A stretch of 64,000 bases of DNA from a plasmid: sequence record NZ_CP035507.1. The stretch is one strand, 5' to 3'. Below are positions 1-64,000 of the stretch, piece after piece (the first letter of the stretch is position 1; the number at the start of each line of letters is the position of its first letter). The notes under the pieces were generated by a model. The model made no database searches, was not told the DNA's origin, and saw nothing but the letters and a program-made list of their open reading frames with translations. A program made the position numbers and the translations under genes.

Positions 1-2
1 AG

Positions 3-614
3 TTCCCCGAACTCTCGGATGCGGCCAAGGCAAAGGCGCGCAGCTGGTATCGCGAACTCGGCCCACAAGACGATTGGTGGGGCGCGGTCTATGACGATTT
101 CGAAAGGGTCTGCGAAATCCTCGGCCTCCGCCTGAAGGCCACGCCCGTCCGCCTGATGGGCGGCGGGACGCGGGCCAAGCCCTGCATCTGGTTCTCCGGG
201 TTCTGGAGCCAGGGCGACGGGGCCTGTTTTGAGGGCTACTGGTCCCACGCCAAGGGCGTGAACGCGCGCATCCGGGACTACGCCCCGACGGATGCCACTC
301 TGCATTGCATCGCCGACCGGCTGCAGGCGATCCAGCGGCGGAACTTCTACCAGCTCGCTGCCGAGGTCAGCCACCGTGGCCGCTACTACCACGAATACAC
401 CATGTCGATCGACGTCACGCGCGACAGCCTGACCTGGCAGCCGCCCACCGAGGACGCCGAGGAGATCGTGACCGAAGCGCTGCGCGATCTGGCCCGCTGG
501 CTCTACCGCCAGCTTGAGGCGGAATACGACCACCTCACCTCGGACGAGGCCATCGTGGAGGGGATCATCGTCAACGAGTACACCTTCACCGAAGCCGGGC
601 GGCGGTTCGGGTGA
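3..614 (+). CDS. Conserved hypothetical protein, 5'-partial (reading frame enters from upstream of the window; the listed ORF 156..614 is the in-frame tail)
   Basis: Frame 3 stays open from nt 3 through the listed 156..614 ORF with no stop (FPELSDAAKAKARSWYRELGPQDDWWGAVYDDF...). I do not recognise a motif that assigns a family. The position upstream of the RES-Xre pair is typical of ICE backbones. Confidence 0.45.
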   Translation, partial: FPELSDAAKAKARSWYRELGPQDDWWGAVYDDFERVCEILGLRLKATPVRLMGGGTRAKPCIWFSGFWSQGDGACFEGYWSHAKGVNARIRDYAPTDATLHCIADRLQAIQRRNFYQLAAEVSHRGRYYHEYTMSIDVTRDSLTWQPPTEDAEEIVTEALRDLARWLYRQLEAEYDHLTSDEAIVEGIIVNEYTFTEAGRRFG

Positions 615-672
615 GAGCGTAGGCAGTTCATTTGATCTTTACAATGAGGCCATATGATCTATAATTAGGGCA

Positions 673-1074
673 GTGGAGGACGCCATGTACGTTGCTGAGA
701 AAATCCGGGAACCCGCACAGGTCAACGCGGTCGCGTTGAAGGCCTACGCGCGCGTGGCTGATGCCTGGGGTCTCAGCCTCAAGGAAGCGGCAGGCCTTGC
801 CGATATGTCAGAGAGCACCTGGAAGCGCGCCAAGAAGCCGGATTTCGCGGGGGAGCTTACCAAGGATCAGTTACTGCGGCTCAGTGCGGTGATCGGCATC
901 TACAAGTCGCTCGAGCTCTACTTCTCCGAGCCGCTCGCGCGAAGCTGGTTCACCCGACCGAACACCGGCCCGCTGTTTGGGGGCAGCCGTCCGGTTGACA
1001 CCGCCATCGACGGGGGCTTGCCGCAGATCCTGGCGGTGCGGACCTATCTCGATGCGTTGCGTGGTGGGGCATGA
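673..1074 (+). CDS. Xre-like antitoxin of a RES-Xre toxin-antitoxin pair (DUF2384/ParS/MbcA-like)
   Basis: 133 aa. The C-terminal ...WFTRPNTGPLFGGSRPVDTAIDGGLPQILAVRTYLDAL is characteristic of DUF2384 antitoxins. The stop overlaps the start of the downstream RES gene by 4 nt (ATGA at 1071). Confidence 0.75.
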   Translation: MEDAMYVAEKIREPAQVNAVALKAYARVADAWGLSLKEAAGLADMSESTWKRAKKPDFAGELTKDQLLRLSAVIGIYKSLELYFSEPLARSWFTRPNTGPLFGGSRPVDTAIDGGLPQILAVRTYLDALRGGA

Positions 1075-1772
1075 AGCAGACCGAGATTTCTGATCGCGGT
1101 CTCGTTCGTCTACTGCCCGCCACCTACCACAAGCCGCCATCCCTGCGCGGTCTCGTCGATACTGATGACGAGATGGAGATCCTCGCAGAGATCGAGGGCC
1201 TGACCAGCGGCCGCCTTCTGGCCGAACGTGGCCGCAATCCCCATCTGGACCCGCGCGAGCTTGCTTGGCAGCGCCGCAGCCGCGATCTGCGCATCTATGG
1301 CGACAGTCATGTCAACGCCGCCTTCACCTATACCCGCGCCGGCGGGAACCGCTTCAACACCGAAGAGCGCGGTGCCTGGTATTGCGCATGGGATGTGATG
1401 GTGTCCGTCAGCGAAGTGGCCTGGCACCGCACACGTGAACTCGGCTTTACCGGCAGCTTCCATGACAGCGCCCGCTATGTGGAACTGCTGGCGGATTTCA
1501 TCGGCATCTTCGACGACATGACCGACGAGCCGGGCCATCCGGCTCTGCATCCCGCTCCGGCTGTCGGATATCCCGAGGGCCAAAGCCTGGCCCAACATCT
1601 CCGCCGGGCTGGATCGCGTAGCCTGATCTATCCCTCGGTCCGGGCTCCTTCGCCGGGCGGGAATTGCCTCGTCTGCTTCGAGCCCCACGCCATCCAGAAC
1701 GTCCGGCCGGGTGCGTCTTGGGATCTTGTTTGGGACGGGACACCGCACTACTCGATTACGGCCGTCGGCTGA
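1071..1772 (+). CDS. RES-domain toxin (ParT/MbcT-like NAD+-targeting toxin)
   Basis: 233 aa with the RES-domain signature residues R...E...S spread across ...LRIYGDSHVNAAFTYTRAGGNRFNTEERGAWYCAW...SLIYPSVR.... Translationally coupled to the upstream Xre antitoxin. Confidence 0.8.
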   Translation: MKQTEISDRGLVRLLPATYHKPPSLRGLVDTDDEMEILAEIEGLTSGRLLAERGRNPHLDPRELAWQRRSRDLRIYGDSHVNAAFTYTRAGGNRFNTEERGAWYCAWDVMVSVSEVAWHRTRELGFTGSFHDSARYVELLADFIGIFDDMTDEPGHPALHPAPAVGYPEGQSLAQHLRRAGSRSLIYPSVRAPSPGGNCLVCFEPHAIQNVRPGASWDLVWDGTPHYSITAVG

Positions 1773-1810
1773 CGAGTCACGGCGCATGCGCTTCTTGGAG
1801 GGACGAAGAC

Positions 1811-1987
1811 ATGAAACCGGCAAACGACAACAGCCTGAATGTCACAACCTTGAAGCCATGCGACCATCAGGCATTCTTCGAGGTTTTGGAATCTCCGCCC
1901 TCACCGACGGAAGCGTTACGAGCAGCATTTCGCCGGACGAAAGAGAGGTCATTCCGGCAAAACACATGGCTTCCAAAGATGAACTGA
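1811..1987 (+). CDS. Small hypothetical protein (58 aa) in the lower-GC intergenic island
   Basis: ATG at 1811 is preceded by GGAGGGA at about 8 nt spacing. The frame continues the listed 1664..1987 ORF (MKPANDNSLNVTTLKPCDHQAFFEVLESPP...). No family recognised. Confidence 0.25.
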   Translation: MKPANDNSLNVTTLKPCDHQAFFEVLESPPSPTEALRAAFRRTKERSFRQNTWLPKMN

Positions 1988-2386
1988 GTCCGCCGGTCTT
2001 CTGGGCTTCCCATAGACGCGCTGAGGGCGGCGACGCCTCTGCCCCAAGAGACCGCTATAGTTGTCTTTGATCAGGATGCTTTTCCAGCGTTATAGACGCT
2101 CCAATATCACCATTTTCAAAGAACTGAGGGACAAGCCCGAAGTGGAGGGAGATCTGAAGACGCTGGGTCGAGAGACGGCTACGACTGGTGGTGGTTGCAA
2201 AAGGCCGCAGCGGTGTACCTCCCAGCGTGCCGTCGGGACCAGGTCTTGATACTTCGGACGGGAGTTTGACCAAGGCTGATGTCCCGAAGGGCTAATCTGC
2301 CAACCTATAGGTTGGCAACTACGCTCGGTTTGCCAAGCCACGGTATGGCAGAAGCTCCGGAAGGCCGGAGCCAGCCGGTGCCGGGA

Positions 2387-2683
2387 TCACTTGTTCCCGT
2401 CGATCCACTTCGACATCAGGCCCTTGTCGCGGAAGCATTCGTCCGGAACGGCGCGCCGTTTGATCCGGGCGAGCTTCTCCGCGAAGGCCACCTGCTTCGA
2501 TGTCGGCAGCCGGTCCATGGCCGACACCGGCTTCAGCTGGGCCTGCGCCTCGATCCAGGCACTCAACGACCGGCGATCTTGCTGAACCTCCCAGGGCAGG
2601 AGGGTCTGGTTACGCAGGGCCAGAGACCGCGCATAGGCGATCTGCTTGGGCGTCACGGGCAGGGCGTATGTAGTGCTGTCCAT
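2387..2683 (-). CDS. Small hypothetical protein with two tandem copies of a short helical motif (DUF3072-like?)
   Basis: 98 aa. Internal repeat LPVTPKQIAYARSLALRN... / LPTSKQVAFAEKLARIKR.... A GC-rich hairpin (gctccgg-aagg-ccggagc, about 2349-2367) lies just 3' of its stop. Confidence 0.5.
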   Translation of the reverse strand: MDSTTYALPVTPKQIAYARSLALRNQTLLPWEVQQDRRSLSAWIEAQAQLKPVSAMDRLPTSKQVAFAEKLARIKRRAVPDECFRDKGLMSKWIDGNK

Positions 2684-2860
2684 CGGGAAACTCCCTAGCT
2701 GGCTTGGTCTTCAATATAGAACATAACAGGAACAAAATCAAGCCAAGCGTCCGCACTGTGCCGGTTCGAGAGGGAGAGATGGGCGGAGGAAGATCAGGCC
2801 TGAGGGTGCTCGAGAGAGGGTGTCCGGGCTTGATCCTGTCCCCTATTCCGGAGCTTCCCG

Positions 2861-5800
2861 ATGACCTATCTCGCACCCGTTGCGCCTCCCGTTCCTGTGC
2901 CTGCTCGCGATCACGCCCCCGCGATCCTCGCCGTGGCCGAGGCGCTGCAGCCCGATCTCGCTCAAGGCTTCCAGATCGACGCGCTGCGTCTGCGGCTTGA
3001 GATGGAGCGCGCCTTTGGCGGCTCCGATGCCGATGGCGCCTGGAATTGGAAGCTCGCCTATGAGGCGGGCGAGGTGGCGCTCGTCCTCTTCCTCCGGAAA
3101 TTCGGCCGCGCGCTTCTGGCCCGGGCCGGTTCGCCCGCTGCCCTGCTGCCGATCCTCGCCAAGGTGGCGGGCCTCTTGCCGACGCATACCCGGCGCTCGG
3201 AGGAAATGGAGCGCTTCCAGCAATTCTCGACCCCGCTGCCTATGGGACTCGCTGCAATGGCGGCGGCGCAGATCACTCCGTGTGACCTGGTCCTCGAACC
3301 TTCGGCCGGGACCGGGCTTCTCGCGATCCTCGCCGAGATCGCGGGCGGCAGTCTCGCGCTGAACGAACTCGCCGAGACCCGCGCCGATCTTCTGCGTCAC
3401 CTTTTCCCGGGGCGGCATGTCACCATCTTCGACGCCGCGCAAATCGACGATCATCTGGACGCCGGCGTTCGCCCGAGCGTCATCCTGATGAACCCGCCGT
3501 TTTCGGCTATGGCCAATGTCGATGGCCGGACGACCGAGGCGACGGCGCGGCATCTGCGCTCGGCGCTTGCCCGGCTGGCCCCCGGCGGGCGACTGGTCGC
3601 AATCACCGGCGCAAGCTTCGCACCTGATGCGCCCGCCTGGTCCGAGACCTTCGCCCGCCTTACCGAGACCGCACATCTGGTATTCACTGGCGCTGTGTCG
3701 GGCGCTGCTTTCGCCAAGCACGGGACCAGCTTCGAGACCCGGATCTCGGTCTTTGACAAATGCCGCGGCGGCGAGCCGGGCGGCATCACAGCCGATCTGG
3801 CACGCCCGACTTCGCCGGATGTGGCCCACCTCCTTGCCCGGATCACCGCCGAGGTCCCGCCACGCCTCGAGTTGGATGCGGGTGTGGGCGCATGCTCCCA
3901 GCCCATTTCCTCTTTCCGGGGAATTCCCGGCCGTTCCTCCGGCCTCACCGCTCGACCCTTGCGGTCGACGGCAGCGGCCAAGACGGATGCGCATGTCACC
4001 ACGCTCGATGCCGAGGACCTCGCCTACACCCTACGCGAGACGGCGGACGACCTCGGCTCCACGCGTCTGTCCGACGCGATCTACGAGACCTTCCGCCTGC
4101 AAGCCATCGACATCCCCGGCGCGGCCCCGCACCCGACAAAGCTCGTGCAGTCGGCGGCCATGGCCTCAGTCGCGCCCCCGAAGTCCACCTACCGGCCGAA
4201 GCTTCCAGCCGCCGTCTTGCGCGACGGCCTTCTGTCTGACGCGCAACTTGAGACCGTGATCTACGCGGGCGAGGCCCACGGCGCCCATCTCGCCGGATCG
4301 TGGTGCGTCGATGACACCGGCGACATAGTCTCGGCCGCGCCCGTTGATGGCGCAGACGCCGTCTGCTTCCGCCGCGGTTTCTTCCTTGGCGACGGCACTG
4401 GCGCGGGCAAAGGCCGTCAGTCGGCCGGGATCCTGCTCGACAACTGGGCCCAAGGCCGCCGCAAGGCGCTCTGGATTTCGAAGAGCGACAAGCTGTTGGA
4501 AGATGCGCAGCGCGACTGGTCGGCGCTTGGCCAGGAGCGGTTACTCGTCACACCGCTCTCGCGCTTTGCGCAGGGGCGCGACATCCCGCTTTCTGAGGGC
4601 ATCCTCTTCACCACCTACGCCACCCTGCGCTCCGAAGAGCGGGGCGCCAAGAAATCCCGCGTCGACCAGATCGTTGACTGGCTGGGGGCGGATTTCGACG
4701 GGGTGATCCTCTTCGATGAAAGTCACGCCATGGCCAATGCCGCCGGATCGAAGGGTGAGCGCGGTGACGCGGAAGCCTCGCGGCAGGGCAGGGCGGGCCT
4801 GCGCCTGCAGCACAAACTGCCCAATGCCCGCGTGGTCTATGTCTCGGCGACCGGTGCGACGACGGTTCACAACCTCGCCTATGCGCAGCGCCTTGGGCTC
4901 TGGGGCGGGGAGGACTTTCCCTTCGCGACGCGGGCGGAGTTCGTACAAGCCATCGAGGCCGGCGGCGTCGCCGCGATGGAGGTCCTCGCCCGCGACCTGC
5001 GATCGCTCGGGCTCTACACCGCTCGGTCGCTTTCTTACGATGGTGTCGAGTACGAGATGCTGGAACATGCGCTGACGCCCGAGCAGCGCCGCATCTACGA
5101 TGCCTATGCCGGGGCCTTCGCCATCATTCACAACAACCTCGCCGCTGCGATGGAGGCGGCCAATATCACGGGTGAGAACGGCACGCTGAACCGCCAGGCG
5201 AAGTCCGCTGCGCGTTCGGCCTTTGAATCCGCCAAGCAGCGCTTCTTCGGCCATCTGCTGACGTCGATGAAAACCCCCACCCTCATTTCCAGCATCAAGG
5301 CCGATCTGGCGGCAGGCCATGCTGCCGTCGTCCAGATCGTCTCGACTGGCGAAGCACTGATGGAGCGCCGCCTGTCGGAGATCCCGACCGAGGAGTGGAA
5401 CGACATCCGCGTCGACATCACCCCGCGGGAATATGTCCTGGACTATCTCGCCCATTCCTTTCCGGTGCAGCTCTACGAGCCCTTCACCGACAGCGAAGGC
5501 AATCTGTCATCCCGGCCCGTCGTGCGCGACGGCCAGCCGGTCGAATGCCGCGAAGCCGTGCGGCGGCGCGACGCGCTGATCGAGAAGCTGGCGTCGCTCC
5601 CGCCCGTCCCGGGGGCGCTCGACCAAATCGTCCAGCGCTTCGGCACCGATCTCGTGGCCGAAGTTACGGGCCGGTCGCGCCGCATCGTGCGCAAGGGCGA
5701 GGGGCACGCCGCGCGGCTTGTCGTCGAAAGCCGTGCCGGCTCGGCCAACCTGTCCGAGACCGCCGCCTTCATGGATGATCAGAAGCGCGTCCTGGTCTTC

Positions 5801-7222
5801 TCTGATGCTGGCGGCACGGGTCGCAGCTATCACGCCGATCTCGGCGCCAAGAACCAGCGCCTGCGGGTCCATTACCTTCTGGAGCCCGGTTGGAAGGCCG
5901 ACGCGGCCATCCAAGGCCTCGGGCGGACCAATCGCACCAATCAGGCGCAACCACCCTTGTTCCGTCCGGTAGCCACCGATGTGAAAGCGGAGAAGCGGTT
6001 CCTCTCGACCATCGCGCGCCGCCTCGACACGCTGGGGGCGATCACGCGGGGTCAGCGCCAGACCGGCGGGCAGGGGCTTTTCCGGCCCGAGGATAACCTC
6101 GAGTCGCCTTATGCCCGTGATGCTTTGCGCCAGCTTTACCGTCGCATCTATCGCGGCGATGTCGCGGGCTGTTCGCTCGGGGCCTTCGAGGATGCCACCG
6201 GCCTCAGCCTGACCGATGACAACGGGCTGAAGGACGAGTTGCCGCCGATCACGACTTTCCTCAATCGCTTGCTGGCGTTGACGATCGACATGCAGGCCGT
6301 GCTCTTCTCGGCCTTCGAGGAATTGCTCGACCAGCGCATCGAGGGGGCCATCGCGGCCGGGGTCTACGACCTCGGGCTCGAGACGCTGCGCGCCGAGAGC
6401 TTCCGCGTCACGGATGCGCGCGTTATCTACACCCATCCCGGCTCCGGCGCGGAAACCCAGCTCCTGACCATCGCGGAGAAGCGGCGGAACACGCCGACGT
6501 CACTCGCAGATGCGCTCGACTGGCTCGACGACCCGAAGGCGCGGCTTCTGGTCAACAGCCGCTCGGGCCGGGCCGCGGTGCAGGTGCCCGCCACCAGCCT
6601 GATGCTGGATGATGGCACCATCGAGCCACGCCTCAGGCTGATCCGGCCGACCGAGGCCAGCACTGTCCCGGCCAAGCTGATGGAGGACACCCATTGGCTC
6701 GAGGCCGACCGCGCGGCCTTCACCGCCGCATGGAATTCCGAACTGGCTGAAGTGCCCGAGTTCTCGGAATCCACGCTGCACATCGTGGCGGGTCTCCTGC
6801 TGCCGATCTGGAAGCAGCTCCCCCAGGACGAAACCCGCGTCTACCGGCTGCAGACAGACGACGGCCAGCGCATCATCGGTCGCCGGGTGTCGCCCGGCTG
6901 GGTCGCGACCACGCTGGCCAATGACGCGCCGCAACTCACGGCGGCGCAAGTCCATGCCATGGTTCTCGAAGGCAAGACCGTCGTGCGCCTAGCCGAGGGG
7001 ATGGAGTTGCACCGGTCCCGCGTTATGGGTGTGAACCGGGTAGAACTGTCGGGCTTCTCCGAGGCCGCCAAAGACCGCCTCAAAGCCGATGGCTTCTTCT
7101 CGGAGATCATCAGCTGGAAGCTGCGCCTGTTCTGCCCGACGGATGCCAGCGGCATCGCCGTTCTCGAGCGGCTTCTTGCACGTTGTCCTGTGGCGGGACT
7201 ACAGGCGCGCGGAGGTTGCTAA
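2861..7222 (+). CDS. Methylase/helicase of the strawberry-notch family (N-terminal N6-adenine methyltransferase domain plus C-terminal SNF2-like helicase)
   Basis: 1453 aa. SAM-MTase motif IV NPPF (VILMNPPFSAM) near residue 210. Helicase motifs in the C-terminal half (GDGTGAGKGRQ Walker-A-like, ILFDESHAMANA DExH-like). Gene content matches the conserved ICE/plasmid backbone gene of Rhizobiales/Rhodobacterales. Confidence 0.85.
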   Translation: MTYLAPVAPPVPVPARDHAPAILAVAEALQPDLAQGFQIDALRLRLEMERAFGGSDADGAWNWKLAYEAGEVALVLFLRKFGRALLARAGSPAALLPILAKVAGLLPTHTRRSEEMERFQQFSTPLPMGLAAMAAAQITPCDLVLEPSAGTGLLAILAEIAGGSLALNELAETRADLLRHLFPGRHVTIFDAAQIDDHLDAGVRPSVILMNPPFSAMANVDGRTTEATARHLRSALARLAPGGRLVAITGASFAPDAPAWSETFARLTETAHLVFTGAVSGAAFAKHGTSFETRISVFDKCRGGEPGGITADLARPTSPDVAHLLARITAEVPPRLELDAGVGACSQPISSFRGIPGRSSGLTARPLRSTAAAKTDAHVTTLDAEDLAYTLRETADDLGSTRLSDAIYETFRLQAIDIPGAAPHPTKLVQSAAMASVAPPKSTYRPKLPAAVLRDGLLSDAQLETVIYAGEAHGAHLAGSWCVDDTGDIVSAAPVDGADAVCFRRGFFLGDGTGAGKGRQSAGILLDNWAQGRRKALWISKSDKLLEDAQRDWSALGQERLLVTPLSRFAQGRDIPLSEGILFTTYATLRSEERGAKKSRVDQIVDWLGADFDGVILFDESHAMANAAGSKGERGDAEASRQGRAGLRLQHKLPNARVVYVSATGATTVHNLAYAQRLGLWGGEDFPFATRAEFVQAIEAGGVAAMEVLARDLRSLGLYTARSLSYDGVEYEMLEHALTPEQRRIYDAYAGAFAIIHNNLAAAMEAANITGENGTLNRQAKSAARSAFESAKQRFFGHLLTSMKTPTLISSIKADLAAGHAAVVQIVSTGEALMERRLSEIPTEEWNDIRVDITPREYVLDYLAHSFPVQLYEPFTDSEGNLSSRPVVRDGQPVECREAVRRRDALIEKLASLPPVPGALDQIVQRFGTDLVAEVTGRSRRIVRKGEGHAARLVVESRAGSANLSETAAFMDDQKRVLVFSDAGGTGRSYHADLGAKNQRLRVHYLLEPGWKADAAIQGLGRTNRTNQAQPPLFRPVATDVKAEKRFLSTIARRLDTLGAITRGQRQTGGQGLFRPEDNLESPYARDALRQLYRRIYRGDVAGCSLGAFEDATGLSLTDDNGLKDELPPITTFLNRLLALTIDMQAVLFSAFEELLDQRIEGAIAAGVYDLGLETLRAESFRVTDARVIYTHPGSGAETQLLTIAEKRRNTPTSLADALDWLDDPKARLLVNSRSGRAAVQVPATSLMLDDGTIEPRLRLIRPTEASTVPAKLMEDTHWLEADRAAFTAAWNSELAEVPEFSESTLHIVAGLLLPIWKQLPQDETRVYRLQTDDGQRIIGRRVSPGWVATTLANDAPQLTAAQVHAMVLEGKTVVRLAEGMELHRSRVMGVNRVELSGFSEAAKDRLKADGFFSEIISWKLRLFCPTDASGIAVLERLLARCPVAGLQARGGC

Positions 7223-7225
7223 GCC

Positions 7226-8257
7226 ATGTATTCCGAGACTGAAGATGTGATCCGCGCTCTGGCGGAGAACGCAGAGAGCGTGTGTCGCGCCTACCTTCCC
7301 GCCGGACGGCGGGAAGGATCCTACTGGATCGTGGGCGACCTGCAGAACAATCCCGGCCGGTCGCTCTTTGTGCGGCTGACCGGGCCAGCATCCGGGCCGG
7401 GTGCTGCTGGCAAGTTCACCGACGGCGCCACGGGCGAGCATGGCGATCTTCTCGACATCATCCGCGAAAGGACCGGGATCTCCCGATTTCCCGATCTTCT
7501 GGCCGAGGCCCGATCGCATCTGGGCCGTCCGCAGCCGGTCCTCCCGGATGCATCAGTGCCGAAGAAGGCCAAAGCCCCTGGTGGCACACCAGCGGCGGCG
7601 GCGCGTCTGTTCGCAGCCTCGGTGCCGATCGCAGGCACGCTTGCCGACATCTACCTCCGATCCCGTGGCCTCACCCAAGGTGGCATGATGAGCGCCCTTC
7701 GCTTCCACCCGAAGTGCTGGCATCGGGATGAGGGCCAGACCCGCGGCATCCCCAGGCCGGCGCTGATCGCCGCGGTCACCGATGGGGCAGGGGCCCTGCA
7801 GGGCGTACATCGTACTTGGCTGGCGCCTGACGGACAGGGAAAGGCGCGGGTCGAGACGCAGCGGCGTGCCATGGGTCACCTCTTGGGCAATGCCGTCAGG
7901 CTGACCCCGCATGACGACTTCCTCGTGGTCGGCGAAGGCATCGAGACCATGCTGTCCCTCGTTGAGGCCGTGCCCGGTCTTCCCGTTTGGGCGGCGCTGT
8001 CATCGGGTCACCTTGGGGCGGTCCTGCTGCCGGAGGGGCTGCAGCGCCTCTACATCGCCATCGACCGCGATCAGGCCGGGCAACGCGCGGCAGAGAGGTT
8101 GAGCGCCAGAGCTCTTGAAGCCGGGATTGCCGTGCGGGTGCTGGAACCGCGGCTCGGGGATTTCAACGATGATCTCCGAGCGAACGGCAAGGAGGCGCTG
8201 CGCCAGCATCTGGCAGGGCAGATCGGGCCCGAGGATTGGCATCGCCTGACAGGCTGA
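7226..8257 (+). CDS. DUF7146/Toprim-domain protein (primase-like, ICE backbone)
   Basis: 343 aa. Toprim acidic motifs (VVGEGIETMLS ... IAIDRDQAG). The N-terminal zinc-binding-like region is conserved next to the strawberry-notch gene. A 4 nt gap follows the upstream gene. Confidence 0.75.
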   Translation: MYSETEDVIRALAENAESVCRAYLPAGRREGSYWIVGDLQNNPGRSLFVRLTGPASGPGAAGKFTDGATGEHGDLLDIIRERTGISRFPDLLAEARSHLGRPQPVLPDASVPKKAKAPGGTPAAAARLFAASVPIAGTLADIYLRSRGLTQGGMMSALRFHPKCWHRDEGQTRGIPRPALIAAVTDGAGALQGVHRTWLAPDGQGKARVETQRRAMGHLLGNAVRLTPHDDFLVVGEGIETMLSLVEAVPGLPVWAALSSGHLGAVLLPEGLQRLYIAIDRDQAGQRAAERLSARALEAGIAVRVLEPRLGDFNDDLRANGKEALRQHLAGQIGPEDWHRLTG

Positions 8258-8422
8258 GCAGCGTCGCGCAGGGGGCGGTCGGGGATAGCGGGGCAGGGGT
8301 CACGGCTCCCTGTCGTGGCTCTGGACCGTCGCCTTGCCTATTCCTGGGTAATCTCATCCACCCGTCACCCGAGCGGCCTTCAAGAGATGGGCAGGCGGCC
8401 GTCAAAGGGGCCGCCCCTTCAA

Positions 8423-8501
8423 GGACGGGGGGCAACTGATTTCCGCCGGCGGGGACGAGCCCCGCCTTTGCATCGCGAAGAAAATCAGCTGCCCCCCGTC
8501 C
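8423..8501. other. Large imperfect inverted repeat / compound stem-loop between the toprim gene and the DUF2493 gene
   Basis: Left arm ggacggggggcaactgatttcc (8423-8444) pairs with right arm ggaaaatcagctgccccccgtcc (about 8479-8501) with one mismatch. The 34 nt loop contains a nested hairpin gcgggg-acgagc-cccgc. Confidence 0.4.
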
Positions 8502-8623
8502 TCCTCCACATGCGTTCCGGCCCCGAAAGGGGGTGAAGGGGCGTCCCCTCCCACGGCTTTCGCAGCCCATGAAGGCCGCGCGGGATGACGCGCGGACGAG
8601 ACAGGCCAGGAGGCAAGAAACCA

Positions 8624-9556
8624 ATGACGATCCACACCCACGACGACGCCTATGAACCCGCCCACACCGCATCCCAGACCGCCCATGCGCTCGACGAGCT
8701 GCAGCTCTATGGCTACCGCCCCTTTGACGAGCCCGATCCACGCCCGATGCCCGATGGGCAGCGCCTCGCGGTCGCCGTCGCCGACATCTTCGATGCCCTC
8801 GTCGCTACCCTGGAAGACACCCGCATGGAACCCGATCTCGAAGAGGTGCTCTGGGGCCAGGTCAACCTCTTCCACCGCGCCACGGCCCGGATAGAGCGGT
8901 CGCTCGACGAGAACGAGCAGGCACAGCGCCGCCTCCAGCGTGAGCAGGACGGCTCCGAGGTGAAATCCACCGAGCTCGAGCGCCTGACGGCCGAAGGCCT
9001 GACGCTGATCGAACGTCGGAACTGCATGGACATGATGCGCGATCACGCCGCGACCGAGTTCGTCCATCACACGGGCTCCACCTGGCGTCCCCGCACCGGC
9101 TCGATGGCGAACCGCCAGCACATGACCGCAGCGCTGATCGACAGCCGCGATTTCCTGGCTGCCAAGCGCCGTGCAGAAACCGAGGTGATGCTCCCCGCAG
9201 GTCCCAAGGTCGCCCTCACCGGTGGGACCGACTTCAACGATCACCGTCTGATCTGGGGCAAGCTCGACCAGGTCCGGACCAAGTATTCCGATATGGTCCT
9301 TCTGCACGGGGGAAGCCCCAAGGGCGCAGAGCTCATCGCCGCCAAATGGGCCGAATCCCGCGGCGTGACGCAGGTGGCCTTCAAGCCCGACTGGACCAAG
9401 CACGCCAAGGCCGCGCCCTTCAAGCGCAACGACGCCATGCTGGACGTGCTCCCCGTGGGTGTCCTCGTCTTCCCAGGCAATGGCATCCAGGAGAACCTCG
9501 CCGACAAGGCTAAGAAGCTCGGTATCCCGGTCATGAAGTTCGAGAAGGGGGCGTGA
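8624..9556 (+). CDS. DUF2493 (SLOG-family) domain protein
   Basis: The C-terminal part (VALTGGTDFNDHRLIWGKLDQV...VLLHGGSPKGAELIAAKWAESRGVTQVAF) matches the DUF2493 fold found in ICE backbones. I prefer the start at MTIHTHDD (8624). The alternative upstream start is 8585. Confidence 0.7.
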   Translation: MTIHTHDDAYEPAHTASQTAHALDELQLYGYRPFDEPDPRPMPDGQRLAVAVADIFDALVATLEDTRMEPDLEEVLWGQVNLFHRATARIERSLDENEQAQRRLQREQDGSEVKSTELERLTAEGLTLIERRNCMDMMRDHAATEFVHHTGSTWRPRTGSMANRQHMTAALIDSRDFLAAKRRAETEVMLPAGPKVALTGGTDFNDHRLIWGKLDQVRTKYSDMVLLHGGSPKGAELIAAKWAESRGVTQVAFKPDWTKHAKAAPFKRNDAMLDVLPVGVLVFPGNGIQENLADKAKKLGIPVMKFEKGA

Positions 9557-9613
9557 GCCCCCTTTCCCCTCGCGGGGAAATCAAGGTGGAAGCGCAGGCC
9601 TCCACCTGATATT

Positions 9614-9901
9614 GTGGTGAAAACCTCAGTCGATCACTACATGTACCACAGTCCGATCCAGCTCGATGTCTTCCCGACCGAATTGCAGATGCGCCGGATC
9701 GATCCCGCGCGCAACATGCGTCGCTTCTATCGGCTGAGTGTGCAACGCGACCTTTTCGGTCGCGCCAGCCTTGTGCGCGAATGGGGCCGGATCGGTTTTC
9801 GGGGGCAGATGATGGTCGAGACCCACCCCGATGAAGGCAAGGCCATCACCGCGTTGATGAAGCTCGCAGCGGTGAAGAAGCGGCGCGGGTACGTCGACTG
9901 A
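9614..9901 (+). CDS. WGR-domain protein
   Basis: RRIDPARNMRRFYRLSVQRDLFG...REWGRIGFRGQ...KKRRGYVD matches the WGR domain. GTG start at 9614, or ATG at 9641. Hairpins 9561-9578 and about 9584-9605 upstream look like the terminator of the preceding gene. Confidence 0.7.
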   Translation: MVKTSVDHYMYHSPIQLDVFPTELQMRRIDPARNMRRFYRLSVQRDLFGRASLVREWGRIGFRGQMMVETHPDEGKAITALMKLAAVKKRRGYVD

Positions 9902-10017
9902 CGCTGAAACCAGACGAGCGCGCCATGAAGCACTGACGGTTCATTATCGTCATGTGCTCGCCCGATTTGCGTTGAAAAACCGAAGCCTAAGCCATAGGGT
10001 CAGCGGAGGCCCAGTTA

Positions 10018-10926
10018 TTGGGCGCGCATAGTTTTAATGCGCACGGTTATGCTTGGGGGGAAGTCGTGTCGAACGACAAGTCGGATCTACGCTGGGGAGT
10101 CGAGCAACGTCTCGAGTTCATCGAGTTCCGCCTGTTCTGGGAGGGGCACGTGAACCGCATTGATCTGATGGATCAATTCGGGGTTTCGGTGAACCAGGCA
10201 TCAATGGACCTTAATCGCTATATCGGTTTTGCCCCCGAGAACATGGTCTATGACAAGAGTGCCCGGACCTACGTGCGCGGGCCAGGGTTCAAGCCACAGT
10301 TTCTAGAGCCTGACGCAAGCCGGTATCTGGCCCAGCTGCGGTCTGTAGCTGACGGTATCCTCGATAGAGAAGACTCTTGGATAGCCGACTTGCCGCCCTA
10401 CGCAGCCTCGCCTACGCCCGTGCGTGGCGTTGACCCTATCACCCTCCGGTCAGTCGTTGGGGCAATCCGGCGTTCGGAGGCGATCGAGGTCAAATATCAG
10501 TCCTTGTCGAACCCTGAGCCACGTTGGCGCTGGATTGCGCCCCATGCCATCGCTTTTGATGGCTTCAGGTGGCATGCGCGCGCCTATTGTCTCTCCGACG
10601 AAGTCTTCAAGGATTTCCTACTCTCTCGGATGATCGAAATTCGTGGGTGCACTGAGAGCGCCGCGGTGCCTTCGGCGGACGCGGATTGGAATGATAACGT
10701 GGTCCTCGAGATAGGCCCGCATCCTGATCTTTCCCCGACACAGGCAAAGGTCATTGCGCTCGACTACGGCATGGATGGGGGAAAGGCGGCGATCAAGGTT
10801 AGGCGCGCCCTTCTCTATTACGCATTGCGACGGCTTGGACTGGATACCGATCCAAGCGCGCGACCGCCCCAAGATCAGCAAATCGTGCTGCTTAACCGAG
10901 AGACACTGGAGGCGACAGCGCCATGA
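10018..10926 (+). CDS. WYL-domain transcriptional regulator (BrxR/CapW-like wHTH-WYL), likely regulator of the downstream defence operon
   Basis: N-terminal wHTH RWGVEQRLEFIEFRLFWEGHVNRIDLMDQFGVSVNQASMDLNRYI, typical of BrxR/CapW. WYL-type core ...RWRWIAPHAIAFDGFRWHARAYCLSDEVFKDFLLSRM. TTG at 10018. GTG at 10066 with a GGGGGAAG SD is an alternative start. Confidence 0.75.
   Translation: MGAHSFNAHGYAWGEVVSNDKSDLRWGVEQRLEFIEFRLFWEGHVNRIDLMDQFGVSVNQASMDLNRYIGFAPENMVYDKSARTYVRGPGFKPQFLEPDASRYLAQLRSVADGILDREDSWIADLPPYAASPTPVRGVDPITLRSVVGAIRRSEAIEVKYQSLSNPEPRWRWIAPHAIAFDGFRWHARAYCLSDEVFKDFLLSRMIEIRGCTESAAVPSADADWNDNVVLEIGPHPDLSPTQAKVIALDYGMDGGKAAIKVRRALLYYALRRLGLDTDPSARPPQDQQIVLLNRETLEATAP
10024..10042. 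promoter_or_regulatory. Palindrome GCGCAT-N7-ATGCGC at the 5' end of the WYL regulator gene (candidate autoregulatory operator)
   Basis: Perfect 6 bp inverted repeat separated by 7 bp (gcgcatagttttaatgcgc). BrxR/CapW-family regulators bind inverted repeats at their own promoters. Confidence 0.35.
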
Positions 10927-10999
10927 GAAAAATGGTTCTCTCGTCTGCTGTCGAACACTTACGGCTCGCCAGGTTTGGATTGAAAAGAGTGCGTCTCAA

Positions 11000-13951
11000 A
11001 TGAGTTCAGCAATCCCCACCCCCGGGTCCGTCATCAGCCTCCGCTCCGCCACCTGGAAGGTGCTGGGCACCTCGACGCTGAAGCGCGGATTCCGGGAGGT
11101 CCACTGTCGGGGCCTGAACGGTCTGGTTCGTGACAAGGAGGCCCGGTTCGTCTGGGATCTCGAGAAGGGTGCGCGCGTCCTTGACCCCGCGGCGGTCGGG
11201 CTCGTCCCGGACACGTCCCCCGGTCTGATCGACACGAAGCTGCACCTAGCAGCCGCGTTCCGGGCGACACCGACGACGACGCGTCGCCCCCTGACGCTCG
11301 GCCGGGCCGCGATTGACGATCTGACGTTCCAGCACCTACCGGTCGAGCGGGCGCTGGCCCAGGACCGTGTGCGCCTCCTAATCGCGGATGATGTCGGCCT
11401 CGGGAAGACCCTTGAAGCGGGCCTGATCACCTCGGAGCTTGCCCTGCGCGGCCGGGCGGACCGGATCCTCGTAGTCACGACCCGTGCCATGCTTACTCAG
11501 TTCCAGAAAGAATTCTGGACGCGGTTTTCGATCCCGCTTTCCCGGCTCGACAGCGCCGCTATCCGACGGATGCGGAACAAGATCCCGGCCCATTACAACG
11601 TGTTCGACCAGTTCGACCGGTCCATCGTCTCGATCGACACCCTGAAAAGGGACAACCAGATCAGGGACGCGCTGAAACATTCCTATTGGGATCTGATCAT
11701 CATCGACGAGGCGCACAACGCCGCCGAACGGAAGTCGGCCGCCGGGTCGAACTCGCAGCGGGCGGAACTGGCGCAGCTACTGTCTCGCCGGACCGACTCC
11801 CTGCTCCTACTGACCGCGACCCCGCATGATGGGTCGCAGGAAAGCTTCGCAAGTCTTATCAAGATGCTGGACCCGACCAGGGTTCCAGACCCGACGCGGC
11901 TGCACCGGTCTGACATCGAGGATCTTGTTGTACGCCGGTTCCGCTCGTCGCCGGAGGTGGTCGCCGATATCGGCCGAGAGGTTCCAAAACGGCAGCTGTT
12001 CCCGCGCCGCTTCCCGCTCAGCCCGCAGGAGGAGGTGGCCTATCAGGCGATCGCGGACCTCCACCTCGATCTTGATGAGGAACAGACCCGAGGGCGCGCA
12101 ATCGATCTGTTCCGGACTACGATCGCCAAAGCGATCTTTTCCAGCCCGGCCGCTTGCTACGAGACGCTCTCACGCCGGATACGTGGAATTGAAAACAAAA
12201 CTGCCCGTGGCAGCGAGGCGGACCTGCATCGACTGCGGGCGTTGGCAGAGCAAGTAGATGCGATCGATACGGGTGCTTTCAGCAAGTATCAGGAACTTCT
12301 TCGCCTGCTGCGCCAGTTGAACTGGACCGGGCGGGCAGCGCGGGATCGGCTGGTCATCTTTTCGGAACGGATCGCAACTGTGTCCTGGCTCGCGGACCGG
12401 TTGCGCGAGGACCTTGGGCTCTCGGCCGACCAGGTAGCGCGGGTGGATGGGGGGAGCGTCGAGGCTGACGTGCGGACCCAGGAGGTGATTGAGGCGTTCG
12501 GTCAGGAGCGGTCACCGATCCGGATCCTGATCGCCTCCGACATGGCGTCCGAGGGGCTCAACCTCCACTTCCAGTGCCACCGGCTCATCCATTTCGACCT
12601 CCCCTGGTCCCTTCTGCGGTTCCAGCAGCGCAACGGGCGGATCGACCGGTACGGGCAGGACCGGCCCCCGCAGATCAGCTACTTCGTTGGCGAGAGCACG
12701 CATCCGAAGGTGCGTCAGATGTGGGTGCTCGAGAAGCTTGTCGCGAAGGACGAAGCGGCTCAGGCGGGCGTCGGTGATCCGGCTGTGTTCCTCGGCGCGG
12801 GGGACGCGGACGGGGAGGAGGCGGTCGTCGCGGAGGCGGTCGCCGCCGGCATAGGCGCGGAGGAGTTCGAGCGCCAGATGGACGACCGGGCCGCGGAGGC
12901 CGTGACCCATTTGTCGATCGACGATGAGTTTGCGGCCCTATTCGGGGATTACGCAGCCCCGGCAACGGCCGACGCGGCTCCCCCGACGGATCAGGCCCCG
13001 CCTCGCCTGTACCCGGACACCTTCACTTACGCTCAGGCGATGATCGAGCGGCTGTCCAGACCGGAGGAGAAAGCCTTCCCGGAGCTGCCGAAGATCCAAG
13101 CTGCCGACCGTCTCATCCAGCTCGCCATCCCTGATGATATGCGCGCGCGCGATGGGTTTGGCTACGCGAGCGAAGGGGCGGTGGATGGGCGATTCATGCC
13201 GGAGGAGGCGGTCGGCCCCGGAGGCCGGATCGAGCTGACCGACCAACCCGAAGTGATCAACCAAGCTATCAACAATGCGAAAGCGCAGGAGCGTGCCTGG
13301 CCTACCGTCCAATATCTCTGGGACGGGCACCCGATCCTGCAATGGTTCGCAGACCGGGCCAGCACCTTCTTCCCGGAGCATGCCGCCCCGGTGGCGTCCC
13401 TCCACGGACGCATGCCTCCGGGGGAGGTGGCCGTGGTCCTGCATGGGGCGATCCCGAACGCGAACGGGGCCCCGGTCGTGGACCGGTGGGCCGTGGTGAT
13501 CCGGTCGGCTGATGGGACCGTGCGGATCGAGGAGGTGGGCACATTTCTGGAACGGACCCGGCTCGCCGGGGACACCCCGAGCCGCCCATTGGAGGACCTC
13601 TCGGCGGCGCAGGCAGCGATCCCGGTCGCGGTGGACCGGTTTCAGACGCATCTTGTCGAGCTGCGGAAGGCACGAGAGGCGGATATCCAGCGGGACCTCG
13701 ACGCGGTTCTTGACCGGCTGACCACCCTGGAGACGCGTTTCCGAGCCCAGCTTACGCTTGATCTTGGCGACGTGCCCGGCGCTGATGAAGGGCTCAGCCC
13801 GGTTGAGAAGAGACGCCTGACAATCCGCCGCAGGCGGGAACAGGAGATCGAAAAGCTGTTCCACGACTGGACAGACTGGTTCGAGCGGACCCGGAAGATG
13901 ATTCCGGACCCGAACCCGCATGTCGACGTCAAAGCTGTGTTTGTGGGGTGA
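11000..13951 (+). CDS. SNF2-family helicase (DrmD-like)
   Basis: ATG at 11000 (MSSAIPTPG...). The 10754 alternative-start extension overlaps the WYL gene and is unlikely. Motif I ADDVGLGKTLEAG. Motif II DLIIIDEAHNA (DEAH box). HELICc region SDMASEGLNLHF...QQRNGRIDRYGQ (motif VI). Confidence 0.8.
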   Translation: MSSAIPTPGSVISLRSATWKVLGTSTLKRGFREVHCRGLNGLVRDKEARFVWDLEKGARVLDPAAVGLVPDTSPGLIDTKLHLAAAFRATPTTTRRPLTLGRAAIDDLTFQHLPVERALAQDRVRLLIADDVGLGKTLEAGLITSELALRGRADRILVVTTRAMLTQFQKEFWTRFSIPLSRLDSAAIRRMRNKIPAHYNVFDQFDRSIVSIDTLKRDNQIRDALKHSYWDLIIIDEAHNAAERKSAAGSNSQRAELAQLLSRRTDSLLLLTATPHDGSQESFASLIKMLDPTRVPDPTRLHRSDIEDLVVRRFRSSPEVVADIGREVPKRQLFPRRFPLSPQEEVAYQAIADLHLDLDEEQTRGRAIDLFRTTIAKAIFSSPAACYETLSRRIRGIENKTARGSEADLHRLRALAEQVDAIDTGAFSKYQELLRLLRQLNWTGRAARDRLVIFSERIATVSWLADRLREDLGLSADQVARVDGGSVEADVRTQEVIEAFGQERSPIRILIASDMASEGLNLHFQCHRLIHFDLPWSLLRFQQRNGRIDRYGQDRPPQISYFVGESTHPKVRQMWVLEKLVAKDEAAQAGVGDPAVFLGAGDADGEEAVVAEAVAAGIGAEEFERQMDDRAAEAVTHLSIDDEFAALFGDYAAPATADAAPPTDQAPPRLYPDTFTYAQAMIERLSRPEEKAFPELPKIQAADRLIQLAIPDDMRARDGFGYASEGAVDGRFMPEEAVGPGGRIELTDQPEVINQAINNAKAQERAWPTVQYLWDGHPILQWFADRASTFFPEHAAPVASLHGRMPPGEVAVVLHGAIPNANGAPVVDRWAVVIRSADGTVRIEEVGTFLERTRLAGDTPSRPLEDLSAAQAAIPVAVDRFQTHLVELRKAREADIQRDLDAVLDRLTTLETRFRAQLTLDLGDVPGADEGLSPVEKRRLTIRRRREQEIEKLFHDWTDWFERTRKMIPDPNPHVDVKAVFVG

Positions 13952-13955
13952 TCGA

Positions 13956-16900
13956 ATGGACCTGATCGGGATCGAAAACGAAGCCGAGTTCTTCCCGTCC
14001 GGGACCCTTTCGGACGTGCTGAAGGAGGAGCTTCAGGACATCACCGCCCGCTGGGCCGGTCTGGACCGGGCCGCCCATCCGGTCGAGCGGCTGGCCCGCG
14101 TCGCCGGCCCGACCGTCGAGGCGCTGCGCCAGGTGCGTAACAGTTCGGATCGGTCCCGGCGCGCCGAACTGGTCAGGGACGCGCACCACGACGTGCTGAC
14201 CGCCCTCGGCTACGTGTGGCGGCGCGAGGGGGCCTACACGGCTCTCGACGGGGCGCCGGTAATCCCACTCGTGTCCCGCGCAGCAGATACCAGCGGTCGT
14301 GATGCGCTCTGGGTGATCGAGGCGCCGATCCCGGCCCCGGAGGACGAGGCGTCGGACCCGCTGGGGACCTGCTTCACGGAGGAGCAGCTTCCACCGGACC
14401 AGCGCGAGGCAGCCCTGACCGACCGGACCATCGAGTCCGTCCTCGCCGAGGGGGTGTTCGAGCTGTCCGACGGCCCTCGTCACGTGCTTGTCCTCGGCCT
14501 GTCGCAGATCGTGCTGATCGACAAGAGGAAATGGCCGGCCCGGTCCGTCCTCCGGTTCGACCTTCAAGAAATCTTCGCCCGGGCGGACCGGGACACGCTC
14601 ACCGTGATGGCCTGCCTGATCTCCCGAGAGGCGCGCGTCCCGGATCAGGGGGCGCCGATCTCGGATCGGCTCGAGGAGGAGGCGCAGCGGAACGCAAACG
14701 CAGTCACGACCTCCCTGAAGCGAACCGTCCGGGACGCGATCGAGCTGCTCGGCCAGGAGGTGATTGCGGTCACCGGCGGGAAGTACCCGTCCAGCTTCCC
14801 GGACCCGGCCCGGCGCGGGGTCTGGATCGACGGGCCGGAATTGTCGCGCGAATGCCTGCGTTACATGTACCGGCTGTTGTTCCTGTTCTACGCGGAGGCG
14901 AACCCCCGTCTGAACCTGCTCGACATGCGGAACCCGATCTACGCGACCGGATATTCGCTTGAGGCGCTGCGAGAACTGGAATCCGTTCCGCTCCGGACCA
15001 CGGCGGACCGGGAGGGGACGTTCCTCTGGGAAAGCCTTCAGCGGACCCTCGACCTCCTCTACACTGGGCTCGACCTCGCCGATGAGGAACGGGGGTCCGG
15101 TCTTCGCCTACCGGCCGTGAAGGTTTCCCTGCTCGACCCGGAGAGCACGCCACTCCTGAACGGGCTGCGGCTGCGGAACGAGGCAGTTCAACAGGTGATC
15201 CGCCTGCTGTCGCTCCGGTCCACCGGCAAGAGCACGGGCCGGATATCTTACGCGAAGCTTGGGATCGGCCAGTTGGGCGCGGTCTATGAGACCCTGATTT
15301 CGTTCACCGGAGTGGTCGCCAAGACCGACCTCATCGAGCTGAAACCCCGGAAGGGCCGGTCGAATGACGCGGCCGAGGACGGGGAGGAGGCCGAAGCCAC
15401 CGAACCGGAAGAGGACGGCGAGGAGGACCTGTTCGGTGAGGAAGAGGCCGAACAGGAGGACGCGTTCCGCCGTGATAAGGTGGACAAGCTGGCGCCCAGC
15501 TGGTTCGTCCCCCGCAGCCGGATCAACGAATTCGCCCCGGAAGAGATCGTCTTCAACGGGTCCGAGGCGCTCGTCTATGAAAAGGGGACCTTCATCTACC
15601 GCCTCGCCGGCCGGGACCGGGAGAAGTCCGCCTCCTACTACACGCCCGAACCCCTCGCCCGGTTGCTGGTCAAGCACGCGCTGATGGAGCGGTGCCGGGA
15701 CCTGACCGCCGATCAGCTTCTGGACCTGAAGATCCTCGAACCCGCGATGGGCTCTGCGGCCTTCCTCGTGGAGACCACGAACCAGCTGGCCGACCTCTAC
15801 CTCGAGCGGAAACAGAAGGCGACGGGCCGGACCATCCCGCAGGAGGACATCGTCCTCGAGAAGCAGCGGGTCCGGGCCTACATCGCAGACCGGAACTGCT
15901 TCGGGGTAGACCTCAACCCGATCGCCGTCGAACTGGGGGCGATCTCGCTGTGGCTGAACAGCCTGCACGGGAGCGAGTTCTCGCCCTGGTTCGGGGACCA
16001 GCTTCACGCCGGGAACTCCCTGATCGGCGCGCGCCGGGCCGCCTATGCCCCCGCGCTTCTCAGCGCCAAGGCGCAGGGCGACCTGTGGTTCAACGGGAAG
16101 CCCGATGAGATCGGCTGGCGCAAACGCCTGCCGGACGGGCACGTCTGGCAGTGGCTCCTCCCCGCCAAGGACATGGCGAACTTCGACAAGGACAAGTCGA
16201 TCGCCCCCTTCGCGAAATCCGCGCAGGATCAGATCAAGGCGTGGCGCAAGGACGGCTTCTTCAAGAAGCTCGAACCCCACGAGATCAAGCTGGTCCAGAA
16301 GCTCAGCCGGGTCGCCGAGGCGCTGTTCGAGCAGGTGGCCGAGGACCTCGCCAAGACGCGCGCAGCCGCGAATGACGAGATCACGCTCTGGCCGAACAAG
16401 GTCATGCCGGGGAACAAGCGGCTAGACTTCCACGAAAAGGCTCGCCTGAACGCCCACCTGACCGGGGCTGACCACGCGACCAACACGCTCCCCTACAAGC
16501 GGCTGAAAACAGCGATGGACGCGTGGTGCGCCCTCTGGCTCTGGCCGCTGGACAAGGCGGACCTTCTGCCCGGCCGGGCGGAGTTCCTTCAGGGGATGGC
16601 GATGATCCTTGAGGGCGGGTTCACCGCTGACGGATCGCTGGCCGCGCCGAGCGTGTCGGAGTTCGCCGATCCGGCCCCGGACTTCCTCGACCTGCTGGAA
16701 CCCGACGCCCCCGCCCGCGACCTGTTCAAGGCCGCCGCCAAGCGGCAGGACGGGCTGTTCCGGGAAACGAATGTCGAGGCGCTGATCGAGAATTTCGACT
16801 GGCTGAAGACGGCGGTCGAGGTGGCCGAGCGCGAGCGCTTCGTGCATTTCGACCTGATCTTCGCCGACGTGATGAAGGCGCGCGGCGGCTTTGACGTCAT

Positions 16901-18908
16901 CGTCGGAAACCCGCCCTGGGCCAAGCCCTCGTGGAACGAGGGGCTGGTGTTGGCGGATATCGACCCGCTTCATGCGGGGCTGTCGGCGTCGGACGCGAAG
17001 AAGGTCCTGCCCGAGGCGCTGCCTAAGGCCCCGCCCGTGCGGCGCGAGGGGAGGACGGTTCCGGCCGTCGAGGCGTTCCTACAGGATTTCGTGTCGACTC
17101 GGGGGGCGATGGAGGTAACTTCGTCCGAGGTGATGAACCCCTTTGCCGGGGGCGGGTCGAACAACCTCTATCGCTGCTTCATCGACCTGTCGTTCCGGTT
17201 GGTCGCGCAGCAGGGTTATGCGGCGCTGATCCATCAGGACGGGCATCTGGGCGACCCGAAGTCGGGGGTGTTCCGGCGGCACTGGTATGCGCGGATCGCG
17301 AAGCATTTCGAATTCATCAACCGGATGAAATCGCGGAACTTCATGGAGGTTGATCACAACGTCAGATTCAGCCTGAACATCTATCGCGGCGAGCAGCGCG
17401 CGCCAGATTTCGAGAAATTCACTTACGCCTTCACAGCCGCACAGGTCGAAGATTCGTATGCGGATCAGGACGGGATCGGCCCGGTCCCCAGTATCAAGAA
17501 TTCAGAAGGGAACTGGGACACCCGCGGCCATCGTGACCGCGTGATGCGGATCGACCGCGATGCGCTGGCGGTGATCCATGCCCTTTCTGAAGATGAGACG
17601 GTCGCGGTTGAAGAGGCCCGGTTCATTCAGCCTTATTCGGCCCGAACCCTGGACGTCTTCCGCCAGATGGCGCGGTTTCCAAAACTCGACGCCGCGATCC
17701 CACGGATCGAGCGTTCGGTGAGCGCGGGTGCTGGAGAGCGGATAATTGAAATTCCGTTGTGGCAACAGTCGCCCCACTGGCATGAAACGGCTGCCCAAAA
17801 AGACGGGACAATCCGGCGTGAGACTGGCTTCCGAGCAGCGGATCAGATGATACTTCAGGGACCGCTGTTTCACGTCGGGAACCCGATTTACAAGACGCCC
17901 AAGGCGATCTCACGGACAAATGCGGATTACCTCGTTGTCGACCTGACCACCGCGCCTGAAGACTATCTGCCGCGCACGAATTACGGTCCGGCGCTGGAGA
18001 TGAAAGATTACCGGAGCCGGATGACCCAGTGCCGCTGGGACCCGACGAAAGGCCACGCCGATTTCTATCGCGTGGCGTTTCGGAACATGATTGCTCTAAA
18101 CGGAGAGCGCAGCTTGATCGGTGCGATGATCCCGCCGGGCGCGGCGCACATACACAAGGTTGAAAGCATCGCTTGTGCGGACGTTTCAGTTTCTCTCGCA
18201 ATACACTCGTTCGCTTGTTCGATCCCGTTCGACTATTTGGTCAAGGCAAACGGACGCGGTGATCTTTTTGCCTCTGATATAGGCCGATGGCCGTTTCCAG
18301 AACTGGAGGATACCGCCAGGCACCGCTCCCTGCGACTCGCCTGTATCACCTCGGCCTACGCCGACCTCTGGAACTGCCACGCTACCACACTTGATGTCCT
18401 CCCGTGGTCCTCCCCTGACCCCCGACTCCACCTCGAAGGTCCGGTCGAAGGCCCGGTCACTTGGGACCGAACCGCAGGCCTCCGGACCGAATTCGCCCGC
18501 CGCATGGCGCTTGTCGAGATTGACGTGCTGGTCGCGCAGGCGCTCGGCCTGACCCTCGACCAGTTGATCGAGATCTATCGGATCTACTTCCCGGTCCTTC
18601 AGGAGAACGAGGCGGGCACCTGGTATGACCAGAAGGGCCGGATCGTCTGGACCTGCTCCAAGGGCCTGCCCGGCGTCGGCTGGCTCGACGACCGCGGCAA
18701 AAGCCCCGGCCGCGCCGCCTGGGAGCGTATCCTCGCCGACAACCCGACGGAACTGACCTGCACCGCCATCGACGACACGATGCCCGGCGGCCCCCGCACC
18801 GTCACCCGCCACTTCGTCGGCCCCTTCACCCGGTGCGACCGGATCGAGGACTACCGCCGCGCCTGGGCCCATTTCGAGCGGCTGAAATCCGAAGAGGCCG
18901 CTGAATGA
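13956..18908 (+). CDS. Giant N6-adenine DNA methyltransferase, PglX/DrmMI-like (type IIG-like gamma-class)
   Basis: About 1650 aa. SAM-binding motif I ILEPAMGSAAFLVE. Catalytic motif IV VIVGNPPWAKPSW. YYTPEPLARLL motif. Acidic low-complexity insert AAEDGEEAEATEPEEDGEEDLFGEEEAEQED. The start MDLIG at 13956 lies 5 nt after the SNF2 stop. Confidence 0.8.
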   Translation: MDLIGIENEAEFFPSGTLSDVLKEELQDITARWAGLDRAAHPVERLARVAGPTVEALRQVRNSSDRSRRAELVRDAHHDVLTALGYVWRREGAYTALDGAPVIPLVSRAADTSGRDALWVIEAPIPAPEDEASDPLGTCFTEEQLPPDQREAALTDRTIESVLAEGVFELSDGPRHVLVLGLSQIVLIDKRKWPARSVLRFDLQEIFARADRDTLTVMACLISREARVPDQGAPISDRLEEEAQRNANAVTTSLKRTVRDAIELLGQEVIAVTGGKYPSSFPDPARRGVWIDGPELSRECLRYMYRLLFLFYAEANPRLNLLDMRNPIYATGYSLEALRELESVPLRTTADREGTFLWESLQRTLDLLYTGLDLADEERGSGLRLPAVKVSLLDPESTPLLNGLRLRNEAVQQVIRLLSLRSTGKSTGRISYAKLGIGQLGAVYETLISFTGVVAKTDLIELKPRKGRSNDAAEDGEEAEATEPEEDGEEDLFGEEEAEQEDAFRRDKVDKLAPSWFVPRSRINEFAPEEIVFNGSEALVYEKGTFIYRLAGRDREKSASYYTPEPLARLLVKHALMERCRDLTADQLLDLKILEPAMGSAAFLVETTNQLADLYLERKQKATGRTIPQEDIVLEKQRVRAYIADRNCFGVDLNPIAVELGAISLWLNSLHGSEFSPWFGDQLHAGNSLIGARRAAYAPALLSAKAQGDLWFNGKPDEIGWRKRLPDGHVWQWLLPAKDMANFDKDKSIAPFAKSAQDQIKAWRKDGFFKKLEPHEIKLVQKLSRVAEALFEQVAEDLAKTRAAANDEITLWPNKVMPGNKRLDFHEKARLNAHLTGADHATNTLPYKRLKTAMDAWCALWLWPLDKADLLPGRAEFLQGMAMILEGGFTADGSLAAPSVSEFADPAPDFLDLLEPDAPARDLFKAAAKRQDGLFRETNVEALIENFDWLKTAVEVAERERFVHFDLIFADVMKARGGFDVIVGNPPWAKPSWNEGLVLADIDPLHAGLSASDAKKVLPEALPKAPPVRREGRTVPAVEAFLQDFVSTRGAMEVTSSEVMNPFAGGGSNNLYRCFIDLSFRLVAQQGYAALIHQDGHLGDPKSGVFRRHWYARIAKHFEFINRMKSRNFMEVDHNVRFSLNIYRGEQRAPDFEKFTYAFTAAQVEDSYADQDGIGPVPSIKNSEGNWDTRGHRDRVMRIDRDALAVIHALSEDETVAVEEARFIQPYSARTLDVFRQMARFPKLDAAIPRIERSVSAGAGERIIEIPLWQQSPHWHETAAQKDGTIRRETGFRAADQMILQGPLFHVGNPIYKTPKAISRTNADYLVVDLTTAPEDYLPRTNYGPALEMKDYRSRMTQCRWDPTKGHADFYRVAFRNMIALNGERSLIGAMIPPGAAHIHKVESIACADVSVSLAIHSFACSIPFDYLVKANGRGDLFASDIGRWPFPELEDTARHRSLRLACITSAYADLWNCHATTLDVLPWSSPDPRLHLEGPVEGPVTWDRTAGLRTEFARRMALVEIDVLVAQALGLTLDQLIEIYRIYFPVLQENEAGTWYDQKGRIVWTCSKGLPGVGWLDDRGKSPGRAAWERILADNPTELTCTAIDDTMPGGPRTVTRHFVGPFTRCDRIEDYRRAWAHFERLKSEEAAE

Positions 18909-19753
18909 CGGGGCGGCAGGGCGAACTTCCCTTCGAGGAAGGGATCGACGCGATCCTGCGCGATACGGCGGACCGGATCGACGAGCTTTACCGCGCCGCC
19001 AGCGAACCAGGCGCCCGCCCGCCGTGGGTGGACCTGTTCGACAGGATCGCGGGTCAAACCCACATGGCCCCGTTCAACCTGATGCTGGCCGACCTCCAGC
19101 GCCCGGGCGCGCGCTACATTGCGTTCCCCGACAAATGGCGGGAGATTGGACGGACGGTGAAACCGGCTTCGATCCCGATCGTCGTCCTGTGGCCGTTCTG
19201 CCCGGTGCGCTGCGCCTATGAACTGGCGGATACAACCGGGGACCCGGTCGACGACGCCCTTCTGGACAAGGTCTTCGGCGAGCCCGTCGAGGTTCGGGAT
19301 GGCCTCATCGACCGTGTAGCGCGCCGCGCCCTGAAGGAGGACCGGATCGACGTGAAATCGGTGAGCCTCGCCTCTACCCTTGCCGGTGATGCCCGCGCGG
19401 TTCCGGTGGATCCGACGGCCAAGGGTAAACCCATAGGACCGGGCTGGGTCGTCCGGGTCAACTCGAACCTCAATACGAACGCGCAATTCACAACGCTCGT
19501 CCACGAACTGGGCCATGTCTACCTCGGCCATCTGGGCGGGAACGGGAAGAAGTGGCCGGATCGGCGGCCCCCTCAATTGGATGTACGGGAGTTCGAAGCA
19601 GAGGCGGTGACATACATCGTCTGCAAGCGATTTGGCTTGCAGTCGAACTCGGCTGAATATCTGAATGGTTATTTGAAAGAGAAAACCATTGAATTTGTAA
19701 GTCATTCTGCGATCGCACGGGCTGCGGGAAGGATTGAACAACATGCCCGTTAG
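18905..19753 (+). CDS. HEXXH zinc-metallopeptidase-like protein (ImmA/IrrE / M78-like)
   Basis: 282 aa. TLVHELGHVYLGHL followed by EFEAEAVTYI (candidate third zinc ligand Glu). The start overlaps the MTase stop by 4 nt (ATGA). Confidence 0.6.
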   Translation: MTGRQGELPFEEGIDAILRDTADRIDELYRAASEPGARPPWVDLFDRIAGQTHMAPFNLMLADLQRPGARYIAFPDKWREIGRTVKPASIPIVVLWPFCPVRCAYELADTTGDPVDDALLDKVFGEPVEVRDGLIDRVARRALKEDRIDVKSVSLASTLAGDARAVPVDPTAKGKPIGPGWVVRVNSNLNTNAQFTTLVHELGHVYLGHLGGNGKKWPDRRPPQLDVREFEAEAVTYIVCKRFGLQSNSAEYLNGYLKEKTIEFVSHSAIARAAGRIEQHAR

Positions 19754-19779
19754 TGCAGGTTTGGCGGAGTGATGACAGT

Positions 19780-22700
19780 ATGAACCCGATCCTCCTCGCC
19801 CGTCATGTGCAGGACAGCCTGCGCGAACTGGTCCACACGACGCTGAACAGCACCAGCCCCGCCTTTGAGGGAATGGTGGACCGGTTCATCACCGAGCCCG
19901 CGAACTTCCTGAAGGGGCCGTGGATCTCGGTCGACATGCCGTTCCGGCAGATCGACGGGGCGAAGGAGGGGACGTGGGCGCAGCCCTTCCCGGAGGTTCC
20001 GCTGAAATTCGCGCCCTACCAGCACCAGACGGACGCCTTTGCCCGGCTGAGCGGGACGGCGATGCGCTCGACCCTGGTCGCGACCGGGACCGGGTCGGGG
20101 AAAACTGAATCCTACCTGTGGCCGATCCTGGACCACTGTCGGCGGAACAAGGGGAAGCCCGGGATCAAGGCGATCCTGATCTACCCGATGAACGCGCTGG
20201 CGACGGACCAGGCGCGCCGCATTGCGGATGCGCTGACCCGGATCCCGTCGCTGAACGGGGTGCGGGCCGGGATCTATGCGGACGCGGAGCCGCAGAACCC
20301 GGCGCATGAGGTGACCGAGGACAGCGTGATCACGCATCGCGAGACGATGCGGAAGAACCCGCCGGACATCCTGCTCACGAACTACAAGATGTTGGATTAC
20401 CTGCTTCTACGCGGCCGGGACAAGCCGCTCTGGGCGCAGAACGACCCGGAAACGCTCCGGTTTCTGGTGGTCGACGAGATGCACACCTTCGACGGGGCGC
20501 AGGGGGCGGACCTGGCCCTGCTGCTGCGCCGCCTGAAGTACCGGCTGAACACCCCGGAAGGACACCTGATCTGCGTGGGGTCGTCGGCAACGCTTGGCTC
20601 CGGGGAAGAGGCGGCGACGGACTTGCGCCAATACGCCGAGACAATCTTCGGCGAGCCGTTCGACGCGGGCGCGGTGGTCCGGGAGACCCGGAAATCCCCC
20701 AACGAGGTGTTCGGCGACGCGGAGTATCTGGACCGGCCGGATCCCGCCGATATCCACGGCGCCTTGAGAGCGGCGACGGAAATGGACCAGCCGGGTGCCG
20801 CGCGACGGCTCGCTGTCTGTCTGTTCCCGGATCGGACCGACCCCGACCTCGCCTTTCTGGACACAGGTGATCCAGCGGACCCGGCTTGGCGGATCGCACT
20901 CGGGGACCGGCTTGTCCAGCATCACCTGTGTCAGCGGACCCTGAAGATCATCGCCGAGCACAAGGGACCCGCTTCGCTTGAGGCGATTGCGGCTGGGCTG
21001 GGACAAGTCCGGGTCCTTCGTGACTGGCCCGAGGCAGACCTGACTGCGCTCGCCGAGCTGGTCGTAGGGCTGGTCGCCTGGGCCCGGTCCGGGTCGGCTG
21101 AGAGCCCGCGCCCTCTATTCAACGTCAGGCTCCAGCTCTGGATCCGGGAGATGGCCCGGATGGTGACAACCCTGCCGCGACTCGAGGCGGGCGGGGTCCG
21201 TTCACAGATCGACCTTTTCCATGAAATGGACCTGGAAAGGGACCAGCTTTGCCGGGCCCTTCCGGTCGTGAACTGCAACCGGTGCGGGGCGACCGCGCAT
21301 CTCGGACGGCAGGACGCCCGGTCGAAGTCGCTACATGCGGACCTGGAGCAGCTCTACCAGGAGTTCTTCGACGAGAACGGGGCGGACCGGATCCGGCTCA
21401 TCTATCACGAGTCGATCGACCGGATGGTCCCGGCCAGCGGCGCCGGTGGTCAGATCGTGAAGGGGGTCCTGAACGCGGAAACGGTCGAGTTCACCCCGGC
21501 CGATCACAAGGATCTCGGCCCGGGACCGGCCTCACAGGTCTGGTTGTACAACCCGACCGACGCGAACGGACGGATCGACCGGACCTGCCCTGCCTGCGGG
21601 CAGGCGCGCGGGCTTCTCCTCTTCGGGATGCGGGCGGCGCGTTTGACGACCGGCATCACCGGTACCCTTTACACCTCCGAACAGAACGAAGAGAGCCCCG
21701 AGGCAAAACCGCGCTTCCTGATGTTCTCGGATTCGGTTCAGGACGCGGCGCACCGGGCGGCGGTGGCCGAAACCCGGAACGCACTGTCGGTCTACCAGAA
21801 GGCACTCTACGGGGCGCTTCGGTCCGCGGAAACGGGCGCGATGAGCCTGAAAGAGGTGATCGAGGACGTCCCGCGCGCCCAGTTGAACGACCTCGGCCCG
21901 GACGGGTTCACAGCGCTGTTCATCCCGAAGGAGTTGACCTGGCGGCGGCGCTACCGGGAGCTGGTCGAAAGCGGGGCCACCATCACCGACCCGGTGTTTC
22001 TCGACCATATCCGGATCCGGCTCGGCTGGGAGTATTTCGTCGACCTGAGCTACAGGGCGCATTTCAACCACACGCTTGAATTGAACGGCATGGCGGCGGC
22101 GGATGTGCCCACGGATCTGCTGCGCCTGTCCGCGGAGCGGCTGGCACGGGAGCTGCGAAACGATCTGCCGGGCGCGCCGGAGTTCGACCCGGCCCTTCTG
22201 ACCCGGCTCCTCGCCGGGGTGACGCAGCGGATGCGGCGGCAGGGGTCCGTGGCGCACCCCTATCTCGAGAGCGCGATCGCGAACGGGAAAGGGAACTACG
22301 GGCTGAACTGGTACGCGGCCGCCATCCAGGTGGGCGTGGGGAAGACCGGTTCCCTGCCAAGCCCGGACAGCCGGCGGGGCCTCGCGCCGATCCCGGTGAC
22401 CCTCGGCGCCGCCCCGACCGGGTTTGAGAAGATCACCCGGACCGGCCCCGCGAGCTGGTACCGGGACTGGCTGTTCCGGCTGATCGGACCGTCCGACCTG
22501 CGCTACGGCGCGGACCCTGACGCGATCTATCCGCTCCTCCTGCGCCGACTTGAGGCCGACGACATCGTCCGACGCGTGAACGGGCCCGAGGGGCAGAACC
22601 GGCATGCCTGGCTTCTCGTGCCGGAACGGGTCACCGTCTCCACCGCGACGATCGGGCTGTGCTGCGACTTGTGCGGTCGGCGCGAGACCGGGCTTTCGGA

Positions 22701-25700
22701 AAACGCAGGTGTCCTGATCGGCTCCCCCTGTACGCGGATCGGTTGTGACGGGCACCTAGCAGCGGTTGAGCAGGCTGACCGGCCCGCCCTGCGCCGCGCC
22801 CTTCGCTCGGACCGAAACCACCGGGTGGTGGCGCGAGAACATACCGGCATCCTCGAAACGGATGAGCGGCTGCGGATCGAGACCGGGTTCATCAAGAGCG
22901 AAACCCGCTGGGCCCCGAACCTGATCTCGGCCACTCCGACCCTGGAGATGGGGATCGATATCGGGGACCTGTCCACCCTGCTTCTGAGCTCGGTCCCCCC
23001 GGAGGAGGCGAATTACGTCCAGCGGATGGGGCGGAGCGGGCGGCGCGACGGGAACGCGCTGAACATTGTGCTGGCGAATGCGCGTGCCCATGACCTCCAG
23101 TTCTGGGAAGACCCAACCCCGATGCTGGCAGGCCAGGTCCGGCCGCCGGGCGTGTTCCTCGCGGCCGAAGAGGTGCTGCTTCGTCAGGTGACCGCCTATA
23201 CCCTCGACGCCTATGTCGCGGCCACGAAGGAGAGCGGGGATTACGGGAAGGTCCGGGACGTGCTGAAACGCCGGGCCTCCGGCGCGACCGAAGGGTTCCC
23301 GGTTGAGTGGCTTGAACTGGTTCGCGAAACCGGGCCGGAACTGGCAGACCGGTTCCTGTCTGGCCTGCCGCAAGAGGTGCAGGACCGGACGGATCTGGCC
23401 GACCGGATCCGATCTTACCTGACCGGAACGGACCCGAAATCGATCGGCTGGCGCGTCGGGGAGGCCTTCGACGGAGCTGCCACCGAACGGGCCCGGCTGG
23501 TGGAAAAGCGCGAGGAAGCGACCAAGGAACTTGGTCGGCTCAAGAAGCGCCGGGCCGAGCTGACCGATGAAGAATATGAGCGTCGTGAACAGGACCTGAC
23601 CCGGGACCGGACCGAGATCAACCGTCTGATCCGAAGCGGGATCGACGATGTGCCGGTGATCAAGTTTCTGACCGACAAGGGAATCTTGCCGAACTACGCC
23701 TTCCCCGAAGAAGGGGTGAAGCTGACGTCGATCCTGTCGCGGCGCAACGATGGCGCGACAGCACGGGACGAGGACGGGCTTCTGCACGTCGAATACTCCC
23801 GGCCCGCCAGCTCCGCCCTGTCGGAATTCGCGCCGGGCCAGTTCTTCTACGCCAACGGGCGCCAGGTGCAGATCGACCGGATCGAGATCGGCAAGGAAGA
23901 TTTGGCCCGCTGGACCTTTTGCCCAGCCTGTTCGCATGTCGCGCACCGGATTGAGGGCGCCGAGACCCGCACCTGCCCGCAATGCGGGGACGAGATGTGG
24001 TCGGATAGCGGCTCCGCGCATGACGTGGTCCAGCTCAAGTCTGTCATCGCGATCGACAGCGAGGAAAAGGCGGCGATCCGGGACGGGGATCAGCGGGACC
24101 AGCGTCAGTTCGACCGGGTTCTCATGCCCTTCCATGGACCGGAAGACATCGCCGCCTCCTGGTTCACCAGCCGGGAGAACGGTGCCCCGTTCGGGTTTGA
24201 ATTCCTGCCCAGTTGCACGTTCCGCGACTTCAACTTCGGGACGAAGTCCACCCTCCCCGGGCCGCGGATCGCGGGCGAGCGTCGGCCCGCACAGCCGTTC
24301 CGGATCTGTCGCCACTGCGGGTCCCTTCAGGGTCCCCCACGCGGCGAGGACGATCGCGGAACGCACCCGCCGAACTGTCTTGTCATGCGGGATGAGGACC
24401 TGCTTCGCGAGCAGTGGGAAACCGGCGTGTTCCTGATGCGAAAGTTCGACACGGAGGCGATCCGGATCGTGATCCCGGTGGTCGGGGACGCGGATGATGA
24501 TGACCTGAAAAGCTTCGTCGCGGCGATCAACCTCGGGATGCGGCGTCACTTCGCGGGGAAGGTCGACCATATCCGGTCCACCATCTTCCAGGCGCAGCTG
24601 AACGGAATGACCACGGTTCGCAGCCTTTACCTCTACGATTCCGTGCCGGGCGGATCAGGCTATCTGCGTCAGATCGCGGAACATCCGAACACGATGCGCG
24701 AGGTTGTCAGCCGCGCGGCGGAGGCGCTCCGGGACTGCCCCTGCAACCAGGAGCCGGACCGGAACGGGTGCTTCCGCTGTGTGAAGCCCTACCGGTCACA
24801 GTTCGGGCCCGGCGAGCCAGATCGGGACCGGGCGCGGCAGATGATGGAGGCGATCCTCGAGAAATGGGACAGCCTGACCCAGACCGAGACCGGGATCGAC
24901 GCGTCAATTCGGGGCGCGCTGGTCGAGAGCGTGCTGGAGAAGCGGTTGCTGCGCGCCCTTTCCGGCTTCTATGGAGACGGGGCGCTGACGCCGCAGGTGC
25001 TGCCGGGTGGACGGCGTGGGTTCGTCCTGCGCGCGGGTCGGCCGGACGCGCCGCGCCTCTGGACGATCGAGCCGCAGGTGCAGATTGACGCGCGGTTCCG
25101 GGGCCTGCCCCGCAAGCGTGTCGACTTCCTGCTCACCCCGGTTGGCCGCAGCAGCGGCCTGCCGATCGTCATCGAAATGGACGGGATCGAGTATCACGCG
25201 GGTACGGTCGCCCAGGACCTGTTGGACCGGATGTTGATGATCAGGTCCGGGCAGGTGCGGGTCTGGACCCTGTCCTGGCGCGATCTTGACCCGGAGGACA
25301 AGGGCTACCTGAACCCGCTCTCTGAAACCGCCCTCGGGGCGCAGATGACCGGGCCCCTTGGGCGTGCGCTGGCGCATCCGCTGCTCGCCCCACATGCAGA
25401 GGCGGTCCGGACGCTTCAGACAATCAGCACGCTCGATGCACTGAGGCGCCTTCTGGACGGGGATGCGGACGGGGATGCGGTGATCCGGTCCGTCCTGATC
25501 CGGGGCCTCGTGAAGGGCGGTCGCCCCATCGACCAGCTTCCCCGGCAGGCGGCCCTTTCAGAGGCGGGGCGCCTGTTTCTCTCCGGTACACAGGCGGTGG
25601 AACAGGTCGGGGTCGGGGCGCTCGATCTCTATCTGGCCTGTGAGAAGATCTCGCCCACCGAATGGGCCCAATCGGTTCGCGACCTTCGTCTTCTCCTGCG

Positions 25701-26181
25701 TTCGGTCCTGCCCGATCCGGGCGAGGTTCCGGCCGCGAAAACCCTCTACACGGAGGCCTGGCGCGGGCTCTGGCGGATCGTGAACCTGTTCCAGGGCGTG
25801 CGTGGTCTTCATGTCGAGTTCGACGGGCTGGACACGTTGGCCCCACCCGATATGGTGGAACCCGTCGACCAGGGGGACCAGGGCCCCGGCTTGGCCGCTT
25901 GGGAAGAGGTGCGGGCGCTGTGCGACGACGCGTTCCACCCGTTGATTGACGCGTTGATCGCGGCCGAGGCGCCCGGGCCGGACCACTTCGGGGACGATCT
26001 GGTTGCGGGCGGACGCGTGGTGGGCGCTATGGAATTCGGATGGTCGGATACCCGCGTCGCGGTTGCCGAAACATCCCTTGAGGGGGTCGGCTGGGCGCTG
26101 ATCCCGTTTGATCCGGAAACCGATCAGATGGGGGAGACGGTCTCGCGAATTATCACGGCCCTTCAGGAGGCACGGACATGA
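19780..26181 (+). CDS. Giant DExH-box helicase with multiple CxxC zinc ribbons (DUF1998-like; DrmA/DrmB-like fusion or DruE/MrfA-like)
   Basis: About 2133 aa. Motif I VATGTGSGKTESY. Motif II FLVVDEMHTFDG. Motif VI QRMGRSGRR. CxxC pairs: CNRCG...CPACG, CPACSHV...CPQCG, CRHCG...NCLVM, CPCNQE...GCFRCV. ATG at 19780. The listed 19753 start overlaps the upstream stop. Confidence 0.8.
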   Translation: MNPILLARHVQDSLRELVHTTLNSTSPAFEGMVDRFITEPANFLKGPWISVDMPFRQIDGAKEGTWAQPFPEVPLKFAPYQHQTDAFARLSGTAMRSTLVATGTGSGKTESYLWPILDHCRRNKGKPGIKAILIYPMNALATDQARRIADALTRIPSLNGVRAGIYADAEPQNPAHEVTEDSVITHRETMRKNPPDILLTNYKMLDYLLLRGRDKPLWAQNDPETLRFLVVDEMHTFDGAQGADLALLLRRLKYRLNTPEGHLICVGSSATLGSGEEAATDLRQYAETIFGEPFDAGAVVRETRKSPNEVFGDAEYLDRPDPADIHGALRAATEMDQPGAARRLAVCLFPDRTDPDLAFLDTGDPADPAWRIALGDRLVQHHLCQRTLKIIAEHKGPASLEAIAAGLGQVRVLRDWPEADLTALAELVVGLVAWARSGSAESPRPLFNVRLQLWIREMARMVTTLPRLEAGGVRSQIDLFHEMDLERDQLCRALPVVNCNRCGATAHLGRQDARSKSLHADLEQLYQEFFDENGADRIRLIYHESIDRMVPASGAGGQIVKGVLNAETVEFTPADHKDLGPGPASQVWLYNPTDANGRIDRTCPACGQARGLLLFGMRAARLTTGITGTLYTSEQNEESPEAKPRFLMFSDSVQDAAHRAAVAETRNALSVYQKALYGALRSAETGAMSLKEVIEDVPRAQLNDLGPDGFTALFIPKELTWRRRYRELVESGATITDPVFLDHIRIRLGWEYFVDLSYRAHFNHTLELNGMAAADVPTDLLRLSAERLARELRNDLPGAPEFDPALLTRLLAGVTQRMRRQGSVAHPYLESAIANGKGNYGLNWYAAAIQVGVGKTGSLPSPDSRRGLAPIPVTLGAAPTGFEKITRTGPASWYRDWLFRLIGPSDLRYGADPDAIYPLLLRRLEADDIVRRVNGPEGQNRHAWLLVPERVTVSTATIGLCCDLCGRRETGLSENAGVLIGSPCTRIGCDGHLAAVEQADRPALRRALRSDRNHRVVAREHTGILETDERLRIETGFIKSETRWAPNLISATPTLEMGIDIGDLSTLLLSSVPPEEANYVQRMGRSGRRDGNALNIVLANARAHDLQFWEDPTPMLAGQVRPPGVFLAAEEVLLRQVTAYTLDAYVAATKESGDYGKVRDVLKRRASGATEGFPVEWLELVRETGPELADRFLSGLPQEVQDRTDLADRIRSYLTGTDPKSIGWRVGEAFDGAATERARLVEKREEATKELGRLKKRRAELTDEEYERREQDLTRDRTEINRLIRSGIDDVPVIKFLTDKGILPNYAFPEEGVKLTSILSRRNDGATARDEDGLLHVEYSRPASSALSEFAPGQFFYANGRQVQIDRIEIGKEDLARWTFCPACSHVAHRIEGAETRTCPQCGDEMWSDSGSAHDVVQLKSVIAIDSEEKAAIRDGDQRDQRQFDRVLMPFHGPEDIAASWFTSRENGAPFGFEFLPSCTFRDFNFGTKSTLPGPRIAGERRPAQPFRICRHCGSLQGPPRGEDDRGTHPPNCLVMRDEDLLREQWETGVFLMRKFDTEAIRIVIPVVGDADDDDLKSFVAAINLGMRRHFAGKVDHIRSTIFQAQLNGMTTVRSLYLYDSVPGGSGYLRQIAEHPNTMREVVSRAAEALRDCPCNQEPDRNGCFRCVKPYRSQFGPGEPDRDRARQMMEAILEKWDSLTQTETGIDASIRGALVESVLEKRLLRALSGFYGDGALTPQVLPGGRRGFVLRAGRPDAPRLWTIEPQVQIDARFRGLPRKRVDFLLTPVGRSSGLPIVIEMDGIEYHAGTVAQDLLDRMLMIRSGQVRVWTLSWRDLDPEDKGYLNPLSETALGAQMTGPLGRALAHPLLAPHAEAVRTLQTISTLDALRRLLDGDADGDAVIRSVLIRGLVKGGRPIDQLPRQAALSEAGRLFLSGTQAVEQVGVGALDLYLACEKISPTEWAQSVRDLRLLLRSVLPDPGEVPAAKTLYTEAWRGLWRIVNLFQGVRGLHVEFDGLDTLAPPDMVEPVDQGDQGPGLAAWEEVRALCDDAFHPLIDALIAAEAPGPDHFGDDLVAGGRVVGAMEFGWSDTRVAVAETSLEGVGWALIPFDPETDQMGETVSRIITALQEART

Positions 26182-28349
26182 CAGACACAATGACCAAGCG
26201 GGTCTCCTACGACATCGGCTGCATGAAGAGCCTGCGGAAACTGCCGGACCGGGTTGCGCTCCGGTTCATGGACCTGATGACCAAGTATATGTCGGACCCG
26301 TCCGCGAATGGGCTGAACCTGGAAACGGTGGAAGGATCGAGGGACAGCTCGATCAAGTCCATGCGGGTCGACCAGGGGTATCGGGCCATCGCCTTCGAGG
26401 TCGGCCGCGACATCATGTTCGTGCATGTCAACGAGCACGACAAGGCCTACCGCTGGGCGGCAGGGCGCCGGGTCAAGCTCGACCCGGAAACGAACCGGAT
26501 CCGGGTGATTGAGGAGGTGGACGCGGTTGTCGAACCGGTGGCGACGCCGGATACCTACGCTCCTCGCCTCTTCGACGAGGTGACGGATGCAAGGCTGCGC
26601 GCCCTCGGCGTGCCGGAGGAGGAGCTGACGGCCGTTCGTCAGATCCCCACGATCGAGGCGCTGGAAGGCGCGGAGGACCGGTTCGATCCGCTCACCTATC
26701 AGATCCTTTACGCGGTCGCGGCCGGTTATGCGGATGAGGAAATCCAGTCCCTGACCGGGGTCGGCGCGGAACCGGACGCGGAACCGCAGCAGCCCGCCGC
26801 GGAGCTGACCTTCGGAAAGCTGATCGAGACCGAGCAGAGCCGCCAGACCATCTTCATTCCCGAAAGCGAGGAGGAGCTGCGCCGCGTTTTCGAGGAGGGG
26901 CTTGAGGGCTGGCGCGTGTTCCTGCACCCCGAACAGCGCAAGATCGCCTACCGGGACTACAACGGGCCGGTTCTGGTCCGGGGCGGGGCTGGTACCGGCA
27001 AGACTGTCGTCGCGATGCACCGGGCCAAGCACCTTGCAGACCAGATCAAAAACGATCCGACCCGATCCGGCCAGCGGGTCCTTCTGACCACCTTCACGAC
27101 CAGCCTCGCGCATGACATCGAGGCGAACCTCCGGACCCTGTGCCCTGACCATCTGGACGCCCGCCCGCCCCGGATCGAGGTGATCAACCTCGACCGCTGG
27201 GTCTCTCAGTTCCTCAAGCGCAAGAGCTTCGCCCGCGAGGTCGCCTTCTTCGGCGAGGCGCGGGACCGGCTGGACCAGGTGTGGAAGGAGGTCTTCGATG
27301 ATCACGAGCTGCCCGAGGGGCTGTCTGAGCCGTTCGTTCGCGCGGAATGGGCGCAGATCGTCCAGGCGAAGGGGCTGACCGATCAGAAGGGATACCTGAA
27401 GGCGTCCCGGGCCGGCCGGGGCACCCCTCTCGACCGCAAGAAGCGGGCGGTGCTGTGGGACATCTTCGCCGATTACCGGGCCCGGCTGATCAGCGAAGGG
27501 CTCGCGGAGCCTGACGACGCTTACCGCGAGGCGACCGAGATCCTGACCTCCGAAGCGCCGAACCTGCCCTACAGCGCGGTCATCGTCGATGAGGCGCAGG
27601 ACATGGGCGAACAGGCGTTCCGGCTGATCCGCGCGATCATGCCCGAGACCCCGGCGGGGGACCGGAACTCCCTCTTCATCGTGGGCGACGCGCATCAGCG
27701 GATCTATGGGCGGCGGGCCGCCATGTCCGCCTGCGGGATCAACGTGCGCGGCCGCTCGAAGCGCCTCCGCCTGAACTACCGGACCACGCAGGAGATCCGG
27801 GCCTGGGCGGTCTCGGTTCTCGAGGGGGTCAGCGTTGACGATCTTGATGAAGGGACGGATACCCTACGCGGTTATGTCAGCCTCATGCGCGGGGCCGCCC
27901 CCGAGCTGGTCGGGTGCCGGACAGAGGCGGAGGAGCTGGACGGGCTGGTGGCCTGGGTCCGGGCCCTGCCGCCCGACCAGATCCGCCTCTCCGACATCGG
28001 GGTCCTGTGCGCGCGTCGCGCCGACGCGGACCGGGTTCAGGCGGCGCTCCGCGCGGCCGGTATCGAGACGGTGATGCTCCAGTCCGGTGCGGACGACCGG
28101 TCCGTTCCGGGGATTCGGATCACCACGATGCACCGGGCGAAGGGGCTCGAGTTCTTCGCCGTGGCGATCCCCTTCCTGTCCGAGGCGGCCTTCCCGCCAC
28201 CGGGTGCGCTCCGGGCCGCCGTGGATCCGGCAGATAAGGAGGACATTATCATGCAGTACCGGTCCCTCCTGCATGTCGCTGCGACCCGGGCGAAAAAAGC
28301 TCTCCGCATTTCATGGTCGGGGACGCCAACTGGCATTTTCACGGTCTGA
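26178..28349 (+). CDS. UvrD/PcrA-like superfamily-1 helicase with an N-terminal RelE/ParE-fold domain
   Basis: 723 aa. Residues 1-100 end in YRAIAFEVGRDIMFVHVNEHDKAY, the RelE/ParE C-terminal beta-strand signature. Helicase Walker A VRGGAGTGKTVVAMHRA. Motif II AVIVDEAQDMG. C-terminal TMHRAKGLEF. The start overlaps the upstream stop (ATGA). Confidence 0.75.
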   Translation: MTDTMTKRVSYDIGCMKSLRKLPDRVALRFMDLMTKYMSDPSANGLNLETVEGSRDSSIKSMRVDQGYRAIAFEVGRDIMFVHVNEHDKAYRWAAGRRVKLDPETNRIRVIEEVDAVVEPVATPDTYAPRLFDEVTDARLRALGVPEEELTAVRQIPTIEALEGAEDRFDPLTYQILYAVAAGYADEEIQSLTGVGAEPDAEPQQPAAELTFGKLIETEQSRQTIFIPESEEELRRVFEEGLEGWRVFLHPEQRKIAYRDYNGPVLVRGGAGTGKTVVAMHRAKHLADQIKNDPTRSGQRVLLTTFTTSLAHDIEANLRTLCPDHLDARPPRIEVINLDRWVSQFLKRKSFAREVAFFGEARDRLDQVWKEVFDDHELPEGLSEPFVRAEWAQIVQAKGLTDQKGYLKASRAGRGTPLDRKKRAVLWDIFADYRARLISEGLAEPDDAYREATEILTSEAPNLPYSAVIVDEAQDMGEQAFRLIRAIMPETPAGDRNSLFIVGDAHQRIYGRRAAMSACGINVRGRSKRLRLNYRTTQEIRAWAVSVLEGVSVDDLDEGTDTLRGYVSLMRGAAPELVGCRTEAEELDGLVAWVRALPPDQIRLSDIGVLCARRADADRVQAALRAAGIETVMLQSGADDRSVPGIRITTMHRAKGLEFFAVAIPFLSEAAFPPPGALRAAVDPADKEDIIMQYRSLLHVAATRAKKALRISWSGTPTGIFTV

Positions 28350-28368
28350 TGATTGTAGCGGTTTTATC

Positions 28369-29469
28369 TCAAACCATGAGCCAATACCGCGTATGGCGCC
28401 GCTCCCCGGTACGGCTAAGCGCGCCCATCTCCACCAGGTCCTGCAGGTCCCGCGTTGTGGTGGCGCGTGACGTGCCGGTTATGGCGATGTAGTTCTCGGC
28501 GCTGAGGCCGCCTTTGAACCCGTCGGGCCCCTCGCGGAACATGCGCTCAATCACCTTGGCTTGTCGCTCGTTCAGTCGATCACGGAACTGGTCGTAGAAC
28601 TTCGCCTTGGCGATGAAGAACGCGACCCGTGTCAGCGTTACCTGCTGCGCCTTCAGAACGATCTCGGCGAACCAGATCAGCCAGCCGGTTACGTCCAGCG
28701 TCTTCTGGTGGGTTTCGAGCTGGTCGTAGTAGGCTTTCCGGTCCCGTTCGATCGTATAGGCCAGCGCGATTAGGCTCGGCTGGCCGATGTTCTGCGCAAG
28801 GGACTTTTCCGCCAAGGCGCGGCCGAGGCGACCATTGCCGTCCTCGAAGGGATGGATGCTTTCGAACCAGAGGTGCCCAAGCGCCGCGCGGGTTAGTGCT
28901 GGCAGGGGCGTTGTGCCGTCTGGCGCCGTTCGGTTGAACCAGTCGACGAACACGTCCATCTCGCCCTGGACCTGCGCGGAGGGCGGCGCCTCGAAATGCA
29001 CCGTCGGCCGGTCGATGCGACCGGAGACGATCTGCATCGCGTCGGCATGTCGCCGGTAGGCCCCGATGGTTTCGAGCCCGCGGTCATGTGCCAGGAGCAT
29101 CCCGTGCCATCGGCTGAGGGTCTCGTGGGTCAGAGGCGCGCCGTAGGTCGAGTAGACGTCGACCATCATCTCTGCGACGCCCTGTTCCTTGGGCTTCGAT
29201 GGCGCACCGTCAGTGATCAGACCGAATTGCCGCCGGAGGGAGGATTGCACACTGCCCCTGTCTAGCACCTCGCCTTCGATGGCGCTTGTCCGCATCGCCT
29301 CTTCACTCAGAAGTTCGATGCGCAGGCGGTCGCGTTCATTGCCGGTCACATGGCGGACGGCGCCGAGAATCTCGCCGGATGACAGTAGGAACCGCCGCTC
29401 GAGAGGTTCGATGGCAGCGCTGTCATAGACGAAATTCGGCCAGTCGGGTTGATTCCAGTTCCAGCGCAT
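28369..29469 (-). CDS. Fic/DOC family protein, class II (intramolecular inhibitory helix) with C-terminal wHTH
   Basis: Fic motif HPFEDGNGRLGR. Upstream inhibitory motif TSAIEG of the form (S/T)xxxE(G/N). 366 aa. Confidence 0.85.
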   Translation of the reverse strand: MRWNWNQPDWPNFVYDSAAIEPLERRFLLSSGEILGAVRHVTGNERDRLRIELLSEEAMRTSAIEGEVLDRGSVQSSLRRQFGLITDGAPSKPKEQGVAEMMVDVYSTYGAPLTHETLSRWHGMLLAHDRGLETIGAYRRHADAMQIVSGRIDRPTVHFEAPPSAQVQGEMDVFVDWFNRTAPDGTTPLPALTRAALGHLWFESIHPFEDGNGRLGRALAEKSLAQNIGQPSLIALAYTIERDRKAYYDQLETHQKTLDVTGWLIWFAEIVLKAQQVTLTRVAFFIAKAKFYDQFRDRLNERQAKVIERMFREGPDGFKGGLSAENYIAITGTSRATTTRDLQDLVEMGALSRTGERRHTRYWLMV

Positions 29470-29583
29470 GAGCTATAGGATCCATTTCTATAACTCACAA
29501 TAATGGCGACTCATGATGCATGAAAGCGAATTCTATGCATCATCCCGAGCGCTGGCGTTTAACCAGCGGGGCGTCTCCCCGCT

Positions 29584-29754
29584 TCAGGCGGCCTGTACCA
29601 TGGGCTCGTAGCGGACCTCGGCCATGGCCTCGTTGATCCATGCCGGTTGGAGGTCGCCGTTGTTCCACTGGTAAAGATAGCCCACAAGGGCGTCGGTCTT
29701 CTTGCAGAGGATGCGCATGATGGGTTCGCCTGTCAGGCGGGCTGTGTTGGACAT
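29584..29754 (-). CDS. Small hypothetical protein (56 aa), not in the supplied ORF track
   Basis: ATG at 29754 (minus strand) to stop at 29584. MSNTARLTGEPIMRILCKKTDALVGYLYQWNNGDLQPAWINEAMAEVRYEPMVQAA. Lies between the parA-linked ORF and fic. No family recognised. Confidence 0.3.
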   Translation of the reverse strand: MSNTARLTGEPIMRILCKKTDALVGYLYQWNNGDLQPAWINEAMAEVRYEPMVQAA

Positions 29755-29911
29755 AATCTGCTCCTCTACCTGGACCTCTGCACCGGGAAAAAGGAGGCCA
29801 CTCTATCCTTGGCAGGGTTGTTAATGACTGGTTTCTGCAACTGCAAGATGAACAGGTGCTTTCGGGAAAATTGTGATCGGATGCTTGTCGGAAACGCGCC
29901 TAAACAATGGG

Positions 29912-30322
29912 TTAGACTTCGTCATCTCCGTGCGGCACCGCAGCATAGGCGGCGATCTCGCTCAGGATAGCGTCGATCTCGGCCCAGACTCGGGGCTCCA
30001 ACTGCCCGCGGATCAGGGTCCATTTGCTCATCACGTTGAGCGGGTCGTGGGCGCGCAGGAGGGTGGTCACAGTGGCGTCATCGACTGCCAGCGAGGTTCG
30101 TGCACGCCATTCGGTGATCCGCGTGCGCCGCTCCTCGGCGGGAGGGATGAAGTCGGGCCCGAGCTCCCAGTTCTTCACTGCACGGCGCAGGGCGGCGCGG
30201 ATGACATGGGCCGGATCGACGCCGCAGTCGATCAGGGCTTCCTCCTGCCGTTCCAGCGCGTTCACCCGGATGTCGATCTTGCGCGTCGCCGGAATTCGGC
30301 GTGGGCGGATGGGAGATACCAT
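29912..30322 (-). CDS. Hypothetical protein downstream of parA (possible partition/centromere-binding partner)
   Basis: The listed ORF 29912..30637 overlaps parA by 67 nt, so the internal ATG at 30322 (MVSPIRPRR...) is more plausible. Contains ...KIDIRVNALERQEEALIDCGVDPAHVIRAALRRAV.... Function not established. Confidence 0.4.
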   Translation of the reverse strand: MVSPIRPRRIPATRKIDIRVNALERQEEALIDCGVDPAHVIRAALRRAVKNWELGPDFIPPAEERRTRITEWRARTSLAVDDATVTTLLRAHDPLNVMSKWTLIRGQLEPRVWAEIDAILSEIAAYAAVPHGDDEV

Positions 30323-30569
30323 GGCAGCGGATGCTGCACGCCCGGCTGTCTCCTGGCTGGGCTGAGAAGCGGGCGCAGGCTGCGTACTTGGCGGCGAAAC
30401 AGCGTGACTGTCCAAGACCACAGGCTCGACGTTTGCAGGTTCTGCCTTCGTCTCAGTTCGCAGAACCTTTTCCCTTCCCGAGTCTTCTCCCACCTCTGGA
30501 CGCAGGGATGCAGCATAAGCCGGGTCGGGCCGTGTGATGGTCGGGATCTTCTTCCTCACAACCCCGTCC

Positions 30570-31289
30570 TCACGCGGCCAGGATGTTGTTGAGGATGTCG
30601 GTCGCCTCTTCGAGGGCCTCCACCACATGGCGCACATGGGGGCGCATGAGGGGGTTCGGATCGGCCTGCTTTTGCAAGGCCACAGCGTGCAGGAGGCCCT
30701 TCTCGTCCATCTCCTTGTAGACGTTCCGCCGCATCATCACCGTCTCGACTACCGGAAACCGCGCGATCGCCGCCTCAATGAGGGTAGCATCGGCACGGGT
30801 GGTCTTGGGGTCGACCATGTTCAGGACCACGTGGTGGCGGGGCAGGCTGTCGGGGTCATCGACGCGGGCGCGGAGCTTCTCGAACCAGTCGGCGGTCTGC
30901 GCGCCGACATCGAGATCCGAAGTCGAGAGCATCACAGGCGTCACGATGTGATCGGCCAGAATGGCGATCCCGTCCGACCACTCAGCCCCGACGCCGGCCG
31001 TGTCGATGAAGATGAAATCGGCCGATCCCGCCGCATAGACCTGCTCGATCCGGCGATCCACGGCCCCCACGCTTTCGACGGTTGCCGAGCGCAGGAGCGG
31101 TGATCCCAGCCCCGCGGCTTCAGCCCGCTTGTGCCAGGTGCCAAGCACGCCGGTGCTGTCGGTATCGATCAGAAGGACGCGACGGCCAGCGGCAACAGCA
31201 GCGCTGATCAGGGCGCGCGAGAGCGTGGTCTTGCCACTCCCCCCTTTCCGGGCCATCGCGGCGATCACCACGAGATTGTCGTTCGGCAT
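30570..31289 (-). CDS. parA: ParA/MinD-family partition ATPase
   Basis: Deviant Walker A AAMARKGGSGKTTLS. 239 aa. Confidence 0.85.
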   Translation of the reverse strand: MPNDNLVVIAAMARKGGSGKTTLSRALISAAVAAGRRVLLIDTDSTGVLGTWHKRAEAAGLGSPLLRSATVESVGAVDRRIEQVYAAGSADFIFIDTAGVGAEWSDGIAILADHIVTPVMLSTSDLDVGAQTADWFEKLRARVDDPDSLPRHHVVLNMVDPKTTRADATLIEAAIARFPVVETVMMRRNVYKEMDEKGLLHAVALQKQADPNPLMRPHVRHVVEALEEATDILNNILAA

Positions 31290-31379
31290 GGGGGCGGACC
31301 TCTCACAAGAATAGTGAAACGCAGCAAAGATGTTTCATCGTCGCTAACCCCCGCGCGCGACGGCGTCAAGCAGAAGACG

Positions 31380-31760
31380 GGATGCGGGCTGCCTCAGGCG
31401 GAATGCGGGGTCCATGGTGCATCGCGCAGGGAGCGAAAAGCACCACGCTCGTGACACCTGACGTTCTCCCGTCCGCGCGATGCGGTCCCCAGATGACGCG
31501 CGACATGCCACATCGGCCATAGTGCGCGACGCAGGAAGCGTGACGCATACCGCACGGGACGTGGACCATCGGGCACCACGCGCGATGCGGGCAGCACGGG
31601 CCATCTGACACTTGCCAGAAGCCGTGCTGCAGGGCGCGCAAGACGCAGTCCAAAGGACGCGATGCGCGGTGCAGGCAACGCGGGACGCGTTGCATTGAGC
31701 GCCTTGCGCGCTGCATTTGCCAAAGGACGTCAAATCGGCCCGAGAGGCCGATTTTCTACA
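31380..31760. promoter_or_regulatory. Candidate oriT / mobC promoter region with iterated GCGCGATGCGG-like repeats
   Basis: Three direct copies of cgcgatgcgg-type motifs at 31475-31485, 31579-31590 and 31657-31670. Non-coding gap between parA and mobC. Only Cys/His-rich shadow ORFs here. An oriT is typically adjacent to mobC/relaxase genes. Confidence 0.4.
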
Positions 31761-31850
31761 TTGAGTACAAGCCCTTGGTGCCTTCTCCGCTTGTGCTGGG
31801 AGAAGGCGGGCTTGTACGAAGTTGGCAAGAAATAGGAACGTATACTTCAC

Positions 31851-32453
31851 ATGGGTAGCACCCGCCGACTGACCGATCAGGAGCGCCGTCAGATCGTCCG
31901 GGAACGGGCGAAAGGCGTCTCAGTCAGTGCGATCAGTGCAGCGCTGAAGGTCTCCCCGAAGACCGTCTACAACGTGCTGAGCCGGGGTCGTTCCGCCGTC
32001 TCCGGCAACGACAGCCGCACCCGTGTGCTGACCATGCGGGTCACTGATCGCGACCTTCGCGGCTTCGATGCAGCCCTTGCGCGGCGTGGGATCGCGCATC
32101 GTTCGGATGCCATGCGCTGCCTGATGCTCGCGGCCGACGATCTCCTGCGCCCGGATCATGGCATGACGGATGAGCTGAAAGGGATGAGCGCGGCGCTGAA
32201 CCGGGTCGGAAATAACGTGAACCAGGTCGCGCGTCGACTGAACGAGGCAAAGCTCAAGGGGGAGCGTCTGCCCTACACCCCCGCTAGCCATGCCGAAATC
32301 CGCGATCTCGCGGTGTTGGTCTTTGACATGGCCGATCAGATTCAGGAGATGTTCCGCGCGCGTCGCCGCGAACTGGACCTCGAAGTGACCAAGGCCCTCG
32401 CTGGCCTGACGCGGCGGGAAGCGGAGCAGGTGGCCGAGCATGGCGCGGAGTGA
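31851..32453 (+). CDS. mobC: MobC-family relaxosome accessory protein
   Basis: Hallmark LNRVGNNVNQVARRLN motif. 200 aa. The 3' end overlaps the relaxase start. Confidence 0.85.
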   Translation: MGSTRRLTDQERRQIVRERAKGVSVSAISAALKVSPKTVYNVLSRGRSAVSGNDSRTRVLTMRVTDRDLRGFDAALARRGIAHRSDAMRCLMLAADDLLRPDHGMTDELKGMSAALNRVGNNVNQVARRLNEAKLKGERLPYTPASHAEIRDLAVLVFDMADQIQEMFRARRRELDLEVTKALAGLTRREAEQVAEHGAE

Positions 32454-34791
32454 GGCGCGCGGCGTTGGGCCCGCCCTCTTCGATCGTAACTGGAGCCGGG
32501 TCTCGGGCAGCTGGCAGGGACTCGCGAAGAAGGCGCAGATGGTCCGGGCAGCGCGTGGCTACTCGCCGGCCATCTTCAAGCCCATCTCGAAAGGCGGGTG
32601 CCACACGGGCGCCCAGCTCAAGGCCCAGCTGACCTACCTCACCACAAAGTCGAGCCACATCCTCGACAGCCGCGGCACCCATGATGGCAAGAAGACCCTG
32701 ACCGAGGCCGAGATCGACCGGGTCGTGCGGCGCTTCGAGAACCAGTGGGGCGAGCGGCACAGTCCGAAGCTCGGCCATACCTCGCATCTCCTGATGGCCT
32801 TTCCTGTGGGCACCAGCGGCGAAGAGGTGCGCGCGATCACCGAGGCGGTCTGCGAGCGGTTCTTTCAAGGTGAGGGGTCGCAATTCGACTATATTGCTGC
32901 AATACACCAAGATCGCGCGCATCCACATGCGCATATCGTTCTGAACCGCCGCAGCAAGGATGGCGAAATGTTCTTTCTCGGGAAGGATCACCACTTCAAC
33001 TACGACGCCTTCCGGGTGGCGATGGTCGAGGCGGCGCAGGTCCACGGGATCCGACTCGAGGCCACACGGCGTCTTGACCGGGGGGTCACGACCTACCGTG
33101 CCGAGATCGACGAGGTCTACAAGGCACGTGACGAAGGCCGACCGCCCGTCGAGCGCCAGCGCACAGGCGCTGATCTCGCCGCAGCCCTGGAGACGGTGGC
33201 GCGCAATGCGCTGACTTATCGCGGTCTTGCAGCAGAGGCATCCCGGTCGAACTTCGATGACGCGGCCGAGGCGCTCGAGCGGGCCAGCACCATCCTTGCC
33301 AGTGGCGGTCAGATTCAATCTGACGGAGCCATCTACATGTCCCAAGACGAAACAGCGTTCGACACGCTGATCACCGAGTTTTCCCAGAACATCCGTCAGA
33401 TCGAAGCGGCGATCGACCGGGCACCCGCATCCGAGCGACCGGAGATCGAGCGCAAGCTCACCGATGTGCTGGCCTCCGTTGCGCATCTCAATCCGCTTGG
33501 AGACCGCTCGGCTGCACTTCTCGACGCACCATCCCGGGATGGGGTCTATGCGCGGGCCAACATGCGTGAGGACCAGATGGGACGCCTTGACGACGCCTCG
33601 GTGAAGGCGCGCCTCAGCGAGGCGCTGCAAGGCACGGGCATCGACCCCGAAGCCGTAGCCGCCCGCATGCGCGAGGGTGCTGGCAACGCCGCGCTCGAAC
33701 GACAATGGCTGGCGCAGGATCTGCGCGCCATCGCCAACGCGGGTGACCTCGATCTGGAGAAGGGCGAGGACCGCGAGGAAGCGCTCGACCGGCTGGAAGC
33801 CGTACATGTCCGCCTGGGCGATACTCTGACCGATGCGCGCATCCTGCGGGCTGTCGATGAGGTGGATGAGACCGAGGATGACCAGGTTGCCCTGGCCGAA
33901 AGGTTGACGCTGCCTGAGCGCGAGCGCGCGGCGGGTGAGCCCGACATCTTCGCCCCATCCGAGCGCCGGGATTTCCAGGAGCTCGTCGCCCAGTTCCGTC
34001 GAACGGATTTCGACCATCCCTTCTCGGACGATCCGTCCGTGCGCCGAGCCGGTGCCGTCGAGGTGGAAGAAGCCCGCGCCGCCTTCAACGCCTTCGCGCA
34101 GCGGTCGCCCGATCATGCCGAACTGGCCTCGATGGCCTGGGACAAGATCACCGACAGCCGCAAACCGCAGGAGTTCGCCGTCGAGGAAAAAGACCGCACC
34201 CTCAACGCCGGCGACATGGACCTCGCGCTGCGCGATCCGATGCAACATCTCGGCCCGATCACCGAAGACGACCGCACCCTCGCGCGCTACCGCGCGGAGA
34301 TGCCGGACGAGGAGTTCGGGGCGGCGGTGCAGGAGGAAATCAACCAGCTGCGCGCCATGGGCGCATCACGCGCCTACATCAGCGAACGGAGCTTCGACAT
34401 CGAGGATCAGGCGCGGCAGGATTACGCCGAGCGGCGTTTCATGGCTGAGACTGCCCCTGATGTGTTGACCTTCCTGCAGCGGGCCGAGGCCGAGGATGTG
34501 AAGCCGCTCTCCGAGACCGACGGGCAGCGCCTGATCGCCCAGATCGACCGCAACCTCACGCCGAACGCTGTGACTGCCCTCCGCGCAGGACACGCGGATG
34601 TGCTGGACAAGTTCACCGAGGACCCAATTCGGCAGTTGGAACTTGCCAAGGCCTATCTGGAAAGCAGCGAAGTAACGGCGCACGGCCCCGCGATGGAACG
34701 GGTGCTGGATGCCCTGGCCGAGGAGCAGATCGAGGCGCAGCGCGCCCGCCATGCCGCGGCCTATGGCGAAAAGGGGATCACCCATGGATAA
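32440..34791 (+). CDS. Relaxase/mobilisation nuclease (MobA/VirD2-type, MOBQ-like) with a long C-terminal extension
   Basis: N-terminal relaxase domain with HxH metal motif HQDRAHPHAHIVLNRR and YLTTKS. 783 aa. Confidence 0.8.
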   Translation: MARSEARGVGPALFDRNWSRVSGSWQGLAKKAQMVRAARGYSPAIFKPISKGGCHTGAQLKAQLTYLTTKSSHILDSRGTHDGKKTLTEAEIDRVVRRFENQWGERHSPKLGHTSHLLMAFPVGTSGEEVRAITEAVCERFFQGEGSQFDYIAAIHQDRAHPHAHIVLNRRSKDGEMFFLGKDHHFNYDAFRVAMVEAAQVHGIRLEATRRLDRGVTTYRAEIDEVYKARDEGRPPVERQRTGADLAAALETVARNALTYRGLAAEASRSNFDDAAEALERASTILASGGQIQSDGAIYMSQDETAFDTLITEFSQNIRQIEAAIDRAPASERPEIERKLTDVLASVAHLNPLGDRSAALLDAPSRDGVYARANMREDQMGRLDDASVKARLSEALQGTGIDPEAVAARMREGAGNAALERQWLAQDLRAIANAGDLDLEKGEDREEALDRLEAVHVRLGDTLTDARILRAVDEVDETEDDQVALAERLTLPERERAAGEPDIFAPSERRDFQELVAQFRRTDFDHPFSDDPSVRRAGAVEVEEARAAFNAFAQRSPDHAELASMAWDKITDSRKPQEFAVEEKDRTLNAGDMDLALRDPMQHLGPITEDDRTLARYRAEMPDEEFGAAVQEEINQLRAMGASRAYISERSFDIEDQARQDYAERRFMAETAPDVLTFLQRAEAEDVKPLSETDGQRLIAQIDRNLTPNAVTALRAGHADVLDKFTEDPIRQLELAKAYLESSEVTAHGPAMERVLDALAEEQIEAQRARHAAAYGEKGITHG

Positions 34792-36754
34792 GGGCAAGAT
34801 CGCGGGCGGGATCCTCAGCCTGACGCTGGTTGGCCTCGCCATCGGCTATGTCGTGGCCACGGGCTACCTCACCATTCGCTATGGACTGTCAACGCAAGCC
34901 TTCGATGCCACCCTGCTCGCGCGGGAATACCGGGCGCTTGGTGCCAGCGCCCCGCGGGACTTCCTCTGGGTGAACCTGATCCTCGCAGGCTTCGGCGTTG
35001 CCTCGCTCATGTTGAGTGTCACGCTTCTCGGCGATGCCCTGACGCGCTTCGGCACGACGCATTGGCAGACCCGGGGCGAGATGAAGAGGAATGGTTTCTT
35101 CGCCAAGCCGGGTGGCGGCTTCCTTCTCGGCAAGCTCGGCCCCCCGAAATCGAAGCGCCCCTTCCTCGTCTCGAAGACCTTCCCACACGCACTGATCGTG
35201 GCACCCACGGGTCGGGGCAAGGGCGTGGGCTTCGTGATTCCGAACCTGCTCACCTACAAGGGCTCGGCCGTGGTGCTTGACGTGAAGGGAGAGAACTTCC
35301 GCGAGACATCGCGCTTCCGTGCCACCATGGGCGACAAGGTGTTCCGGTTCGCGCCGACCGACTGGGACCGCCCGACGCATCGCTATAACCCGCTGGCGCG
35401 CATCGCGGCGATGACCAATCCCGACCGGCAACAGATGGAACTGAAGCTCACCGCGAAGCTCTTCCTGCAGACCGACAACGAAAAGCTGAGTGGGCTACTA
35501 GCAGGCGGCATTGATCTGTTCGTGGCGGCCGGTCTTCTGGCCTTCGAGCGCGGCGTGCCGACCATCGGTGAGATCTACCGCATCACCGCCTCGGGCGGTG
35601 ACAAGCAGAAGGAGTACCTGAAGCGCGCGCAGGAGGTGAAGAACACCTCGGCCAAGCTGATCTTCGAGCGCATGGCCTCGACCAACAACGACACCCTGAC
35701 CTCTTACCTCTCTCTGCTGATGACCTCGGGTCTCGACACCTGGGACAACCGTGCGATCGACGCGGCCACTGCGACCTCGGACTTCTCTTTCCGGGATATC
35801 CGGCGTCGCCCTCACGCGATCTACCTCGTGGTCGAGTCCGAAATGATCCGCCCTTTGGCCCCGCTGATCCGGCTGTTCTTCTCGGACCTGATTGCCTCGC
35901 TGCAGGCGCAGGAGCCCGACGATGACGAGCCATGGCCCGTGATGATCATGCTCGACGAGTTCGACCGCCTTGGGAAAATGCCGATCGTAGCCGAGAGCAT
36001 CAAGACTCTGCGCTCCTTCGGCGGCAACCTTGCCATTGTCACCCAGACCATCCCGGCGCTGGACGAGATCTATGGCGAGAACACACGCCGGTCGCTGCAG
36101 GGCGGCGCGGGCGTGAAGCTCTACCTCACCCCGTCCGAGCAGAAGACCATCGAAGAGCTGAGCCAGGCCGTCGGCAAGACCACCAAGCGCGTCGTAACCC
36201 GATCCCGCGCGGTCGGACGTAACCCCTTCGAGGGCCGGAGTGTTTCCGAGCGGACAGAGGACACGCCGCTCCTGACCGAGGATCAGGCTCGGCGGATGGA
36301 CCTCGACGAGGTGATCCTCGTGATCGACGCGCAGATGCCGATCCGGGCGCGGCGGATCAAGTATTTCGAAGACCCGGCGCTGAAGGTGCTTCACGCGGGT
36401 CAGGCGGGGAGTTTCCCGTACCCTGATGAGGACGGGCTGAGGCGGGATCGGCAGATGACCGAAACGCGGGAGACGGTTGAGAAGCTGAAACAGGAGTTAC
36501 AGGAGGTTCGGGCGGCGGCAGGGGCGCAGGGAGTTGCAAAGGTGCCAAATGAAGAGCCACCCAAGGGGCCACATGTGCGAAAACCTGAAATCGTAAGTCG
36601 GGCGCGTGGCCGAGCGGCCCGGGCTGCTGCGGGTATTGCCGGAGGAAGTCAATTGTCGTTCGACCCTGAAGCACTTGGGTTGAAGGAGGCAGACAAGACC
36701 ATGCTGGCGGCGGCGGTTCAGACGACACGGGCCATTATTGCCGAGTATGCGTGA
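34784..36754 (+). CDS. virD4: Type IV coupling protein VirD4/TraG
   Basis: N-terminal TM segments. Walker A LIVAPTGRGKGVGFVIPN. The start MDKGKIAGG at 34784 overlaps the relaxase stop. Confidence 0.85.
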   Translation: MDKGKIAGGILSLTLVGLAIGYVVATGYLTIRYGLSTQAFDATLLAREYRALGASAPRDFLWVNLILAGFGVASLMLSVTLLGDALTRFGTTHWQTRGEMKRNGFFAKPGGGFLLGKLGPPKSKRPFLVSKTFPHALIVAPTGRGKGVGFVIPNLLTYKGSAVVLDVKGENFRETSRFRATMGDKVFRFAPTDWDRPTHRYNPLARIAAMTNPDRQQMELKLTAKLFLQTDNEKLSGLLAGGIDLFVAAGLLAFERGVPTIGEIYRITASGGDKQKEYLKRAQEVKNTSAKLIFERMASTNNDTLTSYLSLLMTSGLDTWDNRAIDAATATSDFSFRDIRRRPHAIYLVVESEMIRPLAPLIRLFFSDLIASLQAQEPDDDEPWPVMIMLDEFDRLGKMPIVAESIKTLRSFGGNLAIVTQTIPALDEIYGENTRRSLQGGAGVKLYLTPSEQKTIEELSQAVGKTTKRVVTRSRAVGRNPFEGRSVSERTEDTPLLTEDQARRMDLDEVILVIDAQMPIRARRIKYFEDPALKVLHAGQAGSFPYPDEDGLRRDRQMTETRETVEKLKQELQEVRAAAGAQGVAKVPNEEPPKGPHVRKPEIVSRARGRAARAAAGIAGGSQLSFDPEALGLKEADKTMLAAAVQTTRAIIAEYA

Positions 36755-36774
36755 CTGGCCCATACCGGCCAGTC
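36753..36774. terminator. Hairpin at the virD4 stop (possible bidirectional terminator between convergent virD4 and the pAgo gene)
   Basis: gactggcc-catacc-ggccagtc, an 8 bp perfect stem. No clear U-run. Confidence 0.3.
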
Positions 36775-36878
36775 GGCGTTATGCAAAGGCGCTGCTCTCG
36801 CAGCGTGTATAGCTGCCATTCGATAGGGCAAGCACAATGCCTCGATCCGCCTTCAGTCACAGTGTGCAGGCGAAGGAG

Positions 36879-38327
36879 CTACATAAAGAAGCTATAGCGC
36901 GTTTGCACCCGGTCATTTTCTCTAACGTACTTGAGTATCTTTCCCACCTTGCGTGACGCAGCGATAGTAATCGGGTCTCGGTTGTCGAATTGCGTATTGT
37001 TCCAATTCATCTTGCTCAATGCCAATATCTCTGCGGCATTGTGGGTGACCGGTTGAGAAGGAGCCTGTGACCGGATCATCAAAGGCTTGGGAATGTACAT
37101 CCCGGTGTATGTTTTGAAGAAGTCCACACCGCCCCGGCTGTACAATATCGCACGGTCGCGATCCAAACGCAGCAACGTACCGCGCAAGGGTGGAAACTGC
37201 CCGTCGCGGAACAGCCGGAAGGCGCTTGGGGCGACCGCCATGCAGTCCAAGTTATCAATTCGGCATTCCTCTACGGCGGCGTCGAAACCCGCCATTTCTT
37301 CCCTGTGAAAGGGCGACGTCTTATGCAGCACCACCCGGGCCGGATACTGCGAATGCTGGTCGTAGTAAGCCTGCATCGAGCGGGAAAGCAGGTCGTGCGC
37401 GTGAGCCTCTGTCATATAGGGCCGCCGGTCGTCCGACAGCTTGGCGGCGCGCCCCCCGCGCAGGATCATGCCTTCGCCCCGCTCGTCGAACATCTGCGCG
37501 GTGCTGGTTTCAAGGTACTCGCCGCCGCACGACTCGTGGAAGCTAATTCCCACGAAGCAGGAACGCATCTGCCGGGAATCCCGCGCCAAACGCCACGGTA
37601 GACCGCCCGCCTTGTAGTACAGCGCCGTGAACAAGTTCCATGCGCGGGTTGCGTCCTCCTGCACCTCGCGAAAACTGTCAGTTTTCGTCTTTCGGGGAAT
37701 CTTGATCGTTGGATCGTACAGCGTGGGCCAGAAGATCTGAATGGGCAGGCCGAACTCCATCGCAGCGATCTTCAATCGCGCACGGAAGTCCAACCCTGAG
37801 GGCGCCGCCGCGTCCTCCACCACATCATCGTCGTCGGCGCTCACATTCACCGCCGCAATCACGTCCAGCGGCAGGCCGATTAGCACCACGTCTGGCCGGG
37901 TGTTGCCCTCGGCCAGCGCCCGCAGCTCCGCCACGAACAGGTCGGCGTAGCGATCCGCTAGGTCCAGCGGATTTGTGTTCTTCAACTTATTCAGTGTTCG
38001 GGCCGGTATTGTGCGGGTGTCCTGCTCGTCGCAGGTGAAGGCAACTCGGAACGGGCCGTCAGACGTGCAGCCTGGGAACGGCGGATACAGGTTCGTCAGG
38101 CGGGTGTCCGCTTTGCCATCGATGCCAGCGGCGCAACGCGCGAACCAGCCTTGGGTGCCCTCCACCGTTTCCGTGTCACCGATCAGACCCACTCGCACGG
38201 CGGTCGGCGCGCCGGTTTGTCCGGCGTCCAGCGGGCCGTAGTCCATGAGGCCGAACCGAATGTCGATGTGGCGATGCGCCTGCCCGAACTCCAACTCGGG
38301 TTCCGGCAAGTGGGACAGCTTCATCAT
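36879..38327 (-). CDS. Short prokaryotic Argonaute (MID-PIWI, catalytically inactive), SPARDA-type
   Basis: MID/PIWI boundary motif YYKAGGLPWRL (compare eukaryotic Ago ..KLGGVN..). The PIWI GxDV position reads CFVGISFHES and the RDG position reads YSRGGVDFF, so the catalytic Asp residues are lost. The ATG at 38327 overlaps the upstream stop in an ATGA. The listed TTG start is at 38375. Confidence 0.75.
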   Translation of the reverse strand: MMKLSHLPEPELEFGQAHRHIDIRFGLMDYGPLDAGQTGAPTAVRVGLIGDTETVEGTQGWFARCAAGIDGKADTRLTNLYPPFPGCTSDGPFRVAFTCDEQDTRTIPARTLNKLKNTNPLDLADRYADLFVAELRALAEGNTRPDVVLIGLPLDVIAAVNVSADDDDVVEDAAAPSGLDFRARLKIAAMEFGLPIQIFWPTLYDPTIKIPRKTKTDSFREVQEDATRAWNLFTALYYKAGGLPWRLARDSRQMRSCFVGISFHESCGGEYLETSTAQMFDERGEGMILRGGRAAKLSDDRRPYMTEAHAHDLLSRSMQAYYDQHSQYPARVVLHKTSPFHREEMAGFDAAVEECRIDNLDCMAVAPSAFRLFRDGQFPPLRGTLLRLDRDRAILYSRGGVDFFKTYTGMYIPKPLMIRSQAPSQPVTHNAAEILALSKMNWNNTQFDNRDPITIAASRKVGKILKYVRENDRVQTRYSFFM

Positions 38328-39616
38328 AGCAGCAAGCCCTCCGTGTCCGGTGGGGTGGCGCGCACGGGTTTCCAAAGGTCGTCGGGCACACCAAAGTCCG
38401 CAACCAGCTTGTCGACTGGCGCGAGGGTCAGATATGGATATGCTCGCCGAAACATATCCTCCTGCTCACCCGTACAGAGGTAAGCCCGCCACATGCCGAA
38501 TTGGCCGCGCACGTCGGGATTCCACTCCATGCGCTTGATCTTGGACAGATGGTCGCCGCCGTATCCGTCTTTCTCTCTGCCGTCTCGCGTGAAGTGGTAG
38601 GTTGGCGTTATCTGCACGAACCACTCTTCGCCGATTCGCATAAACTGCCAACTAAATGCCGAATGCCGCCAGAAGCTCCGATACTGCTTGGCGACGAAGC
38701 GGTCAGTATTCTTCTTTTCCGCATAGTAAGTAATCTTGCGATCACGCTTGCCAGGGTTCGGGCGGAAATAGAGCGTGTGGTGATCGCGGTCGTAACTCAT
38801 ATCCTGGCGCACCATTTCCTTCATCGCGCGGTTCAGCAGATCCACGAAATCGCGCTCCCTGTCCGGGTCGTCCGATAGCGCCCATTCAGACAAATCGAAC
38901 TCTTCCATAGCGCCCGTGTCGCAGGCTTCTCGCCACGGTAGCTCGTCCAGGTTGCGGAAAGACAGCACCGCCCCGCCGCGTAAAATTGCCTCGCCCGGCG
39001 GATAGGGGTTGTGTTCCTTCACCCTGCGCCAGAACTCACCCACGCTCTTGGCATCGGTCGGCGCCCAGTACAGCTTCGTCGCCATGGCCGAGACGCGCAG
39101 CAGATTGGTAGTCAATTCTTCGGTTCGACGTGGGGCCGAGTAGTAGCTGCCAGGCCGCGCGGTGGCGGCCACCTCTCGCAGCGCCCTGGCAGCGTCGGCG
39201 GTGAACAGGTCCGCCGTCTTATCGAACTGCACCTTGCGGTTGGCCCGGTTCTGGGGGTCTCTGAACCAAGTGCGTACGTCCTTCCAGTAGGCGCGGTCTG
39301 CGGTTAAGTCTACCACGATCAGCACCACGGGCGCGGTGCCGAATGTCCAGTAGTCGATATCGCGCTCGTCGCAGGGCCAGTGAAAGCCAGTGTCCGTGTC
39401 TCCTGGCAGACGATTTCCAGTGGCCTTGCTCTGAAACTGGACAATCTGGTTGGCAACCTCACCCGTTACCGGGTCGCGGATTTCGATGGTGCCGTCGATA
39501 CCGGCTTCCACGCCACCAGTTTCGTAGAACAGGTACTCCATTGCAGCCACAACCTTTCGGATGTGCGCTATTCCTTGTTCACCTTTTACCCCAGAAGTAT
39601 GTATTTTCTTGCCCAA
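38324..39616 (-). CDS. DREN (DUF4365, Mrr-like PD-(D/E)xK nuclease)-APAZ fusion partner of the short pAgo
   Basis: 430 aa. N-terminal ...GIDGTIEIRDP...IVQFQSKATG... matches the PD-(D/E)xK nuclease signature of DUF4365. The C-terminal about 250 aa are consistent with an APAZ domain. Gene order and coupling match SPARDA operons. Confidence 0.7.
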   Translation of the reverse strand: MGKKIHTSGVKGEQGIAHIRKVVAAMEYLFYETGGVEAGIDGTIEIRDPVTGEVANQIVQFQSKATGNRLPGDTDTGFHWPCDERDIDYWTFGTAPVVLIVVDLTADRAYWKDVRTWFRDPQNRANRKVQFDKTADLFTADAARALREVAATARPGSYYSAPRRTEELTTNLLRVSAMATKLYWAPTDAKSVGEFWRRVKEHNPYPPGEAILRGGAVLSFRNLDELPWREACDTGAMEEFDLSEWALSDDPDRERDFVDLLNRAMKEMVRQDMSYDRDHHTLYFRPNPGKRDRKITYYAEKKNTDRFVAKQYRSFWRHSAFSWQFMRIGEEWFVQITPTYHFTRDGREKDGYGGDHLSKIKRMEWNPDVRGQFGMWRAYLCTGEQEDMFRRAYPYLTLAPVDKLVADFGVPDDLWKPVRATPPDTEGLLL

Positions 39617-39824
39617 GGAACGACACCACTAGAATTTGTTGCTGCTCGACGAGCGAGCACCATAGGGTGTGCTGGCGACAATTTCAATGTCATCGGTCTG
39701 CCATCACCTAAGCAAGGCTGTGGTCAAGAGGGCTTTGATGGTGTGACCGCCCTCTTCGTGGATCATCGATGACTCACCCTGGCACACAGATGCCGTCGGG
39801 TGGCGGTCACACCATCAAAGCCCT

Positions 39825-40850
39825 TCACCGCCCCAACCGCTTTGCCCTCTCAGCCATCCGCACCACTTTCGCGCTCGCGGTCGCCGCAGCGCTCCGAACG
39901 GCAGCGGGTGCTTGCACCGCCCCCCGCCCGATCGCCTCACCCGTGGTCAGCGCACCGATCCGCGCCCTACCCTGCACGCCTGACGTGTTCACCAAGCCCC
40001 GGAGCACCCCCGCAGATCCGCTGACAATCGCAGGTGCCGCGGCCACCATCAGGTTCCCCGAGATCCCGCGCACGATCAGGGGCGTAGCCGCGACGAACCC
40101 CTTTGCCAAGAACACCATGACGAAGAACGGCACTAGTGAGCCGATGTTGGTGGCCGAGTTCGGATCGCCGAGCTGGGCCAGCAGCGAATTCGCCATGCCG
40201 ACGACGGTCGAGAACATGGCGGCGATGACGACGGGATAGAAGGCGTAGCTGATCGTCGTCGAGACCCATCTGTGGAAGAAATCCTTGGTCGCATCGAAGA
40301 GCGACAGAGCGATCATGATCGGCGCAAGGCCAAGCATCAGGGTCAGCATCATCTTGGCGAAGATGAGGACGATTCCGGTCATGAAGCCGAGCAGACTCAA
40401 GAGCACCAGGCCGATGCCGCCGAGGATCGCGCCCGTCATCCAGTTCAGATTGCTGCCGATCGCGTTCAAATATGTCGCGAAGCGCTCGATCAGGTTGTCG
40501 AATTCTCCCGCGAAATGGGTTGCGCCTGCGCCACCTCCGCCGACCGACGAAACCAGCGCGCCGGCGACATAGTCGAGGCCTCCGATCACGGCGTTGGACA
40601 CCGCGTTGAAATTGGCCCAGTTAAACGCGAAGAGACCTATCAGCGTCAGCTTGATCAGGTACCAGAAGAAGCTGGCCCCATCCATGCTGCGGAATTGGAA
40701 GGCCATGTTGATACAGACGCCGATCAGGGAAAGCGTGACCATCAGAAGGACGATCGTGCCGGTATTGCTGGCCACAGCCCCGAACTGGGACTCGGCAGCA
40801 TCGACAAGGAAACCGTCGGCGGTTTCGACCATCCAACTGACGACGCTCAT
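39825..40850 (-). CDS. virB6: T4SS VirB6/TrbL-family inner-membrane protein
   Basis: Polytopic membrane protein with Gly-rich C-terminal tail. Position in the virB operon. Confidence 0.8.
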   Translation of the reverse strand: MSVVSWMVETADGFLVDAAESQFGAVASNTGTIVLLMVTLSLIGVCINMAFQFRSMDGASFFWYLIKLTLIGLFAFNWANFNAVSNAVIGGLDYVAGALVSSVGGGGAGATHFAGEFDNLIERFATYLNAIGSNLNWMTGAILGGIGLVLLSLLGFMTGIVLIFAKMMLTLMLGLAPIMIALSLFDATKDFFHRWVSTTISYAFYPVVIAAMFSTVVGMANSLLAQLGDPNSATNIGSLVPFFVMVFLAKGFVAATPLIVRGISGNLMVAAAPAIVSGSAGVLRGLVNTSGVQGRARIGALTTGEAIGRGAVQAPAAVRSAAATASAKVVRMAERAKRLGR

Positions 40851-41290
40851 TACCAGTTGCCCTGAGCTTCGCAGATATCCTGAACCGCATGGCGCAGATC
40901 GTTGCGCTTCTGCCGGATGTCCCGCTGCGCAGCTGTGTGTTCCGCGGCTGAGGCCAAGAGGTAACGTTCATCGAACTCTTCTGAGGCATCTTCCCATACC
41001 GGGAAGCGGACGTCGCAGCCGCAGTTGCCTGTCTCGACGATCTGTTCCCATGCCCGCAGTTCATAGAGGTCCATCAGCGTCAAAGCCTTGTAGGCCTCAC
41101 GTGGATGAACCTCGTCCATCCAGGTTGGGCGTGCGGGGCGATCGTTGCAGATCCGGTATTGCTGGGGCGTGATGGTCACGGTCAAATCGTTCGTGACCTG
41201 AGGCGAGGTCTGGGCCGCGAGGGGCGCGGCCAGCAGGGTGACAGCTGCGGCGAGGGTGATCTTGCGCATGGGGGTTTCCTTTCGTTTCAT
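40850..41290 (-). CDS. T4SS-associated exported protein (signal peptide; possibly an entry-exclusion or VirB7-like component)
   Basis: MRKITLAAAVTLLAAPLAAQ signal peptide. Sits between virB11 and virB6. Confidence 0.45.
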   Translation of the reverse strand: MKRKETPMRKITLAAAVTLLAAPLAAQTSPQVTNDLTVTITPQQYRICNDRPARPTWMDEVHPREAYKALTLMDLYELRAWEQIVETGNCGCDVRFPVWEDASEEFDERYLLASAAEHTAAQRDIRQKRNDLRHAVQDICEAQGNW

Positions 41291-42321
41291 TCGGCCGCGA
41301 CCGCAGCGCGCTCGGCTGCCCCGGTTCGATCCGTGTTCTGATTTGGATGCCTTGCCTGCCCCGGCAGGAAGAACTCGGTGATTCCGCGGGCGCCGTCATC
41401 GCGACCGGCCTGGATGATCACGTCGATTGAGCCTTCGATGTAGTCGACCATATCGGCATAGGTCATGGGCACATCGGTCTTGAGCGCGGCAATGGCGAGG
41501 CGGCGGACGGCCAGTTGCGGGGTCTCGGCGTGCAAGGTGGTCAGCGAGCCGCCATGGCCGGTGTTGATCGCCTCAAGGAAGGTCATCGCCTCGCGGCCGC
41601 GAACTTCGCCCAGCACGATCCGATCAGGCCGCATGCGCAGGGTCGAGGCCAGAAGCACATCCGCGCTGCGAGCGTCCGCGTCCCGGTCCGCGATCAACGT
41701 TACGGCATTCGGCTGCTCGGGGCGCAACTCGGCTGCCTCCTCGATGGTAATGATCCGCTCCTCGGGTGGGATCAGCGAGAGTATCTTGCGCGCTGCGACC
41801 GTCTTGCCGGTAGAAGTGCCGCCCGAGACGATCATGTTGAGTTTGTTTTCGACGCAGAACCGCAGGGCGGCGTCGATGTCACCTGAGGCCACCACATCGC
41901 GCAAGGCGGCGTTCCGTTCGCGGCGCAAGCCTTCGAGGCTACGCTCCTTGCCATAGAGGAACCCGAGCCGGATTGCCTCCAGCGGCAGGGAGGAAAAAAA
42001 CCGCAGCGAGATGGAGAACCCGCCCTCGACGGCGGGCGGCTGGATAACCTGCGCGCGGATCGGACGATCCCGGTAGAGGATCGAGACCGAGACGATGGGC
42101 TTTTTGGTGCTGAGTGTGGTCGAGGCGGCCGAGGCGATCTGGTTACCGAGATCCTTGATCTCGGTCTGGGTCAGCGGCGTACCGAGACCACGCATGAAAT
42201 GATCGCCCTGGAACTCGCCCCAGACCTGTCCGTCGGGGTTGATACAGATCTCGATCGTGTCGTCCCGTTGCACGGGGGCACCCAGACGGTCGAGCGAGGC
42301 TTCGAGATAGCTTGCTGCCAT
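41287..42321 (-). CDS. virB11: T4SS ATPase VirB11
   Basis: Walker A IVSGGTSTGKTVAARK. The listed ORF runs to 42381. The start MAASYLE at 42321 abuts the virB10 stop. Confidence 0.85.
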   Translation of the reverse strand: MAASYLEASLDRLGAPVQRDDTIEICINPDGQVWGEFQGDHFMRGLGTPLTQTEIKDLGNQIASAASTTLSTKKPIVSVSILYRDRPIRAQVIQPPAVEGGFSISLRFFSSLPLEAIRLGFLYGKERSLEGLRRERNAALRDVVASGDIDAALRFCVENKLNMIVSGGTSTGKTVAARKILSLIPPEERIITIEEAAELRPEQPNAVTLIADRDADARSADVLLASTLRMRPDRIVLGEVRGREAMTFLEAINTGHGGSLTTLHAETPQLAVRRLAIAALKTDVPMTYADMVDYIEGSIDVIIQAGRDDGARGITEFFLPGQARHPNQNTDRTGAAERAAVAAE

Positions 42322-42322
42322 G

Positions 42323-43648
42323 TCAGAAGATCTCCAGGTCACGGTCGACCATGACCGTGATCCGCGTGCCCTGGTCGACATGGATCACGGGCCGGATCGC
42401 CAGATAGTCCTGCATGACGCTCTGGGTGCTGTCGCGTAGATCGGTCCCGACATCACTCGCGATGTCGGCCGCAGCCTCATCCTCGATTTGTCCGGCGGCG
42501 GCCGCAGGCAAGGCCCCGATCAGCGAGATCAGCGCCGCGGAGCCGAAGCGCTGCGCAAAACGGGTATCGACAAATCCGGTGGTGCCTGTGCGACCAAGCT
42601 CATCCCCACCGAAGGCGCTGATCTCCACGGTCTGGTTGTCGGGCAGGATGATGCGGTCCCAAGCCACCATCACCCGCGACTGCGCGAGCGCCACATCGGA
42701 GCGATAGCGCCCGACAAGGCGCGCGCCGCGCGGGATCAGGACCCGTGCGCCGTCGAAGGAATGGACGTCCTCAGAGACGATGGCGCGGATCGCGCCGGGC
42801 AGCGTGCTGTCGAGGGCCGTCTCGGTCACAGCCTGGATCATCGTGCCCTGCACGACGGTGTTGGCGGGGTTCACGATCACTTCGGCCCGCGTCACCGGAG
42901 CGGGCCTTGCGCCTGCGCGCACGAAGGCTTCGTCTTCATTCAAGCGCGCGGCCTCGAGGCTGTTCTCTCGGTCGGTCCCTGCCCCCATCCCAGAAAACGC
43001 GATCATGGGCGAGGCAATGCGTTCGGCCCGGGCCTCCGCTTCGGCGATGCGCCGGCGTTCAAGTTCCGCGAGCCGCAACTCCTCCTCGTTCGGGCCGAGG
43101 TCAGTCGGCTCAGGCGGGGTCAGCCGCGCGACCTCGAGGTCCATGCGCAGCTGGTCGAGCTCGCGATCGCGTTCGGTCAACTGCCGTTCGAGCGCGCGCT
43201 GCGCCTCGGTCGAGGCGGTCTGCAGTGCCGCGATTTGCGCTGTCAGATCAGCGATGGCCTGTTCTGCCCCGCTGTCCGATGCCTCGACGGGCCGCGCGCG
43301 CAGGTCTTCGAGTTCCGCGCGTAGCGTCGCGAGGCTTTCCATCAACGCAAGTTCCGACGTGGTGGGGCTGGTCTCGGCCGTCGGCGGCGGTGCAGGATCG
43401 GCCATCGGCATGGGGGCGAGATCGCCGAAGCCTGATCCCGTGGTCTGGAATTCTTCCGGGGCAGCGGTCGGCAGTGGGGCTTCCGGCGACGGTTGCAAGA
43501 CGGCCCAAGCCAAACCGCCAACAGCCACGATCCCGGCCACGCCGAGGATGGCGGTAAGCGGGGAGGGACGTGCTGCGCCACGATTCTTGTCGCCCGTTGC
43601 TTCAAGCGCCGCGAGGCGCGCGGCCAAGTCTTCGGTGTCCTGGCTCAT
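42323..43648 (-). CDS. virB10: T4SS VirB10
   Basis: TM segment, Pro-rich linker and C-terminal beta-barrel region (…VAWDRIILPDNQ…). The start MSQDTEDL at 43648 overlaps the virB9 stop (ATGA). Confidence 0.8.
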   Translation of the reverse strand: MSQDTEDLAARLAALEATGDKNRGAARPSPLTAILGVAGIVAVGGLAWAVLQPSPEAPLPTAAPEEFQTTGSGFGDLAPMPMADPAPPPTAETSPTTSELALMESLATLRAELEDLRARPVEASDSGAEQAIADLTAQIAALQTASTEAQRALERQLTERDRELDQLRMDLEVARLTPPEPTDLGPNEEELRLAELERRRIAEAEARAERIASPMIAFSGMGAGTDRENSLEAARLNEDEAFVRAGARPAPVTRAEVIVNPANTVVQGTMIQAVTETALDSTLPGAIRAIVSEDVHSFDGARVLIPRGARLVGRYRSDVALAQSRVMVAWDRIILPDNQTVEISAFGGDELGRTGTTGFVDTRFAQRFGSAALISLIGALPAAAAGQIEDEAAADIASDVGTDLRDSTQSVMQDYLAIRPVIHVDQGTRITVMVDRDLEIF

Positions 43649-44358
43649 GACGTGGGTCCGCCCATATCCTGAACACAGACCTCGTCTTCGCCGAGGCGCA
43701 GGACCCATTGGCGATTGACGCCCGACACGCGGATGACGCCGTCCTCGAGTGCCGTGCTGTTCACCGCCCGCTCGCCGCCATTGGCATAGCGGAAGATCGC
43801 CGGGACCGGCGCGTTTCGCGCGAAGCGGAAATAGGTGAAGGTGCCATCATCCCAGACGGCCGTCGGTGTGAACTCCTCGCTAGCGCTGACCGCGTAGTTC
43901 GCATTCGGCGCATCAGCGGCAACCGTGCGGGCCGGTTGTGCGCGGCTCTCGGGATAGCGGAACTGCACTACGTAATGCGGGGTCTCGCGAGCCTCGACCA
44001 CATGGAAATAGTAGGAACGGCGGTTCGTGTAGACCGTGATGTTGGTGGCCACACCCGAGGCTGCAGGCTTGATCGCGAAGGCGCGTCCGCCCGGCACACC
44101 GTCGAACTGGAAGCCCACCGTATCGCCCGCGATGATCGAGCGGATGGTCTCGCCCTCGCCGAATTCGACGGTGGTGACCCGGGTCAGGGTGGTGACGATC
44201 CGGTAGACCTGCCCCTCGGTCCAGCTCGCGATCCGGACGCGGTTGTCATGGGCGCCGGGGCGCGGCGTGGTCTCGGCCGACGCTGCGAGTGAAGTGAGCG
44301 CCAGGGCACTGACGACCAGCAGGGCGTGAACAGGGGCAAGAACGGGAACAGAAGTCAT
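43645..44358 (-). CDS. virB9: T4SS VirB9
   Basis: Signal peptide MTSVPVLAPVHALLVVSALALTSLAASA. Start at 44358 overlaps the virB8 stop. Confidence 0.8.
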   Translation of the reverse strand: MTSVPVLAPVHALLVVSALALTSLAASAETTPRPGAHDNRVRIASWTEGQVYRIVTTLTRVTTVEFGEGETIRSIIAGDTVGFQFDGVPGGRAFAIKPAASGVATNITVYTNRRSYYFHVVEARETPHYVVQFRYPESRAQPARTVAADAPNANYAVSASEEFTPTAVWDDGTFTYFRFARNAPVPAIFRYANGGERAVNSTALEDGVIRVSGVNRQWVLRLGEDEVCVQDMGGPTS

Positions 44359-45032
44359 TCGGAACGGTCCGATCGGATGGCATATTGGGTGACGGTGAAG
44401 CCGAAGGGGTTCTGCCAGACATCGTCGATCGAGCGGGTCCGTTCGGGTTGGAAGGCAAACATCAGTGTGGCGGTGAAAGATCCGTCCTGCGCCCCTTGCG
44501 GGCTGGTCAGGCGCTTTCTGAGACGCACCTGCGCGCGGTTGTCGCCGATGAGCGTGATCGAGGCGATCTCGACGGCCATCTCTGCGGCTGGGCCGTAGCG
44601 GGTCGGCGGGTAGCTCTCCTGCCCCGAGGTCCACATGGCGCGCATGCTGGCCTCGGCAGCACCGCTGGATTGCGCCAACACACGGCGCACGCGTAGATCG
44701 TTGTCGAGCTGGTTGTACGCCTCGCGATCCAGAATGTAGCGATAGATCTGCGCCTCGATGATGGCCGGGCGCTCGGCAAGCGATACCGTCTCAACCGTTG
44801 CATTCGGCAGGGCCAGACCCGTGGCGGGATCATAGGGCACGACGACCGGTGGGGGCGTCTCGACCATCAGGGCGACAGCAGCGGCCGCAAGGCAGCCTAA
44901 AACGCCGAAGCCTGCCCCGCCAAGGCCGATCATCCGCCAGAGCTGCTCCCGGCGCAGTGCGCCATGGATCAGTTCCTCTTCGACGATTTCTCGCGTGCTC
45001 ATACCTGCCGTCATGTCTGGAGCCTTGCTCAT
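44355..45032 (-). CDS. virB8: T4SS VirB8
   Basis: Single TM plus NTF2-like periplasmic domain. Operon position. Confidence 0.75.
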   Translation of the reverse strand: MSKAPDMTAGMSTREIVEEELIHGALRREQLWRMIGLGGAGFGVLGCLAAAAVALMVETPPPVVVPYDPATGLALPNATVETVSLAERPAIIEAQIYRYILDREAYNQLDNDLRVRRVLAQSSGAAEASMRAMWTSGQESYPPTRYGPAAEMAVEIASITLIGDNRAQVRLRKRLTSPQGAQDGSFTATLMFAFQPERTRSIDDVWQNPFGFTVTQYAIRSDRSE

Positions 45033-45826
45033 GGCGCGAGGCTCGGCAGGGTGAAGTCCATATAGCGGCGCTCTTCGGCGACGGCGGCAGCATCCACCAC
45101 GCCGGCATTGCCCGCGCCGAGGGTCTGGATGGCTTCAAGTTCCCACATCCGCGTCATCGCGATGGCCAGTTCCGCCGTAACACGGGTGTTGTGGTCCATC
45201 GACGCCTTCAGATCCTCCATGTCGGGGATCATCGCGACGAGCTGTTCGACGCGTTCGAGCGACTGGGCCGCCTCTGCATGGCTATTCTGGGCGGCAGCCG
45301 ACATCACAGCGCCGGTCGTGGCGCGGGTGGCGACACCTTCAGCGCCGGGATTGCCGCTCGTGGCGATCTCGCGCAGCGAGTCCTCGTCGAACCCGGCGCT
45401 GGCCAGAGCCTGTTCCATCTGCGTGCGTAGGGGACCTGCGTTGGGGCCGATCAGGCTCGACCAATCGCCCGCCTGGATACCCCGGATCAGACCGGGAATG
45501 TCTTCGAAATTGGCCTGCAGGAGGCCGTCGAGATCGCCGCCCATGGCGAGACCGAGAATGCTGCGCGGCCCGGTCAGCGAGGCATACATCTCCTCGAGCT
45601 GGTCGAACTGCTGCTGCAGGAGGTCGAGCTGTGCCAACGCATTGTCCAGAAGATCGGTCTGGATCCCGAAATCCTGCAGCATCTGCTGAAGCTGGCGGAT
45701 TTCCTGGGCGATGTTCTGGGTATCGACCGTGGGCACGCCCTGTGCGGTGACTGGCCCCGCAAGGGCAGTGGTCAGCGCGAGGGTCGCGGCGGTGGTGGTG
45801 AGGGAACGGTACAAACGCCGGATCAT
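45029..45826 (-). CDS. virB5: T4SS VirB5 (minor pilin/adhesin)
   Basis: Signal peptide, then coiled-coil AQGVPTVDTQNIAQEIRQLQQMLQDF. The C-terminus ends ERRYMDFT. Confidence 0.65.
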   Translation of the reverse strand: MIRRLYRSLTTTAATLALTTALAGPVTAQGVPTVDTQNIAQEIRQLQQMLQDFGIQTDLLDNALAQLDLLQQQFDQLEEMYASLTGPRSILGLAMGGDLDGLLQANFEDIPGLIRGIQAGDWSSLIGPNAGPLRTQMEQALASAGFDEDSLREIATSGNPGAEGVATRATTGAVMSAAAQNSHAEAAQSLERVEQLVAMIPDMEDLKASMDHNTRVTAELAIAMTRMWELEAIQTLGAGNAGVVDAAAVAEERRYMDFTLPSLAP

Positions 45827-47001
45827 CGCAATGTCTCCTGGGTGAAATCCATGAACTGCCGCTCAGCGGCTTGGGCCGCGGCCATGGCGAGCTGTTCCTC
45901 GCTCAGCGGCTGGGTATGGGCGGCCTTGATCCGGGTGCGGATCGCGACCAGCCGGGCCAGCTCGGCGCGCGCATAAGTGTTGAGCGCGATCGCCTCGTGC
46001 AGATCTTCGGTCTCGCCGATGCGGGTGATGATGTCCTGCACGCGCAGGGCGGCAGCGCGGACCGAGACCAGCGAGTAGTCGCCATAAACGCCTGCACCAT
46101 GGGCCGAGAGGCTGAAACTTGCGTTGGCAAGGAGCACAGGGTCGATGGTGCCGAGCGCATCGATGCCGCCCACGGCGGCGAGGTAGCTGTTGTACTGCTG
46201 CGGGATCACCACAACGTAATGCTGGGTTTCCGCGAAGGGCGGGACGCCGCCGTAGTCCTGCACGTTGCCTGGGCCTGCGTTGTAAGCGGCAAGCGCATGG
46301 ATGATGTTGCCATCGAACATGTTCAGCATCATCGCGAGGTAACGCGCACCGCCTGTGACCTGCAGGTACGGGTCGTCGTAATAGGCCGGGTTGATGCCAA
46401 GATCGCTCGCGGTAGCGGGCATGATCTGCGTGAGCCCGAAAGCCCCAACGGGGGAGCGTGCCCCGATCTGGAACCGGCTTTCCTGCCAGATCAGCGCTTG
46501 CAGCAGGCAGCGCCACTGGACCAGCGACAGCCCCGCGCGGCTTACACCCGGTAGGCTATGCGTGTCGCGTGCGGCACGGATAATCAGCTCCTCGATCCCT
46601 TCCCGGGCATCGCCGAACATCCGGGCTGCGGCCGGGTTGTTGTCCTCGGGCGCGTAGAGGCTGGCCGCAGCACTCTCGACGTCCTCAACCGCCCCCTGCC
46701 CCGCCTCGAGCCCGGCCGCGGTGCCAGCCACATCGCCCGAGCCGAGGGACATGGCATCCATCAGCCCTTCGAGCGAGGCGAGTTGCTGGCGTTCGATCTC
46801 GGCCAGCTCCTCCTCGCGCGTCAGCCGGTCCTGCTGTAGCGCCAGATCCTGATCGGTCTGATCGAGGATTGCCTGCCGCTCTGCGAAGAGGCGCAGGTCG
46901 AATGTCGGCACGCCCTGTCCGATCGCTGGCCCCGCCGTGGGACCTGCAAGTGCGAGGCCGATCATCGAGAGGGGGAGCCAGCTCCGCATCCGCTCAGCCA
47001 C
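45823..47001 (-). CDS. VirB5-like protein with an internal lytic-transglycosylase (SLT) domain
   Basis: The N-terminus GQGVPTFDLRLFAERQAILDQ and C-terminus ERQFMDFTQETLR parallel the downstream VirB5. The middle carries an SLT signature: CLLQALIWQESRFQ...GAFGLTQIMPATA...AAYNAGPGNV. Confidence 0.65.
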   Translation of the reverse strand: MAERMRSWLPLSMIGLALAGPTAGPAIGQGVPTFDLRLFAERQAILDQTDQDLALQQDRLTREEELAEIERQQLASLEGLMDAMSLGSGDVAGTAAGLEAGQGAVEDVESAAASLYAPEDNNPAAARMFGDAREGIEELIIRAARDTHSLPGVSRAGLSLVQWRCLLQALIWQESRFQIGARSPVGAFGLTQIMPATASDLGINPAYYDDPYLQVTGGARYLAMMLNMFDGNIIHALAAYNAGPGNVQDYGGVPPFAETQHYVVVIPQQYNSYLAAVGGIDALGTIDPVLLANASFSLSAHGAGVYGDYSLVSVRAAALRVQDIITRIGETEDLHEAIALNTYARAELARLVAIRTRIKAAHTQPLSEEQLAMAAAQAAERQFMDFTQETLR

Positions 47002-47215
47002 CCGCCCCCAGCAGCACGAAATCGCACGCCGTATCGCGGCGCGTGACCTCCGCGCCCATGGTCGAGATCGTCGTCGTGGCGGTGGCAGTTCCTGCCTGTA
47101 GAGGCGCGTCGCGGAAGTTGAAGCAGTTGGCCTGCGCGGGGTTATACTGCGCGCAGGCTGTCAGGCTCAGGCCAACGCCAAGCAGCACGGCGCTGCGCGT
47201 GATGGTACGGGTCAT
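46994..47215 (-). CDS. Small lipoprotein (VirB7-like)
   Basis: Lipobox LSLTAC. 73 aa. Lies between virB4 and the VirB5-like gene. Confidence 0.5.
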   Translation of the reverse strand: MTRTITRSAVLLGVGLSLTACAQYNPAQANCFNFRDAPLQAGTATATTTISTMGAEVTRRDTACDFVLLGAGG

Positions 47216-49608
47216 ATCACTCTCCAGAAATCAGGGCGGTCGCGGTAATCGGAGCCAACAAGAGCCTCGCCCTTCTCCATGCCGCCAAGGATGGTCACGA
47301 GGGGACCGAGGGCGCTGAGATCGGCGTCGATCACCACCGCGCCACGGTCATCGCGCACTAGCGCGAGGCGAGAGGCGGAGCCGACGCCCAGAAGCACGTC
47401 GAGTTCTTTCTCGCTGAGGCCGAGCATGGCGTAGTCGGCAGCCGAGGCGCGGATGTTGGGCAGGAGCACCTGGGTTGGCACGGCTTCGACGATGGTCTTG
47501 CCGGTCCGGGTGCGCTCGAGCTGGCTGGCATACTGGGTCATCATCACGACGACCGCGTTCTGTTTGCGGGCGGTCACCAGCCAGTTCGAGAGCCGCTCGG
47601 CGAAATACGCGTTGTCGAGCGCCTTCCAGGCCTCGTCGATGACGATGATGGTTGGCTTGCGGTCCTCGATCACCCGTTCGACTCGGCGGAAGAGATAGGA
47701 AAGGACCGCCATGCGTTCCCGCTCGCTCTCTGAGTCGAGGATGCCGGTCAGGTCGAAGCCCGCGACGTCAGCGTCGGTGCTGCCCCCGATCTGGAACGTG
47801 TCTTCCGCGTTCGCCCCAAAGATCCAGCCATAGCGTCCCTCGGCTGTCCATTCCTGCATCCTCTCGAAGAGGTCGCCCTCGTCGTCGGTCGAGACGAGGA
47901 GTGAGGCGAAGTCGGACCAGTTGCGCAGCCCCGCGTTCCCCGCACTGGCGTTCTGGCGCACGACCTCCTGCAGGCGGTTAGTCTGCACCGGGGTCAGGGG
48001 CCGGTCCCGGCGCTCGAGGAGGCTTGCAAGCCAGTCGGCAAGCCAGGCCTGCCCGCGGGCGTCGATCTCGGTCTGGAGGGGATTGAGGCCAGTGGGTCGC
48101 CCTGCCCGCACGGTCGAATAGCTGCCGCCGAGCGCGCGGACCGCCATTTCCATGCCGACGCGATAGTCGAAGACGAAGACCCGCGCACCTGCCCGCCGTG
48201 CCATGGTCATGAGGAAAGCCGCCAGCACGGATTTGCCCGATCCGGGGCGGCCGAGGATCAACGTGTGGCCACCTGTGGGCTCACGGTCCGGCGCGCCCTG
48301 TTCGTGAAAGTTGAAGCGGAACCCGCTGCGCTCAGGCGTCGGGAACAGCGTGATCGGTACGCCCCAGGGCACTTCCCTGCCAGTTTTGCCCAGTGGCGTG
48401 CGGTGGAAGGTGGCGAGATCGGCAAAGTTGTGGTTCGTGATCGCGGCCTTGCGGCTGCGCGCCCCGGTGTTCCCGGGATGCTGCGCCATGAAATGCGCCC
48501 GCGCCCCGAAGGCTTCCGAGATCAGGTTGATGCCGGAGGTGGCGGATATGTTGCGGATTTCGGCCGCGATGTCGTCGAGGGCGGCCTGGCTGCGCGCGTA
48601 AACGGCCACCGTCATGTGGTGCTCGCCGAAGATCAGGCGTTTTGATTCCAGATCGTCCTGCGCGAGTTCCAACTCCTGAGCGAGGCTGACCGCCCCGTCA
48701 TTGGCGGCCTGCATGAGGCGCAGCTGCCGCTTGATCCGGCCTGCCATGATGTTGGCGTTGATCGGCACGAAAGAGTGGGTGACCACCATGTCGACGGGCA
48801 GGTTGAGCTCGTCGAGCATCAGGCTGTCGGTCTTGGCGGGATAGTTCTTCACCGCGAAGATCGCGCCGAGCTTGTCGCCGACGGCGCCGTCGGAGAGCGC
48901 GATGGTCGTGCCGCGGAAGGTGACGCGGGTATTGGCCACATCCTCGGCAATCACCCCCAGGCGCGACCGCGGAAAAAGCGGGTGCTCTTCGCCCGTGTTC
49001 AGGGATCCGAGAAACCCGAGAAGCTCGCCAGTGCTGGCGGCAAGCATCCGGGGTTTCAGCTCATCAAAAGACGACAGGAGGAAGCCCACGACCTCGTCGA
49101 GCTTGCGCAAGCGCCGGGTCGTGTCCGCCGCATGCCGCGCGCGGGACGCCCCAAGTCGGAAGGGCAAGCGACTGCCGGTCTCTGGTCGCTTCAGCACAGT
49201 CAGGGTCAGTGTCTTGTCGCGCAGGCCAGATTGACCCAGATGCGCGCGCCAGCGCTGGTCCACGGCGGCCGCAAACCCCTCGCCCGGAATGGGCGGCAGG
49301 GTCACATCGACCGCTTTCGAGACCTTGTGCAGGTAGAAGGAGAACTCGGTCCCGACCTGCGCCACGATGCCAGCCAGCAACCCTCCGATCCGGTCGAGAT
49401 GCCCGTCCTCGCTCGTGGTGCTGTTCACTCCTTCGAGGCGAATGCATTGCATCAGCTCGTTGCCCCGCGTCCGGATCGTCCGGTCGGTCACGAGGCTCAC
49501 ATAAGGCAGCATCGACGAGAGCCGCTTCTCGCCCTTGACCCACGCAGGCAGCGCGGTCACCGGATCGAGGGCGTTCTCAACCTCATCGGCAATTCCATCA
49601 CGGGGCAT
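47212..49608 (-). CDS. virB4: T4SS ATPase VirB4
   Basis: 798 aa. Walker A TLILGRPGSGKSVLAAFL. Confidence 0.9.
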   Translation of the reverse strand: MPRDGIADEVENALDPVTALPAWVKGEKRLSSMLPYVSLVTDRTIRTRGNELMQCIRLEGVNSTTSEDGHLDRIGGLLAGIVAQVGTEFSFYLHKVSKAVDVTLPPIPGEGFAAAVDQRWRAHLGQSGLRDKTLTLTVLKRPETGSRLPFRLGASRARHAADTTRRLRKLDEVVGFLLSSFDELKPRMLAASTGELLGFLGSLNTGEEHPLFPRSRLGVIAEDVANTRVTFRGTTIALSDGAVGDKLGAIFAVKNYPAKTDSLMLDELNLPVDMVVTHSFVPINANIMAGRIKRQLRLMQAANDGAVSLAQELELAQDDLESKRLIFGEHHMTVAVYARSQAALDDIAAEIRNISATSGINLISEAFGARAHFMAQHPGNTGARSRKAAITNHNFADLATFHRTPLGKTGREVPWGVPITLFPTPERSGFRFNFHEQGAPDREPTGGHTLILGRPGSGKSVLAAFLMTMARRAGARVFVFDYRVGMEMAVRALGGSYSTVRAGRPTGLNPLQTEIDARGQAWLADWLASLLERRDRPLTPVQTNRLQEVVRQNASAGNAGLRNWSDFASLLVSTDDEGDLFERMQEWTAEGRYGWIFGANAEDTFQIGGSTDADVAGFDLTGILDSESERERMAVLSYLFRRVERVIEDRKPTIIVIDEAWKALDNAYFAERLSNWLVTARKQNAVVVMMTQYASQLERTRTGKTIVEAVPTQVLLPNIRASAADYAMLGLSEKELDVLLGVGSASRLALVRDDRGAVVIDADLSALGPLVTILGGMEKGEALVGSDYRDRPDFWRVI

Positions 49609-49876
49609 AGCTGTCGCCCCCGTGGAGCTTGCGGTTCGCCGTGGGTGGGGTTTCCTGCAAGGTGATCACGAGGACATCGAGAAAGTTCGGATCCCAGTCC
49701 GCGGCTTTCCAAAGCGCGGGCCAGGCCAGCCCCGCGAAGACGGCCACCACCCAGCTCTGCACCCAGAGGAACAGGAGCGTCGAGCCGAAGAGCCAGACCA
49801 TGGCGTACATGATTGGCAGGCCCATCAGCTTGGGCGGCCTGAGAAGGCCGATGAATACGCGGGACTGGTCGGACAT
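49598..49876 (-). CDS. virB3: T4SS VirB3
   Basis: 92 aa, two-TM protein immediately upstream of virB4. Confidence 0.7.
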   Translation of the reverse strand: MSDQSRVFIGLLRPPKLMGLPIMYAMVWLFGSTLLFLWVQSWVVAVFAGLAWPALWKAADWDPNFLDVLVITLQETPPTANRKLHGGDSYAP

Positions 49877-49885
49877 CGGTTTGGC

Positions 49886-50176
49886 TCAGGTCGTCCAGAT
49901 GGCGGCGACGATGGTGGGTGCTGCAGCGATGCCCGCGATCGCGACCACGACCCAGAGCGCTTGGCGGAAATCGAGGATGCCGAAGAGCCAGGACAGAAAC
50001 ACACCGATCAGCGCGAGCGTGCCGATCACGATGCCCAAGGGGCCGGTGATCGCGTCTACGATGCCTTGCAGCAGCGTCTGCACGGGTGACAGGTCAATGC
50101 TTTGGGCCAGCGCAGGGCCTGCCATCACGATAAGGGCCATCGCGCCGAGCGCGACAAAGGAAGATTTGGACTTCAC
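49886..50176 (-). CDS. virB2: T4SS pilin VirB2/TrbC
   Basis: 96 aa. Signal peptide plus two hydrophobic helices. Confidence 0.7.
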   Translation of the reverse strand: MKSKSSFVALGAMALIVMAGPALAQSIDLSPVQTLLQGIVDAITGPLGIVIGTLALIGVFLSWLFGILDFRQALWVVVAIAGIAAAPTIVAAIWTT

Positions 50177-50865
50177 GAAAGGTCTCCTCTCAGCCGCTGG
50201 AACACGGCTGTCACACGGGCCACATGGCCTTGGGTTTCTCGAAAGGGGGGAATACCGCCATGGCGGGTGACCGCATGGGGACCGGCATTGTAGGCAGCGA
50301 GCGCCAACGCGGGATCGCCGAACTGCTCGAGCATCATCAACAGGTATCGCGCCGAGCCGTCGAGGTTCTGGGCGACGTCATGGGGATCGACGCCGAGATC
50401 GCGCGCGGTGTCGGGCATCAGCTGGCCGAGCCCAATGGCTCCAACCGGGCTCAGCGCACGCGGGTTATAGGCGCTCTCGACCTCGATGTTGGCGCGATAG
50501 AACAGCGCCCAATCGGTGACCGACAGACCCGCCTGGCGCAAAGCGTCATGACTGCCGTAACGCAAGGCGGTGGTCTCGATGGCGTGGAGGATTTCGGGGG
50601 AGGCGCGGACGGCGCGCGGGGCGATCGCTGCGGCAGCTGTCACATCGCTCAGGGGAGCATCATTCCCACGGGACTGCGGTGCTGCAAAGAGAAAGAGACG
50701 ATCTGGAAGGGGCCCATTCTGGGCATCTTCGTCGCCAGTGAACGAGCGCAAGGTGCTCGCAGTCTCGGCGGTGTCGATCAGTCGGCCATCAGGGCTGACC
50801 TGGAAGATGAAACCGTCGGCCAGGGCCAGGGGCGCGGTACAAACGCCTGTACCCAATGCAACGAC
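50173..50865 (-). CDS. virB1: Lytic transglycosylase VirB1 (start uncertain)
   Basis: SLT signature ...ESAYNPRALSPVGAIGLGQLMPDTARDLG...AAYNAGPHAV. The listed ORF extends to 51222 but its first about 110 codons overlap the upstream gene and look non-coding. The likely start is near the signal peptide CAFALVVALGTG. Confidence 0.65.
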   Translation of the reverse strand, partial: VVALGTGVCTAPLALADGFIFQVSPDGRLIDTAETASTLRSFTGDEDAQNGPLPDRLFLFAAPQSRGNDAPLSDVTAAAAIAPRAVRASPEILHAIETTALRYGSHDALRQAGLSVTDWALFYRANIEVESAYNPRALSPVGAIGLGQLMPDTARDLGVDPHDVAQNLDGSARYLLMMLEQFGDPALALAAYNAGPHAVTRHGGIPPFRETQGHVARVTAVFQRLRGDLS

Positions 50866-50881
50866 GAGCGCAAACGCGCAG

Positions 50882-51241
50882 TCAGTTGTCCTTGACCAGA
50901 ACCGGGCCGGTCCGCGGCTCGGACGTGCGCCCGGGTGCTGCGTGACGTTCGCGGGCGCCTTCAATAAGCGGGATGCTGGCGGTCGTGCAACCCATGTCGG
51001 CAAGGAAGCTGACAAGGCCGACGATGGTCTTGAAATCGCGCAGCTTGAGGACGCTGCGACTGGTGACCAGCATCTTGTCGTCGCGCCCATCCGGGGCAAC
51101 GGCTCGGATGACCCAGGCGCCGTACCAACTGTTGTGGCGCTTCTCGGCCCCTTCCTTGCAGACCACCTCGATGAGGTAGCCTTCGGCAAGGAGGCCGCGC
51201 AGTCCGTCTTCTGTAACCACATTCGGGGCTTCTTCTATCAT
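50882..51241 (-). CDS. Hypothetical protein heading the virB operon
   Basis: Preferred start MIEEAPNVVTEDG. The listed 51400 start is less likely. No recognised motif. Confidence 0.4.
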   Translation of the reverse strand: MIEEAPNVVTEDGLRGLLAEGYLIEVVCKEGAEKRHNSWYGAWVIRAVAPDGRDDKMLVTSRSVLKLRDFKTIVGLVSFLADMGCTTASIPLIEGARERHAAPGRTSEPRTGPVLVKDN

Positions 51242-51435
51242 GGCCTTCCCTTGGGTCCTTTTTCTGCTTGGGTGCAGTCTCGGGCCCACGGAGTCGCAAC
51301 ACCGCGGGCGATACAAGACAACATGAACGATAGCAAGACAATTAAAACAACTTGACGAAGATCGCCTTGCTCCGATAACGGTGATAGCTGACAAAATCAT
51401 AATCTTAAAGGCGGCAAAGGAGTTTTGCCCTGCAC

Positions 51436-51711
51436 ATGACCTGTGCGCGCAACATCCCCCTAGTGCTGCTGATCACCGTGCTCGTGGCGGGTGGTCCGGC
51501 TCACGCTTGCACCCCGCCGGAGCGGCCGTTCCTGCCCGCGTCACGCGAAGACATGCGCGCCTATGCGGATCTGATCCGGAGGGACTTTGAAGCCTATGTC
51601 GCCGACGTGCAGGATTACTTCCGCTGCCTCGACGAGGAGCGGGCGCGAGCCTTTATCGAAGCGAGGGAAGTGAGCGAGGAGTACGGGCGGTTTCTCGACG
51701 CAGTGGAGTAG
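51436..51711 (+). CDS. Small secreted hypothetical protein
   Basis: Signal peptide LVLLITVLVAGGPAHA. SD AAAGGAG about 10 nt upstream. Sigma70-like TTGACG...GATAAC upstream. Confidence 0.45.
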   Translation: MTCARNIPLVLLITVLVAGGPAHACTPPERPFLPASREDMRAYADLIRRDFEAYVADVQDYFRCLDEERARAFIEAREVSEEYGRFLDAVE

Positions 51712-51787
51712 TGGCCCCCGCCCGGTCCTGAATCCCTGAACGGAGTACCAGCTCATGCACTGCCTGTTTCAAGCGAGCTTTCAGTCC

Positions 51788-53050
51788 TCAGTCTTCCCGG
51801 TCAGGAAAGAGCCCCGGCATCCATCGACCTGCATATTTGGCGGGGAACGCCAGCTTTAGGGGGGCACGTGTCGATACTGAGGATAGCGCGCCAGCCTCGA
51901 GAAGCGCTGAGGTCACACGTCGCGCCGTACGGTCGCTCGTACCCAGGATGGACTCGACCTCGCCCCGCTCGATCTGTCCCTGATAAAGAACAGCTTTCAG
52001 AACAATATCGGATTTCACAGGCAGGGATCCGGCACGTATTTCCTCTTCCGCCCAGATCAAAATGCGGTCCCGCAACCGGTCTGGCCGCATGAGCCCTGCC
52101 ATGAACTCCACTTGGTCGATGCAAATGCGCAGAAAGAACTGCGCGAAGGAGGCAAGCGCAGCCTCGCTGAGCGTGCCGCGGCCGTCGCGGTCGCCACGGC
52201 GCGGCCCATCACAGGCGGCGAGGTGTTCCTTGTAGGCTGCCTCCTGCCGCGCCAGCCCGCGCGCCACTGACCAAAGGCCGCGCGTGTCCAGGGTCTTGCG
52301 CAGCATGGCGTAGGACATGAGACGTGCAACGCGCCCATTCCCATCAAGGAAGGGGTGCACCCAGAGAAGCCGGTGATGGGCGCAAGCCGCGGCAAGGATC
52401 GGCTCGATCCTGCCGGGAATGCTGTAGGCTTTGTGCATCCGCTCCAGAAAGCGGGGAACAGCACCAGGGCTGATGGCGACATGGCGCCCAACTTCAACGT
52501 ATCGGGTGCGCAGTTCGCCAGGTACTATCGGGATTTTTTCACCTGTCTTTGGGCTTTCGACGAAGAGAAGTTCGGGCGGCAAGAGTTCACAAAACCGGCG
52601 ATGCAGTTCGATGATTGACGCAGGCGCGGTCGGTGGTTCCACCATGCTATCTTCGTCGATCCATTTCTGAACGGCGACATGCGCCTTGGCTTCAAGCTGA
52701 AGGTTTCGCTTTTTTGGATCGGCGCTGTAATCGTTCCGCATGGCGCGTTCGATGTCGATGGGATGGGTGTCATGCCCCTCGATGAGGTTGCTGTAGTAGC
52801 AGTTCATCGCCCGCACGAGATCAGCAAGCGGCTCTGCAATTGAAGCGGGCAAGCTGCTGCGGAATGCGGCGGATTTCTCCGCCAACTCGAGTACAAGATC
52901 ATTCAAGCCTGAGCGGACAGGAGAGCCCTCCGAGACCATGAGGGGCTCGAACAAGCCTACCGTTTCGCCGTCATCACGGACCATCACATTACCTTCCTGC
53001 TGGCCGCTTTCTTGACCGTACGCATTCTCCATAAAATGAATATTTATCAT
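51788..53050 (-). CDS. Fic/DOC family protein, class II
   Basis: Fic motif HPFLDGNGRVARL. Inhibitory motif SNLIEG upstream of it. 420 aa. Confidence 0.8.
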   Translation of the reverse strand: MINIHFMENAYGQESGQQEGNVMVRDDGETVGLFEPLMVSEGSPVRSGLNDLVLELAEKSAAFRSSLPASIAEPLADLVRAMNCYYSNLIEGHDTHPIDIERAMRNDYSADPKKRNLQLEAKAHVAVQKWIDEDSMVEPPTAPASIIELHRRFCELLPPELLFVESPKTGEKIPIVPGELRTRYVEVGRHVAISPGAVPRFLERMHKAYSIPGRIEPILAAACAHHRLLWVHPFLDGNGRVARLMSYAMLRKTLDTRGLWSVARGLARQEAAYKEHLAACDGPRRGDRDGRGTLSEAALASFAQFFLRICIDQVEFMAGLMRPDRLRDRILIWAEEEIRAGSLPVKSDIVLKAVLYQGQIERGEVESILGTSDRTARRVTSALLEAGALSSVSTRAPLKLAFPAKYAGRWMPGLFPDRED

Positions 53051-53285
53051 AGTAGAGCGCTACAGGCTACGGAGATCACGTCCGGTTATTTGGCCGGTTC
53101 GATGTCCACTTATGCTTGGCTCAGGGATCCCATTGCCCAATCGGTGCCCTGAAGCCACGTCACGCGTCAGACCGACATCTGCGACCAGCCCTTAGGGGGT
53201 CACACCGCAACTCCCGCGATGAAATCTCCTTGCTATCGTGCGTGTTGTTTTGTATCGCCGAACCATTATAGCGGGAGTAGGCGTC

Positions 53286-53942
53286 ATGAAGCACAGGGTC
53301 CGGACCGCGGCGGCTGCCGCGGCCATCACCGTAGCGAGCCTCGTCGGGCCGGTCGAGCCGGCGCAGGCCTATCAGGTCGACTGCGCCATCTTGCTTTGCC
53401 TGGCAGGTGGCTGGCCGGCATCCGCACCCTGTGCCCATGCACGCGCGGTCTTCATCCGTCGGATCACGCCTTGGCCGATCGAACCTCCCTTGCAGATCTG
53501 GCGTTGCCCGATGGGGGCGTCGTTCAACGCCCCTGCCCCGCTCTCGCCAATGGAACGGCTCTACGACATCGCCTTCCAGGAGGCGCCTCAGGCCAGCGAA
53601 CCGCAAGATCCCCTACCCCTGATCCAAGTCCAGTCAGACGAGCACGCTGACATCGATATCTCGGGTGATGCCTTCGATTTCGTCCGCAGCATCCGCGTGT
53701 TTCACATCCAGTTCAGCCAGCGCCGGAACCGAGACGGCGACTGCATCACCTCGGACTCCACGCGCCTCGGCTCCTACGGGGTCCAAGGCGACTATCACTG
53801 GACCCGGTCCAGCGTCGCCCAGGTGCCGCCCGCCTCCGATCTGCCCAACACCGGACACTGCAACTGGGTGAGCTATCGCTCGGTCTTCGTCGACTGGCGC
53901 GATCATGAAGGCAACTACGGCTTCGAAGAGGTCCGCTACTGA
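53286..53942 (+). CDS. Secreted hypothetical protein
   Basis: Start MKHRVRTAAAAAAITVASLVGPVEPAQA (signal peptide) with a GGGAG SD. No family recognised. Confidence 0.45.
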   Translation: MKHRVRTAAAAAAITVASLVGPVEPAQAYQVDCAILLCLAGGWPASAPCAHARAVFIRRITPWPIEPPLQIWRCPMGASFNAPAPLSPMERLYDIAFQEAPQASEPQDPLPLIQVQSDEHADIDISGDAFDFVRSIRVFHIQFSQRRNRDGDCITSDSTRLGSYGVQGDYHWTRSSVAQVPPASDLPNTGHCNWVSYRSVFVDWRDHEGNYGFEEVRY

Positions 53943-54081
53943 ACCCGGCCGGGCCTCCATCGGGCAGGCCCGCCTCCGACACAACTTGCACCGGAGACTG
54001 TGCACCGAACCCGAAAAGGGAAACGACGCCAGACCGTAAAGCCTGACGCCGCGCTAGAAGAACCCGTGAACAAGGATCTTC

Positions 54082-54949
54082 TAGGCTCAGGACCCATTGA
54101 TCTGCTTGAGGCCGCTCGGCTTGCGTGATTCAAGCTACCGAACTGACGGTGGTGATCATGAGCAACCTTTTCTGGCTGACCGACGAGCAGATGGAGCGGT
54201 TGAAGCCGTTCTTTCCAAAGAGCCATGGCAAGCCGCGGGTCGATGACCGGCGCGTGCTGAGTGGCATAATCTTCATCAACCGCAATGGGTTAAGATGGTG
54301 CGACGTGCCCACTGAGTATGGCCCGCCGAAGACCCTTTACAACCGCTGGAAGCGATGGGGCGATATGGGGGTCTTCGCCCGGATGATGGAGGGATTGGCC
54401 TCAGAAGGCTGCGAGGAGAAGGTCGTCATGATCGACGCGACCTACCTGAAGGCGCACCGCACGGCCTCAAGCCTGCGGGCGAAAAAGGGGGGCCCGACGA
54501 TCAACGCGGGCGTCTGATCGGGCGCACAAAGGGCGGGCTGAACACGAAGCTGCATGCTGTGACCGATGCCAGGGGACGGCCCCTGAAGTTCTTTATGACG
54601 GCGGGCCAAGTCAGCGACTACACCGGCGCCGCCGCCCTGCTGGGCAGCCTGCCCGGTGCCGAATGGCTGATTGCCGACCGGGGCTACGATGCCGACTGGT
54701 TCAGGGAAGCGTTGAAAGACAAGGGGATAAAGCCCTGCATCCCAGGCCGGAAGTCGCGCGGCAAGGCCGTCCGCTACGACAAGCGCCGCTACAAACGGCG
54801 TAATCGCATCGAGATCATGTTCGGCAGGCTCAAGGACTGGCGCCGCGTCGCTACCCGCTACGATAGATGTGCGAAGACCTTCCTCTCCGCCGTCGCACTG
54901 GCCGCAACCGTCTTGTTCTGGCTTTGACGATCAATGAGTCTGGACCCTA
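54082..54949 (+). mobile_element. IS5-family (IS427-group-like) insertion sequence, copy 1
   Basis: Identical at the nucleotide level to 59793-60660 (offset 5711). Flanked by TA at both junctions. Carries the orfA/orfB transposase with an A_AAA_AAG slippery site. Confidence 0.85.
54125..54927 (+). CDS. IS5/IS427-group transposase (orfA 54125-54517 plus orfB 54355-54927, joined by a programmed -1 frameshift)
   Basis: The frames differ by -1. The slippery heptamer gcg-aaa-aag-ggg (A AAA AAG) sits near 54485-54495. The DDE region has ...IADRGYDADWF... and the C-terminal YDRCAKTFLS motif typical of IS5-family transposases. Confidence 0.8.
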
Positions 54950-55036
54950 CAAGGCCGCGATCGATACCGAGCGTGAAGCTGTGCTCGATCAACTGGCCGC
55001 CGACGCTCAAGAGCAGGACATGGGCTACCGCTCGAA
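54950..55036 (+). pseudogene. Orphan 3' fragment of an antitoxin gene, coupled to the PIN toxin gene
   Basis: The reading frame ...KAAIDTEREAVLDQLAADAQEQDMGYRSK* ends in an ATGA overlap with the PIN gene start. A TGA stop lies a few codons upstream of the IS junction and there is no start codon, so no intact upstream part exists. Confidence 0.4.
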
Positions 55037-56002
55037 ATGAGCCAGTACACGGTCCTGTTCGATGCGAACGTCCTTTATCCCGCGCCGATGCGCGATGCAC
55101 TGATGCAGTTGGCGGTCACAGACCTTTTCAAGGCCAAGTGGACGGCTGACATTCATCGGGAATGGATTGATGCGCTTCTGCGCAATGAACCTCATCGGGA
55201 CCGCGCCGCGCTGGAGCGAACCCGCGATTTGATGGACAGGGCCACACGCGACTGTCTGATCACCGGCTACGAGGCATTGGTGCCGGCCCTGACACTGCCG
55301 GACCCTGACGACCGGCACGTTCTGGCGGCGGCAATCGTTGGGCGCTGTGACGCGATCGTCACGCAGAACCTGAAGGATTTCCCACCAGAGACACTTGCGC
55401 CCTTCGGCATCGAGACCCAGCACCCCGACGACTTTTTCCGGAACCAACTGTCTCTCGCACCCGGTCTAGTCTGTTCTGCGCTGCGGAAAGTTCGCGCGCG
55501 CCTCAAGAATCCTCCCAAAAGCGTAGACGAGTATCTCGCGATCCTGACGCAGCAAGGGCTGGTCAGCGCGCTGGCCTTGGGGATCGTGGTGTCCTTCGCG
55601 GTGGGCGCGGCGATCGCGGCGGCCTTCGGCTATACCGATGCGGTCAGCATGGCGACGATCGGCGGGGGTGCGGCGACCTATATCGTGGGTCCGGTGACCG
55701 GCACCGCCTTGGGCGCCAGTTCCGAGGTCATCGCCCTGTCGGTCGCTGCCGGGCTGCTGAAGGCGGTGCTGGTGATGATCGGCACGCCGCTGGTCGCGCC
55801 GCTGATCGGGCTGAACAACCCGAAATCGGCCATGGCCTATGGCGGGCTGATGGGCACGACCAGCGGCGTGGCCGGGGGGCTGGCCGCGACCGACAAGCGG
55901 CTGGTGCCCTATGGCGCGATGACGGCGACCTTCTTCACCGGGCTGGGCTGTCTGATGGGGCCGTCGGTCCTCTATCTGGCGCTGCTGGCCGTGACGGGCT
56001 GA
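55037..56002 (+). CDS. PIN-domain (VapC-like) toxin whose reading frame continues into a membrane-protein (LysO/DUF340-like) fragment
   Basis: The N-terminal about 180 aa have PIN acidic residues (VLFDANVLY, PDPDDRHVLAAAIV, IVTQNLKDF). The C-terminal about 140 aa are Gly/Ala-rich hydrophobic (GGGAATYIVGPVTGTALG...). The 3' end overlaps the minus-strand permease gene. Probably a rearrangement product. Confidence 0.55.
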   Translation: MSQYTVLFDANVLYPAPMRDALMQLAVTDLFKAKWTADIHREWIDALLRNEPHRDRAALERTRDLMDRATRDCLITGYEALVPALTLPDPDDRHVLAAAIVGRCDAIVTQNLKDFPPETLAPFGIETQHPDDFFRNQLSLAPGLVCSALRKVRARLKNPPKSVDEYLAILTQQGLVSALALGIVVSFAVGAAIAAAFGYTDAVSMATIGGGAATYIVGPVTGTALGASSEVIALSVAAGLLKAVLVMIGTPLVAPLIGLNNPKSAMAYGGLMGTTSGVAGGLAATDKRLVPYGAMTATFFTGLGCLMGPSVLYLALLAVTG

Positions 56003-57104
56003 CCGTCTCGACCGCCAGCACCACGAGGCCCAGCCCCGCGGCCAAGGCCCACAGATGCCACAGGATGGGCGCGATCTCGGGCAGGGTCGCGCCCATCTGC
56101 GTGACCCGCACCAGCCCGTCGATGGCCGCCGTCGACGGGATCAGCTGCGCCAGCGCGTTGAGATGGGCCGGGATCGCCTCGACCGGCCAAGCGAAGCCCG
56201 ACAGGAAGAAGAACGGCATCCCGAGCGCCAGCAGCACGACCTGCACGACCTCGCCCCGCCGGAACAGCGCCGCGACCAGCTGCGCCAGAAACCCGGCCGC
56301 CAGCAGGAAGGGCAGGCCCAGCATCATCAGCGCCCCCGGCCCGCCCAGGATCGGCAGGCCATAGAGCACCGGCAGCACGATCAGATAGACCGGCAGCAGC
56401 CCCGCCCAGATGGCCAGCCACGCCCCCGCCCGGCCCAGCAGCCGCCAGACCGGATGGCCGGGCAGCGGCCCGCGCCGGGTCGCAGCCAAGGCCAGCCCCA
56501 TCATCATCGTCTGCTGCAGGATCAGCACGAAGGCCGCGGGCAGCACATAGGTCGCGTAGCCCGCCGCGGGGTTGAACAGCGGCACCTCGATCTGGTTCGC
56601 GGGGCTGACCTGGGCGGTGGCCACGGCGCGGGGCGTGCCTTGGGCGATCAGGCGCCCGGCCTCGACCTCGGCGCCCATCTGGCGCAGGGGGACGGCGGCG
56701 CCCTGCATCACGCGCTGATACATCAGGAAATAGCTGGCATCGGCATAAAGCGCGACGGGGCTCTGATCGCCGCGCAGCAGGGCGCGTTCGAACCCGTCGG
56801 GGATCAGCATGACGCCATAGGCGCGGCGTTCGTGGACCAGCCGCGTGGCCTCGGCCATGTCGGGGGCGTGGTGGGTCAGGGCGACCGCCTCCGACGCGTC
56901 CACTCGCCGCGCCAGATCGGCCGATGCGGTCGAGCCGTCCTGATCGACCAGCACCACCGGCACGTCACGCAGCAGTTCGGCCCGATAGGGCAGCGGATAG
57001 ATCACCGCATAAAGGATCAGCGCCAGCAGCACGATCATCCGCACCTGTTTGTCGCCCAGCACGGCGGCCAGTTCCGCCCGAAAGGCGGTGGCAAGCGCGC
57101 TCAT
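55935..57104 (-). CDS. ABC-2 family transporter permease (YbhR/YbhS-like)
   Basis: Six-TM ABC-2 permease architecture. Start MSALATAFRAEL at 57104 overlaps the upstream permease stop (ATGA). Confidence 0.7.
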   Translation of the reverse strand: MSALATAFRAELAAVLGDKQVRMIVLLALILYAVIYPLPYRAELLRDVPVVLVDQDGSTASADLARRVDASEAVALTHHAPDMAEATRLVHERRAYGVMLIPDGFERALLRGDQSPVALYADASYFLMYQRVMQGAAVPLRQMGAEVEAGRLIAQGTPRAVATAQVSPANQIEVPLFNPAAGYATYVLPAAFVLILQQTMMMGLALAATRRGPLPGHPVWRLLGRAGAWLAIWAGLLPVYLIVLPVLYGLPILGGPGALMMLGLPFLLAAGFLAQLVAALFRRGEVVQVVLLALGMPFFFLSGFAWPVEAIPAHLNALAQLIPSTAAIDGLVRVTQMGATLPEIAPILWHLWALAAGLGLVVLAVETVSPSRPAAPDRGPTAPSDSPAR

Positions 57105-58252
57105 GGCGCGGCCTCCTGACGGGCCAGGCGCGACAGCTGCGCCAGGATCAGCGCCGCCAGAACGCCCGCGATCACCGCCAGCCACAGGACCGACATGGCG
57201 GATATGTCCAGGGGCGTCGCGCGCAGCGACTGGTCGATGCGCAGCTGCACATACCAGGTGCCGGGAATGGCCGCGCCCCAGGCCTGGGCCAGGGTCGACA
57301 TCGCCTCACGCGGGAAACCCAGGCCCATGAATCCGAAGGCCGGCGCGGTGATCAGCGCGATCATGCTGGCCGCCCGGCCCATGTCGCGGGTCAGCACAAA
57401 GGCCAGCGCCCCGATCATCTGCGACGCCAGCACGAACAGCACCGCGCCCAGGGCCATCAGCCACAGCGACCCGCGCAGCGGCACCGCCAGCCAGCCATAC
57501 AGCGCCACATCCGACAGGCCCAGGATCAGCAGGAAGATCACCGTATAGGGCAGGATCTTGCCCAGCATCGCGGGCAGGATGCCACCCGCCATGCGCATCA
57601 GCACGCGCGGATGCCGCCCCGGCCCGAAATCCAGCGACACGGCATAGGCGGTCGCGGCGGCGGCGATGATCTGCAGGACCGTGGGGATCAGCGCGGCCAG
57701 CAGGAAATGCACATAATCAAAGGCCGGGTTGAACAGCGCATGGGCCTGCATCGGGATGGGCTGCAGCGCGACCATGGCCTGCACGGGCGCCTCTCCCTGA
57801 CCCTGGCGCACCGACAGGCGCAGGCCCGCCAGCGCCGTGTCGATGGCATTGCGGGCGCCGCGGGCGACCAGCGATCCGGCGCTCATGTGCTGGTTGTCGT
57901 AGAAGGTGACGATCTCGGGGCGCGCGCCCCGGGTGATGTCGCGTTCCAGGTTCTGGGGCATCAGCACCGCGCCGCGCACCGCACCGGACACGATCAGCGA
58001 CCGCGCCTCGGACAGGTCTGATGCGCGATGGGTCACGGTCAGTTCGGGCGCCGCGTCCAGCATCCGCGTGACCGCCCGCGACAGGTCCGACCGGTCCAGG
58101 TCGATCACCGCCACCGCCATGCCCGTGGGAATGCCTGCGCGAAAGATGCCGCCCAGGACCAGCAACATGATCAGCGGCAGCACGATCACCAGCCCCGCCA
58201 GCGCCGGGCGGCGCGGCAGCAGGCGGATCTCGCGCGCCATGACGGCCAGCAT
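57101..58252 (-). CDS. ABC-2 family transporter permease (YbhS/YbhR-like)
   Basis: 383 aa. N-terminal TM, large periplasmic loop, C-terminal five TMs. Confidence 0.7.
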   Translation of the reverse strand: MLAVMAREIRLLPRRPALAGLVIVLPLIMLLVLGGIFRAGIPTGMAVAVIDLDRSDLSRAVTRMLDAAPELTVTHRASDLSEARSLIVSGAVRGAVLMPQNLERDITRGARPEIVTFYDNQHMSAGSLVARGARNAIDTALAGLRLSVRQGQGEAPVQAMVALQPIPMQAHALFNPAFDYVHFLLAALIPTVLQIIAAAATAYAVSLDFGPGRHPRVLMRMAGGILPAMLGKILPYTVIFLLILGLSDVALYGWLAVPLRGSLWLMALGAVLFVLASQMIGALAFVLTRDMGRAASMIALITAPAFGFMGLGFPREAMSTLAQAWGAAIPGTWYVQLRIDQSLRATPLDISAMSVLWLAVIAGVLAALILAQLSRLARQEAAP

Positions 58253-58256
58253 GGCC

Positions 58257-59246
58257 CTAGCGGTCCAGCTGGATCAGCGCGGACATGCCGGGGCGCAGAC
58301 CCTCCAGCGGCGCGACGGGCCGGGCCCGCAGCTCGAAGCTGCGCAGGTCGAAATCGCCCGTCGCGCGGGTGGCGCGCCAGCTGGCGAACTGGCCCTGCAC
58401 GTTGATCAGGGTGATCTCGGCCTCGGTCTCCGTGTCCAGCGCGGGGATGCGGATGGTCAGCCGGTCGCCCATCGCCAGCCCCGCCAGCAGGTCCTCGCGC
58501 AGGTTGAAGGTGAACCAGGCCTGATCCAGATCGACGATGGTGAACAGCGGCGCGCCCGGGCCGACATTCTCGCCCAGCTCGATCGTGCGGCCCGAGATCT
58601 CGCCCGACATGGGCGCGAAGATCCGCAATTCGTCCAGATCGGCCTGGCGTTGGGCCAGCGCGGCCTCGGCCTGGGCGACCTGGGCCGCGGCGACCTCGCG
58701 TTCCTCGGGCGAGGCCCCGGCCCGGGCCAGGTCCAGCTGCGCCTCGGCGGCCTCGACCCGGCCTGCGGCGGCGTCGAGGTTGCGCGTCGACTGGTCCAGC
58801 GCCGCCTGCGGGCGCAGGCCCTGCTGCGACAGGCCCGTGTCGCGGCCCAGCTGCTCCTCGGCCAGGCGCAGATCGGCCTGGGCCGCGGCCAGCTCGGCCT
58901 CGCGGGCGCGGATCACCTCGGGGCGGGTGGCGCCGGCCGCGGCCTCCGAGGCGCGGGCGACCTCCAGCCCTGATGCTGCGGCGGCATGGGCGGTGACCAG
59001 CTGCGGGTTCGACAGTTCGGCCAGCAGCTGGCCGCCCTCGACCCGCTGGCCCAGATCGGCCTCGATCCGCGTGACCCGGCCCGAGGTGCGGGCCGAGACA
59101 TCGACCCGCGGGGCCGCGACCTCGCCCTGGATCAGCAGGGGGCCGGGGCGCGTCGCCCACCAGACGGCACCGATGACCAGCCCGGCCAGAACGGCCAGGA
59201 CCAGCAGCGGCAGAAGGGATCGGCGGGGCGCTTGGGCAGGTTTCAT
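58257..59246 (-). CDS. HlyD-family membrane-fusion (periplasmic adaptor) protein
   Basis: TM anchor, long coiled-coil (AELAAAQADLRLAEEQL...), C-terminal beta domain. Start MKPAQAPRR. The alternative start is 59306. Confidence 0.7.
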   Translation of the reverse strand: MKPAQAPRRSLLPLLVLAVLAGLVIGAVWWATRPGPLLIQGEVAAPRVDVSARTSGRVTRIEADLGQRVEGGQLLAELSNPQLVTAHAAAASGLEVARASEAAAGATRPEVIRAREAELAAAQADLRLAEEQLGRDTGLSQQGLRPQAALDQSTRNLDAAAGRVEAAEAQLDLARAGASPEEREVAAAQVAQAEAALAQRQADLDELRIFAPMSGEISGRTIELGENVGPGAPLFTIVDLDQAWFTFNLREDLLAGLAMGDRLTIRIPALDTETEAEITLINVQGQFASWRATRATGDFDLRSFELRARPVAPLEGLRPGMSALIQLDR

Positions 59247-59324
59247 CGGTTCGGTCCCTGACATTCGACTGAGGGCCAGACTACGCCCGGCCCGCGCCGG
59301 GGACAATGAATAGCCCCGGGTTTT

Positions 59325-59792
59325 CTAGACGCCTTCGTGTTTCATCACCTGCCGCCGTTCGAACTCCGCAGGCGACAGCATCCCGTTCCTCGCATGCTTG
59401 CGCTTGGGATTGTAGAACATTTCGATGTAATCGAACACATCCTGCCTTGCCTCTTCGCGTGTCCGGTAGGTTCTGCGCCTGATCCGTTCGCGCTTGAGCA
59501 GGTTGAAGAAGCTCTCGGCGACAGCGTTGTCATGGCAATTCCCGCGGCGGCTCATCGAATGCTCAAGATTGTGGCTACGCAGGAAGGCCGTCCAGTCCAT
59601 GCTTGTGAACTGGCTGCCCTATCGGAGTGGATCAGCACCTTTCTCTTTGGCTTGCGACGCCAGACCGCCATGAGCAAGGCCTGCAAGACGAGATCTGTCG
59701 TTTGCCTGCTTTGCATTGACCAGCCGATCACACGCCGGGAATAGAGGTCGATGACCACCGCCAGATAGGCGAAGCCCTCTTGCATCCGGATG
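59325..59792 (-). pseudogene. IS3-family transposase (OrfB) remnant, frameshifted and truncated by IS copy 2
   Basis: Two out-of-frame pieces: ...[22 protein letters not shown]... and ...RRGNCHDNAVAESFFNLLKRERI...EEARQDVFDYIEMFYNPKRKHARNGMLSPAEFE (integrase-core C-terminus). The 5' part is missing. Confidence 0.7.
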
Positions 59793-60660
59793 TAGGCTCA
59801 GGACCCATTGATCTGCTTGAGGCCGCTCGGCTTGCGTGATTCAAGCTACCGAACTGACGGTGGTGATCATGAGCAACCTTTTCTGGCTGACCGACGAGCA
59901 GATGGAGCGGTTGAAGCCGTTCTTTCCAAAGAGCCATGGCAAGCCGCGGGTCGATGACCGGCGCGTGCTGAGTGGCATAATCTTCATCAACCGCAATGGG
60001 TTAAGATGGTGCGACGTGCCCACTGAGTATGGCCCGCCGAAGACCCTTTACAACCGCTGGAAGCGATGGGGCGATATGGGGGTCTTCGCCCGGATGATGG
60101 AGGGATTGGCCTCAGAAGGCTGCGAGGAGAAGGTCGTCATGATCGACGCGACCTACCTGAAGGCGCACCGCACGGCCTCAAGCCTGCGGGCGAAAAAGGG
60201 GGGCCCGACGATCAACGCGGGCGTCTGATCGGGCGCACAAAGGGCGGGCTGAACACGAAGCTGCATGCTGTGACCGATGCCAGGGGACGGCCCCTGAAGT
60301 TCTTTATGACGGCGGGCCAAGTCAGCGACTACACCGGCGCCGCCGCCCTGCTGGGCAGCCTGCCCGGTGCCGAATGGCTGATTGCCGACCGGGGCTACGA
60401 TGCCGACTGGTTCAGGGAAGCGTTGAAAGACAAGGGGATAAAGCCCTGCATCCCAGGCCGGAAGTCGCGCGGCAAGGCCGTCCGCTACGACAAGCGCCGC
60501 TACAAACGGCGTAATCGCATCGAGATCATGTTCGGCAGGCTCAAGGACTGGCGCCGCGTCGCTACCCGCTACGATAGATGTGCGAAGACCTTCCTCTCCG
60601 CCGTCGCACTGGCCGCAACCGTCTTGTTCTGGCTTTGACGATCAATGAGTCTGGACCCTA
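59793..60660 (+). mobile_element. IS5-family (IS427-group-like) insertion sequence, copy 2 (direct repeat of copy 1)
   Basis: Identical to 54082-54949. TA at both junctions. Interrupts the IS3 remnant on one side and tniA on the other. Confidence 0.85.
59836..60638 (+). CDS. IS5/IS427-group transposase, copy 2 (orfA 59836-60228 plus orfB 60066-60638, -1 frameshift)
   Basis: Identical translations to copy 1. Confidence 0.8.
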
Positions 60661-61535
60661 AGCAGATCGTCGTGGACTCCGCCAAGGAATTTCAGAGCAG
60701 TACCTTTACGAAAGGATGCGCCGACTTCGGGATCACCGTCCGAACCCGGAACAAGGGCACAGTTCACCGAGGTGGGGTTGTCGAGCGCCTCCTTGGAAAA
60801 GTGAACACGGTGCTTCGCTCTCTTCCTGGCAAGACCGGACGGTCGATCGCGGATCGCGGCGACTATTCGTCCGATGAGAGGGCAAGTCTGACCTTCGCGG
60901 CCCTCGAGCGTTGCATCGCCCTGGCAATCGTCGATCACAACCAGACCCAGAACGCGCGCAAGCTGACTGTGCCTCGCCTCGAATGGGAGCTGCGACTTCC
61001 ACCGACGGACCGGCCGATCGATGATCCTGACCAAGTCCTGCTCAACTTTCTCCCCCGCACAACACGCCGCATCTCTCCCCAGGGCGTCAGCCTGTTCGCC
61101 ATCGACTACTTCGAGCAATGGCTTGGGCCTCTCGTCGCCCGCCGTGACCGGTTGCCACCTCTGGATCTATGCTACGACCCCCGGGACATCAGCCGGATCT
61201 ACATCGCCGATCCCGACACGCGGATCTGGCGTCCGGTAAAGCGGCGGGATGGGGTGACCATGCCGGTCACGCTCTGGCAACATGAAGCCGACCGAACGCG
61301 CCAACGCGAGAGCACGCAACTCCCCGTGCAGGACAAGACCATGTTGCGCCGAGAAATCGCGGCAACGGTCGCGGGGGCCAAATCAAAGAAGGCTCACCTG
61401 CGGGAGATGACGCGCGCCCGACACGCCGCAGGCGAGAAAAAACCATATCAGGATGCGGAAACTGGCTCAGGGACGGCCAATCCTGGACCAGAGCCCGACC
61501 GACCCCGCCGCGTCTTTCCCGTGGAGACCTGGTGA
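60661..61535 (+). pseudogene. tniA: tniA (Tn402/Tn5053-type DDE transposase), 5'-truncated by IS copy 2
   Basis: Retains the integrase-core C-terminal portion (...TVHRGGVVERLLGKVNTV...) and the C-terminal domain. No start codon. The reading frame begins inside the IS end. Confidence 0.7.
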
Positions 61536-61536
61536 C

Positions 61537-62418
61537 ATGGTCGAGCATCTCCTTCCGACAACTTCAGCGTTTCTGGAGGCTGATGTTGCCGCCCGCATCG
61601 CGCATATCAGGGCGCCGCGCTGGATCGGTCATCCCGGCGCCTCTGCCGCGCATGTTGCGATGCAACAGTTGCTCGAACGACCCTCGTCCCTGCGCCCTCG
61701 CGGATTGCTGCTCGCCGGCCCCTATCACAACGGCAAGACCATGATCGCCGAACGCTTCGCCGTCGAACATCTGCGCCGTGTTGACCGGCAAAGGGTCTGG
61801 GTCATCCAGACCCGGGAGGGGGCTGGCCTGTCGCACTTCTACGCCAGCATCCTGTCCGGGCTGCGCGCCCCGCAAGCTGCCGGCTGGCGCAGCCTGTCCC
61901 GCGCCAGCGAACAGGTCGATCATCTTCTGGACAGCCTGAAGCCGCGCCTGCTCATCTTCGACGAATTCCACAGTGCGCTGCGCGGACGCCGACAGGATGT
62001 GAAGGCAATCTTCTCGTTCCTGCGGCGGATCGCACGCGTGCATGACATCTCGCCCGTGCTTGTCGGCGAAATCGCCGTCTACGATGCCCTACACGACACC
62101 GAAGAAATGGGCTCGCGGTTCGATACGGTCCCGGTGCCGCGATGGGGTTTTGACGAAGACTTCGCCACGCTTCTCGACAGTCTCGAGGCCAGCATGCCAC
62201 TTGCCCAAGCGTCCAACCTCTCACGACCTCCCCTGGCCAAAATGATCCATGATCTGTCGGAAGGGCTGATTGGCGAGGTGGTCGATATCGTCACCCGGGC
62301 GGCGGTGGCAGCTGTTGAGAGCGGTGAGGAAAGGATCACGTCCACCACCGTCATGGCCCTCGGCTATGTGCCGCTGTCTCGGCGACGGAACTCAGCCTTG
62401 CGTCATTCAATGACATGA
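61537..62418 (+). CDS. tniB: TniB AAA+ transposition ATPase
   Basis: Walker A LLLAGPYHNGKTMIAERF. Walker B LLIFDEFH. The start MVEHLLP comes 1 nt after the tniA stop. Confidence 0.8.
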   Translation: MVEHLLPTTSAFLEADVAARIAHIRAPRWIGHPGASAAHVAMQQLLERPSSLRPRGLLLAGPYHNGKTMIAERFAVEHLRRVDRQRVWVIQTREGAGLSHFYASILSGLRAPQAAGWRSLSRASEQVDHLLDSLKPRLLIFDEFHSALRGRRQDVKAIFSFLRRIARVHDISPVLVGEIAVYDALHDTEEMGSRFDTVPVPRWGFDEDFATLLDSLEASMPLAQASNLSRPPLAKMIHDLSEGLIGEVVDIVTRAAVAAVESGEERITSTTVMALGYVPLSRRRNSALRHSMT

Positions 62419-63416
62419 CCAGCACTGCGCCGAGGATCACCGTCTCCCCGGCCCGCCGCTATAGTTTGGCAGCGGGACGTCGCTGGCCGGTGGAGGTCAG
62501 GCCAGCTCCCGGTGAGCTTTTGTCAAGCTGGCTGCATCGGCTTGCGCATGCCAATGGTGTGCCGCCGCGCTATTTCGGAGCGGTGCTCGGAGTGACCGGC
62601 GAGACATGGTCGGCACAACTTGACCGGCATCTGCCCGATGCTGTTCGTCACTTGCTGTTCGACCATACGGCGATCTGCCCCGACGAGATCGACGGTCTTT
62701 GTCTGGCCAACAGTCCACTCTCGACCCTGCGCTTGCGGCTGCGGACCCGGCCGCAAGATGCAGGGACATCGACGGCGCAGTCCTGTTGGTTGCAGTTCTG
62801 TCCCTCCTGCCTGGGGGAAGACGAGGTGCCCTATTTCCGGCGGAGCTGGACCTTGGCAACCCGCGTGTCCTGCTTTCGCCATGGCTGCCGCTTGCGCGAC
62901 CGTTGCCCGTCTTGTGGGCAGAGCCTTGCGCCATTTCGTCAGGCTCGCCTCGTGCCACAACAGTACTGCGCCTTCTGCGACGCCCCTCTCGCAAAAACGA
63001 CTGGCCCGGCAAGCACGGGCGCCCGGCGCCTCGAGCGGCTGATCGACGATCTGCTGCGCCTTGATTCCGCTGAGCGCGCGCAGGACGACCGGAAGTCTCT
63101 TGCCGTGCAGCTTATGAAACACCCAGTGCCCGTCGGAACGGCGACATCAACGATCCCGTTCTTGTCGCATCGGGTTCGCTACAATTTCTTCCAGCGGTTG
63201 TCAGAGCGGCAGATCGAGGTAAGAGACCCCACAGAACGCGGCCCGCTGACCTTCTGGCTCGGGCTGGCCCGCGCCTCCGAAAACCACAAGGGGTTGGTCG
63301 GGACGCTCAGAGATCGGCTTGGCGAAACTGCCGGGCCGGGGCCGGCCTCCTTCTCCAGAGAGCCTGATCTGGCCGCCTTGCTGCGGGCAGCAATCCGGCT
63401 TCACCAAAGTCGCTGA
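62415..63416 (+). CDS. tniQ: TniQ-family transposition target-selection protein
   Basis: N-terminal TniQ region (W...SWLHRLAHANG) and Cys clusters (CPSC...CPSCGQ, CAFCD). Overlaps the tniB stop by 4 nt. Confidence 0.7.
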   Translation: MTSTAPRITVSPARRYSLAAGRRWPVEVRPAPGELLSSWLHRLAHANGVPPRYFGAVLGVTGETWSAQLDRHLPDAVRHLLFDHTAICPDEIDGLCLANSPLSTLRLRLRTRPQDAGTSTAQSCWLQFCPSCLGEDEVPYFRRSWTLATRVSCFRHGCRLRDRCPSCGQSLAPFRQARLVPQQYCAFCDAPLAKTTGPASTGARRLERLIDDLLRLDSAERAQDDRKSLAVQLMKHPVPVGTATSTIPFLSHRVRYNFFQRLSERQIEVRDPTERGPLTFWLGLARASENHKGLVGTLRDRLGETAGPGPASFSREPDLAALLRAAIRLHQSR

Positions 63417-63442
63417 TTTCCTGCTGAAGCCTGGCCGGTCGC

Positions 63443-63976
63443 CTAACCTTCCATGGCCCCCGATGGGCCTGCCAGGCCTGCATCGTCCAATTGCTCGGGG
63501 TCTGGCAGGTCGCGCAAGGACTCCATCCCGAAGGCAGCCAAGAACGCCTCGGTGGTGACGAAGGTATGAGGCGCGCCACGGCGGGGTTCGCGAGGGCCGG
63601 TGCCGATCAGGTCCCGCTCGGCAAGTCGGCCGATCAGGTCACGGCTGATCTCTTTTCCGAAGATGTCCTTCAACCCGTCGCGGCTGATCGGCTGGTGATA
63701 CGCAATCGCCGCCAGCACGGCCAGATCGTATTCCGACAGGTTCAGCGCTTGGCCGTCCACATCCGCCGCGGCGCGAATCGCTGGGGCATAGGCCGCGCGC
63801 GTGCGCAGCATCCACGCCTTTCCCACCTGTGCCACCTCATAGGGTCGGCCTTCCAGATCCACTGCCAGATCCTCGATCAACAGATCGACTGAGGCCCCCT
63901 GCCCCACGACCCGCGCCAGATCCTCGCGCGCCACCGGGGTCGTGCTTGCGAACAGCACCGCCTCGATCCGACGCAT
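63443..63976 (-). CDS. scpB: Segregation and condensation protein B (ScpB)
   Basis: IEAVLFAS...LAVLAAIAYHQPISRDGLKDIFG... is a typical ScpB winged-helix pair. 177 aa. A gene (likely scpA) continues upstream beyond the window end. Confidence 0.75.
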   Translation of the reverse strand: MRRIEAVLFASTTPVAREDLARVVGQGASVDLLIEDLAVDLEGRPYEVAQVGKAWMLRTRAAYAPAIRAAADVDGQALNLSEYDLAVLAAIAYHQPISRDGLKDIFGKEISRDLIGRLAERDLIGTGPREPRRGAPHTFVTTEAFLAAFGMESLRDLPDPEQLDDAGLAGPSGAMEG

Positions 63977-64000
63977 CCATTCCCGCCAGCGCAGCTCAGG

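What the first reader, a model, noticed from the sequence alone, without database searches (positions are those of the whole stretch)
36879..39616. SPARDA-type short pAgo system (DREN/DUF4365-APAZ plus inactive MID-PIWI pAgo) wedged between virD4 and the virB operon
A two-gene minus-strand operon with an ATGA overlap. The upstream protein has an Mrr-like PD-(D/E)xK N-terminal domain (GIDGTIEIRDP...QFQSKATG) followed by an APAZ-like region. The downstream protein has the Ago MID/PIWI KxGG motif (YYKAGGLPWRL) but substitutions at the catalytic GxDV and RDG positions (GISF, SRGG), as in short pAgos that signal to an associated nuclease. SPARDA systems were described only recently.

The locus is visibly lower in GC than its flanks and is bounded by a hairpin at the virD4 stop, which suggests a separate acquisition into the conjugation module. 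It would defend the element host while the element itself is conjugative.
Basis: partly seen in the sequence, partly recalled or inferred. Interest (0 to 1): 0.55.

Follow-up and report, generated by a model that had tools for sequence, protein, structure and literature searches.

The report
Plasmid-borne SPARDA Argonaute defence operon
This is an intact two-gene SPARDA defence system (an inactive short Argonaute paired with a nuclease it switches on); it is a new, fairly divergent member of a family described in 2023-2026, and it sits in a swappable cargo slot inside the transfer machinery of a conjugative plasmid.

Summary
The observation and the interpretation both hold.

**The genes.** Window 36879-39616 (minus strand) carries two overlapping genes (ATGA overlap).
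- The first encodes a 430-aa DREN(DUF4365)-APAZ protein.
- The second encodes a 482-aa MID-PIWI short pAgo.
- Both match PADLOC class I short-pAgo models end to end (E=6e-146 and 5e-166). Their closest solved structures are the Xanthobacter, Enhydrobacter and Novosphingopyxis SPARDA complexes.

**Conserved residues.**
- The nuclease residues E37, D41, Q62 and K64 are all present.
- The guide 5'-phosphate pocket (R182, K186, Q197, K239) is present.
- The U2 contacts (Q223, N231) are present.
- The PIWI catalytic Asp that corresponds to TtAgo D546 is T337.
- dN/dS is 0.04-0.07, so the genes are under purifying selection.

- The RDG-equivalent motif is HKTS, not SRGG.
- The virD4 hairpin belongs to the plasmid backbone. 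It is not an insertion scar.

**New context.**
- Related alphaproteobacterial plasmids (80-91% identical flanks) carry other cargo in the same virD4|virB6 slot: AbiL, Qat, CBASS, PDC-M16, metal transporters or IS elements.
- Close SPARDA relatives sit in unrelated defence islands.

**Verdict.** This is a new member of a known kind, of moderate-to-low interest. Its biochemical activity was not tested.

The parts
38324..39616 (-). DREN-APAZ effector gene (430 aa, TTG start, TGA stop at 38326-38324)
   Evidence: The ORF is listed. It matches PADLOC Aga_REase-PNTD1-PNTD2 over aa 1-422 of 429 model positions, E=6.2e-146. It matches PDB DREN-APAZ chains 9qbp_A, 9jsb_D and 9qbq_A at E=1e-46 to 1e-42. 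The TTG start is conserved in L012, and the conserved KKI..GEQG block begins at residue 3 in 31 orthologs. Metagenome gene callers used a later ATG (405 aa), which would delete helix alpha1.
39167..39616 (-). DREN / DUF4365 PD-(D/E)xK nuclease domain (about aa 1-150) with E37, D41, E45, Q62, K64
   Evidence: Pfam PF14280 matches aa 13-149 at E=1.8e-23. The residues align with the mutationally validated XauSPARDA E37/D41/Q62/K64 and NbaSPARDA D41/Q60/K62. In 31 orthologs, D41, E45 and Q62 are 100% conserved, position 37 is always E or D, and K64 is present in 29 of 31.
38327..39154 (-). APAZ region (about aa 155-430), including a mildly acidic C-terminal tail
   Evidence: PADLOC PNTD1-PNTD2 parts of SIR2- and REase-APAZ models match aa 145-394. 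The PDB alignment to Nba DREN-APAZ runs to aa 418. NbaSPARDA APAZ spans residues 161-442 (PMC12774872). The last 35 aa contain 6 acidic and 3 basic residues.
36879..38327 (-). short pAgo gene (482 aa, ATG 38327, stop 36881-36879)
   Evidence: PADLOC pAgo_I PDLC02376 matches aa 2-482 over model positions 1-455 of 455, E=5e-166. PDB SPARDA Ago chains match at E=2e-114 to 2e-103. The AF2 model (pLDDT 78, pTM 0.82) superposes on SPARDA Ago chains at TM 0.85-0.91. The exact protein occurs on 13 metagenome contigs.
37578..38327 (-). MID domain (about aa 1-250) with the 5'-phosphate pocket R182, K186, Q197, K239 and base contacts D180, Q223, N231
   Evidence: It aligns to XauAgo N179/Q222/N230 and NbaAgo R183/K187/K240/N181/Q224/N232. 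In the 34-sequence family, K186, Q197, Q223, N231 and K239 are invariant, R182 is R in 28 and H in 6, and D180 is D in 28 and N in 6. hhalign places FRARLK..PIQI against TtAgo RNRLK..PSQI, in the low-confidence part of that alignment.
36882..37577 (-). catalytically dead PIWI domain (about aa 251-482)
   Evidence: hhalign (94% probability) and hmmsearch both align RVVLHKTSPF with TtAgo RVLLLRDGRV, so D546 corresponds to T337. H335, K336 and S338 are invariant and position 337 is T or S in all 34 sequences. S262 (GISF) lies in predicted strand beta1 at the D478 position, judged by topology and spacing. No acidic residue lies in PITIAASRKV opposite TtAgo D660, in the low-confidence part of the alignment.
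38338..38342 (-). GGAGG ribosome-binding site, 10 nt upstream of the pAgo ATG, inside the end of the DREN-APAZ gene
   Evidence: Read directly from the sequence.
39659..39687 (-). promoter-like TTGAAA-17 nt-TATGGT upstream of the operon
   Evidence: Found by the consensus scan. The element is conserved (TTGAAT..TATTGT) in the otherwise unrelated upstream context of L012, and homology between the two loci starts at 39692. Function was not tested.
39729..39824 (.). 96-bp palindromic repeat element (perfect 23-bp arms, 50-nt spacer) that fills the gap between the virB6 stop and the operon promoter
   Evidence: The arms were found by the repeat finder. The predicted RNA fold is -72.7 kcal/mol, z=-5.9. 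It is absent from related plasmids at this position. Copies occur in 95 plasmid records. Stand-alone copies lie just after gene ends in L108 and L109, and some copies abut IS110-family transposase genes. It may act as a terminator or insulator (inference).
36753..36774 (.). 8-bp-stem hairpin overlapping the virD4 stop codon, at the right-hand junction of the cargo
   Evidence: Found by the repeat finder. pMM259 has a compensatory version, TCGGCC/GGCCGA. Homology to the L012 cassette ends at 36762, inside the loop.
36790..36805 (.). second small hairpin (CGCTGC-TCTC-GCAGCG) downstream of the pAgo stop; possible terminator for the convergent transcripts
   Evidence: Read from the sequence and seen in the RNA fold. 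It is conserved in L012. The fold of this region as a whole is no better than shuffled sequence (z=-1.2), so this feature is weak.
34709..36754 (+). virD4 coupling-protein gene (flank, converges on the operon)
   Evidence: Pfam T4SS-DNA_transf at E=1.8e-82. It is 80-91% identical to plasmid homologs.
39825..40850 (-). trbL/virB6, the last gene of the virB operon (flank, same strand as the operon)
   Evidence: Pfam TrbL at E=4.6e-37. Homology to related plasmids stops exactly at its stop codon.

Best explanation
The locus is a functional SPARDA system: a short prokaryotic Argonaute of the S2B clade with its DREN-APAZ nuclease partner. It is carried as accessory cargo on a MOBP/MPF_T-type conjugative plasmid of marine or soil Alphaproteobacteria.

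**Proposed mechanism (steps 1-5 are inferred from the characterised homologs; nothing here was tested for activity).**
1. The two proteins are translated from one transcript (ATGA overlap) and form a 1:1 heterodimer through APAZ and PIWI.
2. The MID pocket (R182, K186, Q197, K239, plus Mg2+) binds the 5'-phosphate of roughly 20-nt RNAs derived from abundant transcripts. It probably prefers a 5'-AU start, through D180, Q223 and N231.
3. The PIWI domain cannot cut, because T337 replaces the catalytic Asp. It acts only as a sensor.
4. Pairing of the guide with complementary single-stranded DNA of a highly transcribed or replicating invader (plasmid or phage) triggers a conformational relay. The complexes then polymerise into filaments.
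5. In the filament the DREN domains form tetramers with a competent E37/D41/Q62/K64 active site. They degrade DNA indiscriminately, which kills or arrests the cell and stops the invader from spreading.

The cassette reached this plasmid by replacement of the cargo in a variable slot between the 3' ends of virD4 and the virB operon. It benefits the plasmid by protecting its host, or by excluding competing elements.
For: **Family assignment.**
- Full-length PADLOC hits at E=6e-146 and 5e-166, and DUF4365 at E=1.8e-23.
- PDB sequence hits to SPARDA chains at E=2e-114 for the Ago and 2e-46 for DREN-APAZ.
- The predicted fold superposes on Eae, Nba and Xau SPARDA Ago chains at TM 0.85-0.91. These rank ahead of SPARHA, SPARTA and SPARSA.

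**Functional residues.**
- All four experimentally essential DREN residues are present and conserved in 31 orthologs.
- The 5'-phosphate and U2 contacts are invariant.
- D546 of TtAgo corresponds to T337 by two methods.

**Selection and integrity.**
- dN/dS is 0.04-0.07 for both genes against two relatives.
- Both reading frames are intact, and the operon is 100% identical on several independent metagenome contigs.

**Expression signals.**
- A promoter-like element is conserved across different genomic contexts.
- A ribosome-binding site precedes the pAgo gene.

**Mechanism of the homologs.** It comes from PMC12205087, PMC12774872 and bioRxiv 10.1101/2025.04.08.647717 and 10.1101/2023.06.08.544223.

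**Cargo-slot origin.** See and the GC analysis.
Against: - No activity was measured.
- Identity to characterised systems is only moderate: 43% to XauAgo over 464 positions and 29% to Nba DREN-APAZ over 410. Guide preference, substrate range (dsDNA only as in Xau/Eae, or also ssDNA/RNA as in Nba) and target spectrum (plasmids or phages) cannot be read off.
- The base-specific contact to guide A1 is Asp (D180) rather than the Asn of Xau and Nba. Asp is, however, the majority state in the family.
- The DREN-APAZ gene uses a TTG start with no obvious ribosome-binding site.
- Three of the four tetrad positions (1, 2 and 4) are mapped only with low confidence.
- The closest chromosomal copy in a species-representative genome (Pseudoroseicyclus tamaricis) is frameshifted in both genes. 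Such cassettes therefore do decay.
Confidence: 0.85

Rival explanations
1. The molecular machine is the same, but its selected role is plasmid-versus-plasmid competition or plasmid maintenance rather than phage defence of the host. Guides made from resident transcripts would sense incoming or co-resident competing replicons, including the single-stranded DNA that enters during conjugation. The system would then abort those cells.
For: - XauSPARDA and EaeSPARDA gave no robust protection against 12 phages, but plasmid pCDF raised their cytotoxicity by roughly 10^4-fold.
- SPARDA needs single-stranded targets.
- The cassette sits inside the transfer region of a conjugative plasmid.
- 44 of the 91 PLSDB plasmids with a short-pAgo homolog are typed as conjugative.
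Against: - NbaSPARDA does protect against some phages.
- The other cargoes seen in the same slot (AbiL, Qat, CBASS) are annotated as anti-phage systems.
- Killing the host also kills the resident plasmid.
- Nothing in the sequence distinguishes the two roles, and they are not mutually exclusive.
Confidence: 0.3
2. The cassette is a decaying or silent passenger: it is not expressed, or the proteins have lost function.
For: - The closest species-representative chromosomal copy has frameshifts in both genes.
- The first gene uses a TTG start without a clear ribosome-binding site.
- SPARDA expression is toxic in E. coli even without an invader.
Against: - Both ORFs are full length against the profiles.
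- All catalytic and guide-binding residues are retained.
- dN/dS is 0.04-0.07.
- The promoter-like element is conserved.
- The sequence is identical on several independent contigs.
Confidence: 0.05
3. It belongs to a different short-pAgo class (SPARTA, SPARSA, SPARHA or the Mrr/SMEK-APAZ type), or it is an active long-type Argonaute.
For: - APAZ-region similarity to the SIR2-APAZ models is weaker than to the REase-type model (E=1e-29 against 6e-146).
- SPARHA chains (9om4) are the next-best structural relatives.
- Some plasmid homologs of the pAgo are paired with SMEK-domain proteins.
Against: - The N-terminal domain is DUF4365, with the DREN catalytic residues, and has no TIR, SIR2 or HNH hit.
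- The protein has only 482 aa and no N or PAZ domains.
- D546 corresponds to T337.
Confidence: 0.02

Closest known systems
XauSPARDA / EaeSPARDA (Xanthobacter autotrophicus Py2, Enhydrobacter aerosaccus; PDB 9qbl, 9qbq, 9qcc, 9qbp)
   Same: - The operon order is the same (DREN-APAZ, then the short pAgo).
- The domain architecture is the same.
- The DREN catalytic numbering is identical (E37, D41, Q62, K64).
- The U2 contacts are the same (Q222/N230 correspond to Q223/N231).
- These are the best sequence hits (E=2e-114 and 8e-114 for the Ago, 2e-46 for DREN-APAZ) and the best fold hits (TM 0.85-0.90).
   Different: - The Ago is only about 43% identical to XauAgo.
- The A1 contact is Asp rather than Asn179.
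- Here the system is carried on a conjugative plasmid inside the T4SS region.
- Activity, substrate range and filament formation were not tested.
NbaSPARDA (Novosphingopyxis baekryungensis; PDB 9jsb, 9jsp, 9jsz, 9jt2, 9vx1, 9vx6)
   Same: - The architecture is the same.
- D41, Q60 and K62 correspond to D41, Q62 and K64.
- R183, K187 and K240 correspond to R182, K186 and K239.
- Q224 and N232 correspond to Q223 and N231.
- Fold TM is 0.85-0.91.
   Different: - DREN-APAZ is about 29% identical over 410 positions.
- This protein has a 2-residue insertion in the beta2-beta3 hairpin of DREN relative to Nba.
- Nba cleaves ssDNA and RNA collaterally and protects against some phages. Which behaviour applies here is unknown.
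SPARHA (short pAgo with HNH-APAZ; Acidithiobacillus caldus, PDB 9om4)
   Same: It shares the S2B-type short pAgo and APAZ regions (Ago E=1e-64; APAZ region E=6.5e-17) and filament-forming nuclease logic.
   Different: Its effector nuclease domain is HNH, not DUF4365/DREN.
SPARTA / SPARSA (TIR-APAZ or SIR2-APAZ with a short pAgo)
   Same: They share the short inactive pAgo plus APAZ partner, RNA-guided DNA sensing and abortive infection. Background is in PMC9097488.
   Different: Their effectors are NADases, they form tetramers rather than filaments, and the Ago is only 19-23% identical in structure-based alignment.
Variable cargo hotspots in conjugative elements (for example the SXT/R391 ICE hotspots; comparison from my own knowledge, not tested here)
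   Same: A conserved transfer backbone has a fixed junction at which unrelated defence systems alternate between relatives.
   Different: - The element family is different (alphaproteobacterial MPF_T plasmids).
- The slot also carries metal transporters and IS elements.
- No dedicated recombination mechanism was identified.
- I found no paper describing this slot.

Membership tests
SPARDA (short pAgo + DREN-APAZ, clade S2B) | Two co-oriented adjacent genes, with the effector-APAZ gene upstream of the short pAgo gene | tested here: met
   The genes lie at 38324-39616 and 36879-38327, both on the minus strand, with an ATGA overlap. The same pairing is seen in 31 or more orthologous loci.
SPARDA (short pAgo + DREN-APAZ, clade S2B) | N-terminal DUF4365/DREN PD-(D/E)xK nuclease domain with the catalytic E, D, Q-x-K residues | tested here: met
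   PF14280 hits at E=1.8e-23. E37, D41, Q62 and K64 align with the residues whose mutation abolishes Xau and Nba activity. They are conserved in 31 orthologs.
SPARDA (short pAgo + DREN-APAZ, clade S2B) | APAZ domain C-terminal to the nuclease | tested here: met
   The PADLOC REase-PNTD1-PNTD2 model is covered over positions 1-418 of 429. The alignment to the APAZ part of PDB DREN-APAZ chains extends to aa 418. No structure was predicted for this protein.
SPARDA (short pAgo + DREN-APAZ, clade S2B) | pAgo made of MID and PIWI only, with no N or PAZ domains | tested here: met
   The protein has 482 aa. It matches the 455-position pAgo_I model end to end and the 482-485-aa SPARDA Ago chains.
SPARDA (short pAgo + DREN-APAZ, clade S2B) | PIWI domain lacks the DEDX catalytic tetrad | tested here: met
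   TtAgo D546 corresponds to T337 by hhalign (94% probability) and by hmmsearch. The TtAgo catalytic residues were verified on its sequence. Position 337 is T or S in all 34 family members. Positions 1, 2 and 4 are mapped only with low confidence.
SPARDA (short pAgo + DREN-APAZ, clade S2B) | MID pocket for a 5'-phosphorylated guide (R/H-K-Q-K) | tested here: met
   R182, K186, Q197 and K239 correspond to NbaAgo R183, K187 and K240 and to TtAgo R418, K422, Q433 and K457 (low-confidence part; the residue roles are from my own knowledge). They are invariant or nearly so.
SPARDA (short pAgo + DREN-APAZ, clade S2B) | Use of RNA guides with a 5'-AU preference to recognise DNA targets | tested here: inconclusive
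   The U2 contacts Q223 and N231 are conserved. The A1 contact is D180 instead of Asn. Guide chemistry cannot be determined from sequence.
SPARDA (short pAgo + DREN-APAZ, clade S2B) | Target-induced filament assembly, DREN tetramerisation and collateral nuclease activity that cause cell death | not testable with these tools
   This needs biochemistry, EM and in vivo assays. Of the Nba helix-alpha1 tetramer-interface residues E13, N17 and R20, this protein has E13, A17 and R20. These positions vary across orthologs.
SPARTA / SPARSA / SPARHA | TIR, SIR2 or HNH effector domain fused to APAZ | tested here: not met
   The effector domain is DUF4365. SIR2-APAZ PADLOC models match only the APAZ part (aa 145-389), and the HNH protein 9om4_A matches only aa 209-384.
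Catalytically active long-A pAgo | N-PAZ-MID-PIWI architecture with an intact DEDX tetrad | tested here: not met
   The protein has 482 aa. Only the MID-PIWI part aligns to long pAgos (6qzk and 9jh8, E about 4e-5, chain residues 474-749). D546 corresponds to T337.

The most novel reading that the evidence does not exclude
The junction between the 3' ends of virD4 and the virB operon may be a dedicated exchange hotspot for defence cassettes in a widespread family of alphaproteobacterial MOBP/MPF_T conjugative plasmids.
- Systems seen alternating there on 80-91% identical backbones are SPARDA, AbiL, Qat, CBASS and PDC-M16.
- Turnover may be helped by the palindromic repeat elements and IS110-type recombinases found at or near the junction.
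- A plasmid-borne SPARDA placed there may act mainly against competing conjugative DNA that enters as single strands.
Probability: 0.3. Interest if true: 0.5.

Novelty: new member of a known kind. Interest (0 to 1): 0.3.

Why it matters
- **New lineage.** It adds a well-supported, intact and moderately divergent SPARDA lineage (43% and 29% identity to the characterised proteins). SPARDA enzymes are being developed as PAM-free nucleic-acid detection reagents, so new orthologs with conserved active sites are useful candidates.
- **Natural carrier.** It shows that such a system can be carried by a self-transmissible, probably low-copy plasmid. This bears on the open question of whether SPARDA is mainly an anti-plasmid or an anti-phage system in nature.
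- **Cargo slot.** It points to a cargo slot in a common marine plasmid backbone where five different known or candidate defence systems alternate. A systematic survey could test this easily.
- **Limits.** None of this changes the understanding of how SPARDA works.

Tried and rejected
- **Pfam Piwi and NCBIfam.** PF02171 gave no hit. NCBIfam gave only a sub-threshold RsAgo hit (16 bits against a 700-bit cut-off). I treat these as sensitivity failures, because the PADLOC, PDB and fold searches are unambiguous.
- **Rfam.** A scan of 36500-40100 at E<=1 found nothing.
- **SRGG as the RDG position.** Rejected. Both profile methods put RDG opposite KTS, and SRGG falls next to a gap after the following strand.
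- **hhalign at very low stringency.** It aligned TtAgo D478 with D281 (QMFDERG). I do not trust this. It skips predicted strand beta1, and the spacing from the KAGG motif (K239+23 against TtAgo K457+21) favours S262 in GISF.
- **Hairpin as an insertion signature.** Rejected. pMM259, which carries a different cargo, has a compensatory version.
- **Discrete cassette ends.**
  - One relative (L012) shares 39692-36762, ending inside the hairpin loop.
  - Pseudoroseicyclus, Flavimaricola and a Phycisphaerae MAG share essentially only the two coding sequences.
  - No defined mobile-element ends, integrase or target duplication were found.
- **IS110 link to the 96-bp palindrome.**
  - In Haematobacter the transposase gene abuts the loop plus the right arm.
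  - No left arm was found on the far side of the IS.
  - Whether the element is an IS target or is derived from an IS end remains unresolved.
- **Literature.** Searches for a described T4SS-slot hotspot in Roseobacter-group plasmids found nothing relevant.
- **DREN-APAZ structure.** I did not predict it, because the orthologs I collected came from loci that the structure tool does not accept.

Full report
**1. Observation**

The reported interval holds two minus-strand ORFs, 38324-39616 (430 aa) and 36879-38375.
- Homologs of the second protein begin at MKLSHL. The real start is therefore the ATG at 38327, which overlaps the upstream TGA as ATGA.
- A GGAGG lies 10 nt upstream of that ATG.

The sequence between the flanking genes (36775-39824) is 59.5% GC. 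The window mean is 64.6% (sd 2.3), and this is the lowest-GC 3-kb stretch in the window (profile).

An 8-bp hairpin overlaps the virD4 stop at 36753-36774.

The flanks are virD4 (T4SS-DNA_transf, E=1.8e-82) on the plus strand and trbL/virB6 (E=4.6e-37) on the minus strand. The rest of the virB operon follows virB6.

**2. Identity**

Protein 1:
- Pfam DUF4365 matches aa 13-149 at E=1.8e-23.
- The PADLOC class I model Aga_REase-PNTD1-PNTD2 matches end to end at E=6.2e-146.

Protein 2:
- PADLOC pAgo_I matches end to end at E=5e-166.
- Pfam Piwi does not hit, and NCBIfam gives only a sub-threshold hit. I treat these as sensitivity limits.

Solved structures:
- The best sequence matches are the SPARDA complexes of Enhydrobacter aerosaccus and Xanthobacter autotrophicus (9qbp, 9qbl, 9qbq, 9qcc) and of Novosphingopyxis baekryungensis (9jsb and related entries).
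- E-values are 2e-114 to 2e-103 for the Ago and 2e-46 to 1.5e-42 for DREN-APAZ.
- SPARHA, SPARTA and SPARSA follow, with long pAgos far behind at about 4e-5.

Predicted fold:
- An AlphaFold2 model of the pAgo, built on a 34-sequence alignment (pLDDT 78, pTM 0.82), superposes on SPARDA Ago chains at TM 0.85-0.91.
- SPARDA chains rank ahead of all other classes.

Identity computed from the printed alignments is 43% to XauAgo and 29% to Nba DREN-APAZ.

**3. Functional residues**

DREN nuclease:
- XauSPARDA activity depends on E37, D41, Q62 and K64. NbaSPARDA activity depends on D41, Q60 and K62.
- This protein has E37, D41, Q62 and K64.
- I extracted 31 orthologs from loci next to pAgo homologs. 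D41, E45 and Q62 are invariant, position 37 is always E or D, and K64 is present in 29 of 31.

Start codon of DREN-APAZ:
- The conserved block KKI..GEQG starts at residue 3, and the TTG is conserved in a relative. This supports the TTG start at 39616.
- Metagenome gene calls of 405 aa start at M26 and would remove helix alpha1.

MID domain:
- The 5'-phosphate contacts (Nba R183, K187, K240) correspond to R182, K186 and K239.
- The U2 contacts (Xau Q222 and N230, Nba Q224 and N232) correspond to Q223 and N231.
- The A1 contact (Xau N179, Nba N181) is D180 here. Asp is the majority state in the family: 28 D and 6 N.

**4. PIWI tetrad**

I fetched TtAgo from pTT27 and confirmed D478, E512, D546 and D660 on its sequence.

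Profile comparison of the family against TtAgo aligns RVVLHKTSPF with RVLLLRDGRV. This holds for hhalign (94% probability) and, independently, for hmmsearch.
- D546 therefore corresponds to T337.
- H335, K336 and S338 are invariant, and position 337 is T or S in all 34 sequences.
- This alone excludes an intact tetrad.

SRGG lies after the next strand.

The GISF-for-GxDV assignment is plausible. S262 sits in the first predicted strand of the beta-beta-beta-alpha-beta unit, and its spacing from the KAGG motif matches TtAgo. It rests on topology, not on a confident alignment. A low-stringency hhalign run instead paired D478 with D281, which I discount.

**5. Selection and integrity**

- dN/dS against a 95%-identical and an 88%-identical relative (pAgo protein identity) is 0.042 and 0.053 for the pAgo, and 0.069 for DREN-APAZ against both.
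- The exact pAgo protein is found on 13 metagenome contigs. Those inspected have the same gene order, and the DNA over 36400-40100 is 99.97-100% identical.

**6. The element and the slot**

The window is about 90% identical and syntenic with Martelella mediterranea plasmid pMM259, and 80-90% identical with many conjugative plasmids, most of them from Rhodobacterales. The shared regions are the relaxase and virD4, the virB operon, and the first 25 kb of the window.

Homology breaks exactly after the virD4 stop and hairpin, and at the virB6 stop.

Between these points relatives carry different cargo:

| Plasmid host | Cargo between virD4 and virB6 |
|---|---|
| This window | SPARDA |
| Martelella (pMM259) | AbiLi + AbiLii (E=3.5e-69, 6.7e-8) |
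| Pukyongiella | Qat genes |
| Thioclava nitratireducens | CBASS with an HTH/ImmA pair |
| Leisingera | candidate system PDC-M16A/B (E=0, 1.5e-258) |
| Mameliella, Actibacterium | CDF transporter with ArsR |
| Celeribacter | nickel transporter |
| Pseudosulfitobacter | IS elements with GAF and adh genes |

In three further plasmids I examined only the region beyond virB6, with no adjacent virD4 listed. It held IS elements or stress and transport genes.

So the junction of the two convergent transfer operons is a general accessory-gene slot. In this small sample it often holds defence systems.

I found no paper describing this.

**7. Origin of the cassette**

Close relatives of the operon lie in unrelated contexts.

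| Relative (pAgo identity) | Neighbouring genes |
|---|---|
| P0001, 95% | reverse transcriptase-protease gene and DUF2924 |
| P0002, 89% | NOV_C, gasdermin-protease and integrase genes |
| P0006, 71-73% | Qat system |
| P0008, 69-70% | Allgaiera indica contig |
| Pseudoroseicyclus tamaricis 93%, Flavimaricola marinus 86% | large contigs, probably chromosomal |

- Homology to the window covers 39692-36762 in the first case, and only the coding sequences in the others.
- I see no defined element ends.
- The upstream boundary, 39692, includes a promoter-like TTGAAA-17-TATGGT that is conserved in the relative.
- The downstream boundary falls in the loop of the virD4 hairpin. The half nearest virD4 resembles pMM259 and the distal half resembles the relative. 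With a single comparison this may be coincidence.
- pMM259 has a compensatory version of the hairpin, so the hairpin belongs to the backbone.

**8. Mechanism**

By homology I propose the mechanism published for SPARDA.
- The two proteins form a heterodimer.
- The complex loads 5'-P small RNAs made from abundant transcripts.
- Pairing with invader single-stranded DNA triggers a beta-relay conformational change and filament formation.
- The DREN domains tetramerise and degrade DNA non-specifically, which leads to cell death.

This comes from PMC12205087, PMC12774872, 10.1101/2025.04.08.647717 and 10.1101/2023.06.08.544223.

What is inferred: guide type, target type, filament formation, substrate range and biological target. 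Xau and Eae SPARDA acted against plasmids but not against 12 phages, while Nba also acted against phages. Anti-plasmid competition therefore remains a live alternative role.

**9. Verdict**

This is a new member of a known kind. SPARDA has been described biochemically and structurally since 2023. Short-pAgo homologs occur on at least 91 PLSDB plasmids, 44 of them typed as conjugative.

The added value is a divergent, intact ortholog and the observation that it occupies a swappable slot in a common transfer backbone. Interest is moderate to low.

Noticed in passing
window 39729-39824: A 96-bp palindromic element (perfect 23-bp arms, 50-nt spacer; predicted RNA fold -72.7 kcal/mol, z=-5.9) lies directly after the virB6 stop. 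Similar copies occur in 95 PLSDB plasmid records, at 113 places. Some are stand-alone copies just after gene ends (Antarctobacter, Paracoccus). Others abut the start of IS110-family transposase genes (Haematobacter). It is not in Rfam. It is either a target of an IS110-type recombinase or a derivative of an IS end; this is unresolved.
   Followed up: partly
L001, L002, L003-L005, L019-L021, L110-L112 (the virD4|virB6 interval, or the region beyond virB6, of related plasmids): The same backbone junction carries AbiL (Martelella pMM259), Qat (Pukyongiella p2), CBASS with an HTH/ImmA pair (Thioclava pLX01), candidate system PDC-M16 (Leisingera pBMJM1_5), metal transporters, or IS elements. It is an accessory or defence cargo hotspot that I could not find described.
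   Followed up: yes
window 10754-28349 (+): A large cluster that is probably a second defence locus. It comprises a DrmD-like SNF2 helicase (1065 aa), a type IIG restriction-methylase (1662 aa, PADLOC E=2e-186), a 282-aa M78-like protein, a 2142-aa DruE-like helicase with an MZB/DUF1998 domain (E=2e-97), and a UvrD/GajB-like helicase (723 aa). It is shared with pMM259 and with Gemmobacter and Haematobacter plasmids. It fits no single named system cleanly.
   Followed up: partly
window 28369-29469 (-): A Fic/DOC protein with DUF4172 matches the PADLOC SoFic model at E=8e-41. It lies next to the virC1/parA-like gene and the mobC-relaxase module.
   Followed up: no
window 2861-9556 (+): These genes resemble those typical of plasmid leading regions: a 1453-aa strawberry-notch-type helicase (annotated in relatives as a bifunctional methyltransferase/helicase), a Toprim/DUF7146 protein and a YAcAr/DUF2493 SLOG protein.
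   Followed up: no
window 54082-54949 and 59793-60660: Two 100% identical 868-bp direct copies of an IS5-family element (DUF4096 + DDE_Tnp_1, in two overlapping frames) bracket two ABC-2 permease genes and a HlyD gene. They look like a composite transposon. Next to them are a fused PIN/MadM ORF and a TniA(C-terminal fragment)-TniB-TniQ module (60645-63416).
   Followed up: partly
L025 8593-11448 (Pseudoroseicyclus tamaricis NZ_JAAFYS010000001.1): This is the closest copy of the operon in a species-representative genome (93% pAgo identity, on a 1.4-Mb contig). Both genes have frame changes, near DREN-APAZ aa 194-215 and near pAgo aa 215-218. It is a decayed copy, or these are assembly errors.
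   Followed up: partly
L006-L011 (metagenome contigs identical to the window): Automatic gene calls give DREN-APAZ as 405 aa, starting at the internal ATG (M26). In L012 the call is 485 aa from an upstream start. Homology supports the 430-aa TTG start. Database entries for this protein family may therefore be mis-started.
   Followed up: yes
window 34709-34791: The virD4 ORF as listed (681 aa) overlaps the relaxase gene by 83 nt. The identical gene on metagenome contigs is called at 656 aa, so the true start is probably about 25 codons downstream.
   Followed up: no
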